A DNA stretch of 64,000 nt from Planctomycetota bacterium (GTDB taxonomy: Bacteria; Planctomycetota; GCA-002687715; CAIWVZ01). Location of the stretch: positions 1,920,001 to 1,984,000 of the forward strand of contig JBGANV010000001.1 in NCBI GenBank assembly GCA_044222185.1, written 5' to 3'. Under the pieces are notes generated by a model that worked only from the letters and a program-made list of their open reading frames with translations, did not search any database and was not told where the DNA came from. The position numbers were made by a program, and so were the translations under genes. Below are positions 1-64,000 of the stretch, one piece after another (the stretch's first letter is position 1; each line of letters begins with the position of its first letter).

Positions 1-1
1 G

Positions 2-1087
2 GACGGCGACGGACTCTTCCCTGGGAACGGTTCCGGCTCGGCGTCGTTCGGAGCGCTGCGCAAGTACGCCCACGGCCTGCGGGAGATCGGCCTCGACGTC
101 ATCTTCGTGGTCGACGCCACGGGATCGATGGGAAGCTCCATCGACGATGCGCGGCAGCGGATCAACGAGCTCATCGCGGTGATCGGCAGCCTCGTTCCGA
201 GGTTCCGCCTCGCGATCGTCGGATACCGCGACAAGGGCGACGACTTCGTCACGAAGAAGACCCCGCTGACGGACAACCACTACCAGGCCGTGCAGTTCCT
301 GGACGACCTCTCCGCCGGTGGCGGTGGGGACTTCCCAGAGGCCGTGTACGAAGGGTTGCGCGTCGGGATGCGGGACCTGCCGTGGTCCAAGACCGGAGGC
401 AAGGCCGCGCGCCGGATCGTGATCCTCGTCGGAGATGCACCCCCGCACGTGTTCGACGACGAGAGGGTCAACAGCCTCGTCGCATCTTTCGCGTCACAGA
501 GCGGAACGCTCCACACGATCTACTGCGGCGGGAACGGAACGCTCGAAGACCGCGACTCGACCCGAATGCTCTTCGCGCGCCTCGCGAAGAAGACGGGCGG
601 CGTGGCGCTCGCACTCTCCGACGGCAAGCGAGTCGTCGACGGCCTGCTCCCGGTGATCTTCGGCAGGGAATACGAGCTGGGGATGAAGGAGGTGATCGAG
701 AATGCGAGGGCAGGCACGCGCGCGCGGCGATGCCGCGACCTCGTGGCCTCGGCCTCGCCCGCAATGCTTCGGGACGAGATGCTGCGCCCCAATCCCTCGG
801 TCGACCTGTTCAACGCGATCGCCGACAACCTGAAGGCGGAGAACTTCCCGGCGTTCCTGGACGTGCTCCGCCGTTCGGAGGCCTCGGCGCCGGCGCGGTG
901 GGCGGCGTCCGTCTTCGTTCGCCGTATCGCGCGCTCGAAGACGCGTGCGCCTCAACTTTGGGCCGTGGCCTCCGCGCTCGCGGGCGATCTTCCGCAACCG
1001 CGCATGAAGCTCGTCACCGACGACATCAGCCGGAAAGCCAAGGCCGTCGGTCTGGCAACGGAGATGCCGAGCTCGAACGGCCGCTGA
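2..1087 (+). CDS. vWA (MIDAS) domain protein with helical C-terminal domain; 5' end lies outside the window
   Basis: Frame is open from position 2; LDVIFVVDATGSM, GGGDFPEAVYEG and ILVGDAPPH are vWA motifs. Confidence 0.85.
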   Translation, partial: DGDGLFPGNGSGSASFGALRKYAHGLREIGLDVIFVVDATGSMGSSIDDARQRINELIAVIGSLVPRFRLAIVGYRDKGDDFVTKKTPLTDNHYQAVQFLDDLSAGGGGDFPEAVYEGLRVGMRDLPWSKTGGKAARRIVILVGDAPPHVFDDERVNSLVASFASQSGTLHTIYCGGNGTLEDRDSTRMLFARLAKKTGGVALALSDGKRVVDGLLPVIFGREYELGMKEVIENARAGTRARRCRDLVASASPAMLRDEMLRPNPSVDLFNAIADNLKAENFPAFLDVLRRSEASAPARWAASVFVRRIARSKTRAPQLWAVASALAGDLPQPRMKLVTDDISRKAKAVGLATEMPSSNGR

Positions 1088-1100
1088 GGCCGTCGCCGCC

Positions 1101-1955
1101 TCAGGCCACGTGGCGCGCGACGACACGCGGAAGCATGGCGACGAGGGCCGAGACCGACACGGCTCGCTCTCCGTGCTTCTTCGCGATCGCGTCGGCAGCC
1201 GCACCGTGCAGGAAGACGCCAGCGCAGGCGGCGTCGAACGGATCGAGCCCACTCGCCAACAAGGCGCCGATCACGCCCGCAAGGACGTCACCGGTGCCGC
1301 CGGTGGCGAGCCCCGCATTGCCGGTGTCGTTCCTCACGATCCGCCGGCCATCGGTGACGAGCGTGCCCGCGCCTTTCAGCACGACGACGCTGAACCGTTC
1401 GGCCAATCTTCGCGCGCTTCCTTCCCGGTCGGCTTGGATTTCCGCGGCCGTGCAGCCGAGCAGGCGCGCTGCCTCTCCGGGGTGTGGGGTCGCGACGACG
1501 GCCTCACGACGAGGTATGCCGCCGGTCGCCATCCCGTTGAGCGCATCCGCATCGACGACGACGGGAACGGCGACCTGACGCACGACGCGCGCGACGAACG
1601 CGCGAGTCTCGTCGGAGTTCCCGATGCCGGGCCCGATGACGCAGCCATCCTGCGCGCCGCCGAGCGCGATCACGTCCTTGGCCCCGATGGCCGCACACGT
1701 CCCGTTCATCGTGGATCGGACGGCGCGGACCATGGCGGCGGGCACCAGCAGCGAGACCTCGCCCCGGATGTCTTCCGGAACCGCGACCGTCAGCAGGCCG
1801 ACGCCGCTCGCCAACGCGCCACGCGCGGCGAGTGCAGGTGCGCCGGTCCAGCCGACGGCGCCGCCGATCACCAGGAGGCGGCCGCTGTCGCCCTTGTGTG
1901 CATCCAGCGCGCGAGCCGGAAGCCGGGGAGCTTGAATCGAACGCACGTCGCTCAT
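1101..1955 (-). CDS. nnrD: ADP-dependent NAD(P)H-hydrate dehydratase (stand-alone)
   Basis: HKGDSGRLLVIGG, GPGIG, VVDADAL, TPHPGE, VLKGAGT and GGTGDVLAG motifs. Confidence 0.93.
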   Translation of the reverse strand: MSDVRSIQAPRLPARALDAHKGDSGRLLVIGGAVGWTGAPALAARGALASGVGLLTVAVPEDIRGEVSLLVPAAMVRAVRSTMNGTCAAIGAKDVIALGGAQDGCVIGPGIGNSDETRAFVARVVRQVAVPVVVDADALNGMATGGIPRREAVVATPHPGEAARLLGCTAAEIQADREGSARRLAERFSVVVLKGAGTLVTDGRRIVRNDTGNAGLATGGTGDVLAGVIGALLASGLDPFDAACAGVFLHGAAADAIAKKHGERAVSVSALVAMLPRVVARHVA

Positions 1956-2959
1956 GGGAGTGTCACCGTGATCCTGCCGACGGGGCGGCCCCGGGCATTC
2001 TTGATCGGTACGTCCTGAAATGCCTCTAACGACTTTCGCATCGCGTCGTCGATCGCGTCGAGACTGCGAAGAAGCAGGGTAGCGATCAAAGCCTCAGTCG
2101 CACGATGGGACCCATCGTCGAACTTCGTGGCGATCCCGATCCCCGAACCGGGAATGCCGAGAGCATAGAAGCCCTCGGCGCCGACTTTCGGCAGGATGCG
2201 GCCCGCGGTCGCCGTCAGGAAACGCGTGCAGATCCGTCCGTCGCCGCAGTACGCGACGGGTTCACGGGGCACCGCGGCGAGAAATCGCGACCATGCCAGG
2301 CGCGGAGCATCGACGGAACCCGGGCTCACCAGGTGTGCGAAGGCCCGCGCGGCCTGGCGCGTGGAGAGGACGAACGTCGGCGCGCTGCACCCGTCGATCT
2401 CGACGCCGACGCCGGACGGCTCGATCGCCGCGAACGTCGCGAGCATGCAACGGTTGCGGACCTGCACCGGGTGCGACGGGTCCAGGTAGTTCTCCGTGGG
2501 CTCGCCGGACAGTCTCGCGGCGAGCAGCATCCCCGCGTGCTTGCCGGAGCAGTTGTGGTGAAGCGGCCCCGGCTTCGTCCCGGCACGGGCGAGTTCCTCC
2601 GCCGTCGGGCCGTGGAATGGAGAGTGACTTCCGCATTGGAGGTCCGCTTCGGATAGCCCCGCCCGGCGGAGCATCTCGCGGACGGCGTCCACATGGAGCG
2701 GTTGCCCCCCGTGCGAGGCGCCGATCACCGCGATCTCGCGGTCGCTCAGCGCGAATCCAGCCGCGAGGATCCGGTCGATCGCCGCGATCGCCTGGAACGG
2801 TTTCGCCGAGGACCGAAGGAACTGGGGCTCGTCGATCGCGCCGGCGCTCGACAGGGTCGTGGCTTGGTCGACGACGGCGAAGGTCCCCCGGTGGATTGAT
2901 TCGACGCGCTCACCGCGCCAGACGTGCGCGAGGATCGGATTGGGGGCGTCGTTCCGCAT
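1952..2959 (-). CDS. L-asparaginase II (Rhizobium AnsA-type)
   Basis: RSSAKPFQA, HNCSGKHAG, DGCSAP and KVGAEG motifs; 4-nt overlap with nnrD. Confidence 0.88.
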   Translation of the reverse strand: MRNDAPNPILAHVWRGERVESIHRGTFAVVDQATTLSSAGAIDEPQFLRSSAKPFQAIAAIDRILAAGFALSDREIAVIGASHGGQPLHVDAVREMLRRAGLSEADLQCGSHSPFHGPTAEELARAGTKPGPLHHNCSGKHAGMLLAARLSGEPTENYLDPSHPVQVRNRCMLATFAAIEPSGVGVEIDGCSAPTFVLSTRQAARAFAHLVSPGSVDAPRLAWSRFLAAVPREPVAYCGDGRICTRFLTATAGRILPKVGAEGFYALGIPGSGIGIATKFDDGSHRATEALIATLLLRSLDAIDDAMRKSLEAFQDVPIKNARGRPVGRITVTLP

Positions 2960-3010
2960 GGGCCCGGGAGGTTACGGGCGATCGCACGGAACGTCGAGGG
3001 AGTGCGCCGC

Positions 3011-3038
3011 TTGCCGCCTCGAAGTGCGCCAGTACAAT
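3011..3038 (+). promoter_or_regulatory. sigma70-type promoter of the tRNA-Ser pair
   Basis: TTGCCG-N16-TACAAT followed by a GC-rich discriminator, 13 nt before the tRNA. Confidence 0.6.
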
Positions 3039-3051
3039 CGGCCGCCTACCC

Positions 3052-3137
3052 GGAGGGCTGGCAGAGTGGTCGAATGCGGCGGTTTTGAAAACCGTTGACC
3101 GAAAGGTCCGGGGGTTCGAATCCCTCGCCCTCCACCA
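3052..3137 (+). tRNA. tRNA-Ser (anticodon TGA), CCA encoded
   Basis: Acceptor stem GGAGGGC/GCCCTCC, anticodon arm GCGGT-TTTGAAA-ACCGT, long variable arm GACC-GAAA-GGTC, T-loop GTTCGAATC. Confidence 0.95.
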
Positions 3138-3197
3138 GTTTTCAGTGGGGCTCGTGCCTCGCCGGTCGGACCGGATCTCGAGTTCCTCTTCACCTTG

Positions 3198-3289
3198 GGA
3201 GAGGTGGCAGAGTGGTCGAATGCGGCGGTTTGCTAAACCGTTGTCCCGGGCCAAATCTGGGACCAGGGGTTCGAATCCCCTCCTCTCCG
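3198..3289 (+). tRNA. tRNA-Ser (anticodon GCT), CCA not encoded
   Basis: Acceptor stem GGAGAGG/CCTCTCC, G73, anticodon loop TTGCTAA, long variable arm, T-loop GTTCGAATC. Confidence 0.95.
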
Positions 3290-3304
3290 CTTGCGCGCCG
3301 GCGC

Positions 3305-3838
3305 TTGCCGGCGGCGGTTCTGTTTCTCGTGTGCCTCGGTGCGTGCGCTGAGAGATCCCTGGACATCAGCAGCAACCCGCCGGGCGCAGACGTCTTCGTC
3401 GACAACGCCTACGTCGGCCGGACGCCGGTTCGCGTCCCGTTCACACACGGCGGGATGCAGGAGATCATCATCCTCCCGCGGCCGGCCGACGGCGCCGAGT
3501 CCCGGTCGTACCGTCCAGCCGTCATCCGGTACGACTCGGAGCGGTTCGAGCACGACACGCCGGTCGTGGATCTCATCGCCGAGCTCCCACTGATCGCGGC
3601 GGACGACCGGCAGGCGGTAGACGTCGAGCTCAAGCCCGATGGCTGGCGCGAGCTGTACCGCGCCGACCCGCAGGCGTTTCGCGACTCGGTTCGCACGCGC
3701 GCCGAAGCTCTCCGCGTTCGGGTCCGCGACCTCCAGGCCATTGCCACGCCGACGGAGTCAGAACTTCCCGGGGTCGTCGACACGCGCCCGGCGCAGCGGG
3801 CGGATTCCGGCCCCGAGAGCCGATCGACGCTCCCCTGA
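3305..3838 (+). CDS. PEGA-domain lipoprotein (start uncertain, TTG)
   Basis: Lipobox LGAC followed by SLDISSNPPGADVFVDNAYVGRTPV, a PEGA signature. Confidence 0.75.
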   Translation: MPAAVLFLVCLGACAERSLDISSNPPGADVFVDNAYVGRTPVRVPFTHGGMQEIIILPRPADGAESRSYRPAVIRYDSERFEHDTPVVDLIAELPLIAADDRQAVDVELKPDGWRELYRADPQAFRDSVRTRAEALRVRVRDLQAIATPTESELPGVVDTRPAQRADSGPESRSTLP

Positions 3839-3980
3839 CGGCGGCCCCGACCATCGACCGCAGCTTCGTGGCCGGTCTGGTCGATCGGTTGGAAGCGCGG
3901 CGGAACGACGTGCGCACGGGGGCGCGCCGCCGTTGGCCCGGCATCCTCGACTGATAAAGTGCCCGGCTTCATTGTGTTTC

Positions 3981-3996
3981 GGGCCGTCGACTTGCA
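3981..3996 (+). promoter_or_regulatory. putative sigma54 -24/-12 promoter of mcsA-mcsB-clpC
   Basis: gGGCCGTcgacTTGCA: GG-N10-GC spacing with TTGCA, 33 nt before the mcsA ATG. Confidence 0.45.
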
Positions 3997-4029
3997 ATCC
4001 CCAGGAGTCGGTGGCCGTGGGAGGCGGGG

Positions 4030-4578
4030 ATGCTCTGTCAAGCGTGCGGCAAGACCGAAGCGATCGTGCGGTTCACCGACATGGTGGACGGCGAGAAGCG
4101 CCAGTTCTGGCTCTGCCCCGCGTGCGTCGTCGCCAAGGGTGTCGTCCTCGAGCCCGCCGTGTTCGCCACGGTCGCACCCCTGCCCCCGGCCGTCGAAAAC
4201 CTCATCACCCCGGTGATCGAAGCCCTGAAGAGCTCCGTCCAGAAGGCCGCCCAGACGTCACGGGACCCGGACAAGACCTGCCCCGAGTGCTCCATCACCT
4301 TCGCCGAGTTCAAGAAGCGGGGGCGGCTCGGTTGCCCCCACGACTACGTCGCGTTCGAGGAGGAGCTTGGGGCGCTGCTCGAGAAGATTCACGGCCGCAG
4401 CGAACACCGCGGCAAGGTGCCCCAGACCGTGAAGAACCGGCGTGCGATCAGGCATCGCCTCGACGCCATACGCCGAGAACTCGAGCAGGCGGTACAGGAG
4501 GAGGACTACGAACGGGCGGCGAGCCTGCGAGATCGCCTGAGGGATCTGCAGAAGTCCGATGGGGACTCGGATGACTGA
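4030..4578 (+). CDS. mcsA: Protein-arginine kinase activator McsA
   Basis: MLCQACG, CPAC, CPEC and GRLGCPHDY zinc motifs; C-terminal UVR domain EDYERAASLRD. Confidence 0.92.
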   Translation: MLCQACGKTEAIVRFTDMVDGEKRQFWLCPACVVAKGVVLEPAVFATVAPLPPAVENLITPVIEALKSSVQKAAQTSRDPDKTCPECSITFAEFKKRGRLGCPHDYVAFEEELGALLEKIHGRSEHRGKVPQTVKNRRAIRHRLDAIRRELEQAVQEEDYERAASLRDRLRDLQKSDGDSDD

Positions 4579-5620
4579 GATTCCCACGCGCGGAGTCTGG
4601 TTCCGAGCGATCGGCCCTGAAGCCGACGTCGCCATGTCGACCCGGATCCGGCTGGCGAGAAACGTCCACGGCTTCCCCTTCCCCGGCCATATCGCCGGCG
4701 ACAAGAAGACGGAACTCGAAGTGCGCCTGCGCGATTGGATCAACCAGTCCCGTGTGGCCGAGAACTTCCAGTACCTGAACCTGAATGGACTGCCCCAACT
4801 CCAGCGCACGCTCCTCGTCGAGGAGCACATCATCTCGCGCGAGCTCGCGAACGGAAGCGGCGACCGCGGCGTGACCTATGCGCTCGGCGACATGGTCAGC
4901 GTCATGACGAACGAGGAGGACCACCTGCGGATCCAGGTTCTCCGCACGGGATTGGCGCTCCGCGCCGCGTTCGACGCGATCTCGGTCATCGACTCCAAGC
5001 TCGAGCGGGTGATCCCCTACGCGTACCACGACACGTTCGGGTACCTGACATCCTGTCCGACGAACTGTGGCACCGGCATGCGCATTTCGGTGATGCTCCA
5101 CCTGCCTGCGCTGGTTCTCGCCAACCAGATCCAGAAAGTGTTTCAGGCCGCGACCAAGGTCGGTCTCACGGTCCGCGGCTTCTATGGCGAGGGCACCAAC
5201 GCCTCCGGCGACTTTTTCCAGATCAGCAACCAACATACGCTCGGCAGGACCGAAGAAGATCTACTGACAGATGTCGAGCGGATCGTGACGAAGATCGTTG
5301 AGTACGAACGCGGAGTCCGCCGGCATCTCATGGACGCGAAGCGTGTGGTGCTGGAGGACAAGGTGTGGCGCTCGCTCGGTCTGCTGCGGTACGCCCGCAA
5401 GCTGACGTCCGACGAGGCGATGGAACTGCTGTCAGCGGTTCGCCTCGGCGTGACGTTGGAACTTGTGCCAGGGTTGAACGTAGCCGACGTCAACGAGCTC
5501 TTCGTCCTGACACAGCCGGCTCACCTCCAGGCGCTCAAGGGAAGAACGCTGGAGGCTGCCGACCGTGACGTCGCACGCGCATCGCTGGTGAGGGACCGTC
5601 TCAAGCCGGAACTGAACTGA
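4571..5620 (+). CDS. mcsB: Protein-arginine kinase McsB
   Basis: STRIRLARN, NEEDHLRIQ, GYLTSCPTNCGTG, RGFYGEG and QISNQ motifs. Confidence 0.95.
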   Translation: MTEIPTRGVWFRAIGPEADVAMSTRIRLARNVHGFPFPGHIAGDKKTELEVRLRDWINQSRVAENFQYLNLNGLPQLQRTLLVEEHIISRELANGSGDRGVTYALGDMVSVMTNEEDHLRIQVLRTGLALRAAFDAISVIDSKLERVIPYAYHDTFGYLTSCPTNCGTGMRISVMLHLPALVLANQIQKVFQAATKVGLTVRGFYGEGTNASGDFFQISNQHTLGRTEEDLLTDVERIVTKIVEYERGVRRHLMDAKRVVLEDKVWRSLGLLRYARKLTSDEAMELLSAVRLGVTLELVPGLNVADVNELFVLTQPAHLQALKGRTLEAADRDVARASLVRDRLKPELN

Positions 5621-5669
5621 CGTTTGCAGGACGCCGCCCCGCGGTTGTCGTCCGCCGTTGGAGAATCTG

Positions 5670-8204
5670 ATGTTCGATCGTTTCACGGACCGGGCACGCA
5701 AGGTGATGGGGCTCGCTCGGCAAGAGGCCCAGCGACTCAATCACGAGTACATCGGGACAGAGCACATCCTCCTGGGTCTCGTCCAGGAAGGGAGCGGTGT
5801 CGCCGCCAACGTGCTCAAGAACCTCGACATCGATCTGAAGAAGATCCGTCAAGAGGTGGAGAAGCTGGTCAAGGCCGGCCCCTCCATGGTCACGATGGGT
5901 CAGCTTCCCTTCACGCCGAGGGCGAAGAAGGTCCTCGAGCTCGCGCTCGAGGAGGCGTCGAACCTCGGACACAACTACATCGGGACCGAGCACATCCTCC
6001 TGGGCCTCATCCGCGAGCGCGACGGAAAGGCCGCCAAGGTGCTCACGAACCTCAGCGTCAAGCTCGAGACGGTCCGCGAAGAGGTCCTGGACTTCCTCGG
6101 CGCCGACGTCTCCAATGCCGAGGCGGCGGAGAAGGAACAACCGGCCGCGCCTGCGACGCCGCCCGCTCCGGGCAATGGCAACACGCAAAACAGCAAGTCG
6201 AAGACGCCGGCTCTCGATTCGTTCGGTCGTGACCTCACGGAGTTCGCCCGCGAAGGCAAGCTCGATCCGGTGATCGGTCGCGCGAAGGAGATCGAGCGCG
6301 TCATCCAGATCCTGTGCCGGCGCACGAAGAACAACCCGGTGCTGCTCGGCGAGGCGGGCGTCGGCAAGACCGCGATCGTCGAAGGGCTCGCCCAGAGCAT
6401 CGTCCGCGGCGACGTGCCCGAGTTGCTGCTCGACAAGCGGATCGTCGTGCTCGACCTCGCCATGATGGTCGCTGGCACGAAGTACCGCGGACAGTTCGAA
6501 GAGCGCATCAAGGCTGTGATGACGGAGGTCCGTCGCGCACGCAACGTGATCCTCTTCATCGACGAATTGCACACGTTGGTCGGGGCCGGTGGCGCCGAAG
6601 GTGCCATCGACGCAAGCAACGTGCTGAAGCCCGCGCTGTCGCGTGGCGAGGTGCAGTGCATCGGCGCGACGACGCTGGACGAATACCGCAAGTACATCGA
6701 GAAGGACGGGGCCCTCGAGCGTCGCTTCCAGACGATCATCGTCGAGCCGCCGAGCAAGGAGGAGGCCGTCGAGATCCTCCGCGGGCTCCGCGACAAGTAC
6801 GAAGCCCACCACCGCGTCCGGTACACCGACGAGGCGCTCAGCGCCGCAGTCGAGTACTCGTCGCGGTACATCTCGGGGCGGTTCCTGCCGGACAAGGCGC
6901 TGGACGTCGTCGACGAAGCGGGCGCCCGCCTTCGTCTGCGCGCCATGACGCAGCCGTCCGAGATCAAGGAGCTCGAGGGCGAGATCGCCCGGCTCGACAA
7001 GGACAAGGAGGAGTCCGTCGCGGGTCAGGACTTCGAGCGCGCCGCCCAGCTGCGCGACCAGGCCTACCGTCTTCGCAAGAAGAAGGAGCAGATGGTCACG
7101 GAGTGGAAGGAGCGAAGCCGCAGCGAGGATGGAGTCGTCGATGCGGATGCCATCGCCGAAACCGTCTCGAAAATGACGGGCGTCCCGCTCACGCGGCTCG
7201 ACCAAGGCGAAGCGACCCGGTTGCTCAAGATGGAGGACGAGCTCAAGAAGGCCGTCGTCTCGCAGGACGAGGCCATCCACGCGATCGCGAAGGCCGTTCG
7301 CCGGTCGCGCTCGGGCATGAAGGATCCGCGCCGTCCCATCGGCTCGTTCATCTTCCTGGGCCCGACGGGCGTCGGAAAGACGCACCTCGCGAAGCAGCTC
7401 GCCAAGTTCATGTTCGGGAGCGAGGACGCGCTGATCCAGATCGACATGTCCGAGTACATGGAGAACTTCAACGCCTCGAAGCTCGTGGGGGCGCCCCCGG
7501 GCTACGTGGGCTACGAGGAGGGTGGCCAGCTCACCGAGAAGGTGCGTCGCCGCCCCTACAGCGTCGTCCTGCTCGACGAGATCGAAAAGGCACACGCCGA
7601 CATCTTCAACATGCTCCTCCAGATCATGGAGGAGGGCCGTCTCACCGACTCGTTCGGCCGGCAGATCGACTTCAAGAACACGGTCTTGATCATGACGTCG
7701 AACATCGGCGCCAACGTGATCAAGAGCCGTACGGGGCTGGGATTCCACACGACCGCCGAGGAAGCGTCCGGCAACAAGATGCGGGACCTCCTGAAGGGCG
7801 AGGTGGACCGGTTCTTCCGTCCCGAGTTCCTGAACCGTGTCGACGAGATGATCTTCTTCCGTCCGCTGGACCGCGAGGACCTGAAGCACATCGTGAGCAT
7901 CCAGCTCACCGACGTGCTGACGCGCATCGCGAAGAAGAACATCCACCTGAACATCACGGAGGAGGCGAAGGAGTTCCTGCTCGACAAGGGCTATTCGACC
8001 GAGTACGGCGCACGGCCCATGCGTCGTGCGATCGAGCGCTACGTCGAAGATCCGCTGTCCGAGGAGATCCTCCGCGGGAACATCAGCGAAGGCGCCACGC
8101 TCGACGTGCGCGTCGGGATGGATGCGCTCACGTTCCTCCCGGCGCCGGTGGCCGAGCCCAAGACGCCGCCGCCGCCCGTGGGTGCGACGCTCACGGGACC
8201 CTGA
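5670..8204 (+). CDS. clpC: ATP-dependent Clp protease ATP-binding subunit ClpC
   Basis: [11 protein letters not shown], two Clp-N repeats, Walker A motifs GEAGVGKT and [11 protein letters not shown] middle domain, LGF loop. Confidence 0.97.
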
Positions 8205-8241
8205 TCGCGCCAGCTGATCGGGCGCGCGAGAGTGCGACGAT

Positions 8242-8280
8242 GCGGGAGGCCGGGTTCACCCCGACCTCCCGTCTTCATTT
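8242..8280 (+). terminator. intrinsic terminator after clpC
   Basis: Hairpin GCGGGAGGcCGGG..CCCGaCCTCCCGT followed by CTTCATTT. Confidence 0.6.
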
Positions 8281-8535
8281 CCAGGCGCCCAGGTTGCGCT
8301 GATCTCATCCACCGCGCCGTTGCGAGCCGGGACCGACGTGCATCTATCGTCCAACGTTCGCACCGTCGTGACGATCCCTCTCTTCAGAACGACGCGGGGC
8401 GAAACCAACCTCGACGCGGCCTCGAAGCGCGCATAAACGACGGTGCCGGGCCATCGGTTCAAATCCGTGGCGCGCTGCGTCGCCATTCTCGCCAATCGAG
8501 ATTTCCCGGCCCGATCTGTGGTATCTGGGAGCACC

Positions 8536-9570
8536 ATGAAAGCGCTGTTGCTGATCCTCGTCTGCGCGCTGATCCTCTCTGCGTCGGCCATCACGATCAT
8601 CGACAAGTTCAAGGCGAAGCCGCCGGAACCGCAGTCGGCTTCGCGCATGCAGGCGGCCGCCGGCAAGACGGATCCAGCCCTGCTGGATCGCATGGACCGG
8701 ATCGAGAAGCTCCTCGCGGACGTCACGGAGATGCTCCAGATCCCGCCGATCGACCCGGCGACGGCGAGCCGCCCGACGGAGCCTGGTGAAGACCCGCGCC
8801 CGCTCCCCGTCGGACTCGGACAACGGTTGCAATACGTGGAGTCGGCGCTCGTCGACCTGCAGCGGCAGTCGAACCTCGACATCATGCAGCTGTACTCGAA
8901 GCTCAACAAACATCTGAACGAGTTCGAGGTCGAGCTGGCCGCGGTGACGTCGCGCCCGTCGAAACACGCCCCGTCCACGGACGACCTGAAGAAGCTCGGC
9001 GTCAACTACAACGCCGCCGAGAAGCGCATCGACATCGAGGCGATGTTCACCCAGCCTACGCGCACGCTCGAGTTCTTCGGCGTCGCGTCCGGCGGGAACG
9101 CCTACGAATCCATGCTGGTTCTGAACGTGACACCGAGCGCGTTGAAACGAGCGATCGCCTCCATGGAGGTGAAGGAGGCGGATGACCCGGACCCCCGCTC
9201 GCAGTTGCCGCCGCGTGGCGACGGCGTCTACGTCTACGTGACGTGGGAAGGACGCGCCAAACCGTGCCGCATCGAGGACCTTGTGATCGGAGCCTCGGGT
9301 GGCGGGAAGCTTCCGCACACGAAGTTCGTGTTCACGGCCAGCCGTGAGTTCGTCGATCGCGTGACGTGGGAGGACCACTTTGCCGCCGACGTTTACAAGA
9401 ACGTCGTCGCTCTCGCCTGGCGCTACGCCTCGGACTGCGTGCTCGCCTGCCCACTCATGGAGGCGCAATACGAGGATCGATGGGTCCCCGACATGGCGGC
9501 TGTCCCCGCGGCCGAGACGCACGCCACGCTGATCATCCTCCGCGAGCCGCGGAGCGACTGGGACACGTGA
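8536..9570 (+). CDS. Exported protein with coiled coil and YdjY-like C-terminal domain
   Basis: Signal or anchor MKALLLILVCALILSA; LEFFG...AYESMLVLNVTPS, GDGVYVYVTWEG and FVFTAS resemble the YdjY family. Confidence 0.6.
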   Translation: MKALLLILVCALILSASAITIIDKFKAKPPEPQSASRMQAAAGKTDPALLDRMDRIEKLLADVTEMLQIPPIDPATASRPTEPGEDPRPLPVGLGQRLQYVESALVDLQRQSNLDIMQLYSKLNKHLNEFEVELAAVTSRPSKHAPSTDDLKKLGVNYNAAEKRIDIEAMFTQPTRTLEFFGVASGGNAYESMLVLNVTPSALKRAIASMEVKEADDPDPRSQLPPRGDGVYVYVTWEGRAKPCRIEDLVIGASGGGKLPHTKFVFTASREFVDRVTWEDHFAADVYKNVVALAWRYASDCVLACPLMEAQYEDRWVPDMAAVPAAETHATLIILREPRSDWDT

Positions 9571-10781
9571 GCGCCACTGCGCGCGACGCACTCTTGCCGG
9601 AGACCTCGGCCCTCGCTCGCCGCGTCGTCGCCGAGGGGCGCCGCGACCGAGCGATCGCAGCGCTGGGCGCCGCCGCGCTCATCCTCGGTGTCGGCGCCGG
9701 CTTCGGCGAAGGCCTGGCACGAGCGGTCTTCGTCCCCGGGCTTCGAATCGCCGAGTGCTTCATCGGAGGCGCCGCACTTGCATTCGCATGGAGGGGCGCC
9801 CGCCGCGCCCGCCGAGCGGATCCGGGCTGGGCCGCGCGAGCCGACGAATCACCCCGTGCCGAAGGGACCTTCGCAGCGCTCTGCGCGGCAGGCACCACGG
9901 CGACGTTCCGCCCGCTGCTCGAGGCCCGCGCCGAAGTGCTCGCGCACGAGGCGCTCGCGGTCCCTCGCGCTCCGTCGACGGCGATGCCTGGTGCGCTGCG
10001 GTCCGCGGCCGCCCTCGGGCTCGCCGTCGTGATCGCTCTGCTTCCGGGACGTGTCCCATCGCCCGCAGCGCTCGATGACGCCCGACAACGTCAAGCCGCC
10101 GAGCAGGGCCGCCGGCTCGAGAGTGTGTCCGACCTGTCTCCCGACGACCGCCGTGCCGTCCGAGACGCAGGTCGAACGCTGGCCAGCGTGGATCTCACGC
10201 GGACCGAAGTCGCAGCCGCCCGCGCACGCGTCGACGCAGCGCGCGGCACGGCTCTGGCCGACGTTCGCCGCGTCGCCGAGGAACTCGGACGTTCGAAGGA
10301 CCTCGCCGATGCCGCTCGCGCCATGGCACTCGACGATCCGGCGACCCTTCGTCGCCTCGTCGAGGAGCTCAAGCGTCGCCTCGCCGCGGGGGCAATCGGG
10401 CCCGAGGGAACGAACTCCATCTCCGAAGCGATCGCGGCGGCGGCGATCGCACTGCGTGGCGACGACCCGCTGCGCGAGGAACTCGGTGACGCCGCCCGCA
10501 GGGTGGCAAACGCCACGGGAGCCGGATCTGCTGCAGCCGTTGGCGACGCGTTCTCGGCCATCGAGAAGCGACGTCAGGCAGCGGCCACGCTCACGGACGC
10601 CGTCATCACCCTCACCGAGGGCGATCACCAGCGAGGTCGGGGAACGGGTGGCTCGGTGCTGAACCCGTCACCCTCGCCGCAGGTGGCTCAGGGCCGAGAG
10701 CCGCGAGGCCGGAGCCCACGCGCGAGCGCGGCACCATCGTCCGACGACATCGTCGTGCGGCGGTATTTCGGGCTCGAGTGA
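9567..10781 (+). CDS. Hypothetical membrane protein (about 3 TM helices, helical region, C-terminal VRRYF)
   Basis: GTGA overlap with the upstream gene; hydrophobic segments; the terminal ..IVVRRYF motif is common in DUF4175-like/vWA-associated proteins. Confidence 0.55.
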   Translation: MSATARDALLPETSALARRVVAEGRRDRAIAALGAAALILGVGAGFGEGLARAVFVPGLRIAECFIGGAALAFAWRGARRARRADPGWAARADESPRAEGTFAALCAAGTTATFRPLLEARAEVLAHEALAVPRAPSTAMPGALRSAAALGLAVVIALLPGRVPSPAALDDARQRQAAEQGRRLESVSDLSPDDRRAVRDAGRTLASVDLTRTEVAAARARVDAARGTALADVRRVAEELGRSKDLADAARAMALDDPATLRRLVEELKRRLAAGAIGPEGTNSISEAIAAAAIALRGDDPLREELGDAARRVANATGAGSAAAVGDAFSAIEKRRQAAATLTDAVITLTEGDHQRGRGTGGSVLNPSPSPQVAQGREPRGRSPRASAAPSSDDIVVRRYFGLE

Positions 10782-10807
10782 CGTCGAACCCGAGGCCTGG
10801 CGATCCG

Positions 10808-12394
10808 TCAGCCGACGACGGCCGGACGGGGCGGCGCATCGACGATCGGGTGGCGCGCCAGACGGCCCTGAAACAGCGACAGCAGCGCGATGTACCAGAA
10901 CCCGACGAAGAACAGGCAGAGGAACGGCAGGGTCCCCCAGAGCCTTTCGGAGCACGCGTATCCGAGCACGGCGGTGAAGTAGACGGCGAAGGCCAGCTCC
11001 ACGAACGGAACCAGGTTCCGCACGCCGCGGTAGCGCTTCTTCACCCACGCGTTCGGGCCGTCGTTCGACGCGGCGTCGTACTTCGGCGTGCGGACGAAGC
11101 CGCTCTCGTGACCGAGCAGGGCCTCGAGGACCGCCTTGGCTTGATTGATCGTAAGGCCGATGCCCACGGCGAGCATCATGGGAACGGCGAGGATCCGCGA
11201 CTTCCAGTCCTTGTACCCGAGCTTCTGCGCGAAGGTGTAGAAGATGATCACGGAAGCCGTTGCCATCAGGAACAGCCCGAGATCGATGAGGCCGCCGAGC
11301 GTGCTGCTCGCGACCCGGTTGCGCGCCACGAGCATCGGCAGAGTCAATCCGCAGATCCCCAGCATGAGCAGGTACGCCATGTTGCCGGTCAAGTGGAAGA
11401 AGGCCTCCATCTTCACGGCGAACGGCTGATTGCTTCTCAGGATGTCCGGGAGGATCTTCTTCATCACCTGAACGCTGCCCTTCGCCCAGCGATGCTGCTG
11501 GCTCTTGAACGCGTTCATCTCGACCGGCAACTCGGCCGGACAGACGAGGGTGGAGTCGTAGACGAACTTCCACCCGCGAAGCTGGGCGCGATAGGACAGA
11601 TCCATGTCCTCGGTGAGCGTCTCGCAGTGCCACCCGCCGGCATCGGCGATGGCTTCGCGGCGCCACAGCCCGGCGGTGCCGTTGAAGTTGAAGAACAGGC
11701 CGCTGCGGTTGCGCGCCGGGTGCTCGACGAGGAAGTGCCCGTCGAGCATGATCATCTGGACTTTCGTCAGCAGGCTTTCCTGGTCGTTGATGTGACCCCA
11801 GCGTCCCTGGACGACGGCGACGCGCGGATCCGAGAAGTAGTGCACCGCCCGCGTCAGGAAGTCGACGGGCGGCCGGAAGTCGGCGTCGAAGATCGCGACG
11901 ATGGGGAACTTGGCGGTACGGAGGCCGTTTTCGAGAGCCCCGGCCTTGAAGCCACCCCGGTCCTCGCGGTGAACGAATTCCACGTCGATGCCGCGCGCGC
12001 GCCATGCTGCGCACGCCTGCGCGGCGATGAATCGTGTCTCGTCCGTGGAATCATCCAGCACCTGGATGTGGAGACGGTCGCGGGGGTAGTCGATCGCGCA
12101 TACGGAGTCGAGCAGCCCTTCGACGACGTACTTCTCGTTGAACAGCGGCAGCTGGACCGTGACGCCTGGGAGATCGGCCCGGTCGAAGATCCGCAGGGGT
12201 TTCGGCTGGTTCTTCCGCGAGCGCCAGTAGTGGAACAGAAGCGTGTAGCGATGCCCCCCGTACAGCGAGAGAAGGACCAGGATGGCCACGTAGGTGACGG
12301 CCAGGATCGTGATCAGGACGGAGTCGTCGCCCGCGCCAGAGATGGCCTCGCGAAGCAGACGGTTGTTGAACACGGCAAAACTGTGCGCGAACAT
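10808..12394 (-). CDS. Processive GT2 glycosyltransferase, cellulose-synthase-like (CslA/CslC type)
   Basis: VQLPLFNE, DDSTD, KAGAL, FDAD, FNGTAG, TEDMD and QQHRW motifs; multiple TM helices. Confidence 0.9.
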   Translation of the reverse strand: MFAHSFAVFNNRLLREAISGAGDDSVLITILAVTYVAILVLLSLYGGHRYTLLFHYWRSRKNQPKPLRIFDRADLPGVTVQLPLFNEKYVVEGLLDSVCAIDYPRDRLHIQVLDDSTDETRFIAAQACAAWRARGIDVEFVHREDRGGFKAGALENGLRTAKFPIVAIFDADFRPPVDFLTRAVHYFSDPRVAVVQGRWGHINDQESLLTKVQMIMLDGHFLVEHPARNRSGLFFNFNGTAGLWRREAIADAGGWHCETLTEDMDLSYRAQLRGWKFVYDSTLVCPAELPVEMNAFKSQQHRWAKGSVQVMKKILPDILRSNQPFAVKMEAFFHLTGNMAYLLMLGICGLTLPMLVARNRVASSTLGGLIDLGLFLMATASVIIFYTFAQKLGYKDWKSRILAVPMMLAVGIGLTINQAKAVLEALLGHESGFVRTPKYDAASNDGPNAWVKKRYRGVRNLVPFVELAFAVYFTAVLGYACSERLWGTLPFLCLFFVGFWYIALLSLFQGRLARHPIVDAPPRPAVVG

Positions 12395-12515
12395 GGGCTC
12401 CTCGTGGATTCTGCCCGGGTGCGCTCGCCGCGATCCTCCCGCTGCCGCAGAGCGCCGCGGATCTTAGGTTTGCGCCGAAAGCCGATCAAGACCGCAGACC
12501 GCGCCGGAGGCCGTC

Positions 12516-13616
12516 ATGGATGAATCACCCGACTCCGCTTCGCGCACTGCGAACGCCAACCCCTTCGACATCGAGCTTTACGATTTCCGCCTGCCCGATG
12601 AACTGATCGCGCAGACGCCGGCATTGGAGCGAGATCAGGCCCGCATGCTGGTGCTCGATCGCTCCAACCACTCGATGCTCGACCGTTCGGTGCGCGACCT
12701 GGTCGGATTCCTGAAGCCGAACGACCTGCTCGTCCTCAACGACACTCGCGTCGTGCCGGCGCGTGTCCTCGGCCGCCGGACCGACACCGGCGGAAGGATC
12801 GAGGTGTTCTTTCTTCGGTTTTCGGACGGCGAACAGGAAGTGCTGCTGAAGACCCGCGGCGCCATCGCGCCGGGGATCACGCTGACCGTGGACGGCGAGG
12901 GCGGATCACAGTCGCTGACGGTCCTCAAGCGTGCGCCGGTCGGGACGTGGACGGTCCGGACCGGGCTGAGGGGCGACGAACTGCTCGCATGGCTTGGGCG
13001 CGTGGGGCGCACGCCGTTGCCACCCTACATTCGCCGAAAGGCGGATGACGTGTCGTCCCGAGCCAGCGACGCAACGCGCTACCAGACCGTCTACGCTTCG
13101 GCGCCCGGCGCTGTCGCTGCGCCGACCGCCGGCCTCCACCTCACGGACTCGTTGCTGCGCGCACTCGGAGACGCCGGCGTTCGCCGAACGACCGTCACTC
13201 TTCACGTGGGTCTCGGGACCTTCCGAACCGTGTCGACGACCGACATCCGCGAGCACCAGATGCACTCCGAATGGTTCTCGGTTTCGGCGCAGGCTGCAGA
13301 CGACGTCGCCCGCACGCGCCGAGACGGTGGAAGGATCGTGGCCGTCGGCACCACGAGCGTGCGTGCCCTCGAGAGCGCGGCGCGCGAGGACGGCGTGGTC
13401 GCCGCAACCTCGGGTGAGACGCGGATCTTCATCCATCCCCCGTACCGGTTCCGCGCCGTCGACGCGCTCATGACGAACTTCCACGTTCCGAAGAGCACGC
13501 TGCTCATGCTCGTGTCGGCGTTCGCCGGACGCGAGTTCGTGCTCGAAGCCTACAAGCACGCCGTCCGGCAGAAGTACCGGTTGTTGTCGTTCGGCGACGC
13601 CATGCTCATCGTCTGA
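12516..13616 (+). CDS. queA: S-adenosylmethionine:tRNA ribosyltransferase-isomerase
   Basis: LIAQTP, NDTRVVPAR, PLPPYI, YQTVYA, AAPTAGLH, TNFHVPKST and SFGDAM motifs. Confidence 0.96.
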   Translation: MDESPDSASRTANANPFDIELYDFRLPDELIAQTPALERDQARMLVLDRSNHSMLDRSVRDLVGFLKPNDLLVLNDTRVVPARVLGRRTDTGGRIEVFFLRFSDGEQEVLLKTRGAIAPGITLTVDGEGGSQSLTVLKRAPVGTWTVRTGLRGDELLAWLGRVGRTPLPPYIRRKADDVSSRASDATRYQTVYASAPGAVAAPTAGLHLTDSLLRALGDAGVRRTTVTLHVGLGTFRTVSTTDIREHQMHSEWFSVSAQAADDVARTRRDGGRIVAVGTTSVRALESAAREDGVVAATSGETRIFIHPPYRFRAVDALMTNFHVPKSTLLMLVSAFAGREFVLEAYKHAVRQKYRLLSFGDAMLIV

Positions 13617-13643
13617 GATCACTCCCCGCCTCCGCGCACACAC

Positions 13644-15671
13644 ATGGACGCCACGCGAGCCCGCCAGCGCATCGACGAGTTGCGCCGTACGATCGAGAAG
13701 CACGACCACGCCTACCACGTGCTCGATCGCCCCCAGGTTTCGGACGCCGAGTACGACACACTCTTCCGCGAACTCGTGGAGCTGGAGTCGGCGTTCCCCC
13801 AGTTCGCCGACCAGACGTCGCCGACCCAGCGCGTCGGTGGACGCCCACTCGACGCCTTCGCCAAGGCGCGACATCGCGTGCCCATGCTCTCGCTCGAGAA
13901 CGCGATGGACGAAGCCGAATTCCACGACTGGGTCGGTCGAGTCCGCCGGCATCTCGGTGACTCCGCGCCAGCCGCGATCCCGTTCCACGTGGAGCCAAAG
14001 ATCGACGGGATATCGATCTCGCTCACCTACGAAGGCGGAGAGCTCACGCGCGCCGCGACACGCGGCGACGGCGAGACCGGTGAGGACGTGACGGCCAACG
14101 TGCGGACGATCCGCACGCTTCCCCTGCGGCTGACGGCGGCATCAGCGAAGGCTCCGCCGCGGCTCGAGGTTCGAGGCGAGGTCTACGTGACCAAGCCAGA
14201 CTTCGCCGATTTCAACGCCCGCTTGCCCGCGGGCGAGGAGCCGTACGCGAACCCACGGAACTTCGCGGGCGGATCGCTGCGCCAACTGGACCCGAGGATC
14301 TCGTCGCAGCGCCCGTTGCGGATCGCGCTCTACGCGCTCGCCGAGCGCGAGGGCATCGACGTGGCCACCCAGTCCGACATTCTGGACCTCCTCCGTGGAC
14401 TCGGTCTACCCGTCGCCGACCCCTACAACACGAGGTGTTCGACGCCGGAGGCCGTCGTCGAGCAGTACCGGAAGCTGGAAGCCGGCCGCGACCGGATGCC
14501 GTTCGAGATCGACGGCGTGGTCGTGAAGGTCGACGCACTGGAGCTGCAGACCACGCTCGGCATGCGATCACGTACCCCCCGGTGGGCCGTCGCCTGGAAG
14601 TTCGTCGCACGCGCCGGCGAAACGCTGCTGCGCGCGATCGACGTGTCGATCGGGCGAACCGGCGTGCTCACGCCGGTCGCGGTGCTCGACCCCGTGGCCA
14701 TCGGCGGTGTGACCGTGAGCTCGGCGACGCTCCACAACCAGGAGGAAATCGATCGGCTCGACGCGCGACCGGGCGACCGCGTCGTCGTCGCCCGTGCCGG
14801 CGACGTGATCCCGAAGGTGACACGCGTGATCCCCGCCGAGCCGCGCGGCGAGAAGTTCCGCTTGCCACAGGCGTGCCCCGCCTGCGGGACGGCCGTCGTG
14901 AGGGACGAGGAGGAAGTGGCGCTGCGTTGCCCCAACTCCGCGTGTGTCGAGCAGGTGAAGGGACGAGTTCGGCATTTCGCATCGAAGGACGCCATGGACA
15001 TCGACGGGCTCGGTGAGAAACTCGTCGAGCAACTCGTCGATCGGCACGTCGTCCGCACCCCGGCCGACCTGTTCAGGCTCGACGCGTCCACGCTCGCGAG
15101 CCTCGATCGCATGGGCGAGAAGTCCGCCGCGAAGCTCGTCGCCGGAATCGACGAGTCGCGCACGCGCTCGCTGGGGCGGCTCATCTTCGCCCTTGGGATC
15201 CGCCACGTCGGCGAGGTCGTCGCCGGGATCATCGCCGAGCACGTGGAGACGTTCGAGGGATTCCGCCAGTGCACGGCTGAACGGCTCCAGGGGATTCCGG
15301 AAGTGGGAGCCGTCGTCGCGAAGAGCGTCCGCGATTGGCTGGACTCGCCCGAAAATCAGCAGATGCTCGACGGACTCGTCGACGGCGGCGTCCGGCCCGC
15401 GGCGCCGCCGAAGCGCACGACGCTCGGCCTCATGTCGGGGATGACGGCCGTCGTGACCGGAACCCTCCCGTCGCTCGATCGCAAGGAGGCCGAGAACCTC
15501 CTGAAGGAGAACGGGGCCAAGGTTGCGGGAAGCGTCAGTCGATCGACGACGTTCCTTCTGGCGGGCGAGAAGGCCGGCTCCAAGCTCACGAAGGCGCAGG
15601 AACTGGGGATCCCGATCCTGGATGAAGCCACAGTCCGCGCGTGGCTGTCATCCGGTTCGCGGCCGTTCTGA
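13644..15671 (+). CDS. ligA: NAD-dependent DNA ligase
   Basis: EPKIDG adenylation motif, TRGDG, OB fold, CPAC zinc finger, HhH repeats, BRCT (GSVSRST). Confidence 0.97.
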   Translation: MDATRARQRIDELRRTIEKHDHAYHVLDRPQVSDAEYDTLFRELVELESAFPQFADQTSPTQRVGGRPLDAFAKARHRVPMLSLENAMDEAEFHDWVGRVRRHLGDSAPAAIPFHVEPKIDGISISLTYEGGELTRAATRGDGETGEDVTANVRTIRTLPLRLTAASAKAPPRLEVRGEVYVTKPDFADFNARLPAGEEPYANPRNFAGGSLRQLDPRISSQRPLRIALYALAEREGIDVATQSDILDLLRGLGLPVADPYNTRCSTPEAVVEQYRKLEAGRDRMPFEIDGVVVKVDALELQTTLGMRSRTPRWAVAWKFVARAGETLLRAIDVSIGRTGVLTPVAVLDPVAIGGVTVSSATLHNQEEIDRLDARPGDRVVVARAGDVIPKVTRVIPAEPRGEKFRLPQACPACGTAVVRDEEEVALRCPNSACVEQVKGRVRHFASKDAMDIDGLGEKLVEQLVDRHVVRTPADLFRLDASTLASLDRMGEKSAAKLVAGIDESRTRSLGRLIFALGIRHVGEVVAGIIAEHVETFEGFRQCTAERLQGIPEVGAVVAKSVRDWLDSPENQQMLDGLVDGGVRPAAPPKRTTLGLMSGMTAVVTGTLPSLDRKEAENLLKENGAKVAGSVSRSTTFLLAGEKAGSKLTKAQELGIPILDEATVRAWLSSGSRPF

Positions 15672-15677
15672 TCCGCG

Positions 15678-16352
15678 TCATCGCCCGAGCGCGACGCGGA
15701 TGGATCGCGCGACGGTGCGCGGTTCGTCGGCACCGCAGATGGCGCTCGACACCGCGACCCGGGTCACTCCGTGCTGGCGAAGCCAAACGGCCCGTTCAGG
15801 ATCGATCCCGCCGATCGCGAAGGCCGGCACCGTGGCCGCACCGTACGCCGTTCGGATCAACGTCAGTCCGCGCCCGCAGAGCCCTTTCGTCGAGGTGTCG
15901 AAAACGGGTCCGACGCCGATGTAGTCGACGTCCAAATGGGCCGATCGCTCGACCTGCGCGCGATCGTGCGTGGACCAGCCCACGAGCAGCCGAGGCCCGA
16001 TCCTCGTGCGGGCGTCGGCAATGGGCATGTCGTCCTGCCCGAGGTGAACGCCGTCCACGGTTCCATCCGCGACCGCAGCGACGTCGTCGTTGACGATGAG
16101 CAGGACGCCACGCGACCGCGTGCGTTCGGAGACGCGCCGCAACCAAGGGACGAGCTCGGCGGTGGGCAAACCCGGTTCGCGCACCTGCACGACGTCGACG
16201 CCGCCCTCGATGGCCTGCTCGAGGACCTCCAGGGGATCCCGCCTGCACAGTCTCCGCGTCAGGAGCAGGTACAAAGCGGCGTCGCCCAACCGCTTCCGCA
16301 GTTCCAATCGACCGGCGTCGCCCGCCGACCTCGCCGTTTGATCGTCAGTCAT
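15678..16352 (-). CDS. thiE: Thiamine-phosphate synthase
   Basis: QVRE, LIVNDD, GVHLGQDD, GWSTH, GPVFDTSTK, AIGGI and VSSAI motifs. Confidence 0.92.
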   Translation of the reverse strand: MTDDQTARSAGDAGRLELRKRLGDAALYLLLTRRLCRRDPLEVLEQAIEGGVDVVQVREPGLPTAELVPWLRRVSERTRSRGVLLIVNDDVAAVADGTVDGVHLGQDDMPIADARTRIGPRLLVGWSTHDRAQVERSAHLDVDYIGVGPVFDTSTKGLCGRGLTLIRTAYGAATVPAFAIGGIDPERAVWLRQHGVTRVAVSSAICGADEPRTVARSIRVALGR

Positions 16353-17845
16353 TCGCCTGATGGCCTCGATTCCGGTTGGTCCACGCGCCATCCGCCCCCG
16401 AGCGACTTGTAGAGCGCGATGAGGTCGGCCGTGACCTGAGTCTCGCTCTGAACGAGAGATGACTCCGCGCCGAGCAGTTGTCTCTGCGCATTCAACACGT
16501 TCAGGAAGTCGGTCTTCCCGGCGCCATAAAGCTGAAGCGCGAGGTCGACCGCCTGCGTGTTCGCGGCCGCGGATTCGGAAAGCGCGGCCCGGCGGTCCTG
16601 CTCTCGCAAGAATGCCGCGAGCGCGGTCTCCACGTCACGGAGCGCCGTCAGCACGCTGGCCTTGTAGGCGATCAGGACTTCCTCGGCCGACGCCCTCTGC
16701 AACTCGATGTTCGCGTCGATGCGCCCGCCTTCGAAGATCGGCCAGCTCACGGACGGCCCGATGGACCAGAAGCGGTGCGCGAACGAAACGAGGGACGCCG
16801 CCTCGCTGCCCTGCGTTCCGACGGAGCCCGTGAGCGAGAACCTTGGGAACCGGTCAGCCATCGCGACGCCGATTCGGGCCGTGGCGGCGTGCAAGTCGCT
16901 CTCGGCGCGCTGGATGTCAGGGCGGCGGAGAAGCAGTTCCGACGGCAGCCCCACGGGCACGTCGCCGGGCGGAACGGGAATCGGGCGCACGATCGCCAGC
17001 TCCGTCGCGAGCGCCGACGGCGGCTGCCCCAACAGGACGGACAACGCGTGAACGTCGGCTCGCTCCGCCGCTTCGAACGACGGAATCGTCGACGTCGTGG
17101 ACGCGACCTGCGCCCTGGCGTTGGCAACGTCGAGCGCGCTGACGAACCCCACCTCGAAGCGCTCCTGGGTCAGGACGAGAGTCTGCTGCTGAGCCTCCAG
17201 ATTGCGGCGCGCGATCGCGAGCTGCTGCTGGGTTCCGCGCAAGTCCGTGTAGGTCGCGGCCACTTCCGCGCAGAGCGAGACGAGGACTGAAGCACGATCG
17301 AACCGCGCCGACTCGAGCTGAGCCTCCGCAGCCTCGACTTCGCGACTGAGCCCACCGAAGATGTCGATCTCCCAGGAGGCGTCGAAGCCCTCGCGGAACG
17401 AGCTCCGAGTCGAACCGACGGTCCGACCACCGACGGTCGCGGCCGAGTACGACCGGTCGGCGGACGCCGACGCGTTCACCGTCGGGAGGAGCTCGCCGGC
17501 CGCGAGGCCGAGGCTCGCGCGCGCCTGGCGGATCCGCGCCGCCGCCTGTGCGAGACCGAGGTTGGACTTCACGGCACGCGTGATCAGATCCGAGAGCACC
17601 GGGTCCCCGAACTGGCTCCACCATTCCGTCAGGTCGGCCGCGGCCTCCCGTGGCAGACTCCGTCTCGACGATGCACGCGATTCCGCGCCGAGCTCGGCGA
17701 ACGACGCAGGCACGTCCGAGTCCGGGCGCTGAAAGTCCGGGCCAGACGTGCAGCCCGAGACGACGACGGCGGCAATCAGCAACGCAGCTCGCCGCGCGAG
17801 ATCCGTCGCCACGGCGCGCCGTGCTCGGCTCCATCGCTCGATCAT
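16349..17845 (-). CDS. Outer-membrane efflux lipoprotein, NodT/OprM family
   Basis: Lipobox VSGC, WWSQFGDP, SWEIDIFG, GLPSELLLRRPDI and LYKSLGGGW motifs. Confidence 0.93.
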   Translation of the reverse strand: MIERWSRARRAVATDLARRAALLIAAVVVSGCTSGPDFQRPDSDVPASFAELGAESRASSRRSLPREAAADLTEWWSQFGDPVLSDLITRAVKSNLGLAQAAARIRQARASLGLAAGELLPTVNASASADRSYSAATVGGRTVGSTRSSFREGFDASWEIDIFGGLSREVEAAEAQLESARFDRASVLVSLCAEVAATYTDLRGTQQQLAIARRNLEAQQQTLVLTQERFEVGFVSALDVANARAQVASTTSTIPSFEAAERADVHALSVLLGQPPSALATELAIVRPIPVPPGDVPVGLPSELLLRRPDIQRAESDLHAATARIGVAMADRFPRFSLTGSVGTQGSEAASLVSFAHRFWSIGPSVSWPIFEGGRIDANIELQRASAEEVLIAYKASVLTALRDVETALAAFLREQDRRAALSESAAANTQAVDLALQLYGAGKTDFLNVLNAQRQLLGAESSLVQSETQVTADLIALYKSLGGGWRVDQPESRPSGE

Positions 17846-17858
17846 CGGACGGCGCTCC

Positions 17859-19208
17859 TCACTCGTACCTCAGGGCATCGATCGGGTCGAGCCGCGACGC
17901 CTTCCAGGCCGGATAGAAACCGAAGACGATGCCAACGACGAGCGAGACCGCGACCGACGCAACGACGGCTTCGATCGAGCGCTCGACGGGCCAATGAAGC
18001 AGGTTCTTCACGAGGGTCGCCGCACCGCGCCCGAGCAGGAGGCCGATCACACCGCCGATGAGGCACAAGACCGTCGCCTCCGTGAGAAACTGACTGAGGA
18101 TGTCGCGCGAGCGCGCACCGATCGCCATGCGCAGGCCGATCTCCCGCGTTCGCTCCGTCACGGACACGAGCATGATGTTCATGATGCCCACGCCGCCGAC
18201 GAGCAGCGAGATCAAGGCGACCGCGAGGAGCAGGTTCGTCATCATCCCCGACGTCGCCGCGAGGGCGTTCGCGCTCTCCGTCTGATCGCGGATGCTGAAA
18301 TCGTCGGGCTCACCCGCGCGGATCTTGTGACGCTCACGGAGCAGCTCCGTGATCTGCGCCATGGCGTTCTTGATCTGGCCGGCAGAGGTCGCAGCAACGA
18401 TCAGTTGATCGACGTTCGCGAATCGCGCCGCGCGCGGCGCCTCTCCGAGCTGGGCCGACGCTGGCGGGTAGACGCTCGTCGCCGCGGGGAACACGCCGTT
18501 CGTCGTCGCCGTCGGGGCTGCCGCGCCGCTCCCGCCGGTCCCAGAGCCCGAACCCGCCACGCGGTATTTGATCGTCGTCCAGGGCGCCAGGATGATGTCG
18601 TCCTGATCCATGCCGAAGGCGTTCGCGCCCTTCGCCGTGAGCACGCCGATCACGCGAAAACTCGTGCTCTGGAGGCGGATCTCCTTCCCGAGCGGCTCGA
18701 TCCCCTTGAACAACTCCCGCACGATCGTCTGTCCGACGAGGCAGACCTTCGACGAGTTGCGGATCTCCGATTCGCCGAACATCTCACCCTCTGCGAGCGT
18801 GCTCCAGTCGCGGACATCCAGGTACGCCGCGGAGGTGCCGTAGATGAACGTCGGCACCCAGTTCTTGTCCTGGAAGATGACCTGCGTTCGCGCGCGAACG
18901 ATGGGCGCCGCGGCTCCCACCGCCGGGCACTCGCGCAGGATCGCCGCGCAGTCCTCGGCCGTCATGGTGATCACGCTCCCGGCGCCGTAGCTGATGCCGC
19001 CGCTCGCCGCAGTGCCCGGCATGACGAGGAGGTTGTTCGCTCCCATGCTCGCGATCGTCTTCGCGATCGAGCCCGACGACCCCTTCCCGATCTCCATCAT
19101 CGTGATGACGGCTGCGATTCCGATCACGATGCCCAGGATCGTCAGAAGCGAGCGCGTGATGTTCCTGCGCAATGCGCGGATCGCCGTACTGAAGGTCCTT
19201 CCGCTCAT
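17859..19208 (-). CDS. MacB-family ABC transporter permease
   Basis: RSLLTILGIVIG, GGVGIMNIMLVSVTERTREIG and YPAWKASRLDPIDALRYE motifs. Confidence 0.93.
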   Translation of the reverse strand: MSGRTFSTAIRALRRNITRSLLTILGIVIGIAAVITMMEIGKGSSGSIAKTIASMGANNLLVMPGTAASGGISYGAGSVITMTAEDCAAILRECPAVGAAAPIVRARTQVIFQDKNWVPTFIYGTSAAYLDVRDWSTLAEGEMFGESEIRNSSKVCLVGQTIVRELFKGIEPLGKEIRLQSTSFRVIGVLTAKGANAFGMDQDDIILAPWTTIKYRVAGSGSGTGGSGAAAPTATTNGVFPAATSVYPPASAQLGEAPRAARFANVDQLIVAATSAGQIKNAMAQITELLRERHKIRAGEPDDFSIRDQTESANALAATSGMMTNLLLAVALISLLVGGVGIMNIMLVSVTERTREIGLRMAIGARSRDILSQFLTEATVLCLIGGVIGLLLGRGAATLVKNLLHWPVERSIEAVVASVAVSLVVGIVFGFYPAWKASRLDPIDALRYE

Positions 19209-19984
19209 GGCTGATTCCCTTCGACGTGCGTGGGTTGCGGTTCGACGACGGGGTGGTCGTTTTCCGTGTCCGATTCGATGACGCCGTCACGAAGTCGGAT
19301 GTTGCGGCGCGCGTGCGCTGCGACGACGGGATCGTGCGTCACGATGACGATCGTGATCCCCTCGGCGCGATTGAGCTCCTGGAACATCGCGAGGATCTCG
19401 GTCGTCGTCTTCGAGTCCAGGTTCCCGGTCGGTTCGTCGGCGAACAGGACGGGGGGGCGATTCACGAGGGCCCGCGCGATCGCGACCCGTTGCTGCTGGC
19501 CTCCGGATAGCTGCGTCGGGGTGTGATCGAACCGCGCACCGAGGCCCACCAGCGTGAGGAGTTCGACGGCCCGTTTTCGCGCCTGCCGATCGCTGGGCGC
19601 GCCCGCGGCGTAGGTCAGGGGGAGCATCACCTGCTCCACAGCCGTGGTGCGCGGCAGGAGGTTGAAGCTCTGGAACACGAACCCGATCTTCTTGTTGCGG
19701 ATGAGCGCTCGCCGGTCCGAGGAAAGTCGTCCCACCTCCTCGCCGTCCAACCAGTATTCACCGGACGACGGACGGTCGAGGCACCCCAGGATGTTCATCA
19801 ACGTCGTCTTCCCCGAGCCGGATGAACCCGTGAGGGCCACGAGGTCGCCGCGACGAATCTCGAGAGAGATCCCCTTGAGCACGGGCAGATCCATCTCGCC
19901 CACGTGGAAGGTCCTGCGGATCTCCGAAAGCCGGATCAACGCCGGCGCTCCGTTCGGTCCCGAGTTCGTCGCCACCTCGTTCAC
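19205..19984 (-). CDS. MacB/LolD-family ABC transporter ATP-binding protein (start uncertain)
   Basis: GSSGSGKT, LSGGQQQR, ADEPTGNLD and VTHD motifs. Confidence 0.92.
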   Translation of the reverse strand: MNEVATNSGPNGAPALIRLSEIRRTFHVGEMDLPVLKGISLEIRRGDLVALTGSSGSGKTTLMNILGCLDRPSSGEYWLDGEEVGRLSSDRRALIRNKKIGFVFQSFNLLPRTTAVEQVMLPLTYAAGAPSDRQARKRAVELLTLVGLGARFDHTPTQLSGGQQQRVAIARALVNRPPVLFADEPTGNLDSKTTTEILAMFQELNRAEGITIVIVTHDPVVAAHARRNIRLRDGVIESDTENDHPVVEPQPTHVEGNQP

Positions 19985-19994
19985 CGCGACGACC

Positions 19995-21323
19995 TCAGCG
20001 CCGCCCACCGCGGAACATGGGTGGCGAGAAGGGATTCGTCGTCTGTGGTTGCGCAGCACCGCTGCCTTCACCCGTGTTCTCCCCCACCACCACGTCGTCA
20101 CCTTCCTGGAGGTCGTCGGCCTCGACCTCGGTGACGCTGCCGTCGGACAGTCCGGTCTTGACGGCGACGGAGCGCAACGCGCCATCCAGGAAGACCCACA
20201 CCGTCGACCGGGGTGCGCGCCGCGGTCGCGACGCCGCGCCGTCCTGACGCCTGCCCTCGCCGCGACCGTTTGCCGCGCCAGCCGAATCAGGCGCTCCCGT
20301 CGCCGGCGGCGACCAGCGCAGCGCGGCGTTGGGGACCGCCAGCACGTCCTGGCGGCGGTCGATCACGAACCTCACGTTCGCCGTCAGGTACGGCAACAGC
20401 CTCAAATTCGCGTTGTCCGTGACGATCTCGACGGTGTAGGTGACGACGTTCTGCGTCATCGTCGCGTTCAATCGGATCTTCCGGACCTCGCCGGTGAACG
20501 TCTCGTTCGGGAACGTGTCGGTAGTGAACGTGACCTTCGCCCCGGGCTGGACGTGGCCGATGTCCGCCTCGTTGACCTGCACCAGCACCTGCATGCGTCG
20601 CAGATCCTTGGCGATGAGGAAGAGGCTCGGTGCATTCAAGCTCGATACCACGGTCTGCCCCACGTCGACCTTCCTGTCGATGATCACGCCATCCACGGGC
20701 GAACGGATCGTGCAGTACGCGAGGTTGCGCCGCGACCGCATCAGCGAGGCGTCGGCCGTCGCGATCGCTGCGCGCGCCTGGGCGATGGACGCGTCGGCGA
20801 CGGCGACACCCGCCTGGGCCTGCTCCCAGCCGGACTTGGCTGCGTCGAAATCAGCGGCCGAAAGCGCGCGTGACTGCCCGAGCTTCTGGGCGCGCTCCCA
20901 ATCACGCAACGACTGATCGAGCCGGGCCTGCGCCTGGACGCGGTTCGCCTCTGCCACCTTGAGCTGGGCCTCGGCCTGCGCCATCTGCGCCACGCCGGCC
21001 GCAACGTCGGCCGCATAGACCGTCTCATCGAGTTTCGCGAGGACCGACCCGACCTCGACAATGGATCGGTAGTCGACCTGTTTCCCGTCGCGGTCGAGGC
21101 CCAGCGACGCGATGGGGCCGTTCACCTGGGCGCCGACGTCGACCACGTCCTCGGGGACGATCGTGCCAGTCGCGGTGATCGTCGGAACGATGTCCATCCG
21201 CTTGACCGCTACAGTCCGGTAGGTCGGTGCCTCGGGCCTTTCGTCCCGCTGCTTCCATTGCCAGGCGTAATACCCACCGGCCGCAAGGGCGCAGAGCACG
21301 AGGATCCGGATGAACCACCGCAT
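19995..21323 (-). CDS. MacA-like efflux periplasmic adaptor (MFP)
   Basis: N-terminal anchor MRWFIRILVL; VGAQVNG, IRSPVDG, VGQTV and VNEADIG motifs. Confidence 0.92.
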   Translation of the reverse strand: MRWFIRILVLCALAAGGYYAWQWKQRDERPEAPTYRTVAVKRMDIVPTITATGTIVPEDVVDVGAQVNGPIASLGLDRDGKQVDYRSIVEVGSVLAKLDETVYAADVAAGVAQMAQAEAQLKVAEANRVQAQARLDQSLRDWERAQKLGQSRALSAADFDAAKSGWEQAQAGVAVADASIAQARAAIATADASLMRSRRNLAYCTIRSPVDGVIIDRKVDVGQTVVSSLNAPSLFLIAKDLRRMQVLVQVNEADIGHVQPGAKVTFTTDTFPNETFTGEVRKIRLNATMTQNVVTYTVEIVTDNANLRLLPYLTANVRFVIDRRQDVLAVPNAALRWSPPATGAPDSAGAANGRGEGRRQDGAASRPRRAPRSTVWVFLDGALRSVAVKTGLSDGSVTEVEADDLQEGDDVVVGENTGEGSGAAQPQTTNPFSPPMFRGGRR

Positions 21324-21412
21324 GTCTGGGAGCTCCGTCGGTCCAATCGCCCACTCGATCCCCGGCCAAAGCTCCAGGCGTCTCGAACGGCGTCCGACGG
21401 AACACGTTACCG

Positions 21413-21991
21413 TTGCCCCGATTGGAACCCGACCGAGACACACCGCCGCGGGGCCGCCCGTCGAAGCCGTCCCTGCTCGCCGCCCTGCTCTCACCTGTGC
21501 CAGGGCTTGGCCACTGGGTCCTGGGTCGCGGAGGCCGCGGCTTCATCGCGTTCGCGGCGTTCACGTTCGGCCTGAACCAGATCCTGCTCTCGCGTCTCAT
21601 CGAGACCCTGCGCGACGAGAACGAGGCCTGCGGATTCCTCGTCGCCGGAGCGGCGGTCCTGTTCAGCATGGTCGACGTGCTGCGTACGGGCGTCCTGCGT
21701 CGCAGGGCTGCCGTACGCGACGAGCGCAAACGCCTCCTGGACGCGGGCGTCGACCGGGTGCGCGCTGGCGACCTGCGCGGTGGCCGCAGCGCATTCGAGC
21801 GCGCGTTGGATCTGGACGAGGACGACGCGACCGCGCGACTGCACGTGGCCTGGGCGGAGCGGCTCACGGGACGCCACGTCGAGTGCCTGGGGCACGCGCG
21901 GGCCGGCCTCAGGGTCGCACGAGATCCCGACGTCCGGGCAGCGCTCTCGGCCGAAGTCGAGCATGCGCACGAGGCGCTGCACCGTCGCTGA
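21413..21991 (+). CDS. Membrane protein with PGLGH motif and C-terminal TPR-like helices
   Basis: LLSPVPGLGHW plus 2-3 TM helices; AFERALDLDEDDATAR is TPR-like; start uncertain. Confidence 0.55.
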   Translation: MPRLEPDRDTPPRGRPSKPSLLAALLSPVPGLGHWVLGRGGRGFIAFAAFTFGLNQILLSRLIETLRDENEACGFLVAGAAVLFSMVDVLRTGVLRRRAAVRDERKRLLDAGVDRVRAGDLRGGRSAFERALDLDEDDATARLHVAWAERLTGRHVECLGHARAGLRVARDPDVRAALSAEVEHAHEALHRR

Positions 21992-22003
21992 GCACGTCGC
22001 GTA

Positions 22004-23158
22004 TCAGCGGAGGACGCGGTCGAGGAGGTCCCGCGTCTCCTGATCCCGCGCGAGCGGGCGCAATGTCGCGAGCCGCGCACGATCGAGCGCGGTGCGATCA
22101 CGCGCGATCAGCAGGATCTCCGACGACGACACCATCCCGCGGCGCGCCGTTCGCGCATAGATCACTTCCGTCAGATCTGGACCCTGGAATGCGGCGAGAT
22201 GCTGGTCGACGAGCTTCACGAAGTCCGCGTCCACACCGGGCTGATCCGCCAGGTCGAGCAGCCGACGAGCGGAATCGACGTCGCCACGAAACATCACGCC
22301 CATGATGGCCGCGGAGCGCATGTCTGCAATTGGGTGGTCGGCGGCGAGCTGGCCCGAGAGCTTCACGGGCCGCGCCGACCCCGTGGCGATGCGCATCAGC
22401 AGATCGAGCGTCTCATGGCTCTGTCCCGTCTGCCCCAGGGCGACGAGCGCCTGGACGCGATCGATGTCCGGGCGCTTCGCATCCTCGGCGATGCCGGCGA
22501 AGAAGGGGTCCCGCCCGTCCCAGTCCACGTGTGAGATGGCCGAGTAGGCATGCCGGCGCAACTCGGGGTCTGATTGGTTCTCGGCGAGCCCCGAGATCCG
22601 CTCGATCGCCTTCGGCTTTCCGATCGCGGCCAACGCGTCGACCGCCTGGATCGGGTCGAGCGGGTAGACCTCCGAGAGCACGTCGACGAAGCGCTCGTCC
22701 GGAACCTGACGCACGATCCAGGGGAACCACTTGCGGAACGTGGGGTCGGAGGTCTGCTTGAACACGTCGATCATGTACGGCACGTCGTCCGCGGTCCACG
22801 AGTACTTCAGCTGGTGCAGGTACTCCTGCATCCGTTCCCGCGACACGGCCGTGGCCTCGGTCCCGATCGTCAGCTCCAGGATCCCCTTCATGGCCTGCCC
22901 GACGCGGCCATGGCGAGCATGCAGGCCTTCCAGCCCCGGCGCGGCGTCGATTCGGACCGGACCCGTCATGGTCGAGATCTGGGGCAGCACGGTCGGGAGC
23001 GGGGCAGCCGGCGCCTGAACCGGTGAGGCTTCCACGCCCAGTGGCCGGCCCAGGCGATCCATCCAGCTACTTCCACCGGACGTGGTCGCCGCCGATGCGA
23101 CGACGAACGCCCCGATGACCAACGCGGCAGTGACGACCGTGAGGAGGATGCTTCGCAT
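22004..23158 (-). CDS. Membrane-anchored HEAT/armadillo-like repeat protein, unknown function
   Basis: N-terminal TM MRSILLTVVTAALV; AVDALAAIGKP, LRRHAYSAI and RVQALVALG helical repeats. Confidence 0.65.
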   Translation of the reverse strand: MRSILLTVVTAALVIGAFVVASAATTSGGSSWMDRLGRPLGVEASPVQAPAAPLPTVLPQISTMTGPVRIDAAPGLEGLHARHGRVGQAMKGILELTIGTEATAVSRERMQEYLHQLKYSWTADDVPYMIDVFKQTSDPTFRKWFPWIVRQVPDERFVDVLSEVYPLDPIQAVDALAAIGKPKAIERISGLAENQSDPELRRHAYSAISHVDWDGRDPFFAGIAEDAKRPDIDRVQALVALGQTGQSHETLDLLMRIATGSARPVKLSGQLAADHPIADMRSAAIMGVMFRGDVDSARRLLDLADQPGVDADFVKLVDQHLAAFQGPDLTEVIYARTARRGMVSSSEILLIARDRTALDRARLATLRPLARDQETRDLLDRVLR

Positions 23159-23297
23159 GACAAGTTGACAGCGAATCGCGTTCCAGGTCCCGACGGCTGC
23201 CAAACTGTCACGACGAGTCGTGCGTGCGCGACGGACGCGGAGGCGAAACGGCGGCAATCTTCCCACTTCCCGGGCAGTCTGCCCAGCGGGGACCCTA

Positions 23298-23313
23298 GGG
23301 AACGGGAGTTGCT
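23298..23313 (+). promoter_or_regulatory. putative sigma54 -24/-12 promoter of groESL
   Basis: gGGAACGggagTTGCT, close to the TGGCACG-N4-TTGCW consensus; no CIRCE seen. Confidence 0.55.
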
Positions 23314-23418
23314 GTCTGCGCGCGCATCGACGCGCTCCGTGCGCGTCTGCACACCGAACGCTCCGACGACCATCCACGCGACTGCCCGACGGCGGTCGCC
23401 CGCCAAGGAGAACAGCAC

Positions 23419-23709
23419 ATGGCAAGCCTGCGTCCGTTGAACGACAAGATCATCGTCCGCCGCCTCGATGCGGAGGATAAGACCAAGGGCGGCATCATCC
23501 TTCCTGAGAAGGCCAAGGAGAAACCGCGCGAGGGCATCGTGAAGTCCGTCGGCGACGGCAAGCTCCTCGAGAACGGCAAGCGCATGGCCATCCAGGTCAA
23601 GACCGGCGACCGGATCATCTTCTCCTCCTACGCTGGCAGCGAGATCAAGGTCGACGGCGACGAGCTCCTGATCCTCGGCGAAGACGACATCCTCGCCGTC
23701 GTCGAGTGA
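23419..23709 (+). CDS. groES: Co-chaperonin GroES
   Basis: LRPLNDKI, TKGGIILP and AKEKP motifs; AAGGAG RBS. Confidence 0.98.
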   Translation: MASLRPLNDKIIVRRLDAEDKTKGGIILPEKAKEKPREGIVKSVGDGKLLENGKRMAIQVKTGDRIIFSSYAGSEIKVDGDELLILGEDDILAVVE

Positions 23710-23774
23710 TCGCGGTCACGCGTCGCGATTGATCGCCAACCAAACAACAAACAGCCATCCCAAGGAAGATCCAC

Positions 23775-25442
<1,668 letters not shown>

Positions 25443-25470
25443 GTCCCAACTCCGTTCGCTCACGCATCGC

Positions 25471-25510
25471 GACGCGGCCGGTACCGAAGGGTGCCGGCCG
25501 TGTTCGTTTC
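25471..25510 (+). terminator. intrinsic terminator after groEL
   Basis: CGCGGCCGGTACC-GAAG-GGTGCCGGCCGTG followed by TTCGTTTC. Confidence 0.75.
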
Positions 25511-26051
25511 CGGCAACGTCGCCGGCCGAACGGGTCGGTGCAGGTCGTGCCGAGGCGAGCGCCCGTGCGTGCCGCCGCGCCTCCGGACCGGGCGGAGCAG
25601 CGCCGTTCCGGGAGCCGAGGCCTCCGATGCCGCGGGTACGCCGCCCCGCCCCCGCGCGACCGGGATCCCGGGCCGGGAAGTCCCAGGGTGACACCGCTCG
25701 TCGCGGACCGCGTGTTCCGCGCGCGATCGCCGGGACCGCTCCGCGTCCTTCCCGCGGGCGACGGTCGGAACAGCATGGCTCGTCGGGAGTCGCCGGTGAT
25801 TCCCGCCCCGGCGATGGCATCGCCTGCGGAACGCCGCGACGGATGGCCGACGCGCGTCTTCGCCGGCCGCCGCCCGGCCCCCTGAACGCCACGCCCACCG
25901 GGATCCCCGGCGGGGTCCGTGGCCTCGGAGTCCTCGGCCGCGGGCCGACAGTCATCGTCGCGCGCTCCGGCGCGCGGGGTCATCGGCTCACCGGCGACCG
26001 CAACCGCTGAGACACTTGATCAACGGCACCGCGAACCCTACTCTCGGCCCC

Positions 26052-26504
26052 GTGTCGACGCCGCGCCCCATTCAGATCCGCCGCCCGTTCGTCGAGTCGT
26101 CGGCGTTCCGGCTTCTTTGCGCGCTGGCCTACCTTCACGCGGCTTTCGTCGGGCCGCTGATCGTGATTTGCAGCGACGCCGACGGCGAGGTCCATGCGGA
26201 GTTCATCGGGGCTTCGTCGTGCGCGTTGTCACACGGCTCCGCGACCCAGTCCTGCGACGACAGGCTGATGGTGAACGATGGCTCGACGGAGCATGACGCC
26301 TGCGGCTCGTGCCACGACGTTTCCCTCGCGCCACCCGCGGGAATGAAGGCGTCCTCGCTCGCCGTGCTCGCGGCGCTCCCGCCACGGTTCGCCTCGCCAT
26401 TTCCGCCGCCGCGGACGGAGACCCACGTCCTCCGTGAGTCCCGAACCCGGCCCGACGCCACGCCGACGCTCGAGGCCAACGTAGCGAGCGTGATGAACTG
26501 CTGA
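26052..26504 (+). CDS. Small Cys/His-rich exported protein upstream of czcCBA (CzcI/DUF2946-like); start uncertain
   Basis: Hydrophobic N-terminus, ICSDADGEVHAE, HDACGSCHD, Pro-rich C-terminus. Confidence 0.55.
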   Translation: MSTPRPIQIRRPFVESSAFRLLCALAYLHAAFVGPLIVICSDADGEVHAEFIGASSCALSHGSATQSCDDRLMVNDGSTEHDACGSCHDVSLAPPAGMKASSLAVLAALPPRFASPFPPPRTETHVLRESRTRPDATPTLEANVASVMNC

Positions 26505-26614
26505 GCGCTCGACGCTCCTCCGGCACCGCCGGCATCCGCTCGAAACCTCCCTCCCACTGATCGACGCCTCCTGGCGCGATCACGTGGATTCCTCGTGCGT
26601 TCCGAGACTCCCCC

Positions 26615-28012
26615 ATGTCCTCACGACCTCCACGTCGGCGAGTGGCGCGCGCCCACCGCTACATCCCGGTCGCGTGTCTCGCGGTCGCCGCGCTCGCCGG
26701 CTGCGGAACCGTCGACCCGTCCGCCGACTACGCCCGTACGTCGGACCTCGTTTCCCGTGCGACCGGCAGCTCGTCGCTCTGGCGGCCCGACGCCGCAGTC
26801 AGCGAGGACGAGATCCGTGCGCGCGCCGCTTCCGCCGCCGCCGACGGACTGACGCTCGCGGAAGCCGTCGACGTTGCGCTGATGAGCAACCGTGCCGTCC
26901 GCGCCGGGTTGTACGACGTCGCGATCGCGAGAGCGGACCTCGTGCAGGCGGGGCTGTGGTCGAACCCATCTTTCGGGATCTCGTTTCGCGCCGCCACCGC
27001 TGGAGGCCCCGGAACGCTGGACGTCTCGCTGCTGAAGTCCCTGACGGACCTCTGGCATGCGCCGATCCGAAGCCGTGAGGCGCGCGCGGCGCTCGACAAG
27101 ACGATCCTCGGTGTCGCCGCATCGATTGCCGACACTGCTGCCGAAGTCCAACGGGCCTTCATCGAGGCCCGAACGGCGCACGAGCAGGCGACGCTCGCGG
27201 TCGAGGCCTGCACGCTCGTAGACCAGCTGCTCACCCTCGCCCGAGAGCGGGCTGCAGCCGGCGCGGGCACGGATCTGGACGTCAACTCGGCCGCGGCCGA
27301 GGCGTCGGACCTGAAAGTTCTCCAGCTTCGCGCACGACTCGACTTCGAGGAGGCGCGCCACGCGCTCGCCCGACTCCTCGCGAGCCGCATCGACTTGACG
27401 ACCGTCGAACTCGCCGACCTCCCACGGTCACGCTTCGACCCGGGCGACGTTGGGGAACTCGTGACTCGCGCCCGTTCGCGCCGACTGGAGCTCCTCGCGG
27501 CGGACGCAGCGGTCGACGAGGCCCGCGCCGCTCTCGCACGAGAGGATGCGGACGCGTGGAAGGTCGTCGACGCGGGAGTCGACGTCGAACGGAGCGACGC
27601 CACCGAGGTGGGGCCTGCATTCGAGATCGAGATCCCGATCTTCGATCAGAACCAGGCGCGGATCGCGCGAGCGACGTTCGTGCTTCGTCAGGCCGAGGAA
27701 CGTCTGGCCCACGGCCTCGACGCCGCCGCGTTGGAAATCCAGGACGGCATCTCCCGCCTCCGCGCCGCACGCGCGCTGCGGGCCCACTACGAATCTCAGG
27801 TGATCGCGGACCGCTCACGCGGTCTCGACCTCGCGCGCGAGTCGTTCCGCGCCGGGAAGACCGCGTTCCTCTCCGTGCTCGAGGCGGAACGCCGCCTCGT
27901 CGCCGCCCGCGCAGGCCTCGTGGACGCCGCGCGGATCGAGGCCCGCAGCCTCGTCGACCTCGAACACGCGATCGGTGAGCCCGTCGCAGCTCGCGCGGAG
28001 TCTCGCCCGTGA
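26615..28012 (+). CDS. czcC: Heavy-metal efflux outer-membrane protein, CzcC/TolC family
   Basis: Lipobox LAGC; ARADLVQAGLWSNP, IPIFDQNQ and SFRAGKTAFLSVLEA motifs. Confidence 0.82.
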   Translation: MSSRPPRRRVARAHRYIPVACLAVAALAGCGTVDPSADYARTSDLVSRATGSSSLWRPDAAVSEDEIRARAASAAADGLTLAEAVDVALMSNRAVRAGLYDVAIARADLVQAGLWSNPSFGISFRAATAGGPGTLDVSLLKSLTDLWHAPIRSREARAALDKTILGVAASIADTAAEVQRAFIEARTAHEQATLAVEACTLVDQLLTLARERAAAGAGTDLDVNSAAAEASDLKVLQLRARLDFEEARHALARLLASRIDLTTVELADLPRSRFDPGDVGELVTRARSRRLELLAADAAVDEARAALAREDADAWKVVDAGVDVERSDATEVGPAFEIEIPIFDQNQARIARATFVLRQAEERLAHGLDAAALEIQDGISRLRAARALRAHYESQVIADRSRGLDLARESFRAGKTAFLSVLEAERRLVAARAGLVDAARIEARSLVDLEHAIGEPVAARAESRP

Positions 28013-28073
28013 CCGCGCCCGTGACCGCGCGTCACCGAAACCAGCTCAACCCGCTCGACGACCGGAGCTCGCA

Positions 28074-29582
28074 ATGACCGCCATCCGATCCACCGCCGCC
28101 GTGACCATCGCCGTTCTGCTCGGTGCCGCACTCGGCGGAGTCGCCACGTGGTCGTTCCTGGGCCATGGTCATGACGAGTCTCACGCGCACGGGGAAACCG
28201 ACGTCGAACATGACCTCGACGGCCACGACCACGGCGAACCGGGCACGGTCCGCATTCTCGCTCGAACCCTCGATGCTCTCGGCGTGAAGACGGCAGCGCC
28301 GCGAAAGGGACGCCTCCCCGACGGCTCCCGGTTGCCAGGCGAGGTGGCGTTCGCCCCATCCCGCGTCGCGCACGTGGCCCCGGTGATCACCGGCACGGCG
28401 CGCGAGGTCCTCGTCGGGCTCGGCGACCGGGTCGCGGCGGGACAGGCGCTCGCCGTGATCGAAAGCCCGGAGTTCGGACAGGCGAAGAGTGACTACCTGG
28501 ACAAGTTCCAAAGCCGGCTTCTGGCGCAATCGGACGCGGAGCGCGCGGCGACGGTCCACGGAAACACCTCGAAGCTGCTCGCCGTGCTCGCGACCGATCC
28601 TGCGGCAGCGAACCTCGAGCGGGACACGCTCGACCTGAAGGTCGGCGAGAACAAGGCCAGACTCCTGCAAACGTACGGTGTGCGCGCCGCTGCCCGGACG
28701 TCGCGGGATCGGACGCGCGATCTCCTGGCGAAACGAATCGCGAGCGACCAGGATTACCTGGACGCGCAGCGAGCCCTGGAATCCGCCGAGGCCGATTACC
28801 GTGGCGCTGTCGAGAGCGTCACGTTCGCGTCCGAGTCGGCGCAGGTCGCGGCTCAAACCCGGCTCCACATCGCGGACGCCGCGCTCCGCGCCGCCGAGCG
28901 GCATCTGCACATCCTCGGTCTGAACGAGGAGCAGGTGCAGAAGCTCTCCACGGGAGGCGACCCCGCCCTCTCGCGGTACGAGCTGCGTGCGCCGATCGCG
29001 GGAACGGTCGTGGCGCAGCATCTGACGGTCGGCGAGCGGATCACGCCCGACCAACCTCCGATCACGGTTGCCGACGCGTCGATCGTCTGGATCACGGCGC
29101 GCGCGTTCGAGCACGATCTGCGTCTGGCCCGGAAGGACGCGGCCGTCGAAGCGACATTGACGGCGTTTCCAGGGCGCCGGTTCCGAGGAGTCGTGCGGGC
29201 CGTTGGCGGGATCCTGGATCCCCGGACCCGTACCGCCGAAGTGCAGGTCGAAGTGGAGAACGCCGACGCCGCGCTGCGTCCCGGAATGTTTGGAACGGTC
29301 ATGCTGACGGCCTCCGAGGAAACGACCCCGGCCGACCTGCTGCCGGAAGCCGCCGTGCAAGACGTCGGTGGCCGCAAGGTCGTCTTCGTCTTGCGCAACG
29401 ATGCGCCTCCGGACGGCGAGCGGGTGTTTGCGGCCGTGCCGGTCGTGGTGGGGCGTCGGTGGGGCGGTGACGTCGAGGTTCTGTCGGGCCTCGAGGGCGT
29501 CATGCAGGTCGCCGTGGCCGGGACCTTCGTGCTCAAGGCGGAGCTCGGCAAGGCCGAAGCCGCCGAATCTCACGATCACTGA
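28074..29582 (+). CDS. czcB: Heavy-metal efflux MFP subunit, CzcB/CusB family
   Basis: TM anchor, His-rich HGHDESHAH..HDH, LRAPIAGTV, DPRTRT and LRPGMF motifs. Confidence 0.85.
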   Translation: MTAIRSTAAVTIAVLLGAALGGVATWSFLGHGHDESHAHGETDVEHDLDGHDHGEPGTVRILARTLDALGVKTAAPRKGRLPDGSRLPGEVAFAPSRVAHVAPVITGTAREVLVGLGDRVAAGQALAVIESPEFGQAKSDYLDKFQSRLLAQSDAERAATVHGNTSKLLAVLATDPAAANLERDTLDLKVGENKARLLQTYGVRAAARTSRDRTRDLLAKRIASDQDYLDAQRALESAEADYRGAVESVTFASESAQVAAQTRLHIADAALRAAERHLHILGLNEEQVQKLSTGGDPALSRYELRAPIAGTVVAQHLTVGERITPDQPPITVADASIVWITARAFEHDLRLARKDAAVEATLTAFPGRRFRGVVRAVGGILDPRTRTAEVQVEVENADAALRPGMFGTVMLTASEETTPADLLPEAAVQDVGGRKVVFVLRNDAPPDGERVFAAVPVVVGRRWGGDVEVLSGLEGVMQVAVAGTFVLKAELGKAEAAESHDH

Positions 29583-29603
29583 TCGCGTCCACGGAGTCCA
29601 CCC

Positions 29604-32600
29604 ATGCTCTCCAGCATCCTCGAAGTCTCGGTTCGTCGTCGCACGGTCGTCGTCGCCGTCGTCGCGGGCTTGGCCGTGATCGGAGCCGCGAGCCTTCGCA
29701 GTCTCTCGATCGACGCCGTCCCGGACATCACGAACAACCAGGTCCAGATCAACACGCTCGCCCCGTCGCTCTCGCCGAACGAGGTCGAGAAGCAGGTGAC
29801 GTTCCCCGTCGAGACGGCGCTCGCCGGCATCCCGGGACTCGAGCACACCCGGTCGCTCTCCCGCAACGGCTTCTCGCAGGTGACCGCCGTCTTCACGGAT
29901 TCGACGGACATCTACTTCGCGCGCCAGCAAGTCAACGAGCGATTGATCGAGGTACGCGAGTCGCTCCCCGCCGACGCGGAGCCCCACATGGGCGCGATCT
30001 CGACGGGACTCGGCGAGATCTACATGTGGACGGTCGGATTCGACCACCCCGACGGCGAGGGCGCGATGGTGGTGGACGGCAAGCCGGGCTGGCAGTCCGA
30101 CGGGTCATACCTGACGCCGGAGCGCGAGTCGCTTCGAGGCGCGACGGCGCAGGCCGCGTACCTCCGCACCGTGCAGGACTGGATCATCCGCCCACAGCTG
30201 AAGGGATTGCCTGGAATCGCCGGCATCGACGCCATCGGAGGCTTCGCGAAGCAGTATCACGTCCAGCCGGATCCGCTGAAACTCATGTCGTTCGGCATCA
30301 CCTTCGACGCGATCATTCATGCGCTCGAGCGGAACAACGTGAGCACAGGTGCGGGCTACGTGGAACATCACGGCGAGTCCTACGTCGTCCGCGCGGCAGG
30401 CCGGCTCACTCACCCAGAGGAGATCGGCGCGATCGTCGTGGGCGAGTCACACGGTGCGCCGATCCGGATCCGCGACGTGGCGTCGACGACGATCGGCCGC
30501 GAGCTGCGCACGGGAGCCGCTGGCGAGAACGGCCGCGAAGTGGTGGTCGGCACGGCCCTCATGCTGATCGGCGCGAACAGCCGCGAAGTCTCCGATCTCG
30601 TCGATCGGAAGTTCCCGGAGATCCGGCGGAGCCTTCCCCCCGACGTCCACGCGAAGACGGTCCTCAACCGGACGCGCCTGGTCGACACGACCATCGAAAC
30701 CGTGAAGACGAACCTCTTCGAGGGCGCGGTGCTCGTCGTCGCCGTCCTCCTGGCGATGCTCGGGAATCTCCGCGCGGCACTCATCTGCGCTGCCGCAATC
30801 CCGCTCTCCATGCTCATCACCGCGACGTGCATGGTGAAGGCGCGACTGAGCGGAAACCTGATGTCGCTCGGCGCGCTCGATTTCGGCCTGATCGTGGACG
30901 GTGCCGTCATCATCGTCGAGAACTGCATCCGCCGGCTCGGCGAGGCGCAGCACCGCCTCGGGCGGCTCCTGACGCTGCGCGAGCGTCTCGGCGAGGTCAC
31001 GTCGGCAGCGCGCGAGATGGCGCGCCCGTCGGCATTCGGCCAGGCGATCATCATCACCGTCTATCTGCCGATCCTCACGCTCTCCGGCATCGAGGGGAAG
31101 ATGTTCCGCCCCATGGCCGAGACGGTGATCATCGCGCTCGTCGCCGCGTTCGCCCTGTCACTCACGTTCGTACCCGCGATGACTGCGATCCTCGTCCGTG
31201 GTCCCGTGTCCGAGCGCGAGAACGCCATCGTGCGCGGCGTGAAGGCGCTGTACCGGCCGACCCTCACGACGGCGCTTCGATTCCGCGGGCTGACGGTCGT
31301 CATGGCTGCAGCCGGGCTCCTCACGGCGGCGGGCCTCTTCACGCGTTTGGGATCCGAGTTCGTTCCGACGCTCGACGAAAGCGACATCGCCATGCACGCC
31401 ATGCGCGTCCCGAGCACGTCGCTGACGCAGTCCGTCGCGATGCAGGCGAGCGTCGAACGTGCATTGGCCTCGCTGGAGGAAGTCGCGTTCGTCTTCTCGA
31501 AGACGGGAACGGCCGAGATGGCGTCCGACCCCATGCCCCAGAACGTCTCGGACACGTTCATCATGCTGAAGCCGCGCGACCGCTGGCCCGACCCGAGGCT
31601 GCCGAAGGCGGAACTCATCGCTCGCATGGCGGAGACGATCGAGCTTCATGCGCCGGGGAACGCGCTGGAGTTCACGCAGCCGATCCAGATGCGATTCAAC
31701 GAGCTGATCGCCGGCGTGCGCAGCGACGTGGCCGTGAGCGTGTTCGGCGACGAGTTCGAATCGATCGGCAACGCGGCAACCGCGATCGCCCGGGTGCTGC
31801 GCGGCGTCCCCGGGGCCGCCGACGTGAAGGTCGAGCAGTCGGAGGGCCTGCCCGCCGTGAGCATCGACGTCGACCGCGAGGCGGCAGGGCGGCTCGGTCT
31901 GAACGTCGCCGACGTCCACGACGCCGTCGCGATCGCCATCGGCGGGCGGACGGCGGGGCAGATCTTCGAGGGCGACCGTCGGTTCGACATCGTCGTGCGA
32001 CTCGACGAGAGCCTCCGCACGGACGTCGACGAGATCCGCCGCATCCCCGTGCCGCTGCCGCGCGATGCGGACACGACGCCGGACTCCGAAGGCGACGCGC
32101 ACGGAAACGGCGACGCCGCGCGATCGATTCCCCTGGGAACGGTCGCATCCATCGAGCCGTCGGTCGGACCGAATCAGATCAGCCGCGAGAACGGCAAACG
32201 CCGCGTCGTCGTCCAGGCCAACGTGCGCGGGCGCGACCTGGGCTCCTTCGTCGCCGAGGCGCAATCGCGCATCGAGGGGGCGGTCCGGCTTCCACCCGGG
32301 TCGTGGCTCGGATGGGGCGGCCAGTTCCAGAACCTGGTCGCCGCGCGCCAGCGCCTCGCGATCGTGGTGCCCCTTTGCCTGCTCGCGATCCTGGCGCTTC
32401 TCGCGGTGACTTTCGACTCGCTCCGTGACGCCATCATCGTCTTCACGGGGGTCCCCTTGGCGCTCACCGGGGGAATCGCGGCGTTGTGGCTTCGGGACAT
32501 GCCCTTCTCGATCACGGCCGCAGTCGGATTCGTCGCGCTGTCGGGGGTCGCCGTCCTGAACGGCCTCGTCCTGGTGTCGATGTTCCGCTCTCTTCGCGGC

Positions 32601-32882
32601 GGTGGCCTCGATCTCTCCCTGGCGATCGTCGCCGGAAGCCTCACACGGCTGCGCCCCGTGCTGATGACGGCCCTCGTGGCGTCGTTGGGCTTCGTCCCCA
32701 TGGCGCTCGCGACGGGCCCCGGGGCGGAGGTCCAACGGCCGCTCGCGACCGTCGTGATCGGGGGGCTCATCAGCAGCACGCTCCTCACCCTCGTGGTCCT
32801 GCCGGCGATCTACTCCCTATGCGCCCGAAGGAGCGCGGGTCCGACCGACCCTGCCGCAAGCCCGGCGTCCCCGCCCGCGTGA
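29604..32882 (+). CDS. czcA: Heavy-metal RND efflux pump, CzcA/CusA family
   Basis: IDAVPDITNNQVQ, NLMSLGALDFGLIVDGAVIIVEN, FTQPIQMRFNEL, RLRPVLMTA and AEVQRPLA motifs. Confidence 0.95.
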   Translation: MLSSILEVSVRRRTVVVAVVAGLAVIGAASLRSLSIDAVPDITNNQVQINTLAPSLSPNEVEKQVTFPVETALAGIPGLEHTRSLSRNGFSQVTAVFTDSTDIYFARQQVNERLIEVRESLPADAEPHMGAISTGLGEIYMWTVGFDHPDGEGAMVVDGKPGWQSDGSYLTPERESLRGATAQAAYLRTVQDWIIRPQLKGLPGIAGIDAIGGFAKQYHVQPDPLKLMSFGITFDAIIHALERNNVSTGAGYVEHHGESYVVRAAGRLTHPEEIGAIVVGESHGAPIRIRDVASTTIGRELRTGAAGENGREVVVGTALMLIGANSREVSDLVDRKFPEIRRSLPPDVHAKTVLNRTRLVDTTIETVKTNLFEGAVLVVAVLLAMLGNLRAALICAAAIPLSMLITATCMVKARLSGNLMSLGALDFGLIVDGAVIIVENCIRRLGEAQHRLGRLLTLRERLGEVTSAAREMARPSAFGQAIIITVYLPILTLSGIEGKMFRPMAETVIIALVAAFALSLTFVPAMTAILVRGPVSERENAIVRGVKALYRPTLTTALRFRGLTVVMAAAGLLTAAGLFTRLGSEFVPTLDESDIAMHAMRVPSTSLTQSVAMQASVERALASLEEVAFVFSKTGTAEMASDPMPQNVSDTFIMLKPRDRWPDPRLPKAELIARMAETIELHAPGNALEFTQPIQMRFNELIAGVRSDVAVSVFGDEFESIGNAATAIARVLRGVPGAADVKVEQSEGLPAVSIDVDREAAGRLGLNVADVHDAVAIAIGGRTAGQIFEGDRRFDIVVRLDESLRTDVDEIRRIPVPLPRDADTTPDSEGDAHGNGDAARSIPLGTVASIEPSVGPNQISRENGKRRVVVQANVRGRDLGSFVAEAQSRIEGAVRLPPGSWLGWGGQFQNLVAARQRLAIVVPLCLLAILALLAVTFDSLRDAIIVFTGVPLALTGGIAALWLRDMPFSITAAVGFVALSGVAVLNGLVLVSMFRSLRGGGLDLSLAIVAGSLTRLRPVLMTALVASLGFVPMALATGPGAEVQRPLATVVIGGLISSTLLTLVVLPAIYSLCARRSAGPTDPAASPASPPA

Positions 32883-33030
32883 GCTCCGGGCCTCTCCCGT
32901 ATGCGACCCCATGGCGTCGCCCGCCCAGTCCGGCGAAGCGGGGCCGAACCTGCCACCAGGCGGTTGAACGGGCGGGTGCTTGCTGCCAACGTACCGGCCC
33001 CCGTTTTTCGCCCGGGGGTCCGACCGATCC

Positions 33031-33795
33031 ATGCGCCGCCCTCTCATTGCCGGAAACTGGAAGATGAACATGGGCCACCGCGACGCCATCCGCCTCGCGG
33101 AGGGCCTCCTCGCGGGGGTCGACGTCCCGCCCGATCGCGATTGCGCGATCTTCCCCCCGTTCACGAGCCTGGCACGCGTCGCCGAAATCCTCCGGGACAC
33201 GGCAATTCGCGTCGGAGCCCAGAACTGCTGGTGCGACGAGGATGGCGCCTTCACCGGCGAGATCTCAGCGAACCTCGTTCGCGAGGCCGGCGGCACCATG
33301 GTGATCCTCGGCCACTCGGAACGACGCCACGTCGTGGGCGAGACGGACGAGCTGATCGCGAAGAAGGTCAAGGCCGCGTTGAGGCATCGGCTGCGCGTCG
33401 TGTTGTGCGTCGGAGAGACGCTGGCCGAACGCGACGGTGGACGGACGTTCGACGTCGTCCTGCGTCAGGTCCGCGATGACCTTCGCGGACTGAACGACGA
33501 TGCCATGCGCAACGTCGTCCTCGCGTACGAACCCGTCTGGGCCATCGGCACCGGCAAGACGGCGTCCCCCTCACAGGCCCAGGAAGTGCACGCGAGGATC
33601 CGCGCCGAGTTGCGCACGCTCTTCGGCGCCCCCGTGTCGGAGGACTGCACGATCCTGTACGGCGGGAGCGTGAAACCGAACAACATCGACGGCTTGATGG
33701 CGATGCCCGACATCGACGGCGCGCTCGTCGGCGGTGCGAGCCTCGACGAGGCCGATTTCCATAGGCTCGTGTGGTTCGAGTCCACACCAGGTTGA
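33031..33795 (+). CDS. tpiA: Triosephosphate isomerase
   Basis: AGNWKMN, GHSERR, AYEPVWAIGTG, YGGSV and LVGGAS motifs. Confidence 0.98.
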   Translation: MRRPLIAGNWKMNMGHRDAIRLAEGLLAGVDVPPDRDCAIFPPFTSLARVAEILRDTAIRVGAQNCWCDEDGAFTGEISANLVREAGGTMVILGHSERRHVVGETDELIAKKVKAALRHRLRVVLCVGETLAERDGGRTFDVVLRQVRDDLRGLNDDAMRNVVLAYEPVWAIGTGKTASPSQAQEVHARIRAELRTLFGAPVSEDCTILYGGSVKPNNIDGLMAMPDIDGALVGGASLDEADFHRLVWFESTPG

Positions 33796-33805
33796 GAGTC
33801 CAGAT

Positions 33806-34036
33806 ATGGCTATTCTGTCCCCCATCCTCTATGTGCTCTTCTCGCTGCTGTCGATCCTGCTCACGGCGATCGTGCTCGTGCAGGAAGGCAAGGGCGGCGG
33901 ACTTGGTGGGGCGTTCGGCGGCGCGGGCGCAGACATGTTCGGCCACGGTGCCGGTGGCATCAACAAGGCGACGGGGGTCATCTTCGGCGTGCTGTTGGTG
34001 ATCACCGTCGTCATCGGTGTGATCGAAAAGCACTGA
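33806..34036 (+). CDS. secG: Preprotein translocase subunit SecG
   Basis: Two TM helices flanking VQEGKGGGLGGAFGG; tpiA-secG synteny. Confidence 0.92.
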   Translation: MAILSPILYVLFSLLSILLTAIVLVQEGKGGGLGGAFGGAGADMFGHGAGGINKATGVIFGVLLVITVVIGVIEKH

Positions 34037-34045
34037 TTCCTGCCC

Positions 34046-34615
34046 ATGTCCGACGACGTCCTCGACCTCTTCCGTGCTCAGCAGGCCCTGCTCGAGGGAC
34101 ACTTCCTCCTTTCGAGCGGGCTGCACTCGTCGCGCTACATCCAATGCGCGCGTGTCCTCATGGTCCCGTCCATCGCCGAGCGCCTCTGTCGCATGCTCCG
34201 CGAACGCTGGACGGGCGAGATGCCGGACGTGATCGTGGGACCGGCGCTCGGCGGCGTCGTCGTCGCATATGAGCTGGCTCGCGCCTTCGGTGTCCCCGGG
34301 ATCTTCGCGGAGCGGGAGAACACGCGCTTTGCGATTCGCCGGGGCTTCCGCGTGGACGCGGGGCAGAAGGTGATCGTCGCCGAGGATGTTGTGACGACGG
34401 GAGGCTCCGCTGGGGAAGTGCTGGAGCTCCTGAAGGGGATCGGCGCCCACCCGATCGGCGTCATGAGCCTCATCGCCCGCACCGAGAAGAACCCGTTCAC
34501 CGTCCCCTACGTCTCCCTGGCGACGGTCATTCCGCCCACGTGGACGCCGACGCAGTGCCCGCTTTGCCTCACCGGGAGCGCGGCCATCAAGCCCGGCTCA
34601 CGCCCGGGGATGTGA
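34046..34615 (+). CDS. pyrE: Orotate phosphoribosyltransferase
   Basis: GHFLLSSGLHS and EDVVTTGGS (PRPP-binding) motifs. Confidence 0.94.
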   Translation: MSDDVLDLFRAQQALLEGHFLLSSGLHSSRYIQCARVLMVPSIAERLCRMLRERWTGEMPDVIVGPALGGVVVAYELARAFGVPGIFAERENTRFAIRRGFRVDAGQKVIVAEDVVTTGGSAGEVLELLKGIGAHPIGVMSLIARTEKNPFTVPYVSLATVIPPTWTPTQCPLCLTGSAAIKPGSRPGM

Positions 34616-34622
34616 GCCTGAC

Positions 34623-35528
34623 GTGCCGCGGAGCATGACAGGCTTCGGCGCGGCCGTTCGCGACGGGGCCGGGCGACGCGTGACGGTCGAAGCCAAGTCT
34701 GTCAACCATCGCTTCCTGAAGTCCCAGTTCCGGCTTCCGCTCGCCCTGCAATCGTTGGAGCCCGACCTCGAGACCGAGGTCCGGACACGGCTGACCCGCG
34801 GGGCGATCACCGTCAGCGTTCACGTGTCCGCGCTGCCAGGGGACACGGGTGCCGCGATCGACGAAGCCCGCGTCCGAGCGAACCACGACGCACTCCTTGC
34901 GATCTACCGGTCGCTCTACCCGGACGCGGCGCCGCCCGAGCCCATGCGGGTCATCGAGGCCGCCCTCCGCCAGCCCGGCGGCACCTCGGCCGCCGACGAG
35001 GCCGAATCGACGACCGACGAGCTACGGGACGTGGCGCGGCGGGCGACGGTCGAGGCCCTGGATGCCCTCACGCGGAGCCGCGATGCGGAGGGCGCGAAGA
35101 CGGCATCCGAACTCCGACTGCACGGTGCACGAGTCGCCACGTTGCGTGCGGCGATCGCCGAACGCTCCCCCCTCGTCACGCGGGAGAATCGGGACCGCTT
35201 CGCCACGCGCGTGAACGCCCTCTTATCCGAGGTGAGACCTGGACTTACGATCGACGACACGGTCTTGATGCGCGAGGCGGCGGCATTTGGAGAGCGGTGC
35301 GACGTCAGCGAGGAACTCCAGCGCCTCGCCGCACACCTGGATCTGTTCAACCGCCTCCTCGACGACGGCGCGGATGTGGGACGGCGTCTCGACTTCCTCC
35401 TGCAGGAGATGCTGCGCGAGGCGAACACGATCGGCTCCAAGGCGAGCGACCTGTCCATCGCCCACTCCGTGGTTGAGGCCAAGGCGGAAATCGACAAGAT
35501 GAAAGAACAGGTCCAGAATCTTGAGTAG
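34623..35528 (+). CDS. yicC: YicC/YloC family endoribonuclease
   Basis: SMTGFG, SVNHRF, GRRLDFLLQEMLREANTIGSK and EQVQNLE motifs. Confidence 0.94.
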   Translation: MPRSMTGFGAAVRDGAGRRVTVEAKSVNHRFLKSQFRLPLALQSLEPDLETEVRTRLTRGAITVSVHVSALPGDTGAAIDEARVRANHDALLAIYRSLYPDAAPPEPMRVIEAALRQPGGTSAADEAESTTDELRDVARRATVEALDALTRSRDAEGAKTASELRLHGARVATLRAAIAERSPLVTRENRDRFATRVNALLSEVRPGLTIDDTVLMREAAAFGERCDVSEELQRLAAHLDLFNRLLDDGADVGRRLDFLLQEMLREANTIGSKASDLSIAHSVVEAKAEIDKMKEQVQNLE

Positions 35529-36111
35529 GCTTCCCGTCCTCGTCCTCAGCGGCCCCAGCGGCGTCGGCAAGAGCTCCGTCATTGCGGAGCTGTTGCGGCA
35601 CGAGCGCTGCCGCCTCGCGGTGTCTGCCGCGACCCGCGCGCCGCGCCCGGGTGAGGTCGACGGGGTGCACTATCGGTTCATGACGCCATCCTCGTTCCAT
35701 GACCTCGTTTCCAGAAATGCCCTCCTCGAACACGCCGAAGTCCACGGTCACTGCTATGGCACGCCCGTGGAGGAGGTCGATCCCTGGGTCGCCAGCGGAT
35801 GGACCGTCCTCCTCGACATCGACGTCCAGGGATATCGAAGCGTCAAACGCCTGCGCCCCAGCACGGTCGGAGTCTTCATCAAGCCGCCGTCGTTCGAGTC
35901 CCTCCGGGATCGCCTGCAGCGCCGCAAGAGCGAGGATGCTGCGGCCATGGAACGGCGCCTCGACCACGCCCGCCGAGAGCTCGCCTTCGCTCACGAATAC
36001 GAACACGTCGTCATCAACGACGACCTTGCCCGCGCGGTTCACGAGATCGAAGCCATCGTCGGCATCGAAGCCCCGTCGGACCCGAACCGCCTGACCTCAA
36101 ACCGCAAGTAA
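35521..36111 (+). CDS. gmk: Guanylate kinase
   Basis: SGPSGVGKS, TRAPRPGEVDGVHY and IDVQG motifs. Confidence 0.95.
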   Translation: MSRLPVLVLSGPSGVGKSSVIAELLRHERCRLAVSAATRAPRPGEVDGVHYRFMTPSSFHDLVSRNALLEHAEVHGHCYGTPVEEVDPWVASGWTVLLDIDVQGYRSVKRLRPSTVGVFIKPPSFESLRDRLQRRKSEDAAAMERRLDHARRELAFAHEYEHVVINDDLARAVHEIEAIVGIEAPSDPNRLTSNRK

Positions 36112-36118
36112 CCGAGAC

Positions 36119-36451
36119 ATGATCCACCAACACAAGCTCGACGACCTCTACGGACAAGTCGGCGGCGTCTACAAGACGACCGTCCTGATCCAGAAGCGCC
36201 TGCGCGAGCTCAACCGAGGTGCCCGCCGGCTCGTCCATGAAGAGGACAAGAGCCCCATCGCCACCGTGATGCGCGAGATCGAGGGCAAGAAGCTCGACCT
36301 GCTGGCCGACACCGAGGAGAACCGCGAGCTCATCCGGACCGAGATCGAGCGGATGACGACGGATCAGCCGCGCGCCATCGACGTCGAGCCCACCACGAGC
36401 GAGGACGAACTCGAGCGCCGGATCCTGACGGCCCTGAACAAGACCCGCTGA
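36119..36451 (+). CDS. rpoZ: RNA polymerase omega subunit
   Basis: VGGVYKTTVLIQKRLRELNRG..PIATVMREI; gmk-rpoZ-coaBC synteny. Confidence 0.82.
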   Translation: MIHQHKLDDLYGQVGGVYKTTVLIQKRLRELNRGARRLVHEEDKSPIATVMREIEGKKLDLLADTEENRELIRTEIERMTTDQPRAIDVEPTTSEDELERRILTALNKTR

Positions 36452-36512
36452 GGCGCGGCCTGAAATCCGCCCCGGGTCGCGGCCGTCGCGCCCGAGGGCC
36501 GGGAGCGTCCCG

Positions 36513-37061
36513 ATGACCCGCCCCCACGTCCTGCTCGGCGTCACCGCCAGCATCGCCGCCCACCGGGCCCTGGACCTCACGTCCGAGCTCACGAAATCGG
36601 GCATGGACGTCAGCGTCGTGATGACGCGAAACGCCCAGGAATTCGTGCGACCGCTGGCCTTCGAAGCCCTTTCGCGCCGCCCCGTCCGGACCGATTTCTT
36701 CGGCCCGGATCGCGCGCCAGCCCATGAACACATCGACCTGGCCGCGACGGCGAACCTCTGCGTGATCGCCCCGGCGTCCGCGGACGTCATCGCCAAGCTG
36801 GCCCACGGCCTCTGCGACGACCTGCTGACGACCGTGACCTACGCGTATTCCGGCCCCCGCATCGTCTGTCCGGCCATGAACTGGCGCATGTGGCAGAACC
36901 CGCTGACGGCCAGGAATCTGGACACCCTGAAGGGGCTTGGCTTCGACGTCGTCGACCCCGATTCCGGCGACCTCGCCTGCGGCGAGCAGGGCCCGGGCCG
37001 CCTCGCGGCCCTGCCGAGGATTCTCGACCGCATCCGCCTGCACCTCGGGGTCGGCGGATGA
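36513..37061 (+). CDS. coaC: Phosphopantothenoylcysteine decarboxylase
   Basis: GVTASIAA, HIDLA, PASADVIAK, PAMNWRMW and LACGEQGPG motifs. Confidence 0.92.
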   Translation: MTRPHVLLGVTASIAAHRALDLTSELTKSGMDVSVVMTRNAQEFVRPLAFEALSRRPVRTDFFGPDRAPAHEHIDLAATANLCVIAPASADVIAKLAHGLCDDLLTTVTYAYSGPRIVCPAMNWRMWQNPLTARNLDTLKGLGFDVVDPDSGDLACGEQGPGRLAALPRILDRIRLHLGVGG

Positions 37062-37699
37062 ACCTGCTGGTCACCGCCGGGCCGACCCACGAACCCATCG
37101 ACGACGTCCGGTACGTGGGGAATTCGAGTAGCGGGCGACTGGGGTTCCTGATCGCCGAGGTTGCGCGCCACCGGGGTCACGCGGTGACGCTCGTCGCCGG
37201 TCCCTGTGCCCTGGCGGACCCGGCCGGGATCTCCGTGATCCGGGTGACGACGGCGACCGAAATGCTCGCGGCATGTCAGGCGGCGTTCCCGACGGCCGAC
37301 GCACTGGTGATGGCGGCAGCCGTCGCCGACTATCGACCGCGCGACCGCATCGTCGGGAAGATGAAGAAGGGGGCGGACGACCTCGTCCTGCACCTCGTCA
37401 AAAATCCGGACGTCGTCGCCGAACTCGGTAAGATGTCGCGCGGTCAGGTCATCGTGGGGTTTGCCCTCGAGGCCGCTCCGCCTGCGGAGGCGGAAGCGCT
37501 CGCGCGCGGCAAGCTTCGCAACAAGCATCTCGATCTCGTCGTGTTGAACCACCCTGGGTCGCTCGGTGGGTCGGATGCTGTCGGGGTGACTCTCATCACC
37601 GAGCGGGAGGCGGTCTCGCTCGGCAACGTCGACAAGCGTCGACTCGGGGAACGGCTCGTTCGCTTCGTCGAAACGCGCCAGCTCTCCGAGGGTCGTTGA
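37058..37699 (+). CDS. coaB: Phosphopantothenate-cysteine ligase
   Basis: LVTAGPTHEPIDDVRY, NSSSG, AAAVADY and VGFALE motifs; ATGA overlap with coaC. Confidence 0.92.
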   Translation: MNLLVTAGPTHEPIDDVRYVGNSSSGRLGFLIAEVARHRGHAVTLVAGPCALADPAGISVIRVTTATEMLAACQAAFPTADALVMAAAVADYRPRDRIVGKMKKGADDLVLHLVKNPDVVAELGKMSRGQVIVGFALEAAPPAEAEALARGKLRNKHLDLVVLNHPGSLGGSDAVGVTLITEREAVSLGNVDKRRLGERLVRFVETRQLSEGR

Positions 37700-37777
37700 A
37701 TGCGCTCACGCGGTTGAACGAGTGCGCAACGGGCACTTGCGGCGGCATCGTCCGTCAGTTCGAGATGGGGAGACGAA

Positions 37778-38272
37778 ATGGACCAGCCGGTCTCGACGGC
37801 AAGCTGGCAGATCCGGGTCGGCGTCCGCCGTGACCCGTCCGCTGCCGATCTCCCCTACCCTCGATACATGACCGACGGGGCAGCGGGCGCCGACGTCTTC
37901 GCGGCCGTCGAGTCACCGATCACGGTCCGCATGGGCGAGATCCACCGGATCCCCACGGGCCTCTTCCTCGAGATTCCAGAAGGGTTCGAAGCCCAGGTAC
38001 GAGCTCGATCGGGCCTCGCGCTCAAGAGCGGCATCGCGCTCGTGAACGCGCCGGGCACCATCGACTCCGACTATCGCGGCGAGTTGGGCGTGATCCTCAC
38101 GTGCCTCAGCAACACGCCCTGCGTGATCGAGCGCGGCATGCGGATCGCACAGCTCGTCTTCACGCGCGTCGCCCGCGCCGAGTTCATCGCTACGGACGCC
38201 ATCGGCACCACCGTTCGCGGCTCGGGGGGATTCGGACACACGGGCCTTGGTTCGGAAGCGAGTCGAAAGTGA
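37778..38272 (+). CDS. dut: dUTP diphosphatase
   Basis: AAGAD, RSGLA, GTIDSDYRGE, RIAQL and RGSGGFGHTG motifs. Confidence 0.96.
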   Translation: MDQPVSTASWQIRVGVRRDPSAADLPYPRYMTDGAAGADVFAAVESPITVRMGEIHRIPTGLFLEIPEGFEAQVRARSGLALKSGIALVNAPGTIDSDYRGELGVILTCLSNTPCVIERGMRIAQLVFTRVARAEFIATDAIGTTVRGSGGFGHTGLGSEASRK

Positions 38273-41088
38273 ACGAACGTGCAGTGACGACGCGTGCGAC
38301 GACACCCCCGATCTCCCGCATCGTGTGGGCGTGGGCGTTGGTTCTCCTCGCCATCTACGTGGCGATCAGTTTCACCACCTACGTCCCGCCCGGGCTGGGG
38401 AACGGTGAACCGCTGACGAACGTCGGAGGCCGGCTCGGTCAGCGACTGGGCCAGGCGCTCGTCGAAGGCTTCGGGGTCGGAGCGTTCGGGCTCCCCTTCT
38501 TCCTCGTGTTCCTCGGTTGGCGGCTGCGCACGCGCCCCCGCGTGACCGAGCCACTGCTCAAAGTGCTCGGCGTGTTCATGCTCATGCTCGCGTTCGGGCT
38601 CGTCATGACGCTCGCAGCGCCGGGCCGCGTCTTCCCGCGGGGTTACGTCCCGATCGGCGGGATTCTCGGCGACTGGCTCGGGACGAAACTGGTGCTGCAC
38701 TTCGGGAGGTGGTGGAGCGTGGCGATCGCCGGGCTCGGTGCCGGCGCGGCGCTGATCCTCTCGACCGACAGTTTCTTCCTCGAAGGCCTTGCGAGATGGT
38801 TGTCGCGCCACCCCACGCCGAAGACGGCGGAGGCCAAGGTCGCGGCCCGCAAACGGGCAGCGCGCGAGTTGGAGCGGACCGTGTCGCCGCTCGCGACGGA
38901 TGAAGAACCGGTCGAAGACGAGACCCCGATCGAAGCTCGCGACGCGGCAATGGCGGAAGGCGCAGCCGATGGCGCCTCATCGACGGAAGATGGGGCTGCA
39001 CCGCCGATCGAGGCCGCGCGGCCTCCGCGAGCCTCGCGCTCGAAGAAGGCCCCCGAGCGCCGGCTGCTCGAGACGCTGGCGAAGACCGAGTCGGCGGAGT
39101 CGGACACCTTCGACGTACCCAAGCCCAAGATCAAGGACGGGGTGGCGCCTGCAGTCGCCGCTGCGGCCGCCGCGCCGACGTTGTCGGAGGCCAGACCCAA
39201 GGCCGAGCAACGTGCCGAGGACGACGCCCCCGCCGGTGACGACGACGCGCCGGCGCCACGCGTACGACGGCCTCGCGCCTCGTCGCGCAAGAAGCCGGCC
39301 GATGCGCCCGTACCCGACCTCGGGCTCGACCTCGACGACGGCGACGATCACGAGGTCGATGCGCTCGACGGGTTCGACGACGTCGAAGCCGAGGGTGATG
39401 ACGAAGACGACGCCGAGGCCCCGGCCGCCGCGCCGGCCGCGCGCGCCAAGCCGCCAGTGCCGCCAAGCCAGGTGCGGATCCGCGACGGCGTCCCCGCGGG
39501 CAAACCGGGCGACGCCACGGGCGTGACGGTGATCAACCTCTCCCGCGACCCCAAGCTCAAGGGCAAGGAGAAGTACGAGCTGCCGCCGTTGACGCTGCTC
39601 AACGCCGCCGTCTACTCGGGAGAACGCGAGAGCGACGAGGCGCTCCAGGAGAAGGCCCGCCAGCTGGTCCAGGCGCTTCAGGACTTCGGTGTCCAGGCGA
39701 CGGTCGAGGAGATCGAGCGCGGTCCCGTCATCACGCGGTTCGACCTGAATCTCGCGCGCGGCACGAAGATCTCCCGGGTCACCGGGTTGGCCGAGGACCT
39801 CGGCATGACCCTCGGCGTGGGGCGAGTCCGCATCGCACAGGTGAAGGGGAAGGCCGCACTCGGAGTGGAGATCCCGAACCGTTCGCGCGAGACGGTGTTC
39901 CTGAAGGAACTGGCGCTCGCTGCCGCCACGGCCGCACCGAACAAGAAGATCGCGATCCCGCTGTTCCTCGGAAAGGACAGCGCCGGCAACCCGATCATCG
40001 AAGACCTGGCGTCGACGCCGCACCTCCTGATCGCCGGCCGCACCGGCGCGGGCAAGTCGGTGTTCGTCAACTCCCTCGTCCTGTCGATCCTGCTCACCCG
40101 CTACCCGGAAGAGGTGCGGCTGATCATGATCGATCCCAAGCGCGTCGAGCTCGAGGTCTACCAGGACATCCCACACCTCCTCACGCGCGTCGAAAGCGAC
40201 CCCAAGAAGTCGTCCCTGATCCTCCAATGGGCGATCCAGCAGATGGAGGAGCGATACGAGCTCCTCTCGGCCGTCGGCGTGCGCCACATCACGAGCTTCA
40301 ACAAGCTCGGCAAGGAAGCGCGCAAGGAGATGCTGAGCAAGCTCTACTCGGAGGGCGAGATCGAGAAGGTCCCGGAGACCATGCCCTACATCGTCATCAT
40401 CGTCGACGAGCTCGCCGACCTCATGATGACGTCCGGCAAGGAAACCGAGCAGGCGATCGCGCGTCTCGCCCAGAAGGCGCGAGCCGTCGGCATCCACGTC
40501 GTCCTCGCGACCCAGCGTCCGAGCACCGACGTCATCACGGGCCTCATCAAGAGCAACCTGCCGTCGCGCATCGCGTTCCAGACCCGCACGGGGATCGACT
40601 CGCGCACGATCCTCGACCGGCAGGGCGCCGAGAAGCTTCTCGACAAGGGCGACATGCTCTTCCTCGCGGCTTCCGCAGGTGACGATCTGCGCCGCATCCA
40701 GGGTCCCTTCGTCTCGGACGAGGAAGTGACGCGAGTCGTCGACTACCTGAAGACGAGTGCGCTGCCGCAGTACACGCACTCCCTCATCCAGGTCGGCGCG
40801 GGCGAGATGAAGGAGAGCGACGCGGGCGAGCAGGACGAGCTGTTCGAACAAGCCGTCGAGATCGTCCTCCAGAGCAAGCAGGCCAGCACGTCGTGGCTGC
40901 AACGTCAGTTGAGCGTTGGTTACGCGCGCGCCGGACGCCTCGTCGACCTGATGACGCAGGCCGGATACATCTCGGGTCCGAACGGCAGCAAGCCGCGCGA
41001 GATCCTGATCACGATCGACCAGTGGAATGAACTGAAGGGGAAGACGGCCGCAGCGTCGGCTTCCGAAGGATCGGAAGGTGCGAGGTGA
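38269..41088 (+). CDS. ftsK: DNA translocase FtsK
   Basis: 4TM N-domain, acidic linker, PHLLIAGRTGAGKS, IDPK, IIVDELAD, ATQRPS and GAEKLL motifs; gamma domain STSWLQRQLSVGYARAGR. Confidence 0.95.
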   Translation: MNERAVTTRATTPPISRIVWAWALVLLAIYVAISFTTYVPPGLGNGEPLTNVGGRLGQRLGQALVEGFGVGAFGLPFFLVFLGWRLRTRPRVTEPLLKVLGVFMLMLAFGLVMTLAAPGRVFPRGYVPIGGILGDWLGTKLVLHFGRWWSVAIAGLGAGAALILSTDSFFLEGLARWLSRHPTPKTAEAKVAARKRAARELERTVSPLATDEEPVEDETPIEARDAAMAEGAADGASSTEDGAAPPIEAARPPRASRSKKAPERRLLETLAKTESAESDTFDVPKPKIKDGVAPAVAAAAAAPTLSEARPKAEQRAEDDAPAGDDDAPAPRVRRPRASSRKKPADAPVPDLGLDLDDGDDHEVDALDGFDDVEAEGDDEDDAEAPAAAPAARAKPPVPPSQVRIRDGVPAGKPGDATGVTVINLSRDPKLKGKEKYELPPLTLLNAAVYSGERESDEALQEKARQLVQALQDFGVQATVEEIERGPVITRFDLNLARGTKISRVTGLAEDLGMTLGVGRVRIAQVKGKAALGVEIPNRSRETVFLKELALAAATAAPNKKIAIPLFLGKDSAGNPIIEDLASTPHLLIAGRTGAGKSVFVNSLVLSILLTRYPEEVRLIMIDPKRVELEVYQDIPHLLTRVESDPKKSSLILQWAIQQMEERYELLSAVGVRHITSFNKLGKEARKEMLSKLYSEGEIEKVPETMPYIVIIVDELADLMMTSGKETEQAIARLAQKARAVGIHVVLATQRPSTDVITGLIKSNLPSRIAFQTRTGIDSRTILDRQGAEKLLDKGDMLFLAASAGDDLRRIQGPFVSDEEVTRVVDYLKTSALPQYTHSLIQVGAGEMKESDAGEQDELFEQAVEIVLQSKQASTSWLQRQLSVGYARAGRLVDLMTQAGYISGPNGSKPREILITIDQWNELKGKTAAASASEGSEGAR

Positions 41089-43403
41089 CGACGATGATCG
41101 AGAACTCCCATCAGAACAGCTACCCGTCCGCGGTCCGCCTCGGCGTGCCGCTCCTCGTCTTCTTCGGAACGGTGTTCCTCATCGTCGCCGCCGTGAAGTT
41201 CCACGTCGTCGGCGCGATCCACAGTGACTTCGTGCTCGCGCGGCCCATGGGGATGCCCGTGACGTGCGCGTTGCTCGGCGTCGCCGCGTTCGTCGCAGCC
41301 CGGTGGTTCTTCGGCAAACCCACACAGGCGCTCTCGAAGAAGCTTCTCGCGACGCTCGTCGTCCTGCTGCCGCTCATGGGCCTCTTCGGCGTGATCGAGG
41401 GCGCGGCCAGCGACGCGGCGAAGCCGCTCGGCGGCACGCTCGGAGGTCTTCTCGCGCGGGCGTTCCTCGGAATGGGGCCGATGCTGGCGGGAGCGGTCTT
41501 CGCGCTCCTCGCGCTCTTCGGCGCGTTTCTCGCGCAGCGGATCCTCGTGCAGGCGCCGACTCTCGCCATCGATCCCTACACCCTTCTGCGCCGGGCGCAG
41601 GTCAAGAGCCCGGCGTCGACGGCTGCAGCGGCGCCGACGCACACCGGTGACGAAGGGATCTCGGAGGTCCGTACGGTTCCCGGCGGCGGCGAGCTGTTCT
41701 CCGAGGCGACGGAACTGGCGGCACCGCCGGAAGATCTCGTCACGGAAGCGGGCGACGTCGCCGTCGCAGAAGCGGACGTCGAATCGGACGCGGGCGAGAT
41801 GGAAGCCGTCGAGCCTTTCCACGTCCCGGACGACGAGCCACCTCCGCCGCCGCGGCGGATCCCGATCCTCGCCGGAGTCGTCGACGAGCCGAGCGACGAT
41901 CTCGTCGAAGAGGATGAAGAGATCGAGCCCCCGGCTCGGCGGCCGACGTCGGCCGACCTGTTCTCGTCCGTGATCGCGCACGAGGCCACGGAGGTTGCCG
42001 CCCAGTCGATCACGCTGGACGACGACGAAGACCTGGAGACGGTCGACGCGCCGGCGGCTTCCACGGAAGAGGAGGCCCACGCGGATGCGTCGGAACCCTT
42101 TCGCGCCGAGATTCCGATTGCACGCGAACTGACCGCAGAGCAAGCCGAGGCCACCAAGCCGATCGAACTCGCCGAGCTCATCGAGGCGGCGTCCGCTCCG
42201 TCGGAGGGCACCGTCGCAGTCCACCAGCCGGACCTCTTCGGAGCAGGCATCTGGTCGACGCCGACCGTGGCCGCCGACCCCCACGACGACGAGCCCCTCG
42301 GAACCGCGGTCGTCGAAACCACCGCGTCCGGCGCCGACGATTCGTCCGTCGCGGTGGCGACGAGCACGGCCGGTGCCGTCCTCGACTCCGCGCCGACGTT
42401 CCAGCCCGGCGCGGCGCACGGCGATCCGGAAGACGCGGTCGAGGAGATCGACGAGACGCCATCCGACGTCTGGTCCGAGTCGGAGCCAGAGCCCGAGTTC
42501 GTCGAGGTCGACCACGACGAGGCGCTCGTCGCAGAGTTGCTCGCCGACGACGAGCCGGCGACCGACGTCGCGGCGAACTCTGCCGTGGAGGACGAGCCGA
42601 CCGAACAGTCCGCCGCCCGCGAGCCCGTGATCACGGCCGGCCACGCCGAGGCGGAGACGACCGTGTCGCCGACGGCTGCCGTCGACGCGCCGGCGCCGGC
42701 CGAAGACCTGTCGCCCGTGATGTCCGAAGGCGTCGCGATCGAGCCGGAGTCGTCGACGGCCGCGGCAGCGTCCTCGGAGGCGTCCGACCCGGGGCCGGAC
42801 ACCGCACCGAAGGCGGCCCGCCGCTCCCAGCCCCGCAAGCGCCGCGCGCACGTCGCCGACGAGGACACGACGCCACTGTTCGCCGAGCCGGAACTGCCCC
42901 CCGAGCCCGTGCAGGATGCGGAGCCGGCGGGGGGTGACGCCGCCCTCGCGCCCCAGCTCGTCGACGGCCCGGCAAGCACCGCGGCAGCTCCACCCCGTAC
43001 GACGCGCAAGCGCCGGACGGAGACGGACGAGTGGGCGCAGTGGGACGAGGGCCGAGCGAAGCCCGCCAAGCGTGCGGCGAAAGCGCCCGCGCCCTCGCCG
43101 ATCGAAACGCCCGCCAGCGCGGCCTCGACGGAGGCCGCCCGCCACCGAGCCGGTGAGCGCCCGCTCTTCGAAGGCGCCGACGACCCCAACCCCGATCTCC
43201 TGCAGCGGGCGATCGCCCTCGTCATCGAGGAGGATCGCTGCTCGGTCTCCATGCTCCAGCGGTCCCTCGGCGTCACGTTCGGCGAAGCCACGTCGCTGAT
43301 CGACCGGATGTTCCAGCAGGGCGTCGTCGGGCCCTACCAACCCACCGGCCGGCGCGAGGTTCTCGCGCGCAAGACGCCGCAGGAACAGACAGCCGAATCC
43401 TGA
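41085..43403 (+). CDS. Motor-less FtsK-like protein: TM domain, long acidic linker, C-terminal FtsK-gamma winged helix
   Basis: GTGA overlap with ftsK; about 4 TM helices; E/D/A/P-rich middle; C-terminal DLLQRAIALV..SVSMLQRSL..LIDRM..GVVGP..RREVL; no Walker A. Confidence 0.8.
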   Translation: MTTMIENSHQNSYPSAVRLGVPLLVFFGTVFLIVAAVKFHVVGAIHSDFVLARPMGMPVTCALLGVAAFVAARWFFGKPTQALSKKLLATLVVLLPLMGLFGVIEGAASDAAKPLGGTLGGLLARAFLGMGPMLAGAVFALLALFGAFLAQRILVQAPTLAIDPYTLLRRAQVKSPASTAAAAPTHTGDEGISEVRTVPGGGELFSEATELAAPPEDLVTEAGDVAVAEADVESDAGEMEAVEPFHVPDDEPPPPPRRIPILAGVVDEPSDDLVEEDEEIEPPARRPTSADLFSSVIAHEATEVAAQSITLDDDEDLETVDAPAASTEEEAHADASEPFRAEIPIARELTAEQAEATKPIELAELIEAASAPSEGTVAVHQPDLFGAGIWSTPTVAADPHDDEPLGTAVVETTASGADDSSVAVATSTAGAVLDSAPTFQPGAAHGDPEDAVEEIDETPSDVWSESEPEPEFVEVDHDEALVAELLADDEPATDVAANSAVEDEPTEQSAAREPVITAGHAEAETTVSPTAAVDAPAPAEDLSPVMSEGVAIEPESSTAAAASSEASDPGPDTAPKAARRSQPRKRRAHVADEDTTPLFAEPELPPEPVQDAEPAGGDAALAPQLVDGPASTAAAPPRTTRKRRTETDEWAQWDEGRAKPAKRAAKAPAPSPIETPASAASTEAARHRAGERPLFEGADDPNPDLLQRAIALVIEEDRCSVSMLQRSLGVTFGEATSLIDRMFQQGVVGPYQPTGRREVLARKTPQEQTAES

Positions 43404-43485
43404 ACGCGGACGCTCGTCCGGTCCGACACGGGCGCAGGTCGATGATCTGCGCCCGCCGCCGTTTCGCGGGTCGCGGGCCCCGGTT

Positions 43486-44919
43486 ATGTTCCCGCTTCAA
43501 CTCTGCGAAGCCCTCGCGAGCTCAGCCGAACCAAACGTGACCCCGCGCCGCATCGTCTCCCTCGTCTCGCTCGGATGCCCGAAGAACCTCGTGGACAGCG
43601 AGGGTCTGGTCTCGGCGCTCCTGTCGAACGACTTCCGCCTGGTGACGGATCCGAAGGACTCGGAGGTCGTCATCGTGAACACCTGCGGCTTCCTCGACGC
43701 CTCGCGTCAGGAGTCTCTGGCGCAGATTCGCGACGTGTGCCAGCTGAAGAAGACCAACCAGGTGCGCGGCGTCCTCGTCGCCGGGTGCATGGTGGGCAAC
43801 TACCGGGAGCTGCTCGCGACGGAGGCGCCGGACGTCGACGGACTCGTCGGGTTCGGAGACTATCCGCGCATCGCCCAGATCGTGGAAGGCCTGCTGCCGC
43901 GTTCGGAGGCACCCACGTTCACGATCGAGCGCCGACGCGTCGAGGCGTCTCTCACGCCGAGGCACTACGCCTACCTGAAGATCTCCGAGGGCTGTAATCA
44001 CGTCTGCACCTTCTGCGTGATCCCGAGCATCCGTGGCCCCATGCGATCGCTGCCGATCGAGGACCTCGTGGGCCGCGCGCGGGCCCAGGCGGAGCGAGGG
44101 GTCCGCGAGCTGAACCTCATCGCGCAGGATTCGACGGTCTACGGGGGCGACATCTACGGTGAGGTGCGGCTCGAACGCCTCATTTCCCGGCTCGCGCAGA
44201 TCGACGGAATCGCGTGGATCCGCCTCATGTACGCGTACCCGACGGAAGTGCGGGACGCCCTGATCGACCTCCTCGGGAGCGGAGGGGCGGTCCTCCCCTA
44301 CCTCGACGTGCCCATCCAGCATGCGGCCACCGGCGTCCTCGCCCGCATGAAGCGAGGCTACGATCGTCGCACGCTCGATCGGATGGTCGACAAACTCCGA
44401 GCCAGGGGCGTCGCGATTCGCACGACCGTCATCGTGGGATTCCCGGGCGAGACTGCCGCGGACTTCGAGGAACTCCTGCAATTCCTGCGGGACGCGCGCT
44501 TCGATCGGCTGGGCGCATTCCGTTATTCCCGCGAGGAAGGGAGCGCCGCCGCCGACCTCGACGGCCAGGTGCCCGAGCCGGAGAAAGACGAGCGCTGGAA
44601 CCGTCTGATGGCGCTTCAGCAGGAGATCGCGTTCGCGAACGCCCGAGCCCGGATCGGTACCGTCGAGGACGTCCTGATCGACGTCCCCGCGGCCGATGGA
44701 CGACCGGCACGCGGCCGTACCCGCTGGGACGCCCCCGAGGTCGACGCGTCGGTCTTCGTCGAAGGCGACGGCCTCGCGGCCGGAAACATCGTCCCCGTGC
44801 ACGTGGCCGAAGCGCGGGGCTATGATCTCGCCGGACGCGCCAACCCCACCTCCGCGCTTCGAGGAGGCGATGCAGGTGGAACGAGCGAACGGATCCGCCG
44901 CGCACGACCAGGAAGCTGA
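43486..44919 (+). CDS. rimO: Ribosomal protein S12 methylthiotransferase (start may be GTG 43537)
   Basis: SLGCPKNLVDSE, NTCGF, KISEGCNHVCTFC radical-SAM motif, DAPEVD TRAM domain. Confidence 0.95.
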   Translation: MFPLQLCEALASSAEPNVTPRRIVSLVSLGCPKNLVDSEGLVSALLSNDFRLVTDPKDSEVVIVNTCGFLDASRQESLAQIRDVCQLKKTNQVRGVLVAGCMVGNYRELLATEAPDVDGLVGFGDYPRIAQIVEGLLPRSEAPTFTIERRRVEASLTPRHYAYLKISEGCNHVCTFCVIPSIRGPMRSLPIEDLVGRARAQAERGVRELNLIAQDSTVYGGDIYGEVRLERLISRLAQIDGIAWIRLMYAYPTEVRDALIDLLGSGGAVLPYLDVPIQHAATGVLARMKRGYDRRTLDRMVDKLRARGVAIRTTVIVGFPGETAADFEELLQFLRDARFDRLGAFRYSREEGSAAADLDGQVPEPEKDERWNRLMALQQEIAFANARARIGTVEDVLIDVPAADGRPARGRTRWDAPEVDASVFVEGDGLAAGNIVPVHVAEARGYDLAGRANPTSALRGGDAGGTSERIRRARPGS

Positions 44920-45516
44920 TTGAACACGAACTGGTTCAACCTCCCCAACCGCATCACGCTCGCAAGGCTCCTTGCAAGCATCGTGCTCTTCGCGATCCTC
45001 GTTCAGCTCAACCGCCGCGGCACTGCGTCCTCGAGCCTGGCGCTCTGGGCCCTCATCCTCTTCATCCTCGTCGCCGCCACGGACTGGCTCGACGGGTATC
45101 TCGCACGAAGCCTGGGCCAGGTGACCGCTCTCGGCCGAATCCTCGACCCGTTCGTCGACAAGGTCACCGTCTGCGGGTCGTTCATCCTTCTGGGCGACGT
45201 CGCGCCGATCGATCACCTGCTCCAAGCGTGGATGATCGTCGTGATCGTCGGGCGGGAGTTCTTCGTGAACGACATCCGCGGATACATGGAATCGCGCGGG
45301 GTCTCGTTCGGTGCGGCGGCTCCGGGCAAGATCAAGATGCTCGTCCAATGCATCACCGTGGGCTTCCTCATCGGCCGCGTGGCGTTCGGGAACCTGCTCG
45401 GGATCCTGGACCAGGTGAACATCGGCCTCTTGTGGGCGACGCTCTTCGCGACCGTCGCGTCCGGCGTCTATTACCTCGGCAAGGGTGCAGCACTCCTGCG
45501 CGCGGCCGAGTCCTGA
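44920..45516 (+). CDS. pgsA: CDP-diacylglycerol-glycerol-3-phosphate 3-phosphatidyltransferase
   Basis: NLPNRITLAR and DWLDGYLAR...GRILDPFVDK CDP-alcohol phosphotransferase motif. Confidence 0.93.
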   Translation: MNTNWFNLPNRITLARLLASIVLFAILVQLNRRGTASSSLALWALILFILVAATDWLDGYLARSLGQVTALGRILDPFVDKVTVCGSFILLGDVAPIDHLLQAWMIVVIVGREFFVNDIRGYMESRGVSFGAAAPGKIKMLVQCITVGFLIGRVAFGNLLGILDQVNIGLLWATLFATVASGVYYLGKGAALLRAAES

Positions 45517-45523
45517 GCCGCTG

Positions 45524-45979
45524 GTGATCGCCCGCGCGCTCGCGACGTTCGGCGGTGTCGGACGCTTCCCCAGGGCGCCGGGAACGGCGGCGAGCGTCGT
45601 CGCGGCCGCCGTCCTCCTCGTCCCAGTGAGCCCGGGCGTCTACCCGTGGGCGGTCGGAATCGCCGCCGTCGTCTCCTTCGTTGCCTGCGTGATCGTCGCC
45701 CGCGTTCTCTTCCGCGGCGCCGTCCGGGAGGAGGACCCGGGGTGGTTCGTCCTGGACGAAGCCTGCGGCGTGTGGATCGCCGCGTGGCGGCCCGCCGGGA
45801 TCAGCCCCTGGTCCCTCCTCCTCGCGACGGCCCTGTTCCGCCTCTTCGACATCTGGAAACCGTTCCCGATCCGCCAGCTCCAAGACCTGCCGTACGGGTT
45901 GGGGATCGTCGTCGACGACGCCGTCGCCGGCCTTTTTGCCCTGGGGATCAGCCTTTGCGTCGAGCGATGGCTCGTCTAA
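45524..45979 (+). CDS. pgpA: Phosphatidylglycerophosphatase A
   Basis: APGT, DPGWFVLDE, FRLFDIWKPFPI and GIVVDDAVAG motifs. Confidence 0.92.
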   Translation: MIARALATFGGVGRFPRAPGTAASVVAAAVLLVPVSPGVYPWAVGIAAVVSFVACVIVARVLFRGAVREEDPGWFVLDEACGVWIAAWRPAGISPWSLLLATALFRLFDIWKPFPIRQLQDLPYGLGIVVDDAVAGLFALGISLCVERWLV

Positions 45980-46072
45980 AACGGGCCACTCGCCGGTGAG
46001 GAGGGTCACGGACCGACCCGCCGTCGGCGCGCAACAGGGCCGGCACGACGCCCGCTCGCCTCGACGATCGAC

Positions 46073-47803
46073 ATGGCGGATCCGCGAAAGACAGGCCCGT
46101 TGGGCACCGCTCTCGAGCGCGAAATGTCCGACATTCGCGTTCGGCGGAAGGTCCAGTTCGGCCTGGCCCCGAAGTTCACGCTTCCCGTGGTCAGCGTGAT
46201 CACCCTGGTGGTGATCCTGTTCGGAGTGGTCGTTTACGGCCACATGGCGAGGGCCCTCGACGACGAGCTGGACCGGACGGGCACGTTCGCCGCCGCACTC
46301 GCCGCGTCGCCCGAGCTCGACTCGTGGGAGGGGAACTACAACACGGTCGCGAACCTCCGTCGCCGTCTCGCGACGATCGAATCGGACCTTCAACTCGCGA
46401 GCGGGAACCTCACGGTCGACCCCAAGACGACTTCCTCCGACGCCGAGAAGGACATCCTGAAGAAGCTCCAGGAGTTCGACGACCAGCAGCGTCGGTTCAA
46501 CCAGGATCGCCTGAACAGCCTGCGCGAGACACAAGGTGCGCTCGACGTCCTCATCACCGGGCAAGGGTCCACGCTGATCGCCAGCGCCTCCGGAATCAGC
46601 GAAGCCCGGTTCCAGCCGACGACGACCCGCACGGAAGCCGGAACGAGGGTCGAGTCGGGCCGTTTCACGCGAGCGAAGGAAGACCCGATCCGCGCCCGCG
46701 CGTTCTCCCACCCGATCCTGAACCTGCGGCGCCAGCGAGTTGGGACGGCCACGGTGATCTTCTCCGAGGAGTCGCTCGCGGCACAGCTCGACGAGCTCCG
46801 CCGATCGATCCTGCTGTTCTGCGGCGTCGCCATATTCGGCTGCGCCGCAGTGGCGTTCCTCACGAGCCGCATCATCACGCGGCCCCTGACGTTCCTCGTC
46901 AAGGACATCGAAGAGGTCGCCTCTGGGAACCTCCAGCACAAGACGCTGATTCGCAGCAGCGACGAACTCGGAGTCCTCGCGTCCAGCTTCGACGGGATGA
47001 CGCGCAATCTGGCTGCAGCCGAGCGGATGCGGCAGGATTTGCGACAGAAGGACCACGAGGTCCGCGTCGCCCACGAGATCCAGGAGCGACTGTTCCGCGC
47101 CGAGCTCCCGAGCCCGAAGGGACTGCGCCTCGATGCTCGAAACCTTCTGGCGGGGGAACTCTCGGCCGACTTGTTCGACGCCGTCGAGTTGGAGGACGGC
47201 CGCGTCGCCGCGCTCGTGATGACGGCATCGGGCCGGGGAATCCCCGGAGCCATCGTGCTGTCCATGGCTCGATCGCTCGGACACGCGATCTTCCAGCAGA
47301 CGTCCGACCCGGCCCAGTTCCTCATGCGCCTGAATGCACTGCTTACCCCGGATCTGAAGCGAGGGCTGTTCGTGTCGGCGATGGTCGCCGTCATCCACCC
47401 CCAGTCCGGCAAGGTGACGCTCGCGTCCGCAGGTCACCGCGTGCCCGCGCTCCACTTCGTCTCGCAGAAGTCCGGCCTCGCACGCATCCAACCGGACGGC
47501 ATAGCGCTCGGTCTCGACCGCGGTCCCGTCTTCGATCGCTCCCTCGTTTGCGCGTCGCTCACGCTGGCGCCCCACGATGCATTGATCCTCGCCACCGACG
47601 GAGTCTGCGCCATCAAGGCGGACGACGGCTCGGAGATCGGCGAGACCGGCTTCATGAAGGCCGCGCTCGCGGCCGCCCGCGCCGGAACGGAAGATCTTCC
47701 ATCGCGGATCGTCGACACCCTCGTCGATCGCAGTGGCGGTCAGCCGCGCGAGCAGGACATCGCCGTGATCTGTGCCGTCCACGAATCGCAAGACACGCCA
47801 TGA
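46073..47803 (+). CDS. Membrane sensor with HAMP and SpoIIE/PP2C domain, degenerate active site
   Basis: 2 TM helices, HAMP (SDELGVLASSFDGM), SAGH and TDG motifs; motif 2 reads MTASG and motif 11 reads QD. Confidence 0.8.
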   Translation: MADPRKTGPLGTALEREMSDIRVRRKVQFGLAPKFTLPVVSVITLVVILFGVVVYGHMARALDDELDRTGTFAAALAASPELDSWEGNYNTVANLRRRLATIESDLQLASGNLTVDPKTTSSDAEKDILKKLQEFDDQQRRFNQDRLNSLRETQGALDVLITGQGSTLIASASGISEARFQPTTTRTEAGTRVESGRFTRAKEDPIRARAFSHPILNLRRQRVGTATVIFSEESLAAQLDELRRSILLFCGVAIFGCAAVAFLTSRIITRPLTFLVKDIEEVASGNLQHKTLIRSSDELGVLASSFDGMTRNLAAAERMRQDLRQKDHEVRVAHEIQERLFRAELPSPKGLRLDARNLLAGELSADLFDAVELEDGRVAALVMTASGRGIPGAIVLSMARSLGHAIFQQTSDPAQFLMRLNALLTPDLKRGLFVSAMVAVIHPQSGKVTLASAGHRVPALHFVSQKSGLARIQPDGIALGLDRGPVFDRSLVCASLTLAPHDALILATDGVCAIKADDGSEIGETGFMKAALAAARAGTEDLPSRIVDTLVDRSGGQPREQDIAVICAVHESQDTP

Positions 47804-48132
47804 CCCACACGGACCGCGACTTCTCGGTGCGCAAGTTCCAAGACGTCATCGAAGCCACGTTCGGCGAGAAGGACCGCAAGCGCGGTCTCGCCGGAACCTT
47901 CATGTGGTTCACGGAGGAAGTGGGCGAGCTCGCCAGAGCTCTGAAGCGCGGCACGCCGGACCGCGCCAACCTCCTCGAGGAGTTCGGAGACGTCTTCGCC
48001 TGGCTCAGCACCCTCGCATCGATCGCCGGGATCGATCTGGCGGACGCCGCCTCGCGCTACATGCAGGGGTGCCCGCGCTGTCACGCCATCCCGTGCCGGT
48101 GCGGCGAGCACACGAGATTCTCTTCCACGTAG
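47800..48132 (+). CDS. MazG-like nucleotide pyrophosphohydrolase
   Basis: EEVGELA...EEFGDV motif; C-terminal CPRC..PCRC; ATGA overlap. Confidence 0.88.
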   Translation: MTHTDRDFSVRKFQDVIEATFGEKDRKRGLAGTFMWFTEEVGELARALKRGTPDRANLLEEFGDVFAWLSTLASIAGIDLADAASRYMQGCPRCHAIPCRCGEHTRFSST

Positions 48133-48166
48133 GCGTCCCGCCCGGGCGGTATCGTGCCGCGTCGGC

Positions 48167-50440
48167 ATGAGCCCATCCGCCAATCAAGGTGAGCTGTTCG
48201 AGCGGCCCCCGATCGCCATCGCTGCCAAGGTCGCAGAGGTGGCGGTCGCCGCCCGCGTGCGCCGAACGCTCACCTACGTGGTCCCGGACGGCGTCCCGGT
48301 CGCCGAGGGCCACGGCGTCATCGTCCCACTCGGAACGCGCACGGTGGAGGGGTTCGTGCTTCGCGTGCGACCCGGCGAGGCCTCGGACGGCGAGTTGAAG
48401 AGCATCGTCCGCGTGAAGACGGCGGAGCCCGTCGTCTCGGCGTCCATGCTGAGCCTTGCCGTCTGGATGGCCGAGTACTACGGGGCCGACGTGAGCGAGT
48501 GCCTGCAGGCCGTCGTTCCCGCTCCGGTGCGCGGCGGTGTGCGCCTGCCCACGGCCCGCGTCGTCGAGCTTGCCATCCGCCGCGACGAGGCGGCAGCCCT
48601 CCTCCTGAAACTCCTGGAGAGCGCCCGCAACCGTGCCCAGACGGCGGTCCTGAACGCCCTTCTCGAGAGCTCGACACCGCTCCCCATCGCGGACCTGAAG
48701 CTCAAGACCTCCGTCGGTGACTCCCCGATCCGCACGCTCGCGCGACGCAATGTCCTGCGGATCACCGAGGTCGTCGTGCGCGACGATGGCGCCTCCGAGC
48801 CAAAGCCCGTGGCGAGCCAGCCGCGACCGCGACTGACCGACGATCAGGCGATCGCGGTCGACGCGATCCTCCCGGCGATCACGGCCCGCGAATCGCGAGT
48901 CTTCGCCCTGATCGGCGTCACCGGATCCGGCAAGACCGAGGTCTACCTGCGTGCATGCGAGGAGGCGCTGTCGCTCGGCCGGTCCGCCATCATGCTCGTT
49001 CCCGAGATCGCGCTCACGCCGCAGACGGTGGAACGCTTCCGTGCCCGCCTCGGTGACGTCGCGGTTCTCCACTCGAACCAATCGGACTCGGCGCGCGTCC
49101 GGCAGTGGGCGCAATTGAAGAGCGGCGTCACGCGCGTCGCTCTCGGCCCCCGATCGGCCCTCTTCGCGCCGCTCACCGACCTGGGCGTCATCATCATCGA
49201 CGAGGAACACGAGACCACGTTCAAGCAGCAGAACGCCCCGCGCTATCAGACGAGGGACGTGGCCATGCGCCGCGCGCAGGCCGACGGGTCGGTCCTCATC
49301 CTCGGATCGGCGACGCCGTCACTCGAAACCGAGTGGTTGGGGCGCAGCGGGACGGCATCGAGGCTCGAACTGCCCCGCCGCGTCTCGGGCCGCCCCATGC
49401 CGGATATCCGGATCGTCGACATGCGGAACGAGAAGCCGCTCGGGCCGGGAGGACTCTTCTCGACCCCGCTCTACCACCAGGTGCGCGAGGCGATCTCCCG
49501 CAAGGAGCAGGTGCTTCTGTTCCTGAATCGCCGGGGGTTCTCGACGCAGGTGCTGTGCAAGCGGTGTGGCTGGGCGGCAAAATGCGGCGGCTGTGCCGTG
49601 CACCTGACGTACTACTTCGGCGCCTCGACGCTCCTGTGTCACTACTGCGGGACCAAGCTGCCGCCACCCTCGAAGTGTCCCGACTGCGGCTCTCCGCAGG
49701 TGCGCTACCAGGGTTCCGGTACCGAGCGCGTCGAAACGGCGGCGAAGGCGCTGTTCCCCGGAGCACACGTCGCCAGGATGGATGGTGAAACGCTTCAGGC
49801 CCGGGGTTCGGCCGAGCGGATCTACGATCGACTTCGCGACGGGACCATCGACGTCCTCGTGGGCACGCAGGTGATCGCGAAGGGATTCGACATCCCCAAC
49901 GTGACGACGGTGGGAGTCATCCACGCGGACACGGCGCTGCTCATCCCGGACTTCCGCGCGGCGGAACGGACGTTCCAGCTTCTGTGCCAGGTGGCAGGAC
50001 GGGCCGGCCGCGGCGACCGGGCCGGACGGGTGTTCGTCCAGACCTACGAGCCGACGCATTACGCCGTGACGTGCGCCGCGCGCCACGACTGGATCCGGTT
50101 CTCCGAGCAGGAGCTCGAGTACCGCAAGGCCGCGGGGTATCCGCCGTTCGGGCAGCTCCTGCGCGTCGTGTGTCAGGGGCCGGACGACCTGGAGGTCCAA
50201 GGCTGCATCGAGTCGGTGCGGAGGGCGCTCGACGGCGAGTTGGCGAGGACCCCCGGAACCTTCACGATCCTTGGCCCGGCGCCTTGCCCGTTGCACCAGC
50301 TGCAGGGCGCGTTCCGGTGGCACGTCATCGTGCGCACGTCCGACACGGCCCGGTTGACCGCGCTCCTCGGGGCCGTTCCGGACTCGCCCAACCGGCGGGT
50401 CCGGACGATCGTCGACCGGGATCCGGTCGCGATGATGTAG
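48167..50440 (+). CDS. priA: Primosomal protein N'
   Basis: GVTGSGKTEVY, VPEIALTPQ, DEEH, SATPS, NRRG, four CxxC pairs, QVAGRAGR. Confidence 0.97.
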   Translation: MSPSANQGELFERPPIAIAAKVAEVAVAARVRRTLTYVVPDGVPVAEGHGVIVPLGTRTVEGFVLRVRPGEASDGELKSIVRVKTAEPVVSASMLSLAVWMAEYYGADVSECLQAVVPAPVRGGVRLPTARVVELAIRRDEAAALLLKLLESARNRAQTAVLNALLESSTPLPIADLKLKTSVGDSPIRTLARRNVLRITEVVVRDDGASEPKPVASQPRPRLTDDQAIAVDAILPAITARESRVFALIGVTGSGKTEVYLRACEEALSLGRSAIMLVPEIALTPQTVERFRARLGDVAVLHSNQSDSARVRQWAQLKSGVTRVALGPRSALFAPLTDLGVIIIDEEHETTFKQQNAPRYQTRDVAMRRAQADGSVLILGSATPSLETEWLGRSGTASRLELPRRVSGRPMPDIRIVDMRNEKPLGPGGLFSTPLYHQVREAISRKEQVLLFLNRRGFSTQVLCKRCGWAAKCGGCAVHLTYYFGASTLLCHYCGTKLPPPSKCPDCGSPQVRYQGSGTERVETAAKALFPGAHVARMDGETLQARGSAERIYDRLRDGTIDVLVGTQVIAKGFDIPNVTTVGVIHADTALLIPDFRAAERTFQLLCQVAGRAGRGDRAGRVFVQTYEPTHYAVTCAARHDWIRFSEQELEYRKAAGYPPFGQLLRVVCQGPDDLEVQGCIESVRRALDGELARTPGTFTILGPAPCPLHQLQGAFRWHVIVRTSDTARLTALLGAVPDSPNRRVRTIVDRDPVAMM

Positions 50441-50463
50441 GCCGCCCCGGGGCGGCCGTGCGA

Positions 50464-51486
50464 TCAGCGCCCGGCGCTCTTCGAATCCGCGGGCAGGAGC
50501 TTCATCGACTTGGCGGCGTCCTCCCAGACCTTCGGATCGAGCGAGTCGATCTCCTTCGTTCCGAGGAGCTCACCGAGCGACTTGGCAGCGGCGCGCTGAA
50601 CGTCGATCTTCTCCGACTTGTCCGCAAGCGTCGTGATGAGGTACGGCACCGCATCCGGATCGGCGAGTCGGCCGAGTGAGAGGGCCGCACGAACCCGGAC
50701 GAGTTGCACCGGGTCGCGCAGGGCCTTCACGAGGTACGGGAAGACCTCCCGATCGCCCGTCGCGCCGAGGGCCGCGACGGCGTGCACGCGGGTCGCAGGG
50801 TCCTGGTCCTCGACCGCCGCGACGACGACGAGGATCAGCGACTTGGACGTCCCCGGCTTCAGCGTGTGGGCGAGTACGAGGGCGGCGTTGCTTCGAACCT
50901 CCGGGCGCGGGTGCCGCAGATACGGCACGACGATCTCCGGATTCACTTCCACGCGCGGCGCTGGCGGAGCCGACGACCCCTTGAGCGGGACGGGATCGGT
51001 CTTCGCCAGGTGGTACAGGGCGAGGAGCCCGTGGAGGACGACCTCGTAGTACTGGTCCTTCAGCGACTCCTCGATCACGGGCACTGCGTCCTGTCGCTGC
51101 GAGAACCCGAGCGCCATGACCATGGTGCGACGGTGACGCGGCGTTCCCGCGCGGAGGTCCGAGACGATCTCGGCGAAGTGATCGGTGACGTAGGTGTGGA
51201 GCAGGCTCTCCATGCTCGCCTGCTTCTCGTACTCCTGCGCGTTCGTGGCGGCCCACCACTGGTCGCAGGCCCATTCGAGGCGGAGGAGCCGCTCGTTGCG
51301 CTTCTCCGGCATTTCGGCGAGCGCCGAAGGGCCCGCCGCGGCGTTGTCCCCACTGGTCGGTTGCGTGGCGGTCACGGCAGCGGTCTCCGGACCTGTCGTC
51401 GATTCGGATGCGCAGCCGCCGCCAAGCACGAAAAGTCCGGCTGCGAGGGCGGCCGCGAGCCCGGACCTGCTTTCGAGTCGTTTCAC
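50464..51486 (-). CDS. HEAT-repeat lipoprotein
   Basis: Lipobox GGGC after a hydrophobic stretch; HPRPEVRSNAA, DPATRVHAV and DPVQLVRVRAA repeats. Confidence 0.8.
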   Translation of the reverse strand: MKRLESRSGLAAALAAGLFVLGGGCASESTTGPETAAVTATQPTSGDNAAAGPSALAEMPEKRNERLLRLEWACDQWWAATNAQEYEKQASMESLLHTYVTDHFAEIVSDLRAGTPRHRRTMVMALGFSQRQDAVPVIEESLKDQYYEVVLHGLLALYHLAKTDPVPLKGSSAPPAPRVEVNPEIVVPYLRHPRPEVRSNAALVLAHTLKPGTSKSLILVVVAAVEDQDPATRVHAVAALGATGDREVFPYLVKALRDPVQLVRVRAALSLGRLADPDAVPYLITTLADKSEKIDVQRAAAKSLGELLGTKEIDSLDPKVWEDAAKSMKLLPADSKSAGR

Positions 51487-51508
51487 GCGCGATGTTCCTT
51501 TGCCGTCT

Positions 51509-51955
51509 TCAGACGTGCGACCGAGCTGCCGGCTTCCCGACGTTTTCCACGGCGACCCATTTCGACAGCGCCAGGCGAACGTCGTCCGGAATCGCCCGGA
51601 CCCGACCTGTCGCATCCACGCACCCCAGCCGGATGTACCCCTCGGCGAGCATGGACCCATCCGAGTCCCGCAGGATCCGGTGGTTCACGGTGAACTGAAC
51701 CCGCCGGAAGTGGGTAAGCCAGCTTTCGATCCGCACCACGTCGTCGTACCGGGCCGGATGGCGATAGTCGAGGTGCGCCTCGACGACCTGGAGCAGGAGC
51801 CCCCGCTGGCGCTCGAACTCGCCGTAGGGGAATCCCGTGGTCCGCATCAGCTCGGTGCGACCGATCTCGAACCAGTAGAGGTAGGTGGCGTGATAGACCA
51901 CTCCGCCCTGATCGGTTTCAGCATAGCGGACGCGCGCCGTCGTGGTGTGGATCAT
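51509..51955 (-). CDS. YbgC/FadM-family acyl-CoA thioesterase
   Basis: RVRYAETDQGGVVYHATYLYWFEIGRTE and PARYDD motifs. Confidence 0.9.
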   Translation of the reverse strand: MIHTTTARVRYAETDQGGVVYHATYLYWFEIGRTELMRTTGFPYGEFERQRGLLLQVVEAHLDYRHPARYDDVVRIESWLTHFRRVQFTVNHRILRDSDGSMLAEGYIRLGCVDATGRVRAIPDDVRLALSKWVAVENVGKPAARSHV

Positions 51956-52096
51956 GAACTCCGCCGGGCGTTGCCGATCGCCGGCCGAACCCGGAGGGCG
52001 CGAGGTTATCAGTTTCAAAAGAACGCGGAAAGCGCGCGGATGCCGGCGTTGGCCGCTTCGAAGGCCGGTGGTAAGACTTCGCCTCGACCGGGCACC

Positions 52097-52561
52097 ATGG
52101 GACTTCAACGCATCATTCTCTGGCTGGGCCCGCTCCTCTACGTGCTCGGGGCCCTGTACTTCGTCACGGTCTCGACGCCGGCCCAAAGACGCGCAGTCCT
52201 CCTCACCTGGCTGTGCCCGGGACTCGGCCACTGGAAGGCCGGCCACGCCCGACGGGGCGCCTTCTTCGCCGTGGCCCTCCTTGGGTTGTTCCTCGGCGGA
52301 CTGTGCCTGTCGGACTTCCGCTGCATCTCTCCCCTGGACCGCCACCCGATCTGGGCGCTTCTTCAGATCCCGTGCCTCCTGCCGACGGCGTTGGCGACGG
52401 TGCTGACGTCGCATCTCACGATCGACAGCGACAACGCCTACTACCAGATCGGCTGCCTCTACGTCGGGCTGGGGTGCATGCTCAACCTGATCGTCATGTG
52501 CGACGTCTACGACCTGCTCGGGCCTGACGCTCCGGCGGAACCGAAAGCCGAGGCGTCATGA
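52097..52561 (+). CDS. DUF6677-like membrane protein
   Basis: LTWLCPGLGHW..RG and GCLYVGLGCMLNL..DVYD; about 4 TM helices. Confidence 0.7.
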   Translation: MGLQRIILWLGPLLYVLGALYFVTVSTPAQRRAVLLTWLCPGLGHWKAGHARRGAFFAVALLGLFLGGLCLSDFRCISPLDRHPIWALLQIPCLLPTALATVLTSHLTIDSDNAYYQIGCLYVGLGCMLNLIVMCDVYDLLGPDAPAEPKAEAS

Positions 52562-53868
52562 TCGGGATCCTCCCCACGATCGCCCTCTTCATCCCGCTCC
52601 TGCTCGTGCTCGAACTGGTCTCCGCCGCTCCCGGGCGGCGCGACATGCGTGACGTGGTCCGCGTGGGCGTCAGGGCCTTCGGTCGGCACTTCGTCCCGAT
52701 TGCCGCGATCGCGCTCCTTCTCCATTTCGTCGCCGATTTCCTTCGCAGTCACAACGCGTTCTGAGGCGTCGAGCGCACGCAGCGAACGGCCGTCTGGTTC
52801 CCGCACGATCAGCCCGCGCGACTCGAGCGACAGCGCCATGGCGAGCACGCGCGACGGAGGCTCGCCGGCCATGCGAACGAGGTCGTCGAGATCGACTGCC
52901 GTCGCCGAAAGAAGGCTCAGGAGTCGCGCCTCCGGCGGCGTGACGACGATCCCCGAGTCGGGCAACGGACACGCGGACCGGGCGGCAACGGTCACACCGA
53001 GTGATTCGAGCACGTGTTCCGGCGTGCCCACCGCCGTTGCCCCCTCGCGCAACAGCTGAGTGGGCGCCTCCGACAAAGGGCTGTCGATCGGTCCCGGGAC
53101 CACGAGGACGTCACGCCCGAGGTCCGCAGCCCACCGCACGGACGTCAGGCTCCCGGACTTGATGCGGGCCTCGACGACGAGAAGCGCATCACACAGGGCC
53201 ACGAGAAGGCGATTGCGCCGCGGGAAGTGGTGCGCAAGCGGGGGCGTCCCGGGGAGATACTCGGTCACGACGGCACCGCGCTCGCCAATCCGCGCCTGCA
53301 ACGCCCGATGCTCGGGCGGATAGGCCTGGTCCGGGCCGCAACCGAGGACGGCGATGGTCACGCCGCCCGCATCCAGCGTCGCCTGATGGGCGGCCGCGTC
53401 GATGCCACGCGCGAGCCCGCTGACGATGGTGACGCCGGCGCGCGCCAGCGGATCGACCAGGCGCCGGACGGCACGCACTCCGTATGCGGACGCCCGCCGC
53501 GCCCCGACGACGGCCAGCGATGGCCGCGTCTCGTCGAACGCCCCGCGCACGAAGAGAACGACCGGTGGGTCAGGAAGACACGCGAACCGCGACGCGCGCG
53601 AGACCTCCACGGCTCGAAAGCCCGTCTGACGCAGCTGCGCGGAGAGATCCCGCGCTCGGCCATCCAGATCCGGTGCCGCGAGCGCCTCCAGCAGGACCGG
53701 TGGTGTCCGTGCTCCCGCGATCGCGTCGCGGCGAACGTGCCACCAGGATTCGATCGGTCCGGCGTGATCCTCCAGCGTTCGCAGGAGATCCAGCCCGGCT
53801 CGGTGCCTTGCGGCGGCGAGGAGGCCGACGAGAGCCTCGATCCTTTTCGGGTCATCGGTGTCGCGCAC
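52507..53868 (-). CDS. dprA: DNA-processing protein DprA (ORF extends about 85 codons beyond the wHTH)
   Basis: AVVGAR, VSGLARGIDAAAH, YPPEH, FPRRNR, SGSL and VPG motifs; C-terminal winged helix. Confidence 0.92.
   Translation of the reverse strand: MRDTDDPKRIEALVGLLAAARHRAGLDLLRTLEDHAGPIESWWHVRRDAIAGARTPPVLLEALAAPDLDGRARDLSAQLRQTGFRAVEVSRASRFACLPDPPVVLFVRGAFDETRPSLAVVGARRASAYGVRAVRRLVDPLARAGVTIVSGLARGIDAAAHQATLDAGGVTIAVLGCGPDQAYPPEHRALQARIGERGAVVTEYLPGTPPLAHHFPRRNRLLVALCDALLVVEARIKSGSLTSVRWAADLGRDVLVVPGPIDSPLSEAPTQLLREGATAVGTPEHVLESLGVTVAARSACPLPDSGIVVTPPEARLLSLLSATAVDLDDLVRMAGEPPSRVLAMALSLESRGLIVREPDGRSLRALDASERVVTAKEIGDEMEKERDRGNRDEVPTEGPDAHADHVTHVAPPGSGGDQFEHEQERDEEGDRGEDPDHDASAFGSAGASGPSRS
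52558..52764 (+). CDS. Small 2-TM hypothetical protein
   Basis: ATGA coupling to the upstream gene; two hydrophobic helices; lies antisense to the dprA tail. Confidence 0.5.
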   Translation: MIGILPTIALFIPLLLVLELVSAAPGRRDMRDVVRVGVRAFGRHFVPIAAIALLLHFVADFLRSHNAF

Positions 53869-54064
53869 GAATCATCCCTCTGGGAATGACGCGCGGGACC
53901 GCCCGGTCGTTCGGAAAAAAAGTGCCGGCCCGGCAGGGGCACGCAGCCGCTCCGTCCGAGGCGGATTCAAGTGGCGGCGAAAGCGTCCGAAAACAACGAC
54001 GCGGGCCGCGGTCGCCGAACGACGACCGGACCCGCGCGAAGTACCGAAGGCAGGCGTACGAGCC

Positions 54065-54093
54065 GATCGGGCCGCACGGTGGCGACCCCGATC
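54065..54093 (-). terminator. hairpin directly downstream of flagellin 1
   Basis: GATCGGGCCGC..GCGACCCCGATC imperfect inverted repeat; no clear U-tract. Confidence 0.35.
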
Positions 54094-54105
54094 AGGCGCC
54101 GCGGA

Positions 54106-54936
54106 TCACCCTCGCAGGAGTGTGAGAGCCTGGGCCGGCTGCTGGTTCGCTTGAGCGAGAACCGAGAGCGCGGCCTGCTGCAGGATGTTGTTCTTGGTCA
54201 ACTCTGCAGTCTCCTTCGCGATGTCGACGTCCGCGATGCGCGAATTCGCGGCCGACAGGTTCTCGATGCGGCTGTCCGTGTTCGCGATGGACGACGAGAG
54301 CCGGTTCTGAACCGCGCCGAGCGTTGCGCGCGCCGTCGTGACGGTGTCGAGCGCCGTGTCGAGCGCCGTGATCGCCGAGCTGGCGCTGCCCGTCGACCCG
54401 ATGTTGAGCGAGCTGATGCTCAACGAGCTGGTGAGGCTCGAGGTCAGCGTCACGCTCAAGGTGTCCGTGCCGGCCGTCGTGTTGATGCCGACCTGGATCG
54501 ACACCGTCGACGTCGAGCCGTCCAGCAGCTTCGTGCCGTTGAACTTCGTCGCGTTCGAGATCTGGTCGATGTTCGCGAGGATCTGCGCGAACTCCGTCTG
54601 GAGGTTGTCCTTGTCCGTGCCCGAGAGGGTTCCGTTCGCGGACTCGACCGCGAGCTCGCGAGCGCGAGTCAGCTGCTGCCCGATGTCCTCGAGGCCCGAC
54701 TCGGCCGTCTGAACGAGCGAGATGCCGTCGTTCGCATTGCGGTTCGCCTGCTCGAGGCTTCGAACCTGGTTGCCCAAGCGGGCGGACACCGCGAGACCAG
54801 CGGCGTCGTCGGCGGCGCGGGCGATACGCTTGCCCGTCGACAAGTGTTCGAAGTTGCGGCCGAGCGCGCGGCCGACGTTGTTCAAATTGCGCTGCGCCGA
54901 CAGAGACTCGACGTTCGTGTTGATCCGCAGACTCAT
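54106..54936 (-). CDS. fliC: Flagellin (minimal, 276 aa)
   Basis: MSLRINTNV, LSTGKRI..AADDAAGL, QTAE, GAVQNRL, SRIADVD and AQAN motifs. Confidence 0.96.
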   Translation of the reverse strand: MSLRINTNVESLSAQRNLNNVGRALGRNFEHLSTGKRIARAADDAAGLAVSARLGNQVRSLEQANRNANDGISLVQTAESGLEDIGQQLTRARELAVESANGTLSGTDKDNLQTEFAQILANIDQISNATKFNGTKLLDGSTSTVSIQVGINTTAGTDTLSVTLTSSLTSSLSISSLNIGSTGSASSAITALDTALDTVTTARATLGAVQNRLSSSIANTDSRIENLSAANSRIADVDIAKETAELTKNNILQQAALSVLAQANQQPAQALTLLRG

Positions 54937-55038
54937 GACATTCCTTTCACTTTCTCGTTCCCACGCATCACGTGAGAGTGTGCGTCGGGACCTCGGGGGC
55001 TTTGACGCCGACCCGATACGCCTGGCTTCATGGGCTGT

Positions 55039-55066
55039 CTATCGAGCAGGGACTGACGGATCTTGA
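55039..55066 (-). promoter_or_regulatory. putative sigma28 (FliA) promoter of flagellin 1
   Basis: Minus strand TCAAG-N15-CTCGATAG, about 100 nt before the ATG. Confidence 0.5.
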
Positions 55067-55384
55067 AACACTGTGGAAGAATCCAACACTCGACGCCGAC
55101 GCAAAACATGCTCGCGATTTCCATGTTCTCGCGTCGACCGGTTTCGTAGGTGGCGCGCATGGCGTGCGTTGCGCTGAACCCAGCCGCGTGGCGCCTCCGC
55201 AGCCCGTGCGCTGATCGGTGCCTGCCTCCGCGCGACACGCGCGTGTGCGCGAAGTGACGACCGCCGGAGCGCGCCCGAGCGGCAGGGTGGTTTCGAAGAC
55301 GTGCGGGCCCGAGCAGGTTTCGCGGAGCTACCGCGCTTTGGCGGTGCACTGGCGACGCGGTGATGAAACCTGCGAACACGTACG

Positions 55385-55422
55385 AAAGAACGCCGGGGCA
55401 CCCCTCGGTGCCACGGCGTTCT
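55385..55422 (-). terminator. intrinsic terminator after flagellin 2
   Basis: Minus strand GAACGCCG-TGGCACC..GGTGCC-CCGGCGTTC-TTT. Confidence 0.7.
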
Positions 55423-55446
55423 CGAACGATCACTCGTCAGCTTCGA

Positions 55447-56280
55447 TCAGCCCTGACGGAGGAGGGCCAGGGCCGACGACGGCTGCTGGTTCGCCTGGGC
55501 GAGCACCGAGAGCGCGGCCTGCTGGAGGATGTTGTTCTTCGTCAGCTCCGCGGTCTCGAACGCGATGTCGACGTCGACGATGCGCGAGTTCGCGGCCGAG
55601 AGGTTCTCGATGCGATTCTCGATGGAGGCGATCGTGCCCGTGAGCGTGTTCTGTACGGCGCCGAAAGTCGACCGCAGTGTCGAAACCTGATCGAGCGCCT
55701 GGTCGAGCGCTTGGATCGCCGTCGTCGCGTTGCCCGTCGACCCGATGTCGAGCGTCGAGATGTTGAGCGCGGACGCGAGAGCCGACGTGAGCGTGATCGC
55801 GAGCGTGTCGACGCCAGCCGTCACTCCTTCACCGATGTGAAGCGTGATCGCGCTCGACGTGCCGTTCAGCAGGTGCAGCCCGTTGAAGCTGGGCGAGTTC
55901 GCGACCTGGTTCACCTGCGCGATGAGCTGTTGAAACTCGTTTTGGAGCGCGTCCTTGTCGGCGCCAGCGAGCGTACCGTTCGACGACTGGATCGCCAGCT
56001 CGCGACCGCGGATGATCGCTTGCGCGATGTCGTCGAGCCCGGCTTCACCTGTCTGGACGAGCGAGACACCGTCGCTGGCATTCCGCGACGCCTGCGAAAG
56101 GCTTCGCGTTTGTGCCGTGAGACGCGTCGAGATCGCGAGCCCTGCCGCATCGTCGGACGCGCGTGCGATGCGACGTCCCGTGGACAAGTGCTCGAAGTTC
56201 AACGACACGCGGTTCGTTGCAATGTTCAGGTTGCGTTGTGCGGAGAGTGACGCAACGTTCGTGTTGATCCGCAGACCCAT
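55447..56280 (-). CDS. fliC: Flagellin (minimal, 277 aa)
   Basis: MGLRINTNV, LSTGRRI..SDDAAGL, GAVQN, SRIVDVD and AQAN motifs. Confidence 0.96.
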   Translation of the reverse strand: MGLRINTNVASLSAQRNLNIATNRVSLNFEHLSTGRRIARASDDAAGLAISTRLTAQTRSLSQASRNASDGVSLVQTGEAGLDDIAQAIIRGRELAIQSSNGTLAGADKDALQNEFQQLIAQVNQVANSPSFNGLHLLNGTSSAITLHIGEGVTAGVDTLAITLTSALASALNISTLDIGSTGNATTAIQALDQALDQVSTLRSTFGAVQNTLTGTIASIENRIENLSAANSRIVDVDIAFETAELTKNNILQQAALSVLAQANQQPSSALALLRQG

Positions 56281-56358
56281 GTGCTTGACCCCTTGGAATC
56301 GGTCTTCTTACACACCGCTGCGCGCGAGGCGAGATGCGCGCAGCCGGCTTCACGCACG

Positions 56359-56385
56359 TTGTCGGAACGGCGCGCGATCACTTGA
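56359..56385 (-). promoter_or_regulatory. putative sigma28 (FliA) promoter of flagellin 2
   Basis: Minus strand TCAAG-N14-TCCGACAA, close to the TAAAG..GCCGATAA consensus. Confidence 0.6.
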
Positions 56386-56478
56386 GGCTTGACTCCTCGC
56401 GCAAATTGCAGGGAAATCGCGGAAGAAAGTTCCGCGTGACCCGACGCTGTCGCGAAACGCGACACGAGCGGCGAACGA

Positions 56479-57537
56479 TCATGCGCGTGCGAAGGCGCGC
56501 GCGAGGTCGGCAAGCGGAGTGTCGCAAAACTCCACACTCCCGGGGGCGCGCACGACCGGGAGCCGAAGCACGTCGCGACGCCGCTTCTTGTCGGTCGCGA
56601 GCGCGTCCATCCACTCGGTCGCCGTGAGCGACGGTACGGTCGGCGCACTCATCCCGAGGGCGCTGAGCACGCGGGCCACGGACTCGCGGTCGGCCCCGTC
56701 CACGGCCTGAGCCTCCAGGCGCAAACCGGCTGCAACGGCGACGCCGTGCTCGACGGGCGCGCCGCGCCGGCGCGAGACGGTTTCGATGGCATGGCCGGCC
56801 GAGTGACCGGCGTTGAGCGTCGCACGCCAGCCACGGTCGAACGGGTCGCGCGAAACGACATCCGCCTTGTGCCGCAGACACCCCTCGACCACGCGGGCCA
56901 TGATCGGCGCGCGTCGTTCGAGCAGGGATCGCGCCTCGTCGACCACGAGACGCCACAGGTCGCCGCCGGCGAGGAGCGCGGTCTTGGCCACCTCACCGAG
57001 CCCCGAGCGGAACGCCGCCTCCGGGAGCGTCGCGAGGAACGCCGGATCCGCATGCACGATCGCGGGCTGCCGGATCAGCCCGACCTGGTTCTTGGCGTCG
57101 TCGAGGTTGATCGCGGACTTCCCCCCGAGAGCGGCGTCGACCTGAGCGAGCATCGTCGTTGGGACCGCGCAGAACCGGACGCCACGCAGCCACGTCGCGG
57201 CCGCGAAGCCCACGGCATCGAGGAGAGCTCCGCCGCCGACCCCGATGACCACACCGCTTCGGTCGAGTCCCGCGGCTGCGCAAGCGGTCCAGAGGCTCGC
57301 GACCGATTGCAGGGACTTCAGCGATTCGCCCCCCGAGAGGACGATCGTGGTCGTTGGCCCGGGGCAAACTCCGCGCGCAAAGGCCGCGACGGCGTCGGCC
57401 CAGACCGTGTCGAGGACCTGCTCGACGAAGACGACGGTCCCGGTCGCACCCTCCAGACGCGCGGCCTCAGCCAGGGGGCCGACGACGACGAGCGTATGCG
57501 TGTCGAGTCCGGGCGCGTGATAGGTGAACGCCGTCAC
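56479..57537 (-). CDS. aroB: 3-dehydroquinate synthase
   Basis: GESLKS, GGGALLD, PTTMLAQVDAALGGK, KNQVG, LNAGHSAGHAIE, HG and DKK motifs. Confidence 0.88.
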   Translation of the reverse strand: MTAFTYHAPGLDTHTLVVVGPLAEAARLEGATGTVVFVEQVLDTVWADAVAAFARGVCPGPTTTIVLSGGESLKSLQSVASLWTACAAAGLDRSGVVIGVGGGALLDAVGFAAATWLRGVRFCAVPTTMLAQVDAALGGKSAINLDDAKNQVGLIRQPAIVHADPAFLATLPEAAFRSGLGEVAKTALLAGGDLWRLVVDEARSLLERRAPIMARVVEGCLRHKADVVSRDPFDRGWRATLNAGHSAGHAIETVSRRRGAPVEHGVAVAAGLRLEAQAVDGADRESVARVLSALGMSAPTVPSLTATEWMDALATDKKRRRDVLRLPVVRAPGSVEFCDTPLADLARAFARA

Positions 57538-57626
57538 GCCGAGAACTTACCGTCGTGCGGGCTCACGTCCAGCGCACCGATCCTTGTCCACTCGCCGAGG
57601 ACGACGAAGAGTCTCGGCACATCGCC

Positions 57627-59006
57627 ATGTCCGCCGCGCTCGACTTCCTCCGCAGCTTCACCGACTACGAACAGAAGCAGCCCCCGGCCAACAGCCGCTC
57701 GGCCTTCGACCTGGGTCGCATGCGGCGGTTTCTCGCTCGCCTCGGGAACCCGCATGCGGGGCGTCCCTGCGTCCACATCACGGGAACGAAGGGCAAGGGG
57801 TCGGTCACCCACTTCACGGACGCGGTCTTGCGAGCTCACGGCCTGCGGACGTTCCGGTTCCTGTCCCCGCACGTCGAGCGCCTGAACGAAAGGGTCGCCA
57901 TCGACGGCGCCGACGTCTCGGACGGCGAACTCGATGATCTCGTGGAGGAACTCCGCCCACACGTGGAGGCGCTCCTGCGATCGATGCCGGACGACGTGCC
58001 CACGTTCTTCGAGTCCATGACGGCGATCGGCTTCCTGGCGGCGCGTCGTGCCGCCGTCGACGCCGACGTGCTGGAGGTCGGCCTGGGCGGGCGCCTCGAC
58101 GCCACCAACGTCGTCGATCCGACCGTGAGCGTCGTCACGAGCATCGACCTCGACCACACGAAGATCCTGGGCACGACTCACGACGCCATCGCGCGCGAAA
58201 AGGCGGGCATCATCAAGGCCGGCAGGTACGTCCTGCTGGGACTCACGCCGGACGAACCCGGGTTCGGGCCCCTCGCCGCGGCGGCGCGCGCGGCGAACGC
58301 CCCTGCCCATTGGTTCGGGAACGGGTTCGACGTCCTCGCATCTCGCCTGACCCGCGGCCCCCTGGGTTGCCCCGGAGTTGCATTCACGGGGCGGACACCG
58401 ACCCGGTCGTACGGCGAGCTCTTCCTCGGGGGGGGCGGCGTTCATCAGGCCCGCAACGCGCTCCTGGCGCTCGCCGCGGCCGAGACCGTCGTGCAGACGT
58501 GCGGGCGGACGTTCACGCCGGAGCGCGCGACGGCCGCTCTCGAAGCCGTTCGCCTACCCGCCCGCGCCGAGCTGTTCGAGTGTCCGGGCCGAGCCGCCGT
58601 GTTGCTCGACGGCGCGCATACGGCGAGAAGCTGCGCCGCCGTGGCGGACCTCGTCGGAGCGACACTGTCCCAACGGCCCGTGATACTCCTCGGGGCACAC
58701 ACGGAGGACCGCGATCCGGCGTCGCTGTTCGCACCTCTTCGCCCCATGGCCGATCGCGCCGTCTTCACTCGGGCGCCTTCCCCGCGCTCGGCGGAACCGT
58801 CGGCGGCTGCCGGGGTCTGGAACCAGCTGGGGGGGACGGCAGATCCCATCCCAGACCCCAGGGCCGCTTTCTCCCGGGCGCTCGCGCTCGCGACTCCGCA
58901 CGGGCTCGTCGTCGTGACGGGGTCGTTCTACCTCGCGGGCGCCATCCGCGCGCTCATGCGCGGGACGATCACGGACGGCCCGGACGCGACAACCCCATTG
59001 GTATGA
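57627..59006 (+). CDS. folC: Folylpolyglutamate/dihydrofolate synthase
   Basis: HITGTKGKGS, SPH, TFFE, EVGLGGRLDATN, DHT, DGAH and TGSFY motifs. Confidence 0.95.
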   Translation: MSAALDFLRSFTDYEQKQPPANSRSAFDLGRMRRFLARLGNPHAGRPCVHITGTKGKGSVTHFTDAVLRAHGLRTFRFLSPHVERLNERVAIDGADVSDGELDDLVEELRPHVEALLRSMPDDVPTFFESMTAIGFLAARRAAVDADVLEVGLGGRLDATNVVDPTVSVVTSIDLDHTKILGTTHDAIAREKAGIIKAGRYVLLGLTPDEPGFGPLAAAARAANAPAHWFGNGFDVLASRLTRGPLGCPGVAFTGRTPTRSYGELFLGGGGVHQARNALLALAAAETVVQTCGRTFTPERATAALEAVRLPARAELFECPGRAAVLLDGAHTARSCAAVADLVGATLSQRPVILLGAHTEDRDPASLFAPLRPMADRAVFTRAPSPRSAEPSAAAGVWNQLGGTADPIPDPRAAFSRALALATPHGLVVVTGSFYLAGAIRALMRGTITDGPDATTPLV

Positions 59007-59030
59007 TCGTCGCTCACGCAGCCGTCCGGC

Positions 59031-59556
59031 ATGACAGCACACCCGCTCCGCAACCACCTCCTCGCCACTCACTCCACGCTCGTCCACGGGCTCGTCTCCC
59101 CCATGGTCGGTCGGCTCGGTGATCATCTCCGAACCTACAGCCGGCCCTACCTCACCGTCGAGGACGCCCAGGTCCACGACCTGGAACAGGGCACGATCAC
59201 CCGGGTCCCCTCGATGATGCTGCAACTGGAGGTCGTACTCTGGGCACACGAGTTCGTCGCGCTCGCGGGCGACGAACATCGCCGAAAGATCACTCAGCCG
59301 GAGGAACGCGGCCCCGTCCGCGTGCGGTTCGCCGATCCCCGCGGCCTGGAGTGCACGGGGCTCGTGGCCAACACGGTGCTCTCGAACATGTCCCGGTTCT
59401 TCGTCCTCCTGGACCCCGTGACCGGGGCTGCGGGCCCCCTCGCCGAAAAGCACGCCGACGCCATGCGAGGGCTTCACTACGTCCTGATCAATCGCGCCGC
59501 CCCCATGATCCTCGAGCTGTCGGCGCGCGAGCCCGTCGCCGAGAAGGAAGAAGCCG

Positions 59557-59564
<8 letters not shown>
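59031..59564 (+). CDS. Hypothetical protein (DUF6812-like, possibly two tandem beta-rich units)
   Basis: RLGDHL...YLTVEDAQV and ..FFVLLDP..YVLINR halves; overlaps the moxR start. Confidence 0.55.
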
Positions 59565-60549
<985 letters not shown>

Positions 60550-60666
60550 TGCCGGGAGCCTTCGGCTTCGCTTCCGGGCGAGCCCTCACGTACAATCCCG
60601 GCCTCTCACCCAAACCGCGCACGCCCGGACAAGTCCCGGCCCCTCACACCCGGAATGACAACTCGG

Positions 60667-61824
60667 ATGAACCTCGGCAAATGCGTGTCGTTCACGACAC
60701 AGCGGCGTGCGACGGCGTTCGTCGGCCTCGCCCTGATCCTCACCCTCTTCGCGAGCAGTGTCGGCGCCCAGGACCCGGCGAATCGCCGCTGTTACGAGTG
60801 TAAAGGCGCGGGGGTGCTTCCATGCACCAACAAGGCGTGCAAGCCGGACAAGTGCGGGCTGAAGATGCCCCACGATTGCTCGCAGATCTACTCGCTCACG
60901 TGCTGCCGCGGGACCCAGAAGGTGCTCTGCCCCAAGTGCAAGGACCCCGTGGCCGAGGCCGAGCTGAACTCGGAGCTCGACCGCCGCAAGGGCTGGCTCG
61001 ACCGCATGCGCGAGTTCGACACCAAGGTCGTCCCGGCGGCGCACGTGGAGACGATCCATTGGATCATGCACGACACGATCCCGACCTGGCGGGTCGGCGA
61101 CCAGACGCTCACCCGCGACCGCATGGCGCACCTCTTCATCGAGCGTATCGAGATCGCGACAGTGCGGTTCCAACAGGTCACGGGCGTCCTTCCGGTGAAC
61201 AAGCAGACGGCGATCCTGGTGGTCAGCTCCCAGGAGAACATGAAGGCCACCATCACGCAGGCCGGCGTCGGGCAGAAGATGCCCTACAAGCTGCTCTCGC
61301 ATCAGGGGCTGTTCACCACGTACCCGCACGAGGACTTCCTGAAGGACGAGAACTTCCACCCCCACGTGATCCACAACGCGACGCACCTCCTCACCCACGC
61401 CTGCATCACGCAGCCGCCTGACCTGTGCCCGTGGTTTCACGAGGCGATGTCCCACTGGATCGAGATCGACCTGTTCGGACGCCAGACGACCTTCTGCAGC
61501 CAGGAAGTGAAGAACAAGAAGGACGCCTGGGAGCTGTCCAACTGGAAGAAGAACATCTACGAAGAGGTCTGCGGCACGAAGGACGAGGCCCTCGCAGCGA
61601 TCATGACGCGTGACACCGACAAGCTCTCGTCGCGCGACAAGGCCCACGGCTGGTCGTTCCTCGAGTTCATGATCAGGACGCGCCCCGAAGAGTTCAAAAA
61701 GTTCTACGCTGCGCTGAAGAACACGAACGACACCAAGAAGGCCATGCAGACGGGGCTCGGTCTCTCGACCGCGGCATTCCAGGAGAAGTGGCGTGAATAC
61801 GTGCGCAAGACCTATGCACCGTGA
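60667..61824 (+). CDS. Exported protein with Cys-rich N-domain and gluzincin-like domain (HNATH variant); start uncertain
   Basis: Signal peptide ..LFASSVGA/Q; CYECKGAG..CC..CPKC; HNATHLLTH...PWFHEAMSHWIE. Confidence 0.7.
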   Translation: MNLGKCVSFTTQRRATAFVGLALILTLFASSVGAQDPANRRCYECKGAGVLPCTNKACKPDKCGLKMPHDCSQIYSLTCCRGTQKVLCPKCKDPVAEAELNSELDRRKGWLDRMREFDTKVVPAAHVETIHWIMHDTIPTWRVGDQTLTRDRMAHLFIERIEIATVRFQQVTGVLPVNKQTAILVVSSQENMKATITQAGVGQKMPYKLLSHQGLFTTYPHEDFLKDENFHPHVIHNATHLLTHACITQPPDLCPWFHEAMSHWIEIDLFGRQTTFCSQEVKNKKDAWELSNWKKNIYEEVCGTKDEALAAIMTRDTDKLSSRDKAHGWSFLEFMIRTRPEEFKKFYAALKNTNDTKKAMQTGLGLSTAAFQEKWREYVRKTYAP

Positions 61825-63430
61825 GTTGATCCTCGCCGCGATCGGCCTGGCCCTTCTCCTCCCCGGGTCCCCCGCGTTCGCGCAGAAGGCGACCAAGGAC
61901 CCGCTCCCGCCCGAAGTCCAGGAGCGCCTGAAGGAATTCAAGAAGTTCGTCGGCAACCCCGAGCCTCGCGTGCGCTCCGAGCAGATGGAGCGACTCTCGG
62001 CCGTCGATTTCGTCGAGGGCGTCGACCTCCTGAAGCAGTACGGCCTGAAGGACGATTCGCGGATGGTGCAGGATCGCGCCATCTACGCGTTGTCGTGCCT
62101 GTCCAAGCCCGAGGCCGTCGCAGCCATCGTGGCCGGGTTGAAGGATGGCAACGACGCGATCCGTGCCGGGTGCGTCATGGCTCTCGCCAAGAGCAAGTCG
62201 CGACCCGATACGGCGCTTCCCGACATGTACGCGCTGGCCGCCGATCCTCGCGAGGACGTGAAGGTGGCCGCGTGCGAGGCGTTGGGCTTCGTCGGTCGGA
62301 AGGAAGCGACGCCGGCAATCCTCACTTGCTGCACGTCGGGCAACGAGCGCGTGGCGGTCGCCGCAGCGGACTCGTTGAGCCTCATCAAGGACCCGGCCGC
62401 CGCGCCGACCCTCATCGGCATGCTCAACACGGGTACGTGGCGCACGCAGGTTGCCGCGGTGAACGCGCTCGGACAGATCCGCGTCAAGGAATCGGTCGGC
62501 CCGCTCATCAAGTACCTGACGGAGGCCGAAGGTCGGCCCCGCGAAGACGCCAAGCGCGCTCTGGAGCTCATCACCACGCAAGAGTTCGGAATGAACACCT
62601 TCGCGTGGAACCAGTGGTGGAAGGGCGTCGAATCGAGCTGGACGGTCCCGCCGCCCGCGGTGAAGAAGGGCGCCGGGAAAGAGGAGCCCGACAACACGAA
62701 GGGCGACGCGTACGGACGGAAGCCGACGGGCTACCACCACATCAAGACCTACAGCCAGAAGTTGCTCTTCGTGATCGACGTGTCGTCGTCCATGCTGGAC
62801 CCGATCCGCGTCAAGCGCGGCGTCGACAAGAATGCCGTCGGCACGAAGACGAGTCGCAAGATCGACATCGCCCGCGAGGAGCTGGCCGCAACGCTGCGTA
62901 CCCTCGACGAGCAGACGAAGTTCAACGTCATCGCGTTCGAAACCGACGTCCGCTACTTCCGCAAGGAAGCCGTTTCGGCGACGAAGGCCACCATCGAGGA
63001 AGCGGTCCAGTGGGTCCAGAAGCAGGAACCACGATCGGCGGGCAGCAGCGGCGGCTTCAAGACGTCGTCCGGGACGGACGAGAACGGCTGGCTCATGGGC
63101 CGGACCAACACCTATGCGGCCCTGAAGGCCGCGTTCGGCCTCCCGATCAAGCCCGGCAAGCGCGGCATGACCGGCGGCACGACGGGCGGCGGGAACCCAC
63201 CCAAGGTCACGAAGCCGGCAACGGATACAGTGTTCTTCCTCACGGACGGTGAACCGACCGAGGGTGAGACGACGAACATCGACGAGATTCTCGAAGACGT
63301 ACGGTCATGGAACAAGTCGGGGCGCATGGTCATCAACACGATCGGGATGAGCGAGACCAACGCACTTCGCAAGCTCCTCGACGGTCTCGCCGAGGTCACG
63401 AACGGCAAGACCGTGTACCTGGGCGAGTGA
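61814..63430 (+). CDS. Exported HEAT-repeat plus vWA (MIDAS) protein
   Basis: Signal peptide ..PGSPAFA/Q; HEAT repeats; FVIDVSSSM, TNT and FFLTDG motifs. Confidence 0.85.
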   Translation: MHRELILAAIGLALLLPGSPAFAQKATKDPLPPEVQERLKEFKKFVGNPEPRVRSEQMERLSAVDFVEGVDLLKQYGLKDDSRMVQDRAIYALSCLSKPEAVAAIVAGLKDGNDAIRAGCVMALAKSKSRPDTALPDMYALAADPREDVKVAACEALGFVGRKEATPAILTCCTSGNERVAVAAADSLSLIKDPAAAPTLIGMLNTGTWRTQVAAVNALGQIRVKESVGPLIKYLTEAEGRPREDAKRALELITTQEFGMNTFAWNQWWKGVESSWTVPPPAVKKGAGKEEPDNTKGDAYGRKPTGYHHIKTYSQKLLFVIDVSSSMLDPIRVKRGVDKNAVGTKTSRKIDIAREELAATLRTLDEQTKFNVIAFETDVRYFRKEAVSATKATIEEAVQWVQKQEPRSAGSSGGFKTSSGTDENGWLMGRTNTYAALKAAFGLPIKPGKRGMTGGTTGGGNPPKVTKPATDTVFFLTDGEPTEGETTNIDEILEDVRSWNKSGRMVINTIGMSETNALRKLLDGLAEVTNGKTVYLGE

Positions 63431-64000
63431 TCCTGCTGCGGTGGGCCGCGCGGCTCGCCGTGGTGCTCTCCGTCGCCGGCTGCGGCGACGGCTCCCCTTC
63501 CGCTGCGCCACCGCCCGGCGCGCCGTCGGACGCAGGCATTGGCCGGATGTCGTTCACGGACGTCACGCCGGCCTCGGGTCTCACGCTGAGGAACGTCAAC
63601 GGGGACGTCACGGCGAAGCCGACGATCCTGGAAAGCCTCGGTCAGGGCGCTGCGGCGTTCGATTTCGACGGGGACGGTCTTCTCGACCTCTTCGTCTGCA
63701 ACGGCGACACGTTTCACGACCAGCCCGCGGGTGCAACACCGCGGTGCGCGCTGTATCGCCAGGATCGTCCGTGGCACTTCACCGACGTCTCCGAGTCTGC
63801 CCACGTCGAGCTGCGAGGCTGGTATCAGGGCGCCTGGGCCGCGGACTATGACGGTGACGGCCGGACGGACCTGTTTCTGACGGCGTTCGGCACCTCGAAG
63901 CTTCTGCGGAACAAGGGAGACGGCACGTTCGAGGACGTCACGGATCGCACGGGCACCGGGTTGAAGGGCTGGTCGAGTGGCGCCGCCTTCTTCGACGCGG
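63427..64000 (+). CDS. CRTAC1/ASPIC-UnbV-type FG-GAP repeat lipoprotein (3' end outside the window)
   Basis: GTGA overlap; lipobox VAGC; FTDVT..SG, DFDGDGLLDLFV, DYDGDGRTDLF and NKGDGTFEDVT motifs. Confidence 0.85.
   Translation, partial: MILLRWAARLAVVLSVAGCGDGSPSAAPPPGAPSDAGIGRMSFTDVTPASGLTLRNVNGDVTAKPTILESLGQGAAAFDFDGDGLLDLFVCNGDTFHDQPAGATPRCALYRQDRPWHFTDVSESAHVELRGWYQGAWAADYDGDGRTDLFLTAFGTSKLLRNKGDGTFEDVTDRTGTGLKGWSSGAAFFDA

Follow-up and report, generated by a model that had tools for sequence, protein, structure and literature searches.

A gene directly behind ftsK in a 64,000-nucleotide stretch of Planctomycetota DNA (the window) encodes a protein, here called X, in which a long acidic disordered linker joins a four-helix membrane anchor of the FtsK-N type to a C-terminal FtsK-gamma winged helix. 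A large part of the Planctomycetota carries this gene, vertically conserved, right behind ftsK and in the same orientation. An earlier note, made from the letters of the DNA, had described X as a motor-less FtsK paralogue, and this is borne out by Pfam, hhalign and fold matches and by a motor search that found none. Given that X is a conserved, stripped-down ftsK copy directly behind ftsK in many lineages, it represents an obvious candidate partner of FtsK in a phylum whose division and chromosome hand-over without FtsZ are unexplained. We give an even chance to the reading that X is a membrane-bound accessory or regulatory subunit of FtsK for late chromosome segregation, whose gamma domain binds a Xer recombinase or FtsK rather than reading DNA.

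The open reading frame containing X (41085..43403, forward strand) would give 772 amino acids if read from the GTG at 41085. However, the ATG at 41094, giving 769 amino acids, is the likelier start because the database gene call (P0001) begins there, four homologues have N-termini in line with it and a GAGGTG lies 6 nt 5' of it. With this start, a 5-nt gap after the ftsK stop codon (41086-41088) becomes more likely than the GTGA overlap reported in the earlier note, which stands as one possible arrangement based on the GTG. The spacing suggests that ftsK and X are probably co-transcribed, and a promoter and terminator scan gave no signal above chance. Because GC3 (0.77-0.92) and GC2 (0.45-0.68) are of coding type along the full length, linker included, as in ftsK and rimO, X is read as one coding frame. 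The window's ftsK matches NCBIfam PRK10263 (E 2.5e-131), and its true start is probably further downstream because the frame from the first GTG overlaps dut (37778-38272). NCBIfam holds no model for X itself. Pfam matches of the neighbouring genes, namely ftsK with 4TM, alpha, motor and gamma domains on one side and rimO, pgsA, pgpA and then a HAMP/SpoIIE phosphatase on the other, confirmed the placement of X between ftsK and rimO-pgsA-pgpA. The features are collected in Table 1.

Table 1. Positions in the window of X, its parts and the genes around it.
Feature	Positions	Strand	Basis or description
ftsK, full length, frame from first GTG	38101..41088	+	Pfam FtsK_4TM 55 bits, FtsK_alpha 92.6, FtsK_SpoIIIE 204, FtsK_gamma 94.2
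Putative Shine-Dalgarno-like GAGGTG, 6 nt before ATG 41094, overlapping ftsK end	41082..41087	+	sequence reading
X, motor-less FtsK paralogue	41094..43403	+	ORF; identical gene call P0001; coding-type GC3/GC2 in whole frame
N-terminal membrane domain, divergent FtsK_4TM, aa 12-152	41127..41549	+	helices 12-39, 49-73, 80-104, 114-127, 129-152
Acidic disordered linker, aa 155-693	41556..43172	+	net charge -87 over 540 aa; pLDDT <50; without secondary structure
Linker motif P-x-R-x-P-x-L-x-G-x-V, aa 253-263	41850..41882	+	invariant columns in alignment of 5 close homologues
Basic run then DWAQWDE, clade-specific linker motif, aa 638-653	43005..43052	+	sequence comparison
FtsK-gamma winged helix, aa 697-760	43182..43373	+	Pfam, phmmer vs PDB, AF2, Foldseek, VIA
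rimO, downstream neighbour of X	43486..44919	+	UPF0004 + Radical_SAM + TRAM_2
pgsA	44920-45516	+	CDP-OH_P_transf
pgpA	45485-45979	+	PgpA

Conservation within X is highest in the membrane domain, which AF2 models with a pLDDT of 81-97. Of the Pfam pattern expected in the earlier note, FtsK_gamma above its cut-off and the lack of FtsK_SpoIIIE were observed, but FtsK_4TM (aa 41-146) reached only 14.3 bits against a cut-off of 23.1 and is thus sub-threshold in X, while two positional orthologues exceeded that cut-off (48.9 and 32.4 bits). Comparison of the X N-terminus with planctomycete FtsK N-termini by hhalign gave 93.9% (E 1.6e-7), distant X members gave 99.3%, and a family profile of the X N-terminus (A3) matched the N-terminus of the genome's own FtsK with an E of 7.1e-13, all of these being scores that composition inflates in membrane proteins. 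The GG..G motifs of the X and FtsK transmembrane regions are real and were placed in register by hhalign. Combining hhalign, the family profile and the two orthologues, we assign X to FtsK_4TM, with the Pfam score of X itself below cut-off.

The earlier note's acidic linker of more than 500 residues agrees with the values in Table 1. Apart from clade-specific short motifs, the linker is variable in sequence; [DEN]WxxW occurs in 11/23 of the examined family members, each of them from the window's clade, and in 11/126 cluster representatives. All 126 gamma-bearing family members among the best 150 clusters have a linker of negative net charge (median -0.17 per residue), and FtsK linkers range from -0.42 to +0.12 per residue with a median of -0.06, being negative in 17/21. 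Sequence and fold both identify the C-terminus as a gamma domain: Pfam FtsK_gamma covers aa 704-761 with 62.3 bits (cut-off 30.6), phmmer matched PDB 2ve8/2j5o with an E of 1.1e-7, and AF2 modelled it with a pLDDT of 94-97. The top 10 Foldseek matches of the X model were all FtsK gamma (TM 0.74-0.89), and VIA aligned it to 2ve8_A with a Z of 11.3 and an rmsd of 2.3 A over 67 residues, all rows of both comparisons falling on the gamma domain. The domain shares 33% identity with the gamma of the genome's own FtsK, and the net charges of X and FtsK gammas were not separable.

The features of an FtsK/SpoIIIE translocase, namely a RecA-fold motor with Walker A/B motifs and the FtsK_SpoIIIE and FtsK_alpha domains, are lacking in X: Pfam gave no FtsK_SpoIIIE match and no Walker A was found. 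FtsK_SpoIIIE was likewise found in 0/16 positional orthologues, and a custom FtsK-motor HMM, which in a control matched 23/23 FtsKs and 0/23 X proteins, matched none of the best 150 cluster representatives of the X family. Judged by its sequence, X is unable to translocate DNA. That X is a tandem ftsK copy in decay, or that faulty assembly conceals a motor, is extremely improbable. One relative (G009) does have the gene split into two overlapping reading frames, as decay would predict; however, the frame in the window is unbroken and has a GC3 of coding type, the two end domains are conserved over many families, and the family comprises 256 clusters at E <= 1e-10, which fits neither decay nor a strain-specific duplicate. 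A motor hidden by mis-assembly is opposed by the lack of any remnant in the X DNA, where tblastn of the FtsK motor in all frames gave a best E of only 4.1.

The order coaBC-dut-ftsK-X-rimO-pgsA-(pgpA)-SpoIIE phosphatase was found at the loci of 7 relatives and in at least 10 further families of Planctomycetota, while in other planctomycetes rimO follows ftsK directly. The distance from ftsK to X ranges from -8 to 171 nt (12 loci), and the coupling of the two genes claimed in the earlier note is supported as a tight one. In the window's class, 12/14 genomes (completeness at least 90%) have two or more gamma matches and are read as carrying X in this position between ftsK and rimO. In 10 of 15 two-gamma genomes, drawn from 15 families, the second gamma follows that of ftsK at a distance of 1.8-3 kb on the same strand. 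The X N-terminal profile matched 895, 256 and 10 protein clusters at E <= 1e-3, 1e-10 and 1e-30, respectively. Gamma was detected by a custom HMM with controls in 126 of the best 150 cluster representatives, and the remaining 24 were 123 to 600 aa in length, with 22 of them below 470 aa, and may be fragments. All 16 positional orthologues carry gamma, 15 of them above the Pfam cut-off. This retention in orthologues and representatives indicates that gamma is under selection in X.

A search with the single N-terminal protein sequence found X in 9/41 relatives, a count of too low sensitivity given that one family (f2) scored 0/9 though the gene is present, and the A3 profile over the phylum matched 144/301 genomes at E <= 1e-8, which mixes X with FtsK N-termini and is not a count of X. 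A related-locus search with the single X protein gave one match only, to an FtsK of the usual full-length type in a gammaproteobacterial MAG; the same search with the FtsK motor listed 80 FtsKs from many phyla and is of no use for X taxonomy. Gamma trees are built on 59 columns only. In a quick tree X fell on one side of a branch with an SH-aLRT of only 75, and in a careful tree, from which the long-branch rows X_L027, X_L024 and X_L028 were left out, X needs two changes, although the data do not reject a single clade (p-AU 0.41). The trees therefore neither show nor exclude a single origin of X.

The residues of the gamma domain bear on what it could bind. The recognition helix reads GYxRxxR in 22/23 planctomycete FtsKs and R..K in the remaining one, and that of the window's X is TFGEATS, with both arginines replaced by Glu and Ser. 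In E. coli FtsK numbering, mapped via alignment to 2j5p, the X stretch T-F-G-E-A-T-S-L-I-D-R-M-F has R1297->E, R1300->S, E1303->D and E1306->F and so departs from a KOPS reader, for which R1300, E1303 and E1306 have been reported as required in E. coli (PMC2680272). The earlier suggestion that X captures DNA is thus not supported as worded for the window's clade, in which 12/13 rows have neither arginine (clade support 99/95) and a KOPS-type DNA reader becomes less likely. By contrast, 18/23 X rows, including the window's X, retain the Gln-Arg pair through which the E. coli gamma contacts XerD. According to Table 1 of PMC5052618, the XerD-contacting gamma residues are Q1288, R1289, R1292, I1293, G1294 and N1296; the same report has Q1288 and R1289 contacting XerD E184 and R1289 as the top gamma residue for recombination. 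X keeps Q1288 and R1289, has a conservative I1293->V, and is changed at R1292->G, G1294->T and N1296->G.

If X were instead a passive chromosome tether, its gamma would bind chromosomal DNA, specifically or not, and its linker would hold a chromosome region such as the terminus at the membrane where the cell divides or buds, replacing FtsZ-linked Ter anchoring. In favour of this, the domain is a genuine gamma winged helix, and 6/23 family members retain at least one of the two basic residues in the recognition helix (both in L021, L025 and L029; the second alone in L022, L024 and L028). DNA binding may therefore be ancestral and could persist. The wing Arg-Arg (GRREVL), present in the window's X and conserved in its clade, could also touch DNA. 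However, apart from the loss of the arginines in the window's clade, a single gamma binds KOPS weakly in known systems, where one KOPS is reportedly read by three gammas (PMC3384302), X has no hexamerising motor, and a linker of such negative charge would repel DNA. We consider the tether rather unlikely.

In the accessory-subunit reading that we prefer, X would be a neighbour of FtsK in the cytoplasmic membrane, probably translated from a shared transcript and possibly co-assembling with FtsK via the related membrane domains, and by homology of topology with FtsK its linker and gamma would face the cytoplasm. The gamma would be displayed on a flexible, DNA-repelling tether of several hundred residues as a protein-binding module whose partner would be a Xer recombinase or else the FtsK motor, a role suggested by the loss of the DNA-reading arginines and retention of the XerD-contacting Gln-Arg in the window's clade. 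X would thereby assist or regulate the late, FtsK-dependent segregation of chromosomes in a phylum that has no FtsZ, and may, as the earlier note proposed, regulate FtsK/XerCD. In a bolder version, which we regard as doubtful, the jobs of FtsK are split: FtsK pumps DNA and X is a membrane-tethered 'gamma in trans' that by itself gates Xer recombination or the loading of FtsK where the cell divides or buds, with the acidic tether as a DNA-mimicking or nucleoid-excluding spacer. If this were true, X would be among the very few lineage-specific parts of an FtsZ-less division and segregation machinery.

The high conservation of the membrane domain and the clade-specific short motifs within an otherwise variable linker would also suit a division-site scaffold, in which these parts recruit division or envelope proteins, as E. 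coli FtsK does through its N-terminus and linker, and gamma is secondary or only docks onto FtsK. That gamma is under selection, as its retention indicates, argues against such a secondary role and leaves the scaffold an unlikely explanation. The accessory subunit could also act with the opposite sign, as a decoy or brake whose gamma competes with that of FtsK for XerD or the FtsK motor, holding back recombination or translocation until FtsK has been properly loaded. This sub-case is consistent with a Gln-Arg pair retained while DNA-reading residues are lost, but we judge it quite improbable. In E. coli, isolated gamma is reported to activate XerCD-dif without the translocase and free gamma to yield topologically harmful products (PMC3130261); the latter fits a brake, and for this reason control of gamma activity matters.

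The host genome encodes two XerC/D-type recombinases, in line with the accessory-subunit reading. Several observations speak against that reading, among them the Gly at R1292 and N1296 in X. In both recombinases the XerD residues touching gamma in E. coli are unconserved: E183/E184/Y187 are E/P/D in one and S/H/A in the other, and E119/Q123/I127 are K/E/T and G/S/G. Nor does the presence of X track Xer copy number, with two Xers in 21/25 relatives, among them one (G023) with a single gamma and no X found after ftsK. A complex prediction of the X gamma (aa 690-769) with the C-terminal domain (aa 98-291) of the more XerD-like recombinase scored 0.01 against a mark of 0.32, which gives no answer and speaks neither for nor against binding. 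As the earlier note had expected for Planctomycetota, ftsZ was not found in the host genome (93.8% complete) with TIGR00065, the control being matched in 13/14 genomes. In P. limnophila, ftsK is reported to be the only essential dcw gene (PMC12283558, PMC10632474, PMC12673574, PMC6952346). Because that species is reported with only one FtsK homologue (PMC6952346), genetics of X needs another host. X offers a concrete protein for localisation, deletion and Xer, FtsK or DNA binding tests, and its family indicates that the FtsK gamma and membrane domains are selectable without a motor, which bears on their stand-alone roles.

Literature searches over article texts and abstracts found no description of an X-type protein. 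X shares the N-terminal four-helix membrane domain, long linker and C-terminal gamma with the FtsK/SpoIIIE translocases (E. coli, P. aeruginosa and the window's ftsK), but has no alpha/beta RecA motor, Walker motifs or hexamerisation module; its recognition-helix arginines are replaced in the window's clade, and its linker is longer and uniformly acidic. SftA of Bacillus subtilis is a second, truncated FtsK-family protein alongside a full-length translocase, with the motor kept and the membrane domain lost. X is the opposite, having lost the motor and kept the membrane domain. Isolated FtsK gamma shows that a gamma-type module lacking a translocase can activate XerCD-dif (PMC3130261), and stand-alone Xer activators such as XafT of TLC phage are also reported (PMC6744903, PMC9226527). 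By contrast with these, X is a natural chromosomal gene product, membrane-anchored and ftsK-linked. XafT is not known to be a gamma homologue. The earlier note had pointed to rodZ as a gene that many bacteria have in this neighbourhood, an analogy for which the analysis gave no support. RodZ, like X, is a membrane protein with a cytoplasmic helix-turn-helix-type domain; however, it has an N-terminal XRE-type HTH, a single transmembrane helix and RodZ_C, X gave no Pfam match to the XRE-type HTH or RodZ_C, and RodZ_C had no match in the host genome. Finally, automatic Atlas clusters of FtsK_4TM-only proteins from Actinomycetota, with scores of 0.77-0.79 that lie below the reliable level and make them leads only, resemble X in having an FtsK-like membrane domain without a motor and differ from it in having no gamma domain.

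An open reading frame does run directly behind ftsK at 41085-43403 (+), as the earlier note had claimed for its motor-less FtsK paralogue (hereafter X). The GTGA overlap with ftsK described there was, by contrast, not favoured. Read from ATG 41094, X is a 769-aa protein that coincides exactly with P0001, a gene call in the database; the corresponding residue is also the first one in four homologues, and a GAGGTG lies 6 nt 5' of this codon. Because of these three observations ATG 41094 is the preferred start, placing X 5 nt past the ftsK stop codon (41086-41088), and the two genes are tightly packed whichever X start is used. At its other end, the ftsK ORF read from the first GTG overlaps dut (37778-38272; region 38101-38320) while its FtsK_4TM match begins at aa 73, and ftsK probably starts 50-70 codons downstream of that GTG.

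Pfam found the FtsK_gamma winged helix in X (aa 704-761, 62.3 bits against a cut-off of 30.6) and no FtsK_SpoIIIE motor, as had been predicted, while the four-helix membrane domain FtsK_4TM scored below threshold (14.3 bits, cut-off 23.1). The upstream ftsK product matched all four FtsK domains, and no NCBIfam model matched X. X also lacks a Walker A motif, and a tblastn search of its DNA in all frames with the motor of the upstream FtsK gave a best E of 4.1, in agreement with the proposed absence of motor and Walker motifs. GC3 (0.77-0.92) and GC2 (0.45-0.68) were of coding type throughout the X frame, low-complexity middle included, as in ftsK and rimO. This uniformity indicates a single coding frame, and therefore neither two genes nor a hidden motor.

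Modelled with AlphaFold2 from 150 family members, X resolved into two folded ends joined by a long linker of net charge −87 across 540 residues.

Predicted regions of X in the AlphaFold2 model
Region	Residues (aa)	pLDDT	Secondary structure
Helical membrane domain	12-152	81-97	helices 12-39, 49-73, 80-104, 114-127, 129-152
Linker	155-693	<50	none
Winged helix	697-760	94-97	

The C-terminal assignment to gamma was borne out by sequence and by fold. This domain matched the solved FtsK gamma structures 2ve8/2j5o in sequence (E 1.1e-7), the best ten Foldseek matches were all FtsK gamma (TM 0.74-0.89), and VIA returned 2ve8_A (Z 11.3, rmsd 2.3 A over 67 residues) followed by the XerD-gamma fusion 5dcf (Z 8.9). 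With the gamma of the neighbouring FtsK it shares 33% identity. For the membrane domain, an N-terminal profile of X and its close relatives was aligned to one of planctomycete FtsKs with 93.9% probability (E 1.6e-7), in register across all helices and the GG..G motif. The N-termini of distant positional orthologues matched FtsK at 99.3% (E 4e-20) and the group of the window's X at 97.7%, Pfam FtsK_4TM was above cut-off in 2 of 16 such orthologues and sub-threshold in 4 more, and a profile of 15 X N-termini found the N-terminus of the window genome's own FtsK at E 7.1e-13. Although hydrophobic composition inflates such scores, the four tests agree, and homology to the FtsK N-terminus, as the earlier note had read this region, is the sensible reading of these alignments. 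As a membrane protein, X combines the anchor and gamma of FtsK and lacks the motor, and it is conserved and placed behind ftsK.

An exhaustive HMM search with the X N-terminal profile returned 895, 256 and 10 clusters at E <= 1e-3, 1e-10 and 1e-30, respectively, the weakest of which probably include true FtsKs. Among the best 150 X-family clusters, a custom motor HMM (which matched 23/23 FtsKs and 0/23 X in the control) found none and a custom gamma HMM matched 126; the remaining 24 were 123-600 aa long, and the 22 of them shorter than 470 aa may be fragments. Two sets of relatives, of 4 and 16, came from word-based searches, with PF09397 alone in 4/4 and 15/16 and PF01580 in none; where named, they were 'hypothetical protein' and once 'FtsK/SpoIIIE-like'. 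The Atlas clusters for X are likewise 'hypothetical protein' with FtsK_gamma, commonest in Planctomycetota. In one subfamily, 11 of the 14 named loci were labelled Planctomycetota and 3 had no phylum label, and no member was met outside Planctomycetota in an unsystematic sampling of other phyla.

X is a conserved family and not the strain-specific remnant that had been considered. The order coaBC-dut-ftsK-X-rimO-pgsA-(pgpA)-HAMP/SpoIIE phosphatase recurred in seven loci of the window's class, and at least two gamma matches were present in 12 of its 14 genomes of >=90% completeness, the two exceptions being fragmented assemblies. Across the phylum sample, 283/301 genomes had at least one gamma match and 78/301, counted from the table, at least two. 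In 10 of 15 two-gamma genomes inspected, from 15 families, the second gamma was found downstream of that of ftsK, 1.8-3 kb away and on the same strand; in two, X was directly upstream of rimO with ftsK on a separate contig, and three had other arrangements. Positional orthologues carried FtsK_gamma in 16/16 (15/16 above cut-off) and a motor in 0/16, and 12 loci had ftsK-to-X gaps of -8 to 171 nt. By contrast, ftsK is followed directly by rimO in the one-gamma genomes G053 and G213, and five other one-gamma genomes had no X-like ORF after ftsK. X was therefore either inserted into or lost from an otherwise conserved neighbourhood.

Many Planctomycetota families retain, partly or completely, the neighbourhood gmk-rpoZ-coaBC-dut-ftsK-(X)-rimO-pgsA-pgpA-HAMP/SpoIIE phosphatase (35521-47803), irrespective of whether X is present. 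Within it the ORFs of pgsA (44920-45516) and pgpA (45485-45979) overlap by 32 nt, and pgpA may start downstream of 45485. In the genome set analysed, the window's class was represented by only 14 good genomes, which fall into four families; several of these genomes measure 2.4-3 Mb. In locus L013 of one class genome (G009; 6962-8690, minus strand), X is split into overlapping N-terminal (7221-8690) and gamma (6962-7789) ORFs by a frameshift or assembly error within the low-complexity linker of this MAG. Locus L020 of G009, the sole named record of this class, is labelled 'uncultured Isosphaeraceae' at NCBI; set against the genome count and sizes of the class, this label may not match its real placement. 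Three large planctomycete genomes of family f12 (G030, G117, G191; 8.7-9.5 Mb, 83-86% complete by marker count, two single-contig) had zero FtsK_gamma matches, and their FtsK may have no recognisable gamma domain.

The linkers of all 126 gamma-bearing members were net-negative (median −0.17 per residue), whereas FtsK linkers from the same genomes were shorter (34-250 aa) and ranged from −0.42 to +0.12 (median −0.06; negative in 17/21). Linker sequence was unconserved apart from short clade-specific motifs, namely, in the clade of the window's X, P-x-R-x-P-x-L-x-G-x-V as well as DWA(S/Q)W(D/E)E preceded by a basic run. The latter occurred in 11/23 of the set examined and 11/126 representatives, and a separate subfamily has its own motifs.

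The earlier note proposed that X captures DNA or regulates FtsK/XerCD. While its identity as a motor-less paralogue coupled to ftsK holds, the residues for DNA reading make the first role less likely in the window's clade. The recognition helix of planctomycete FtsK gammas reads G-Y-x-R-x-x-R (n=23, one with K as the last R), whereas that of the window's X reads T-F-G-E-A-T-S, and neither arginine is present in 12 of 13 rows of its clade (support 99/95 in the gamma tree). In E. coli numbering, mapped by alignment to 2j5p, X carries R1297->E, R1300->S and E1306->F, and FtsK substituted together at R1300, E1303 and E1306 was reported to be KOPS-blind (PMC2680272). Among more distant members, both basic residues are retained in 3/23 X rows and the second only in 3/23; the loss is thus specific to the clade rather than general to the family. 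In a quick gamma tree, FtsK gammas of the window's class joined those of other phyla and not those of other planctomycetes (SH-aLRT 95), a weak grouping because the tree has only 59 columns.

A Gln-Arg pair that corresponds to E. coli Q1288/R1289 occurs in the window's X and in 18/23 X rows overall. These residues make hydrogen bonds as well as a salt bridge to XerD E184, and R1289 is described as the FtsK residue with the greatest effect on recombination when altered (PMC5052618). The other XerD-contact positions R1292 and N1296 are Gly in X. The window genome encodes two XerC/D-type recombinases, both of which pass the cut-off of NF001399 (PRK00283), the tyrosine recombinase subfamily model, and score slightly below the XerC and XerD equivalog cut-offs; neither conserves the gamma-touching residues of E. 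coli XerD, and X-less relatives also have two. What ties X to Xer is the retained Gln-Arg pair, and nothing beyond it. The linker and gamma would, from their homologous topology, lie in the cytoplasm. X would act alongside FtsK, with the gamma of the window's clade more likely a module for protein binding than for DNA reading. Since isolated gamma is enough for XerCD-dif activation in E. coli (PMC3130261), a tethered X gamma could activate Xer or the FtsK motor, or restrain either as a decoy. Alternatively, X might be a DNA tether, or a division scaffold in which gamma is secondary. Neither ftsZ, in keeping with the FtsZ-less background assumed earlier, nor RodZ_C was found in the window genome (93.8% complete).

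Literature searches turned up no account of an FtsK paralogue devoid of a motor, and the P. limnophila papers treat FtsK as a single homologue (PMC6952346). X is thus an FtsK-family protein whose conserved architecture has no earlier description in the literature searched, and the functions proposed here are candidates. Elsewhere in the window, an adjacent tRNA-Ser pair (3052-3290; anticodons TGA and GCT) accounted for the sole Rfam/ARAGORN matches.
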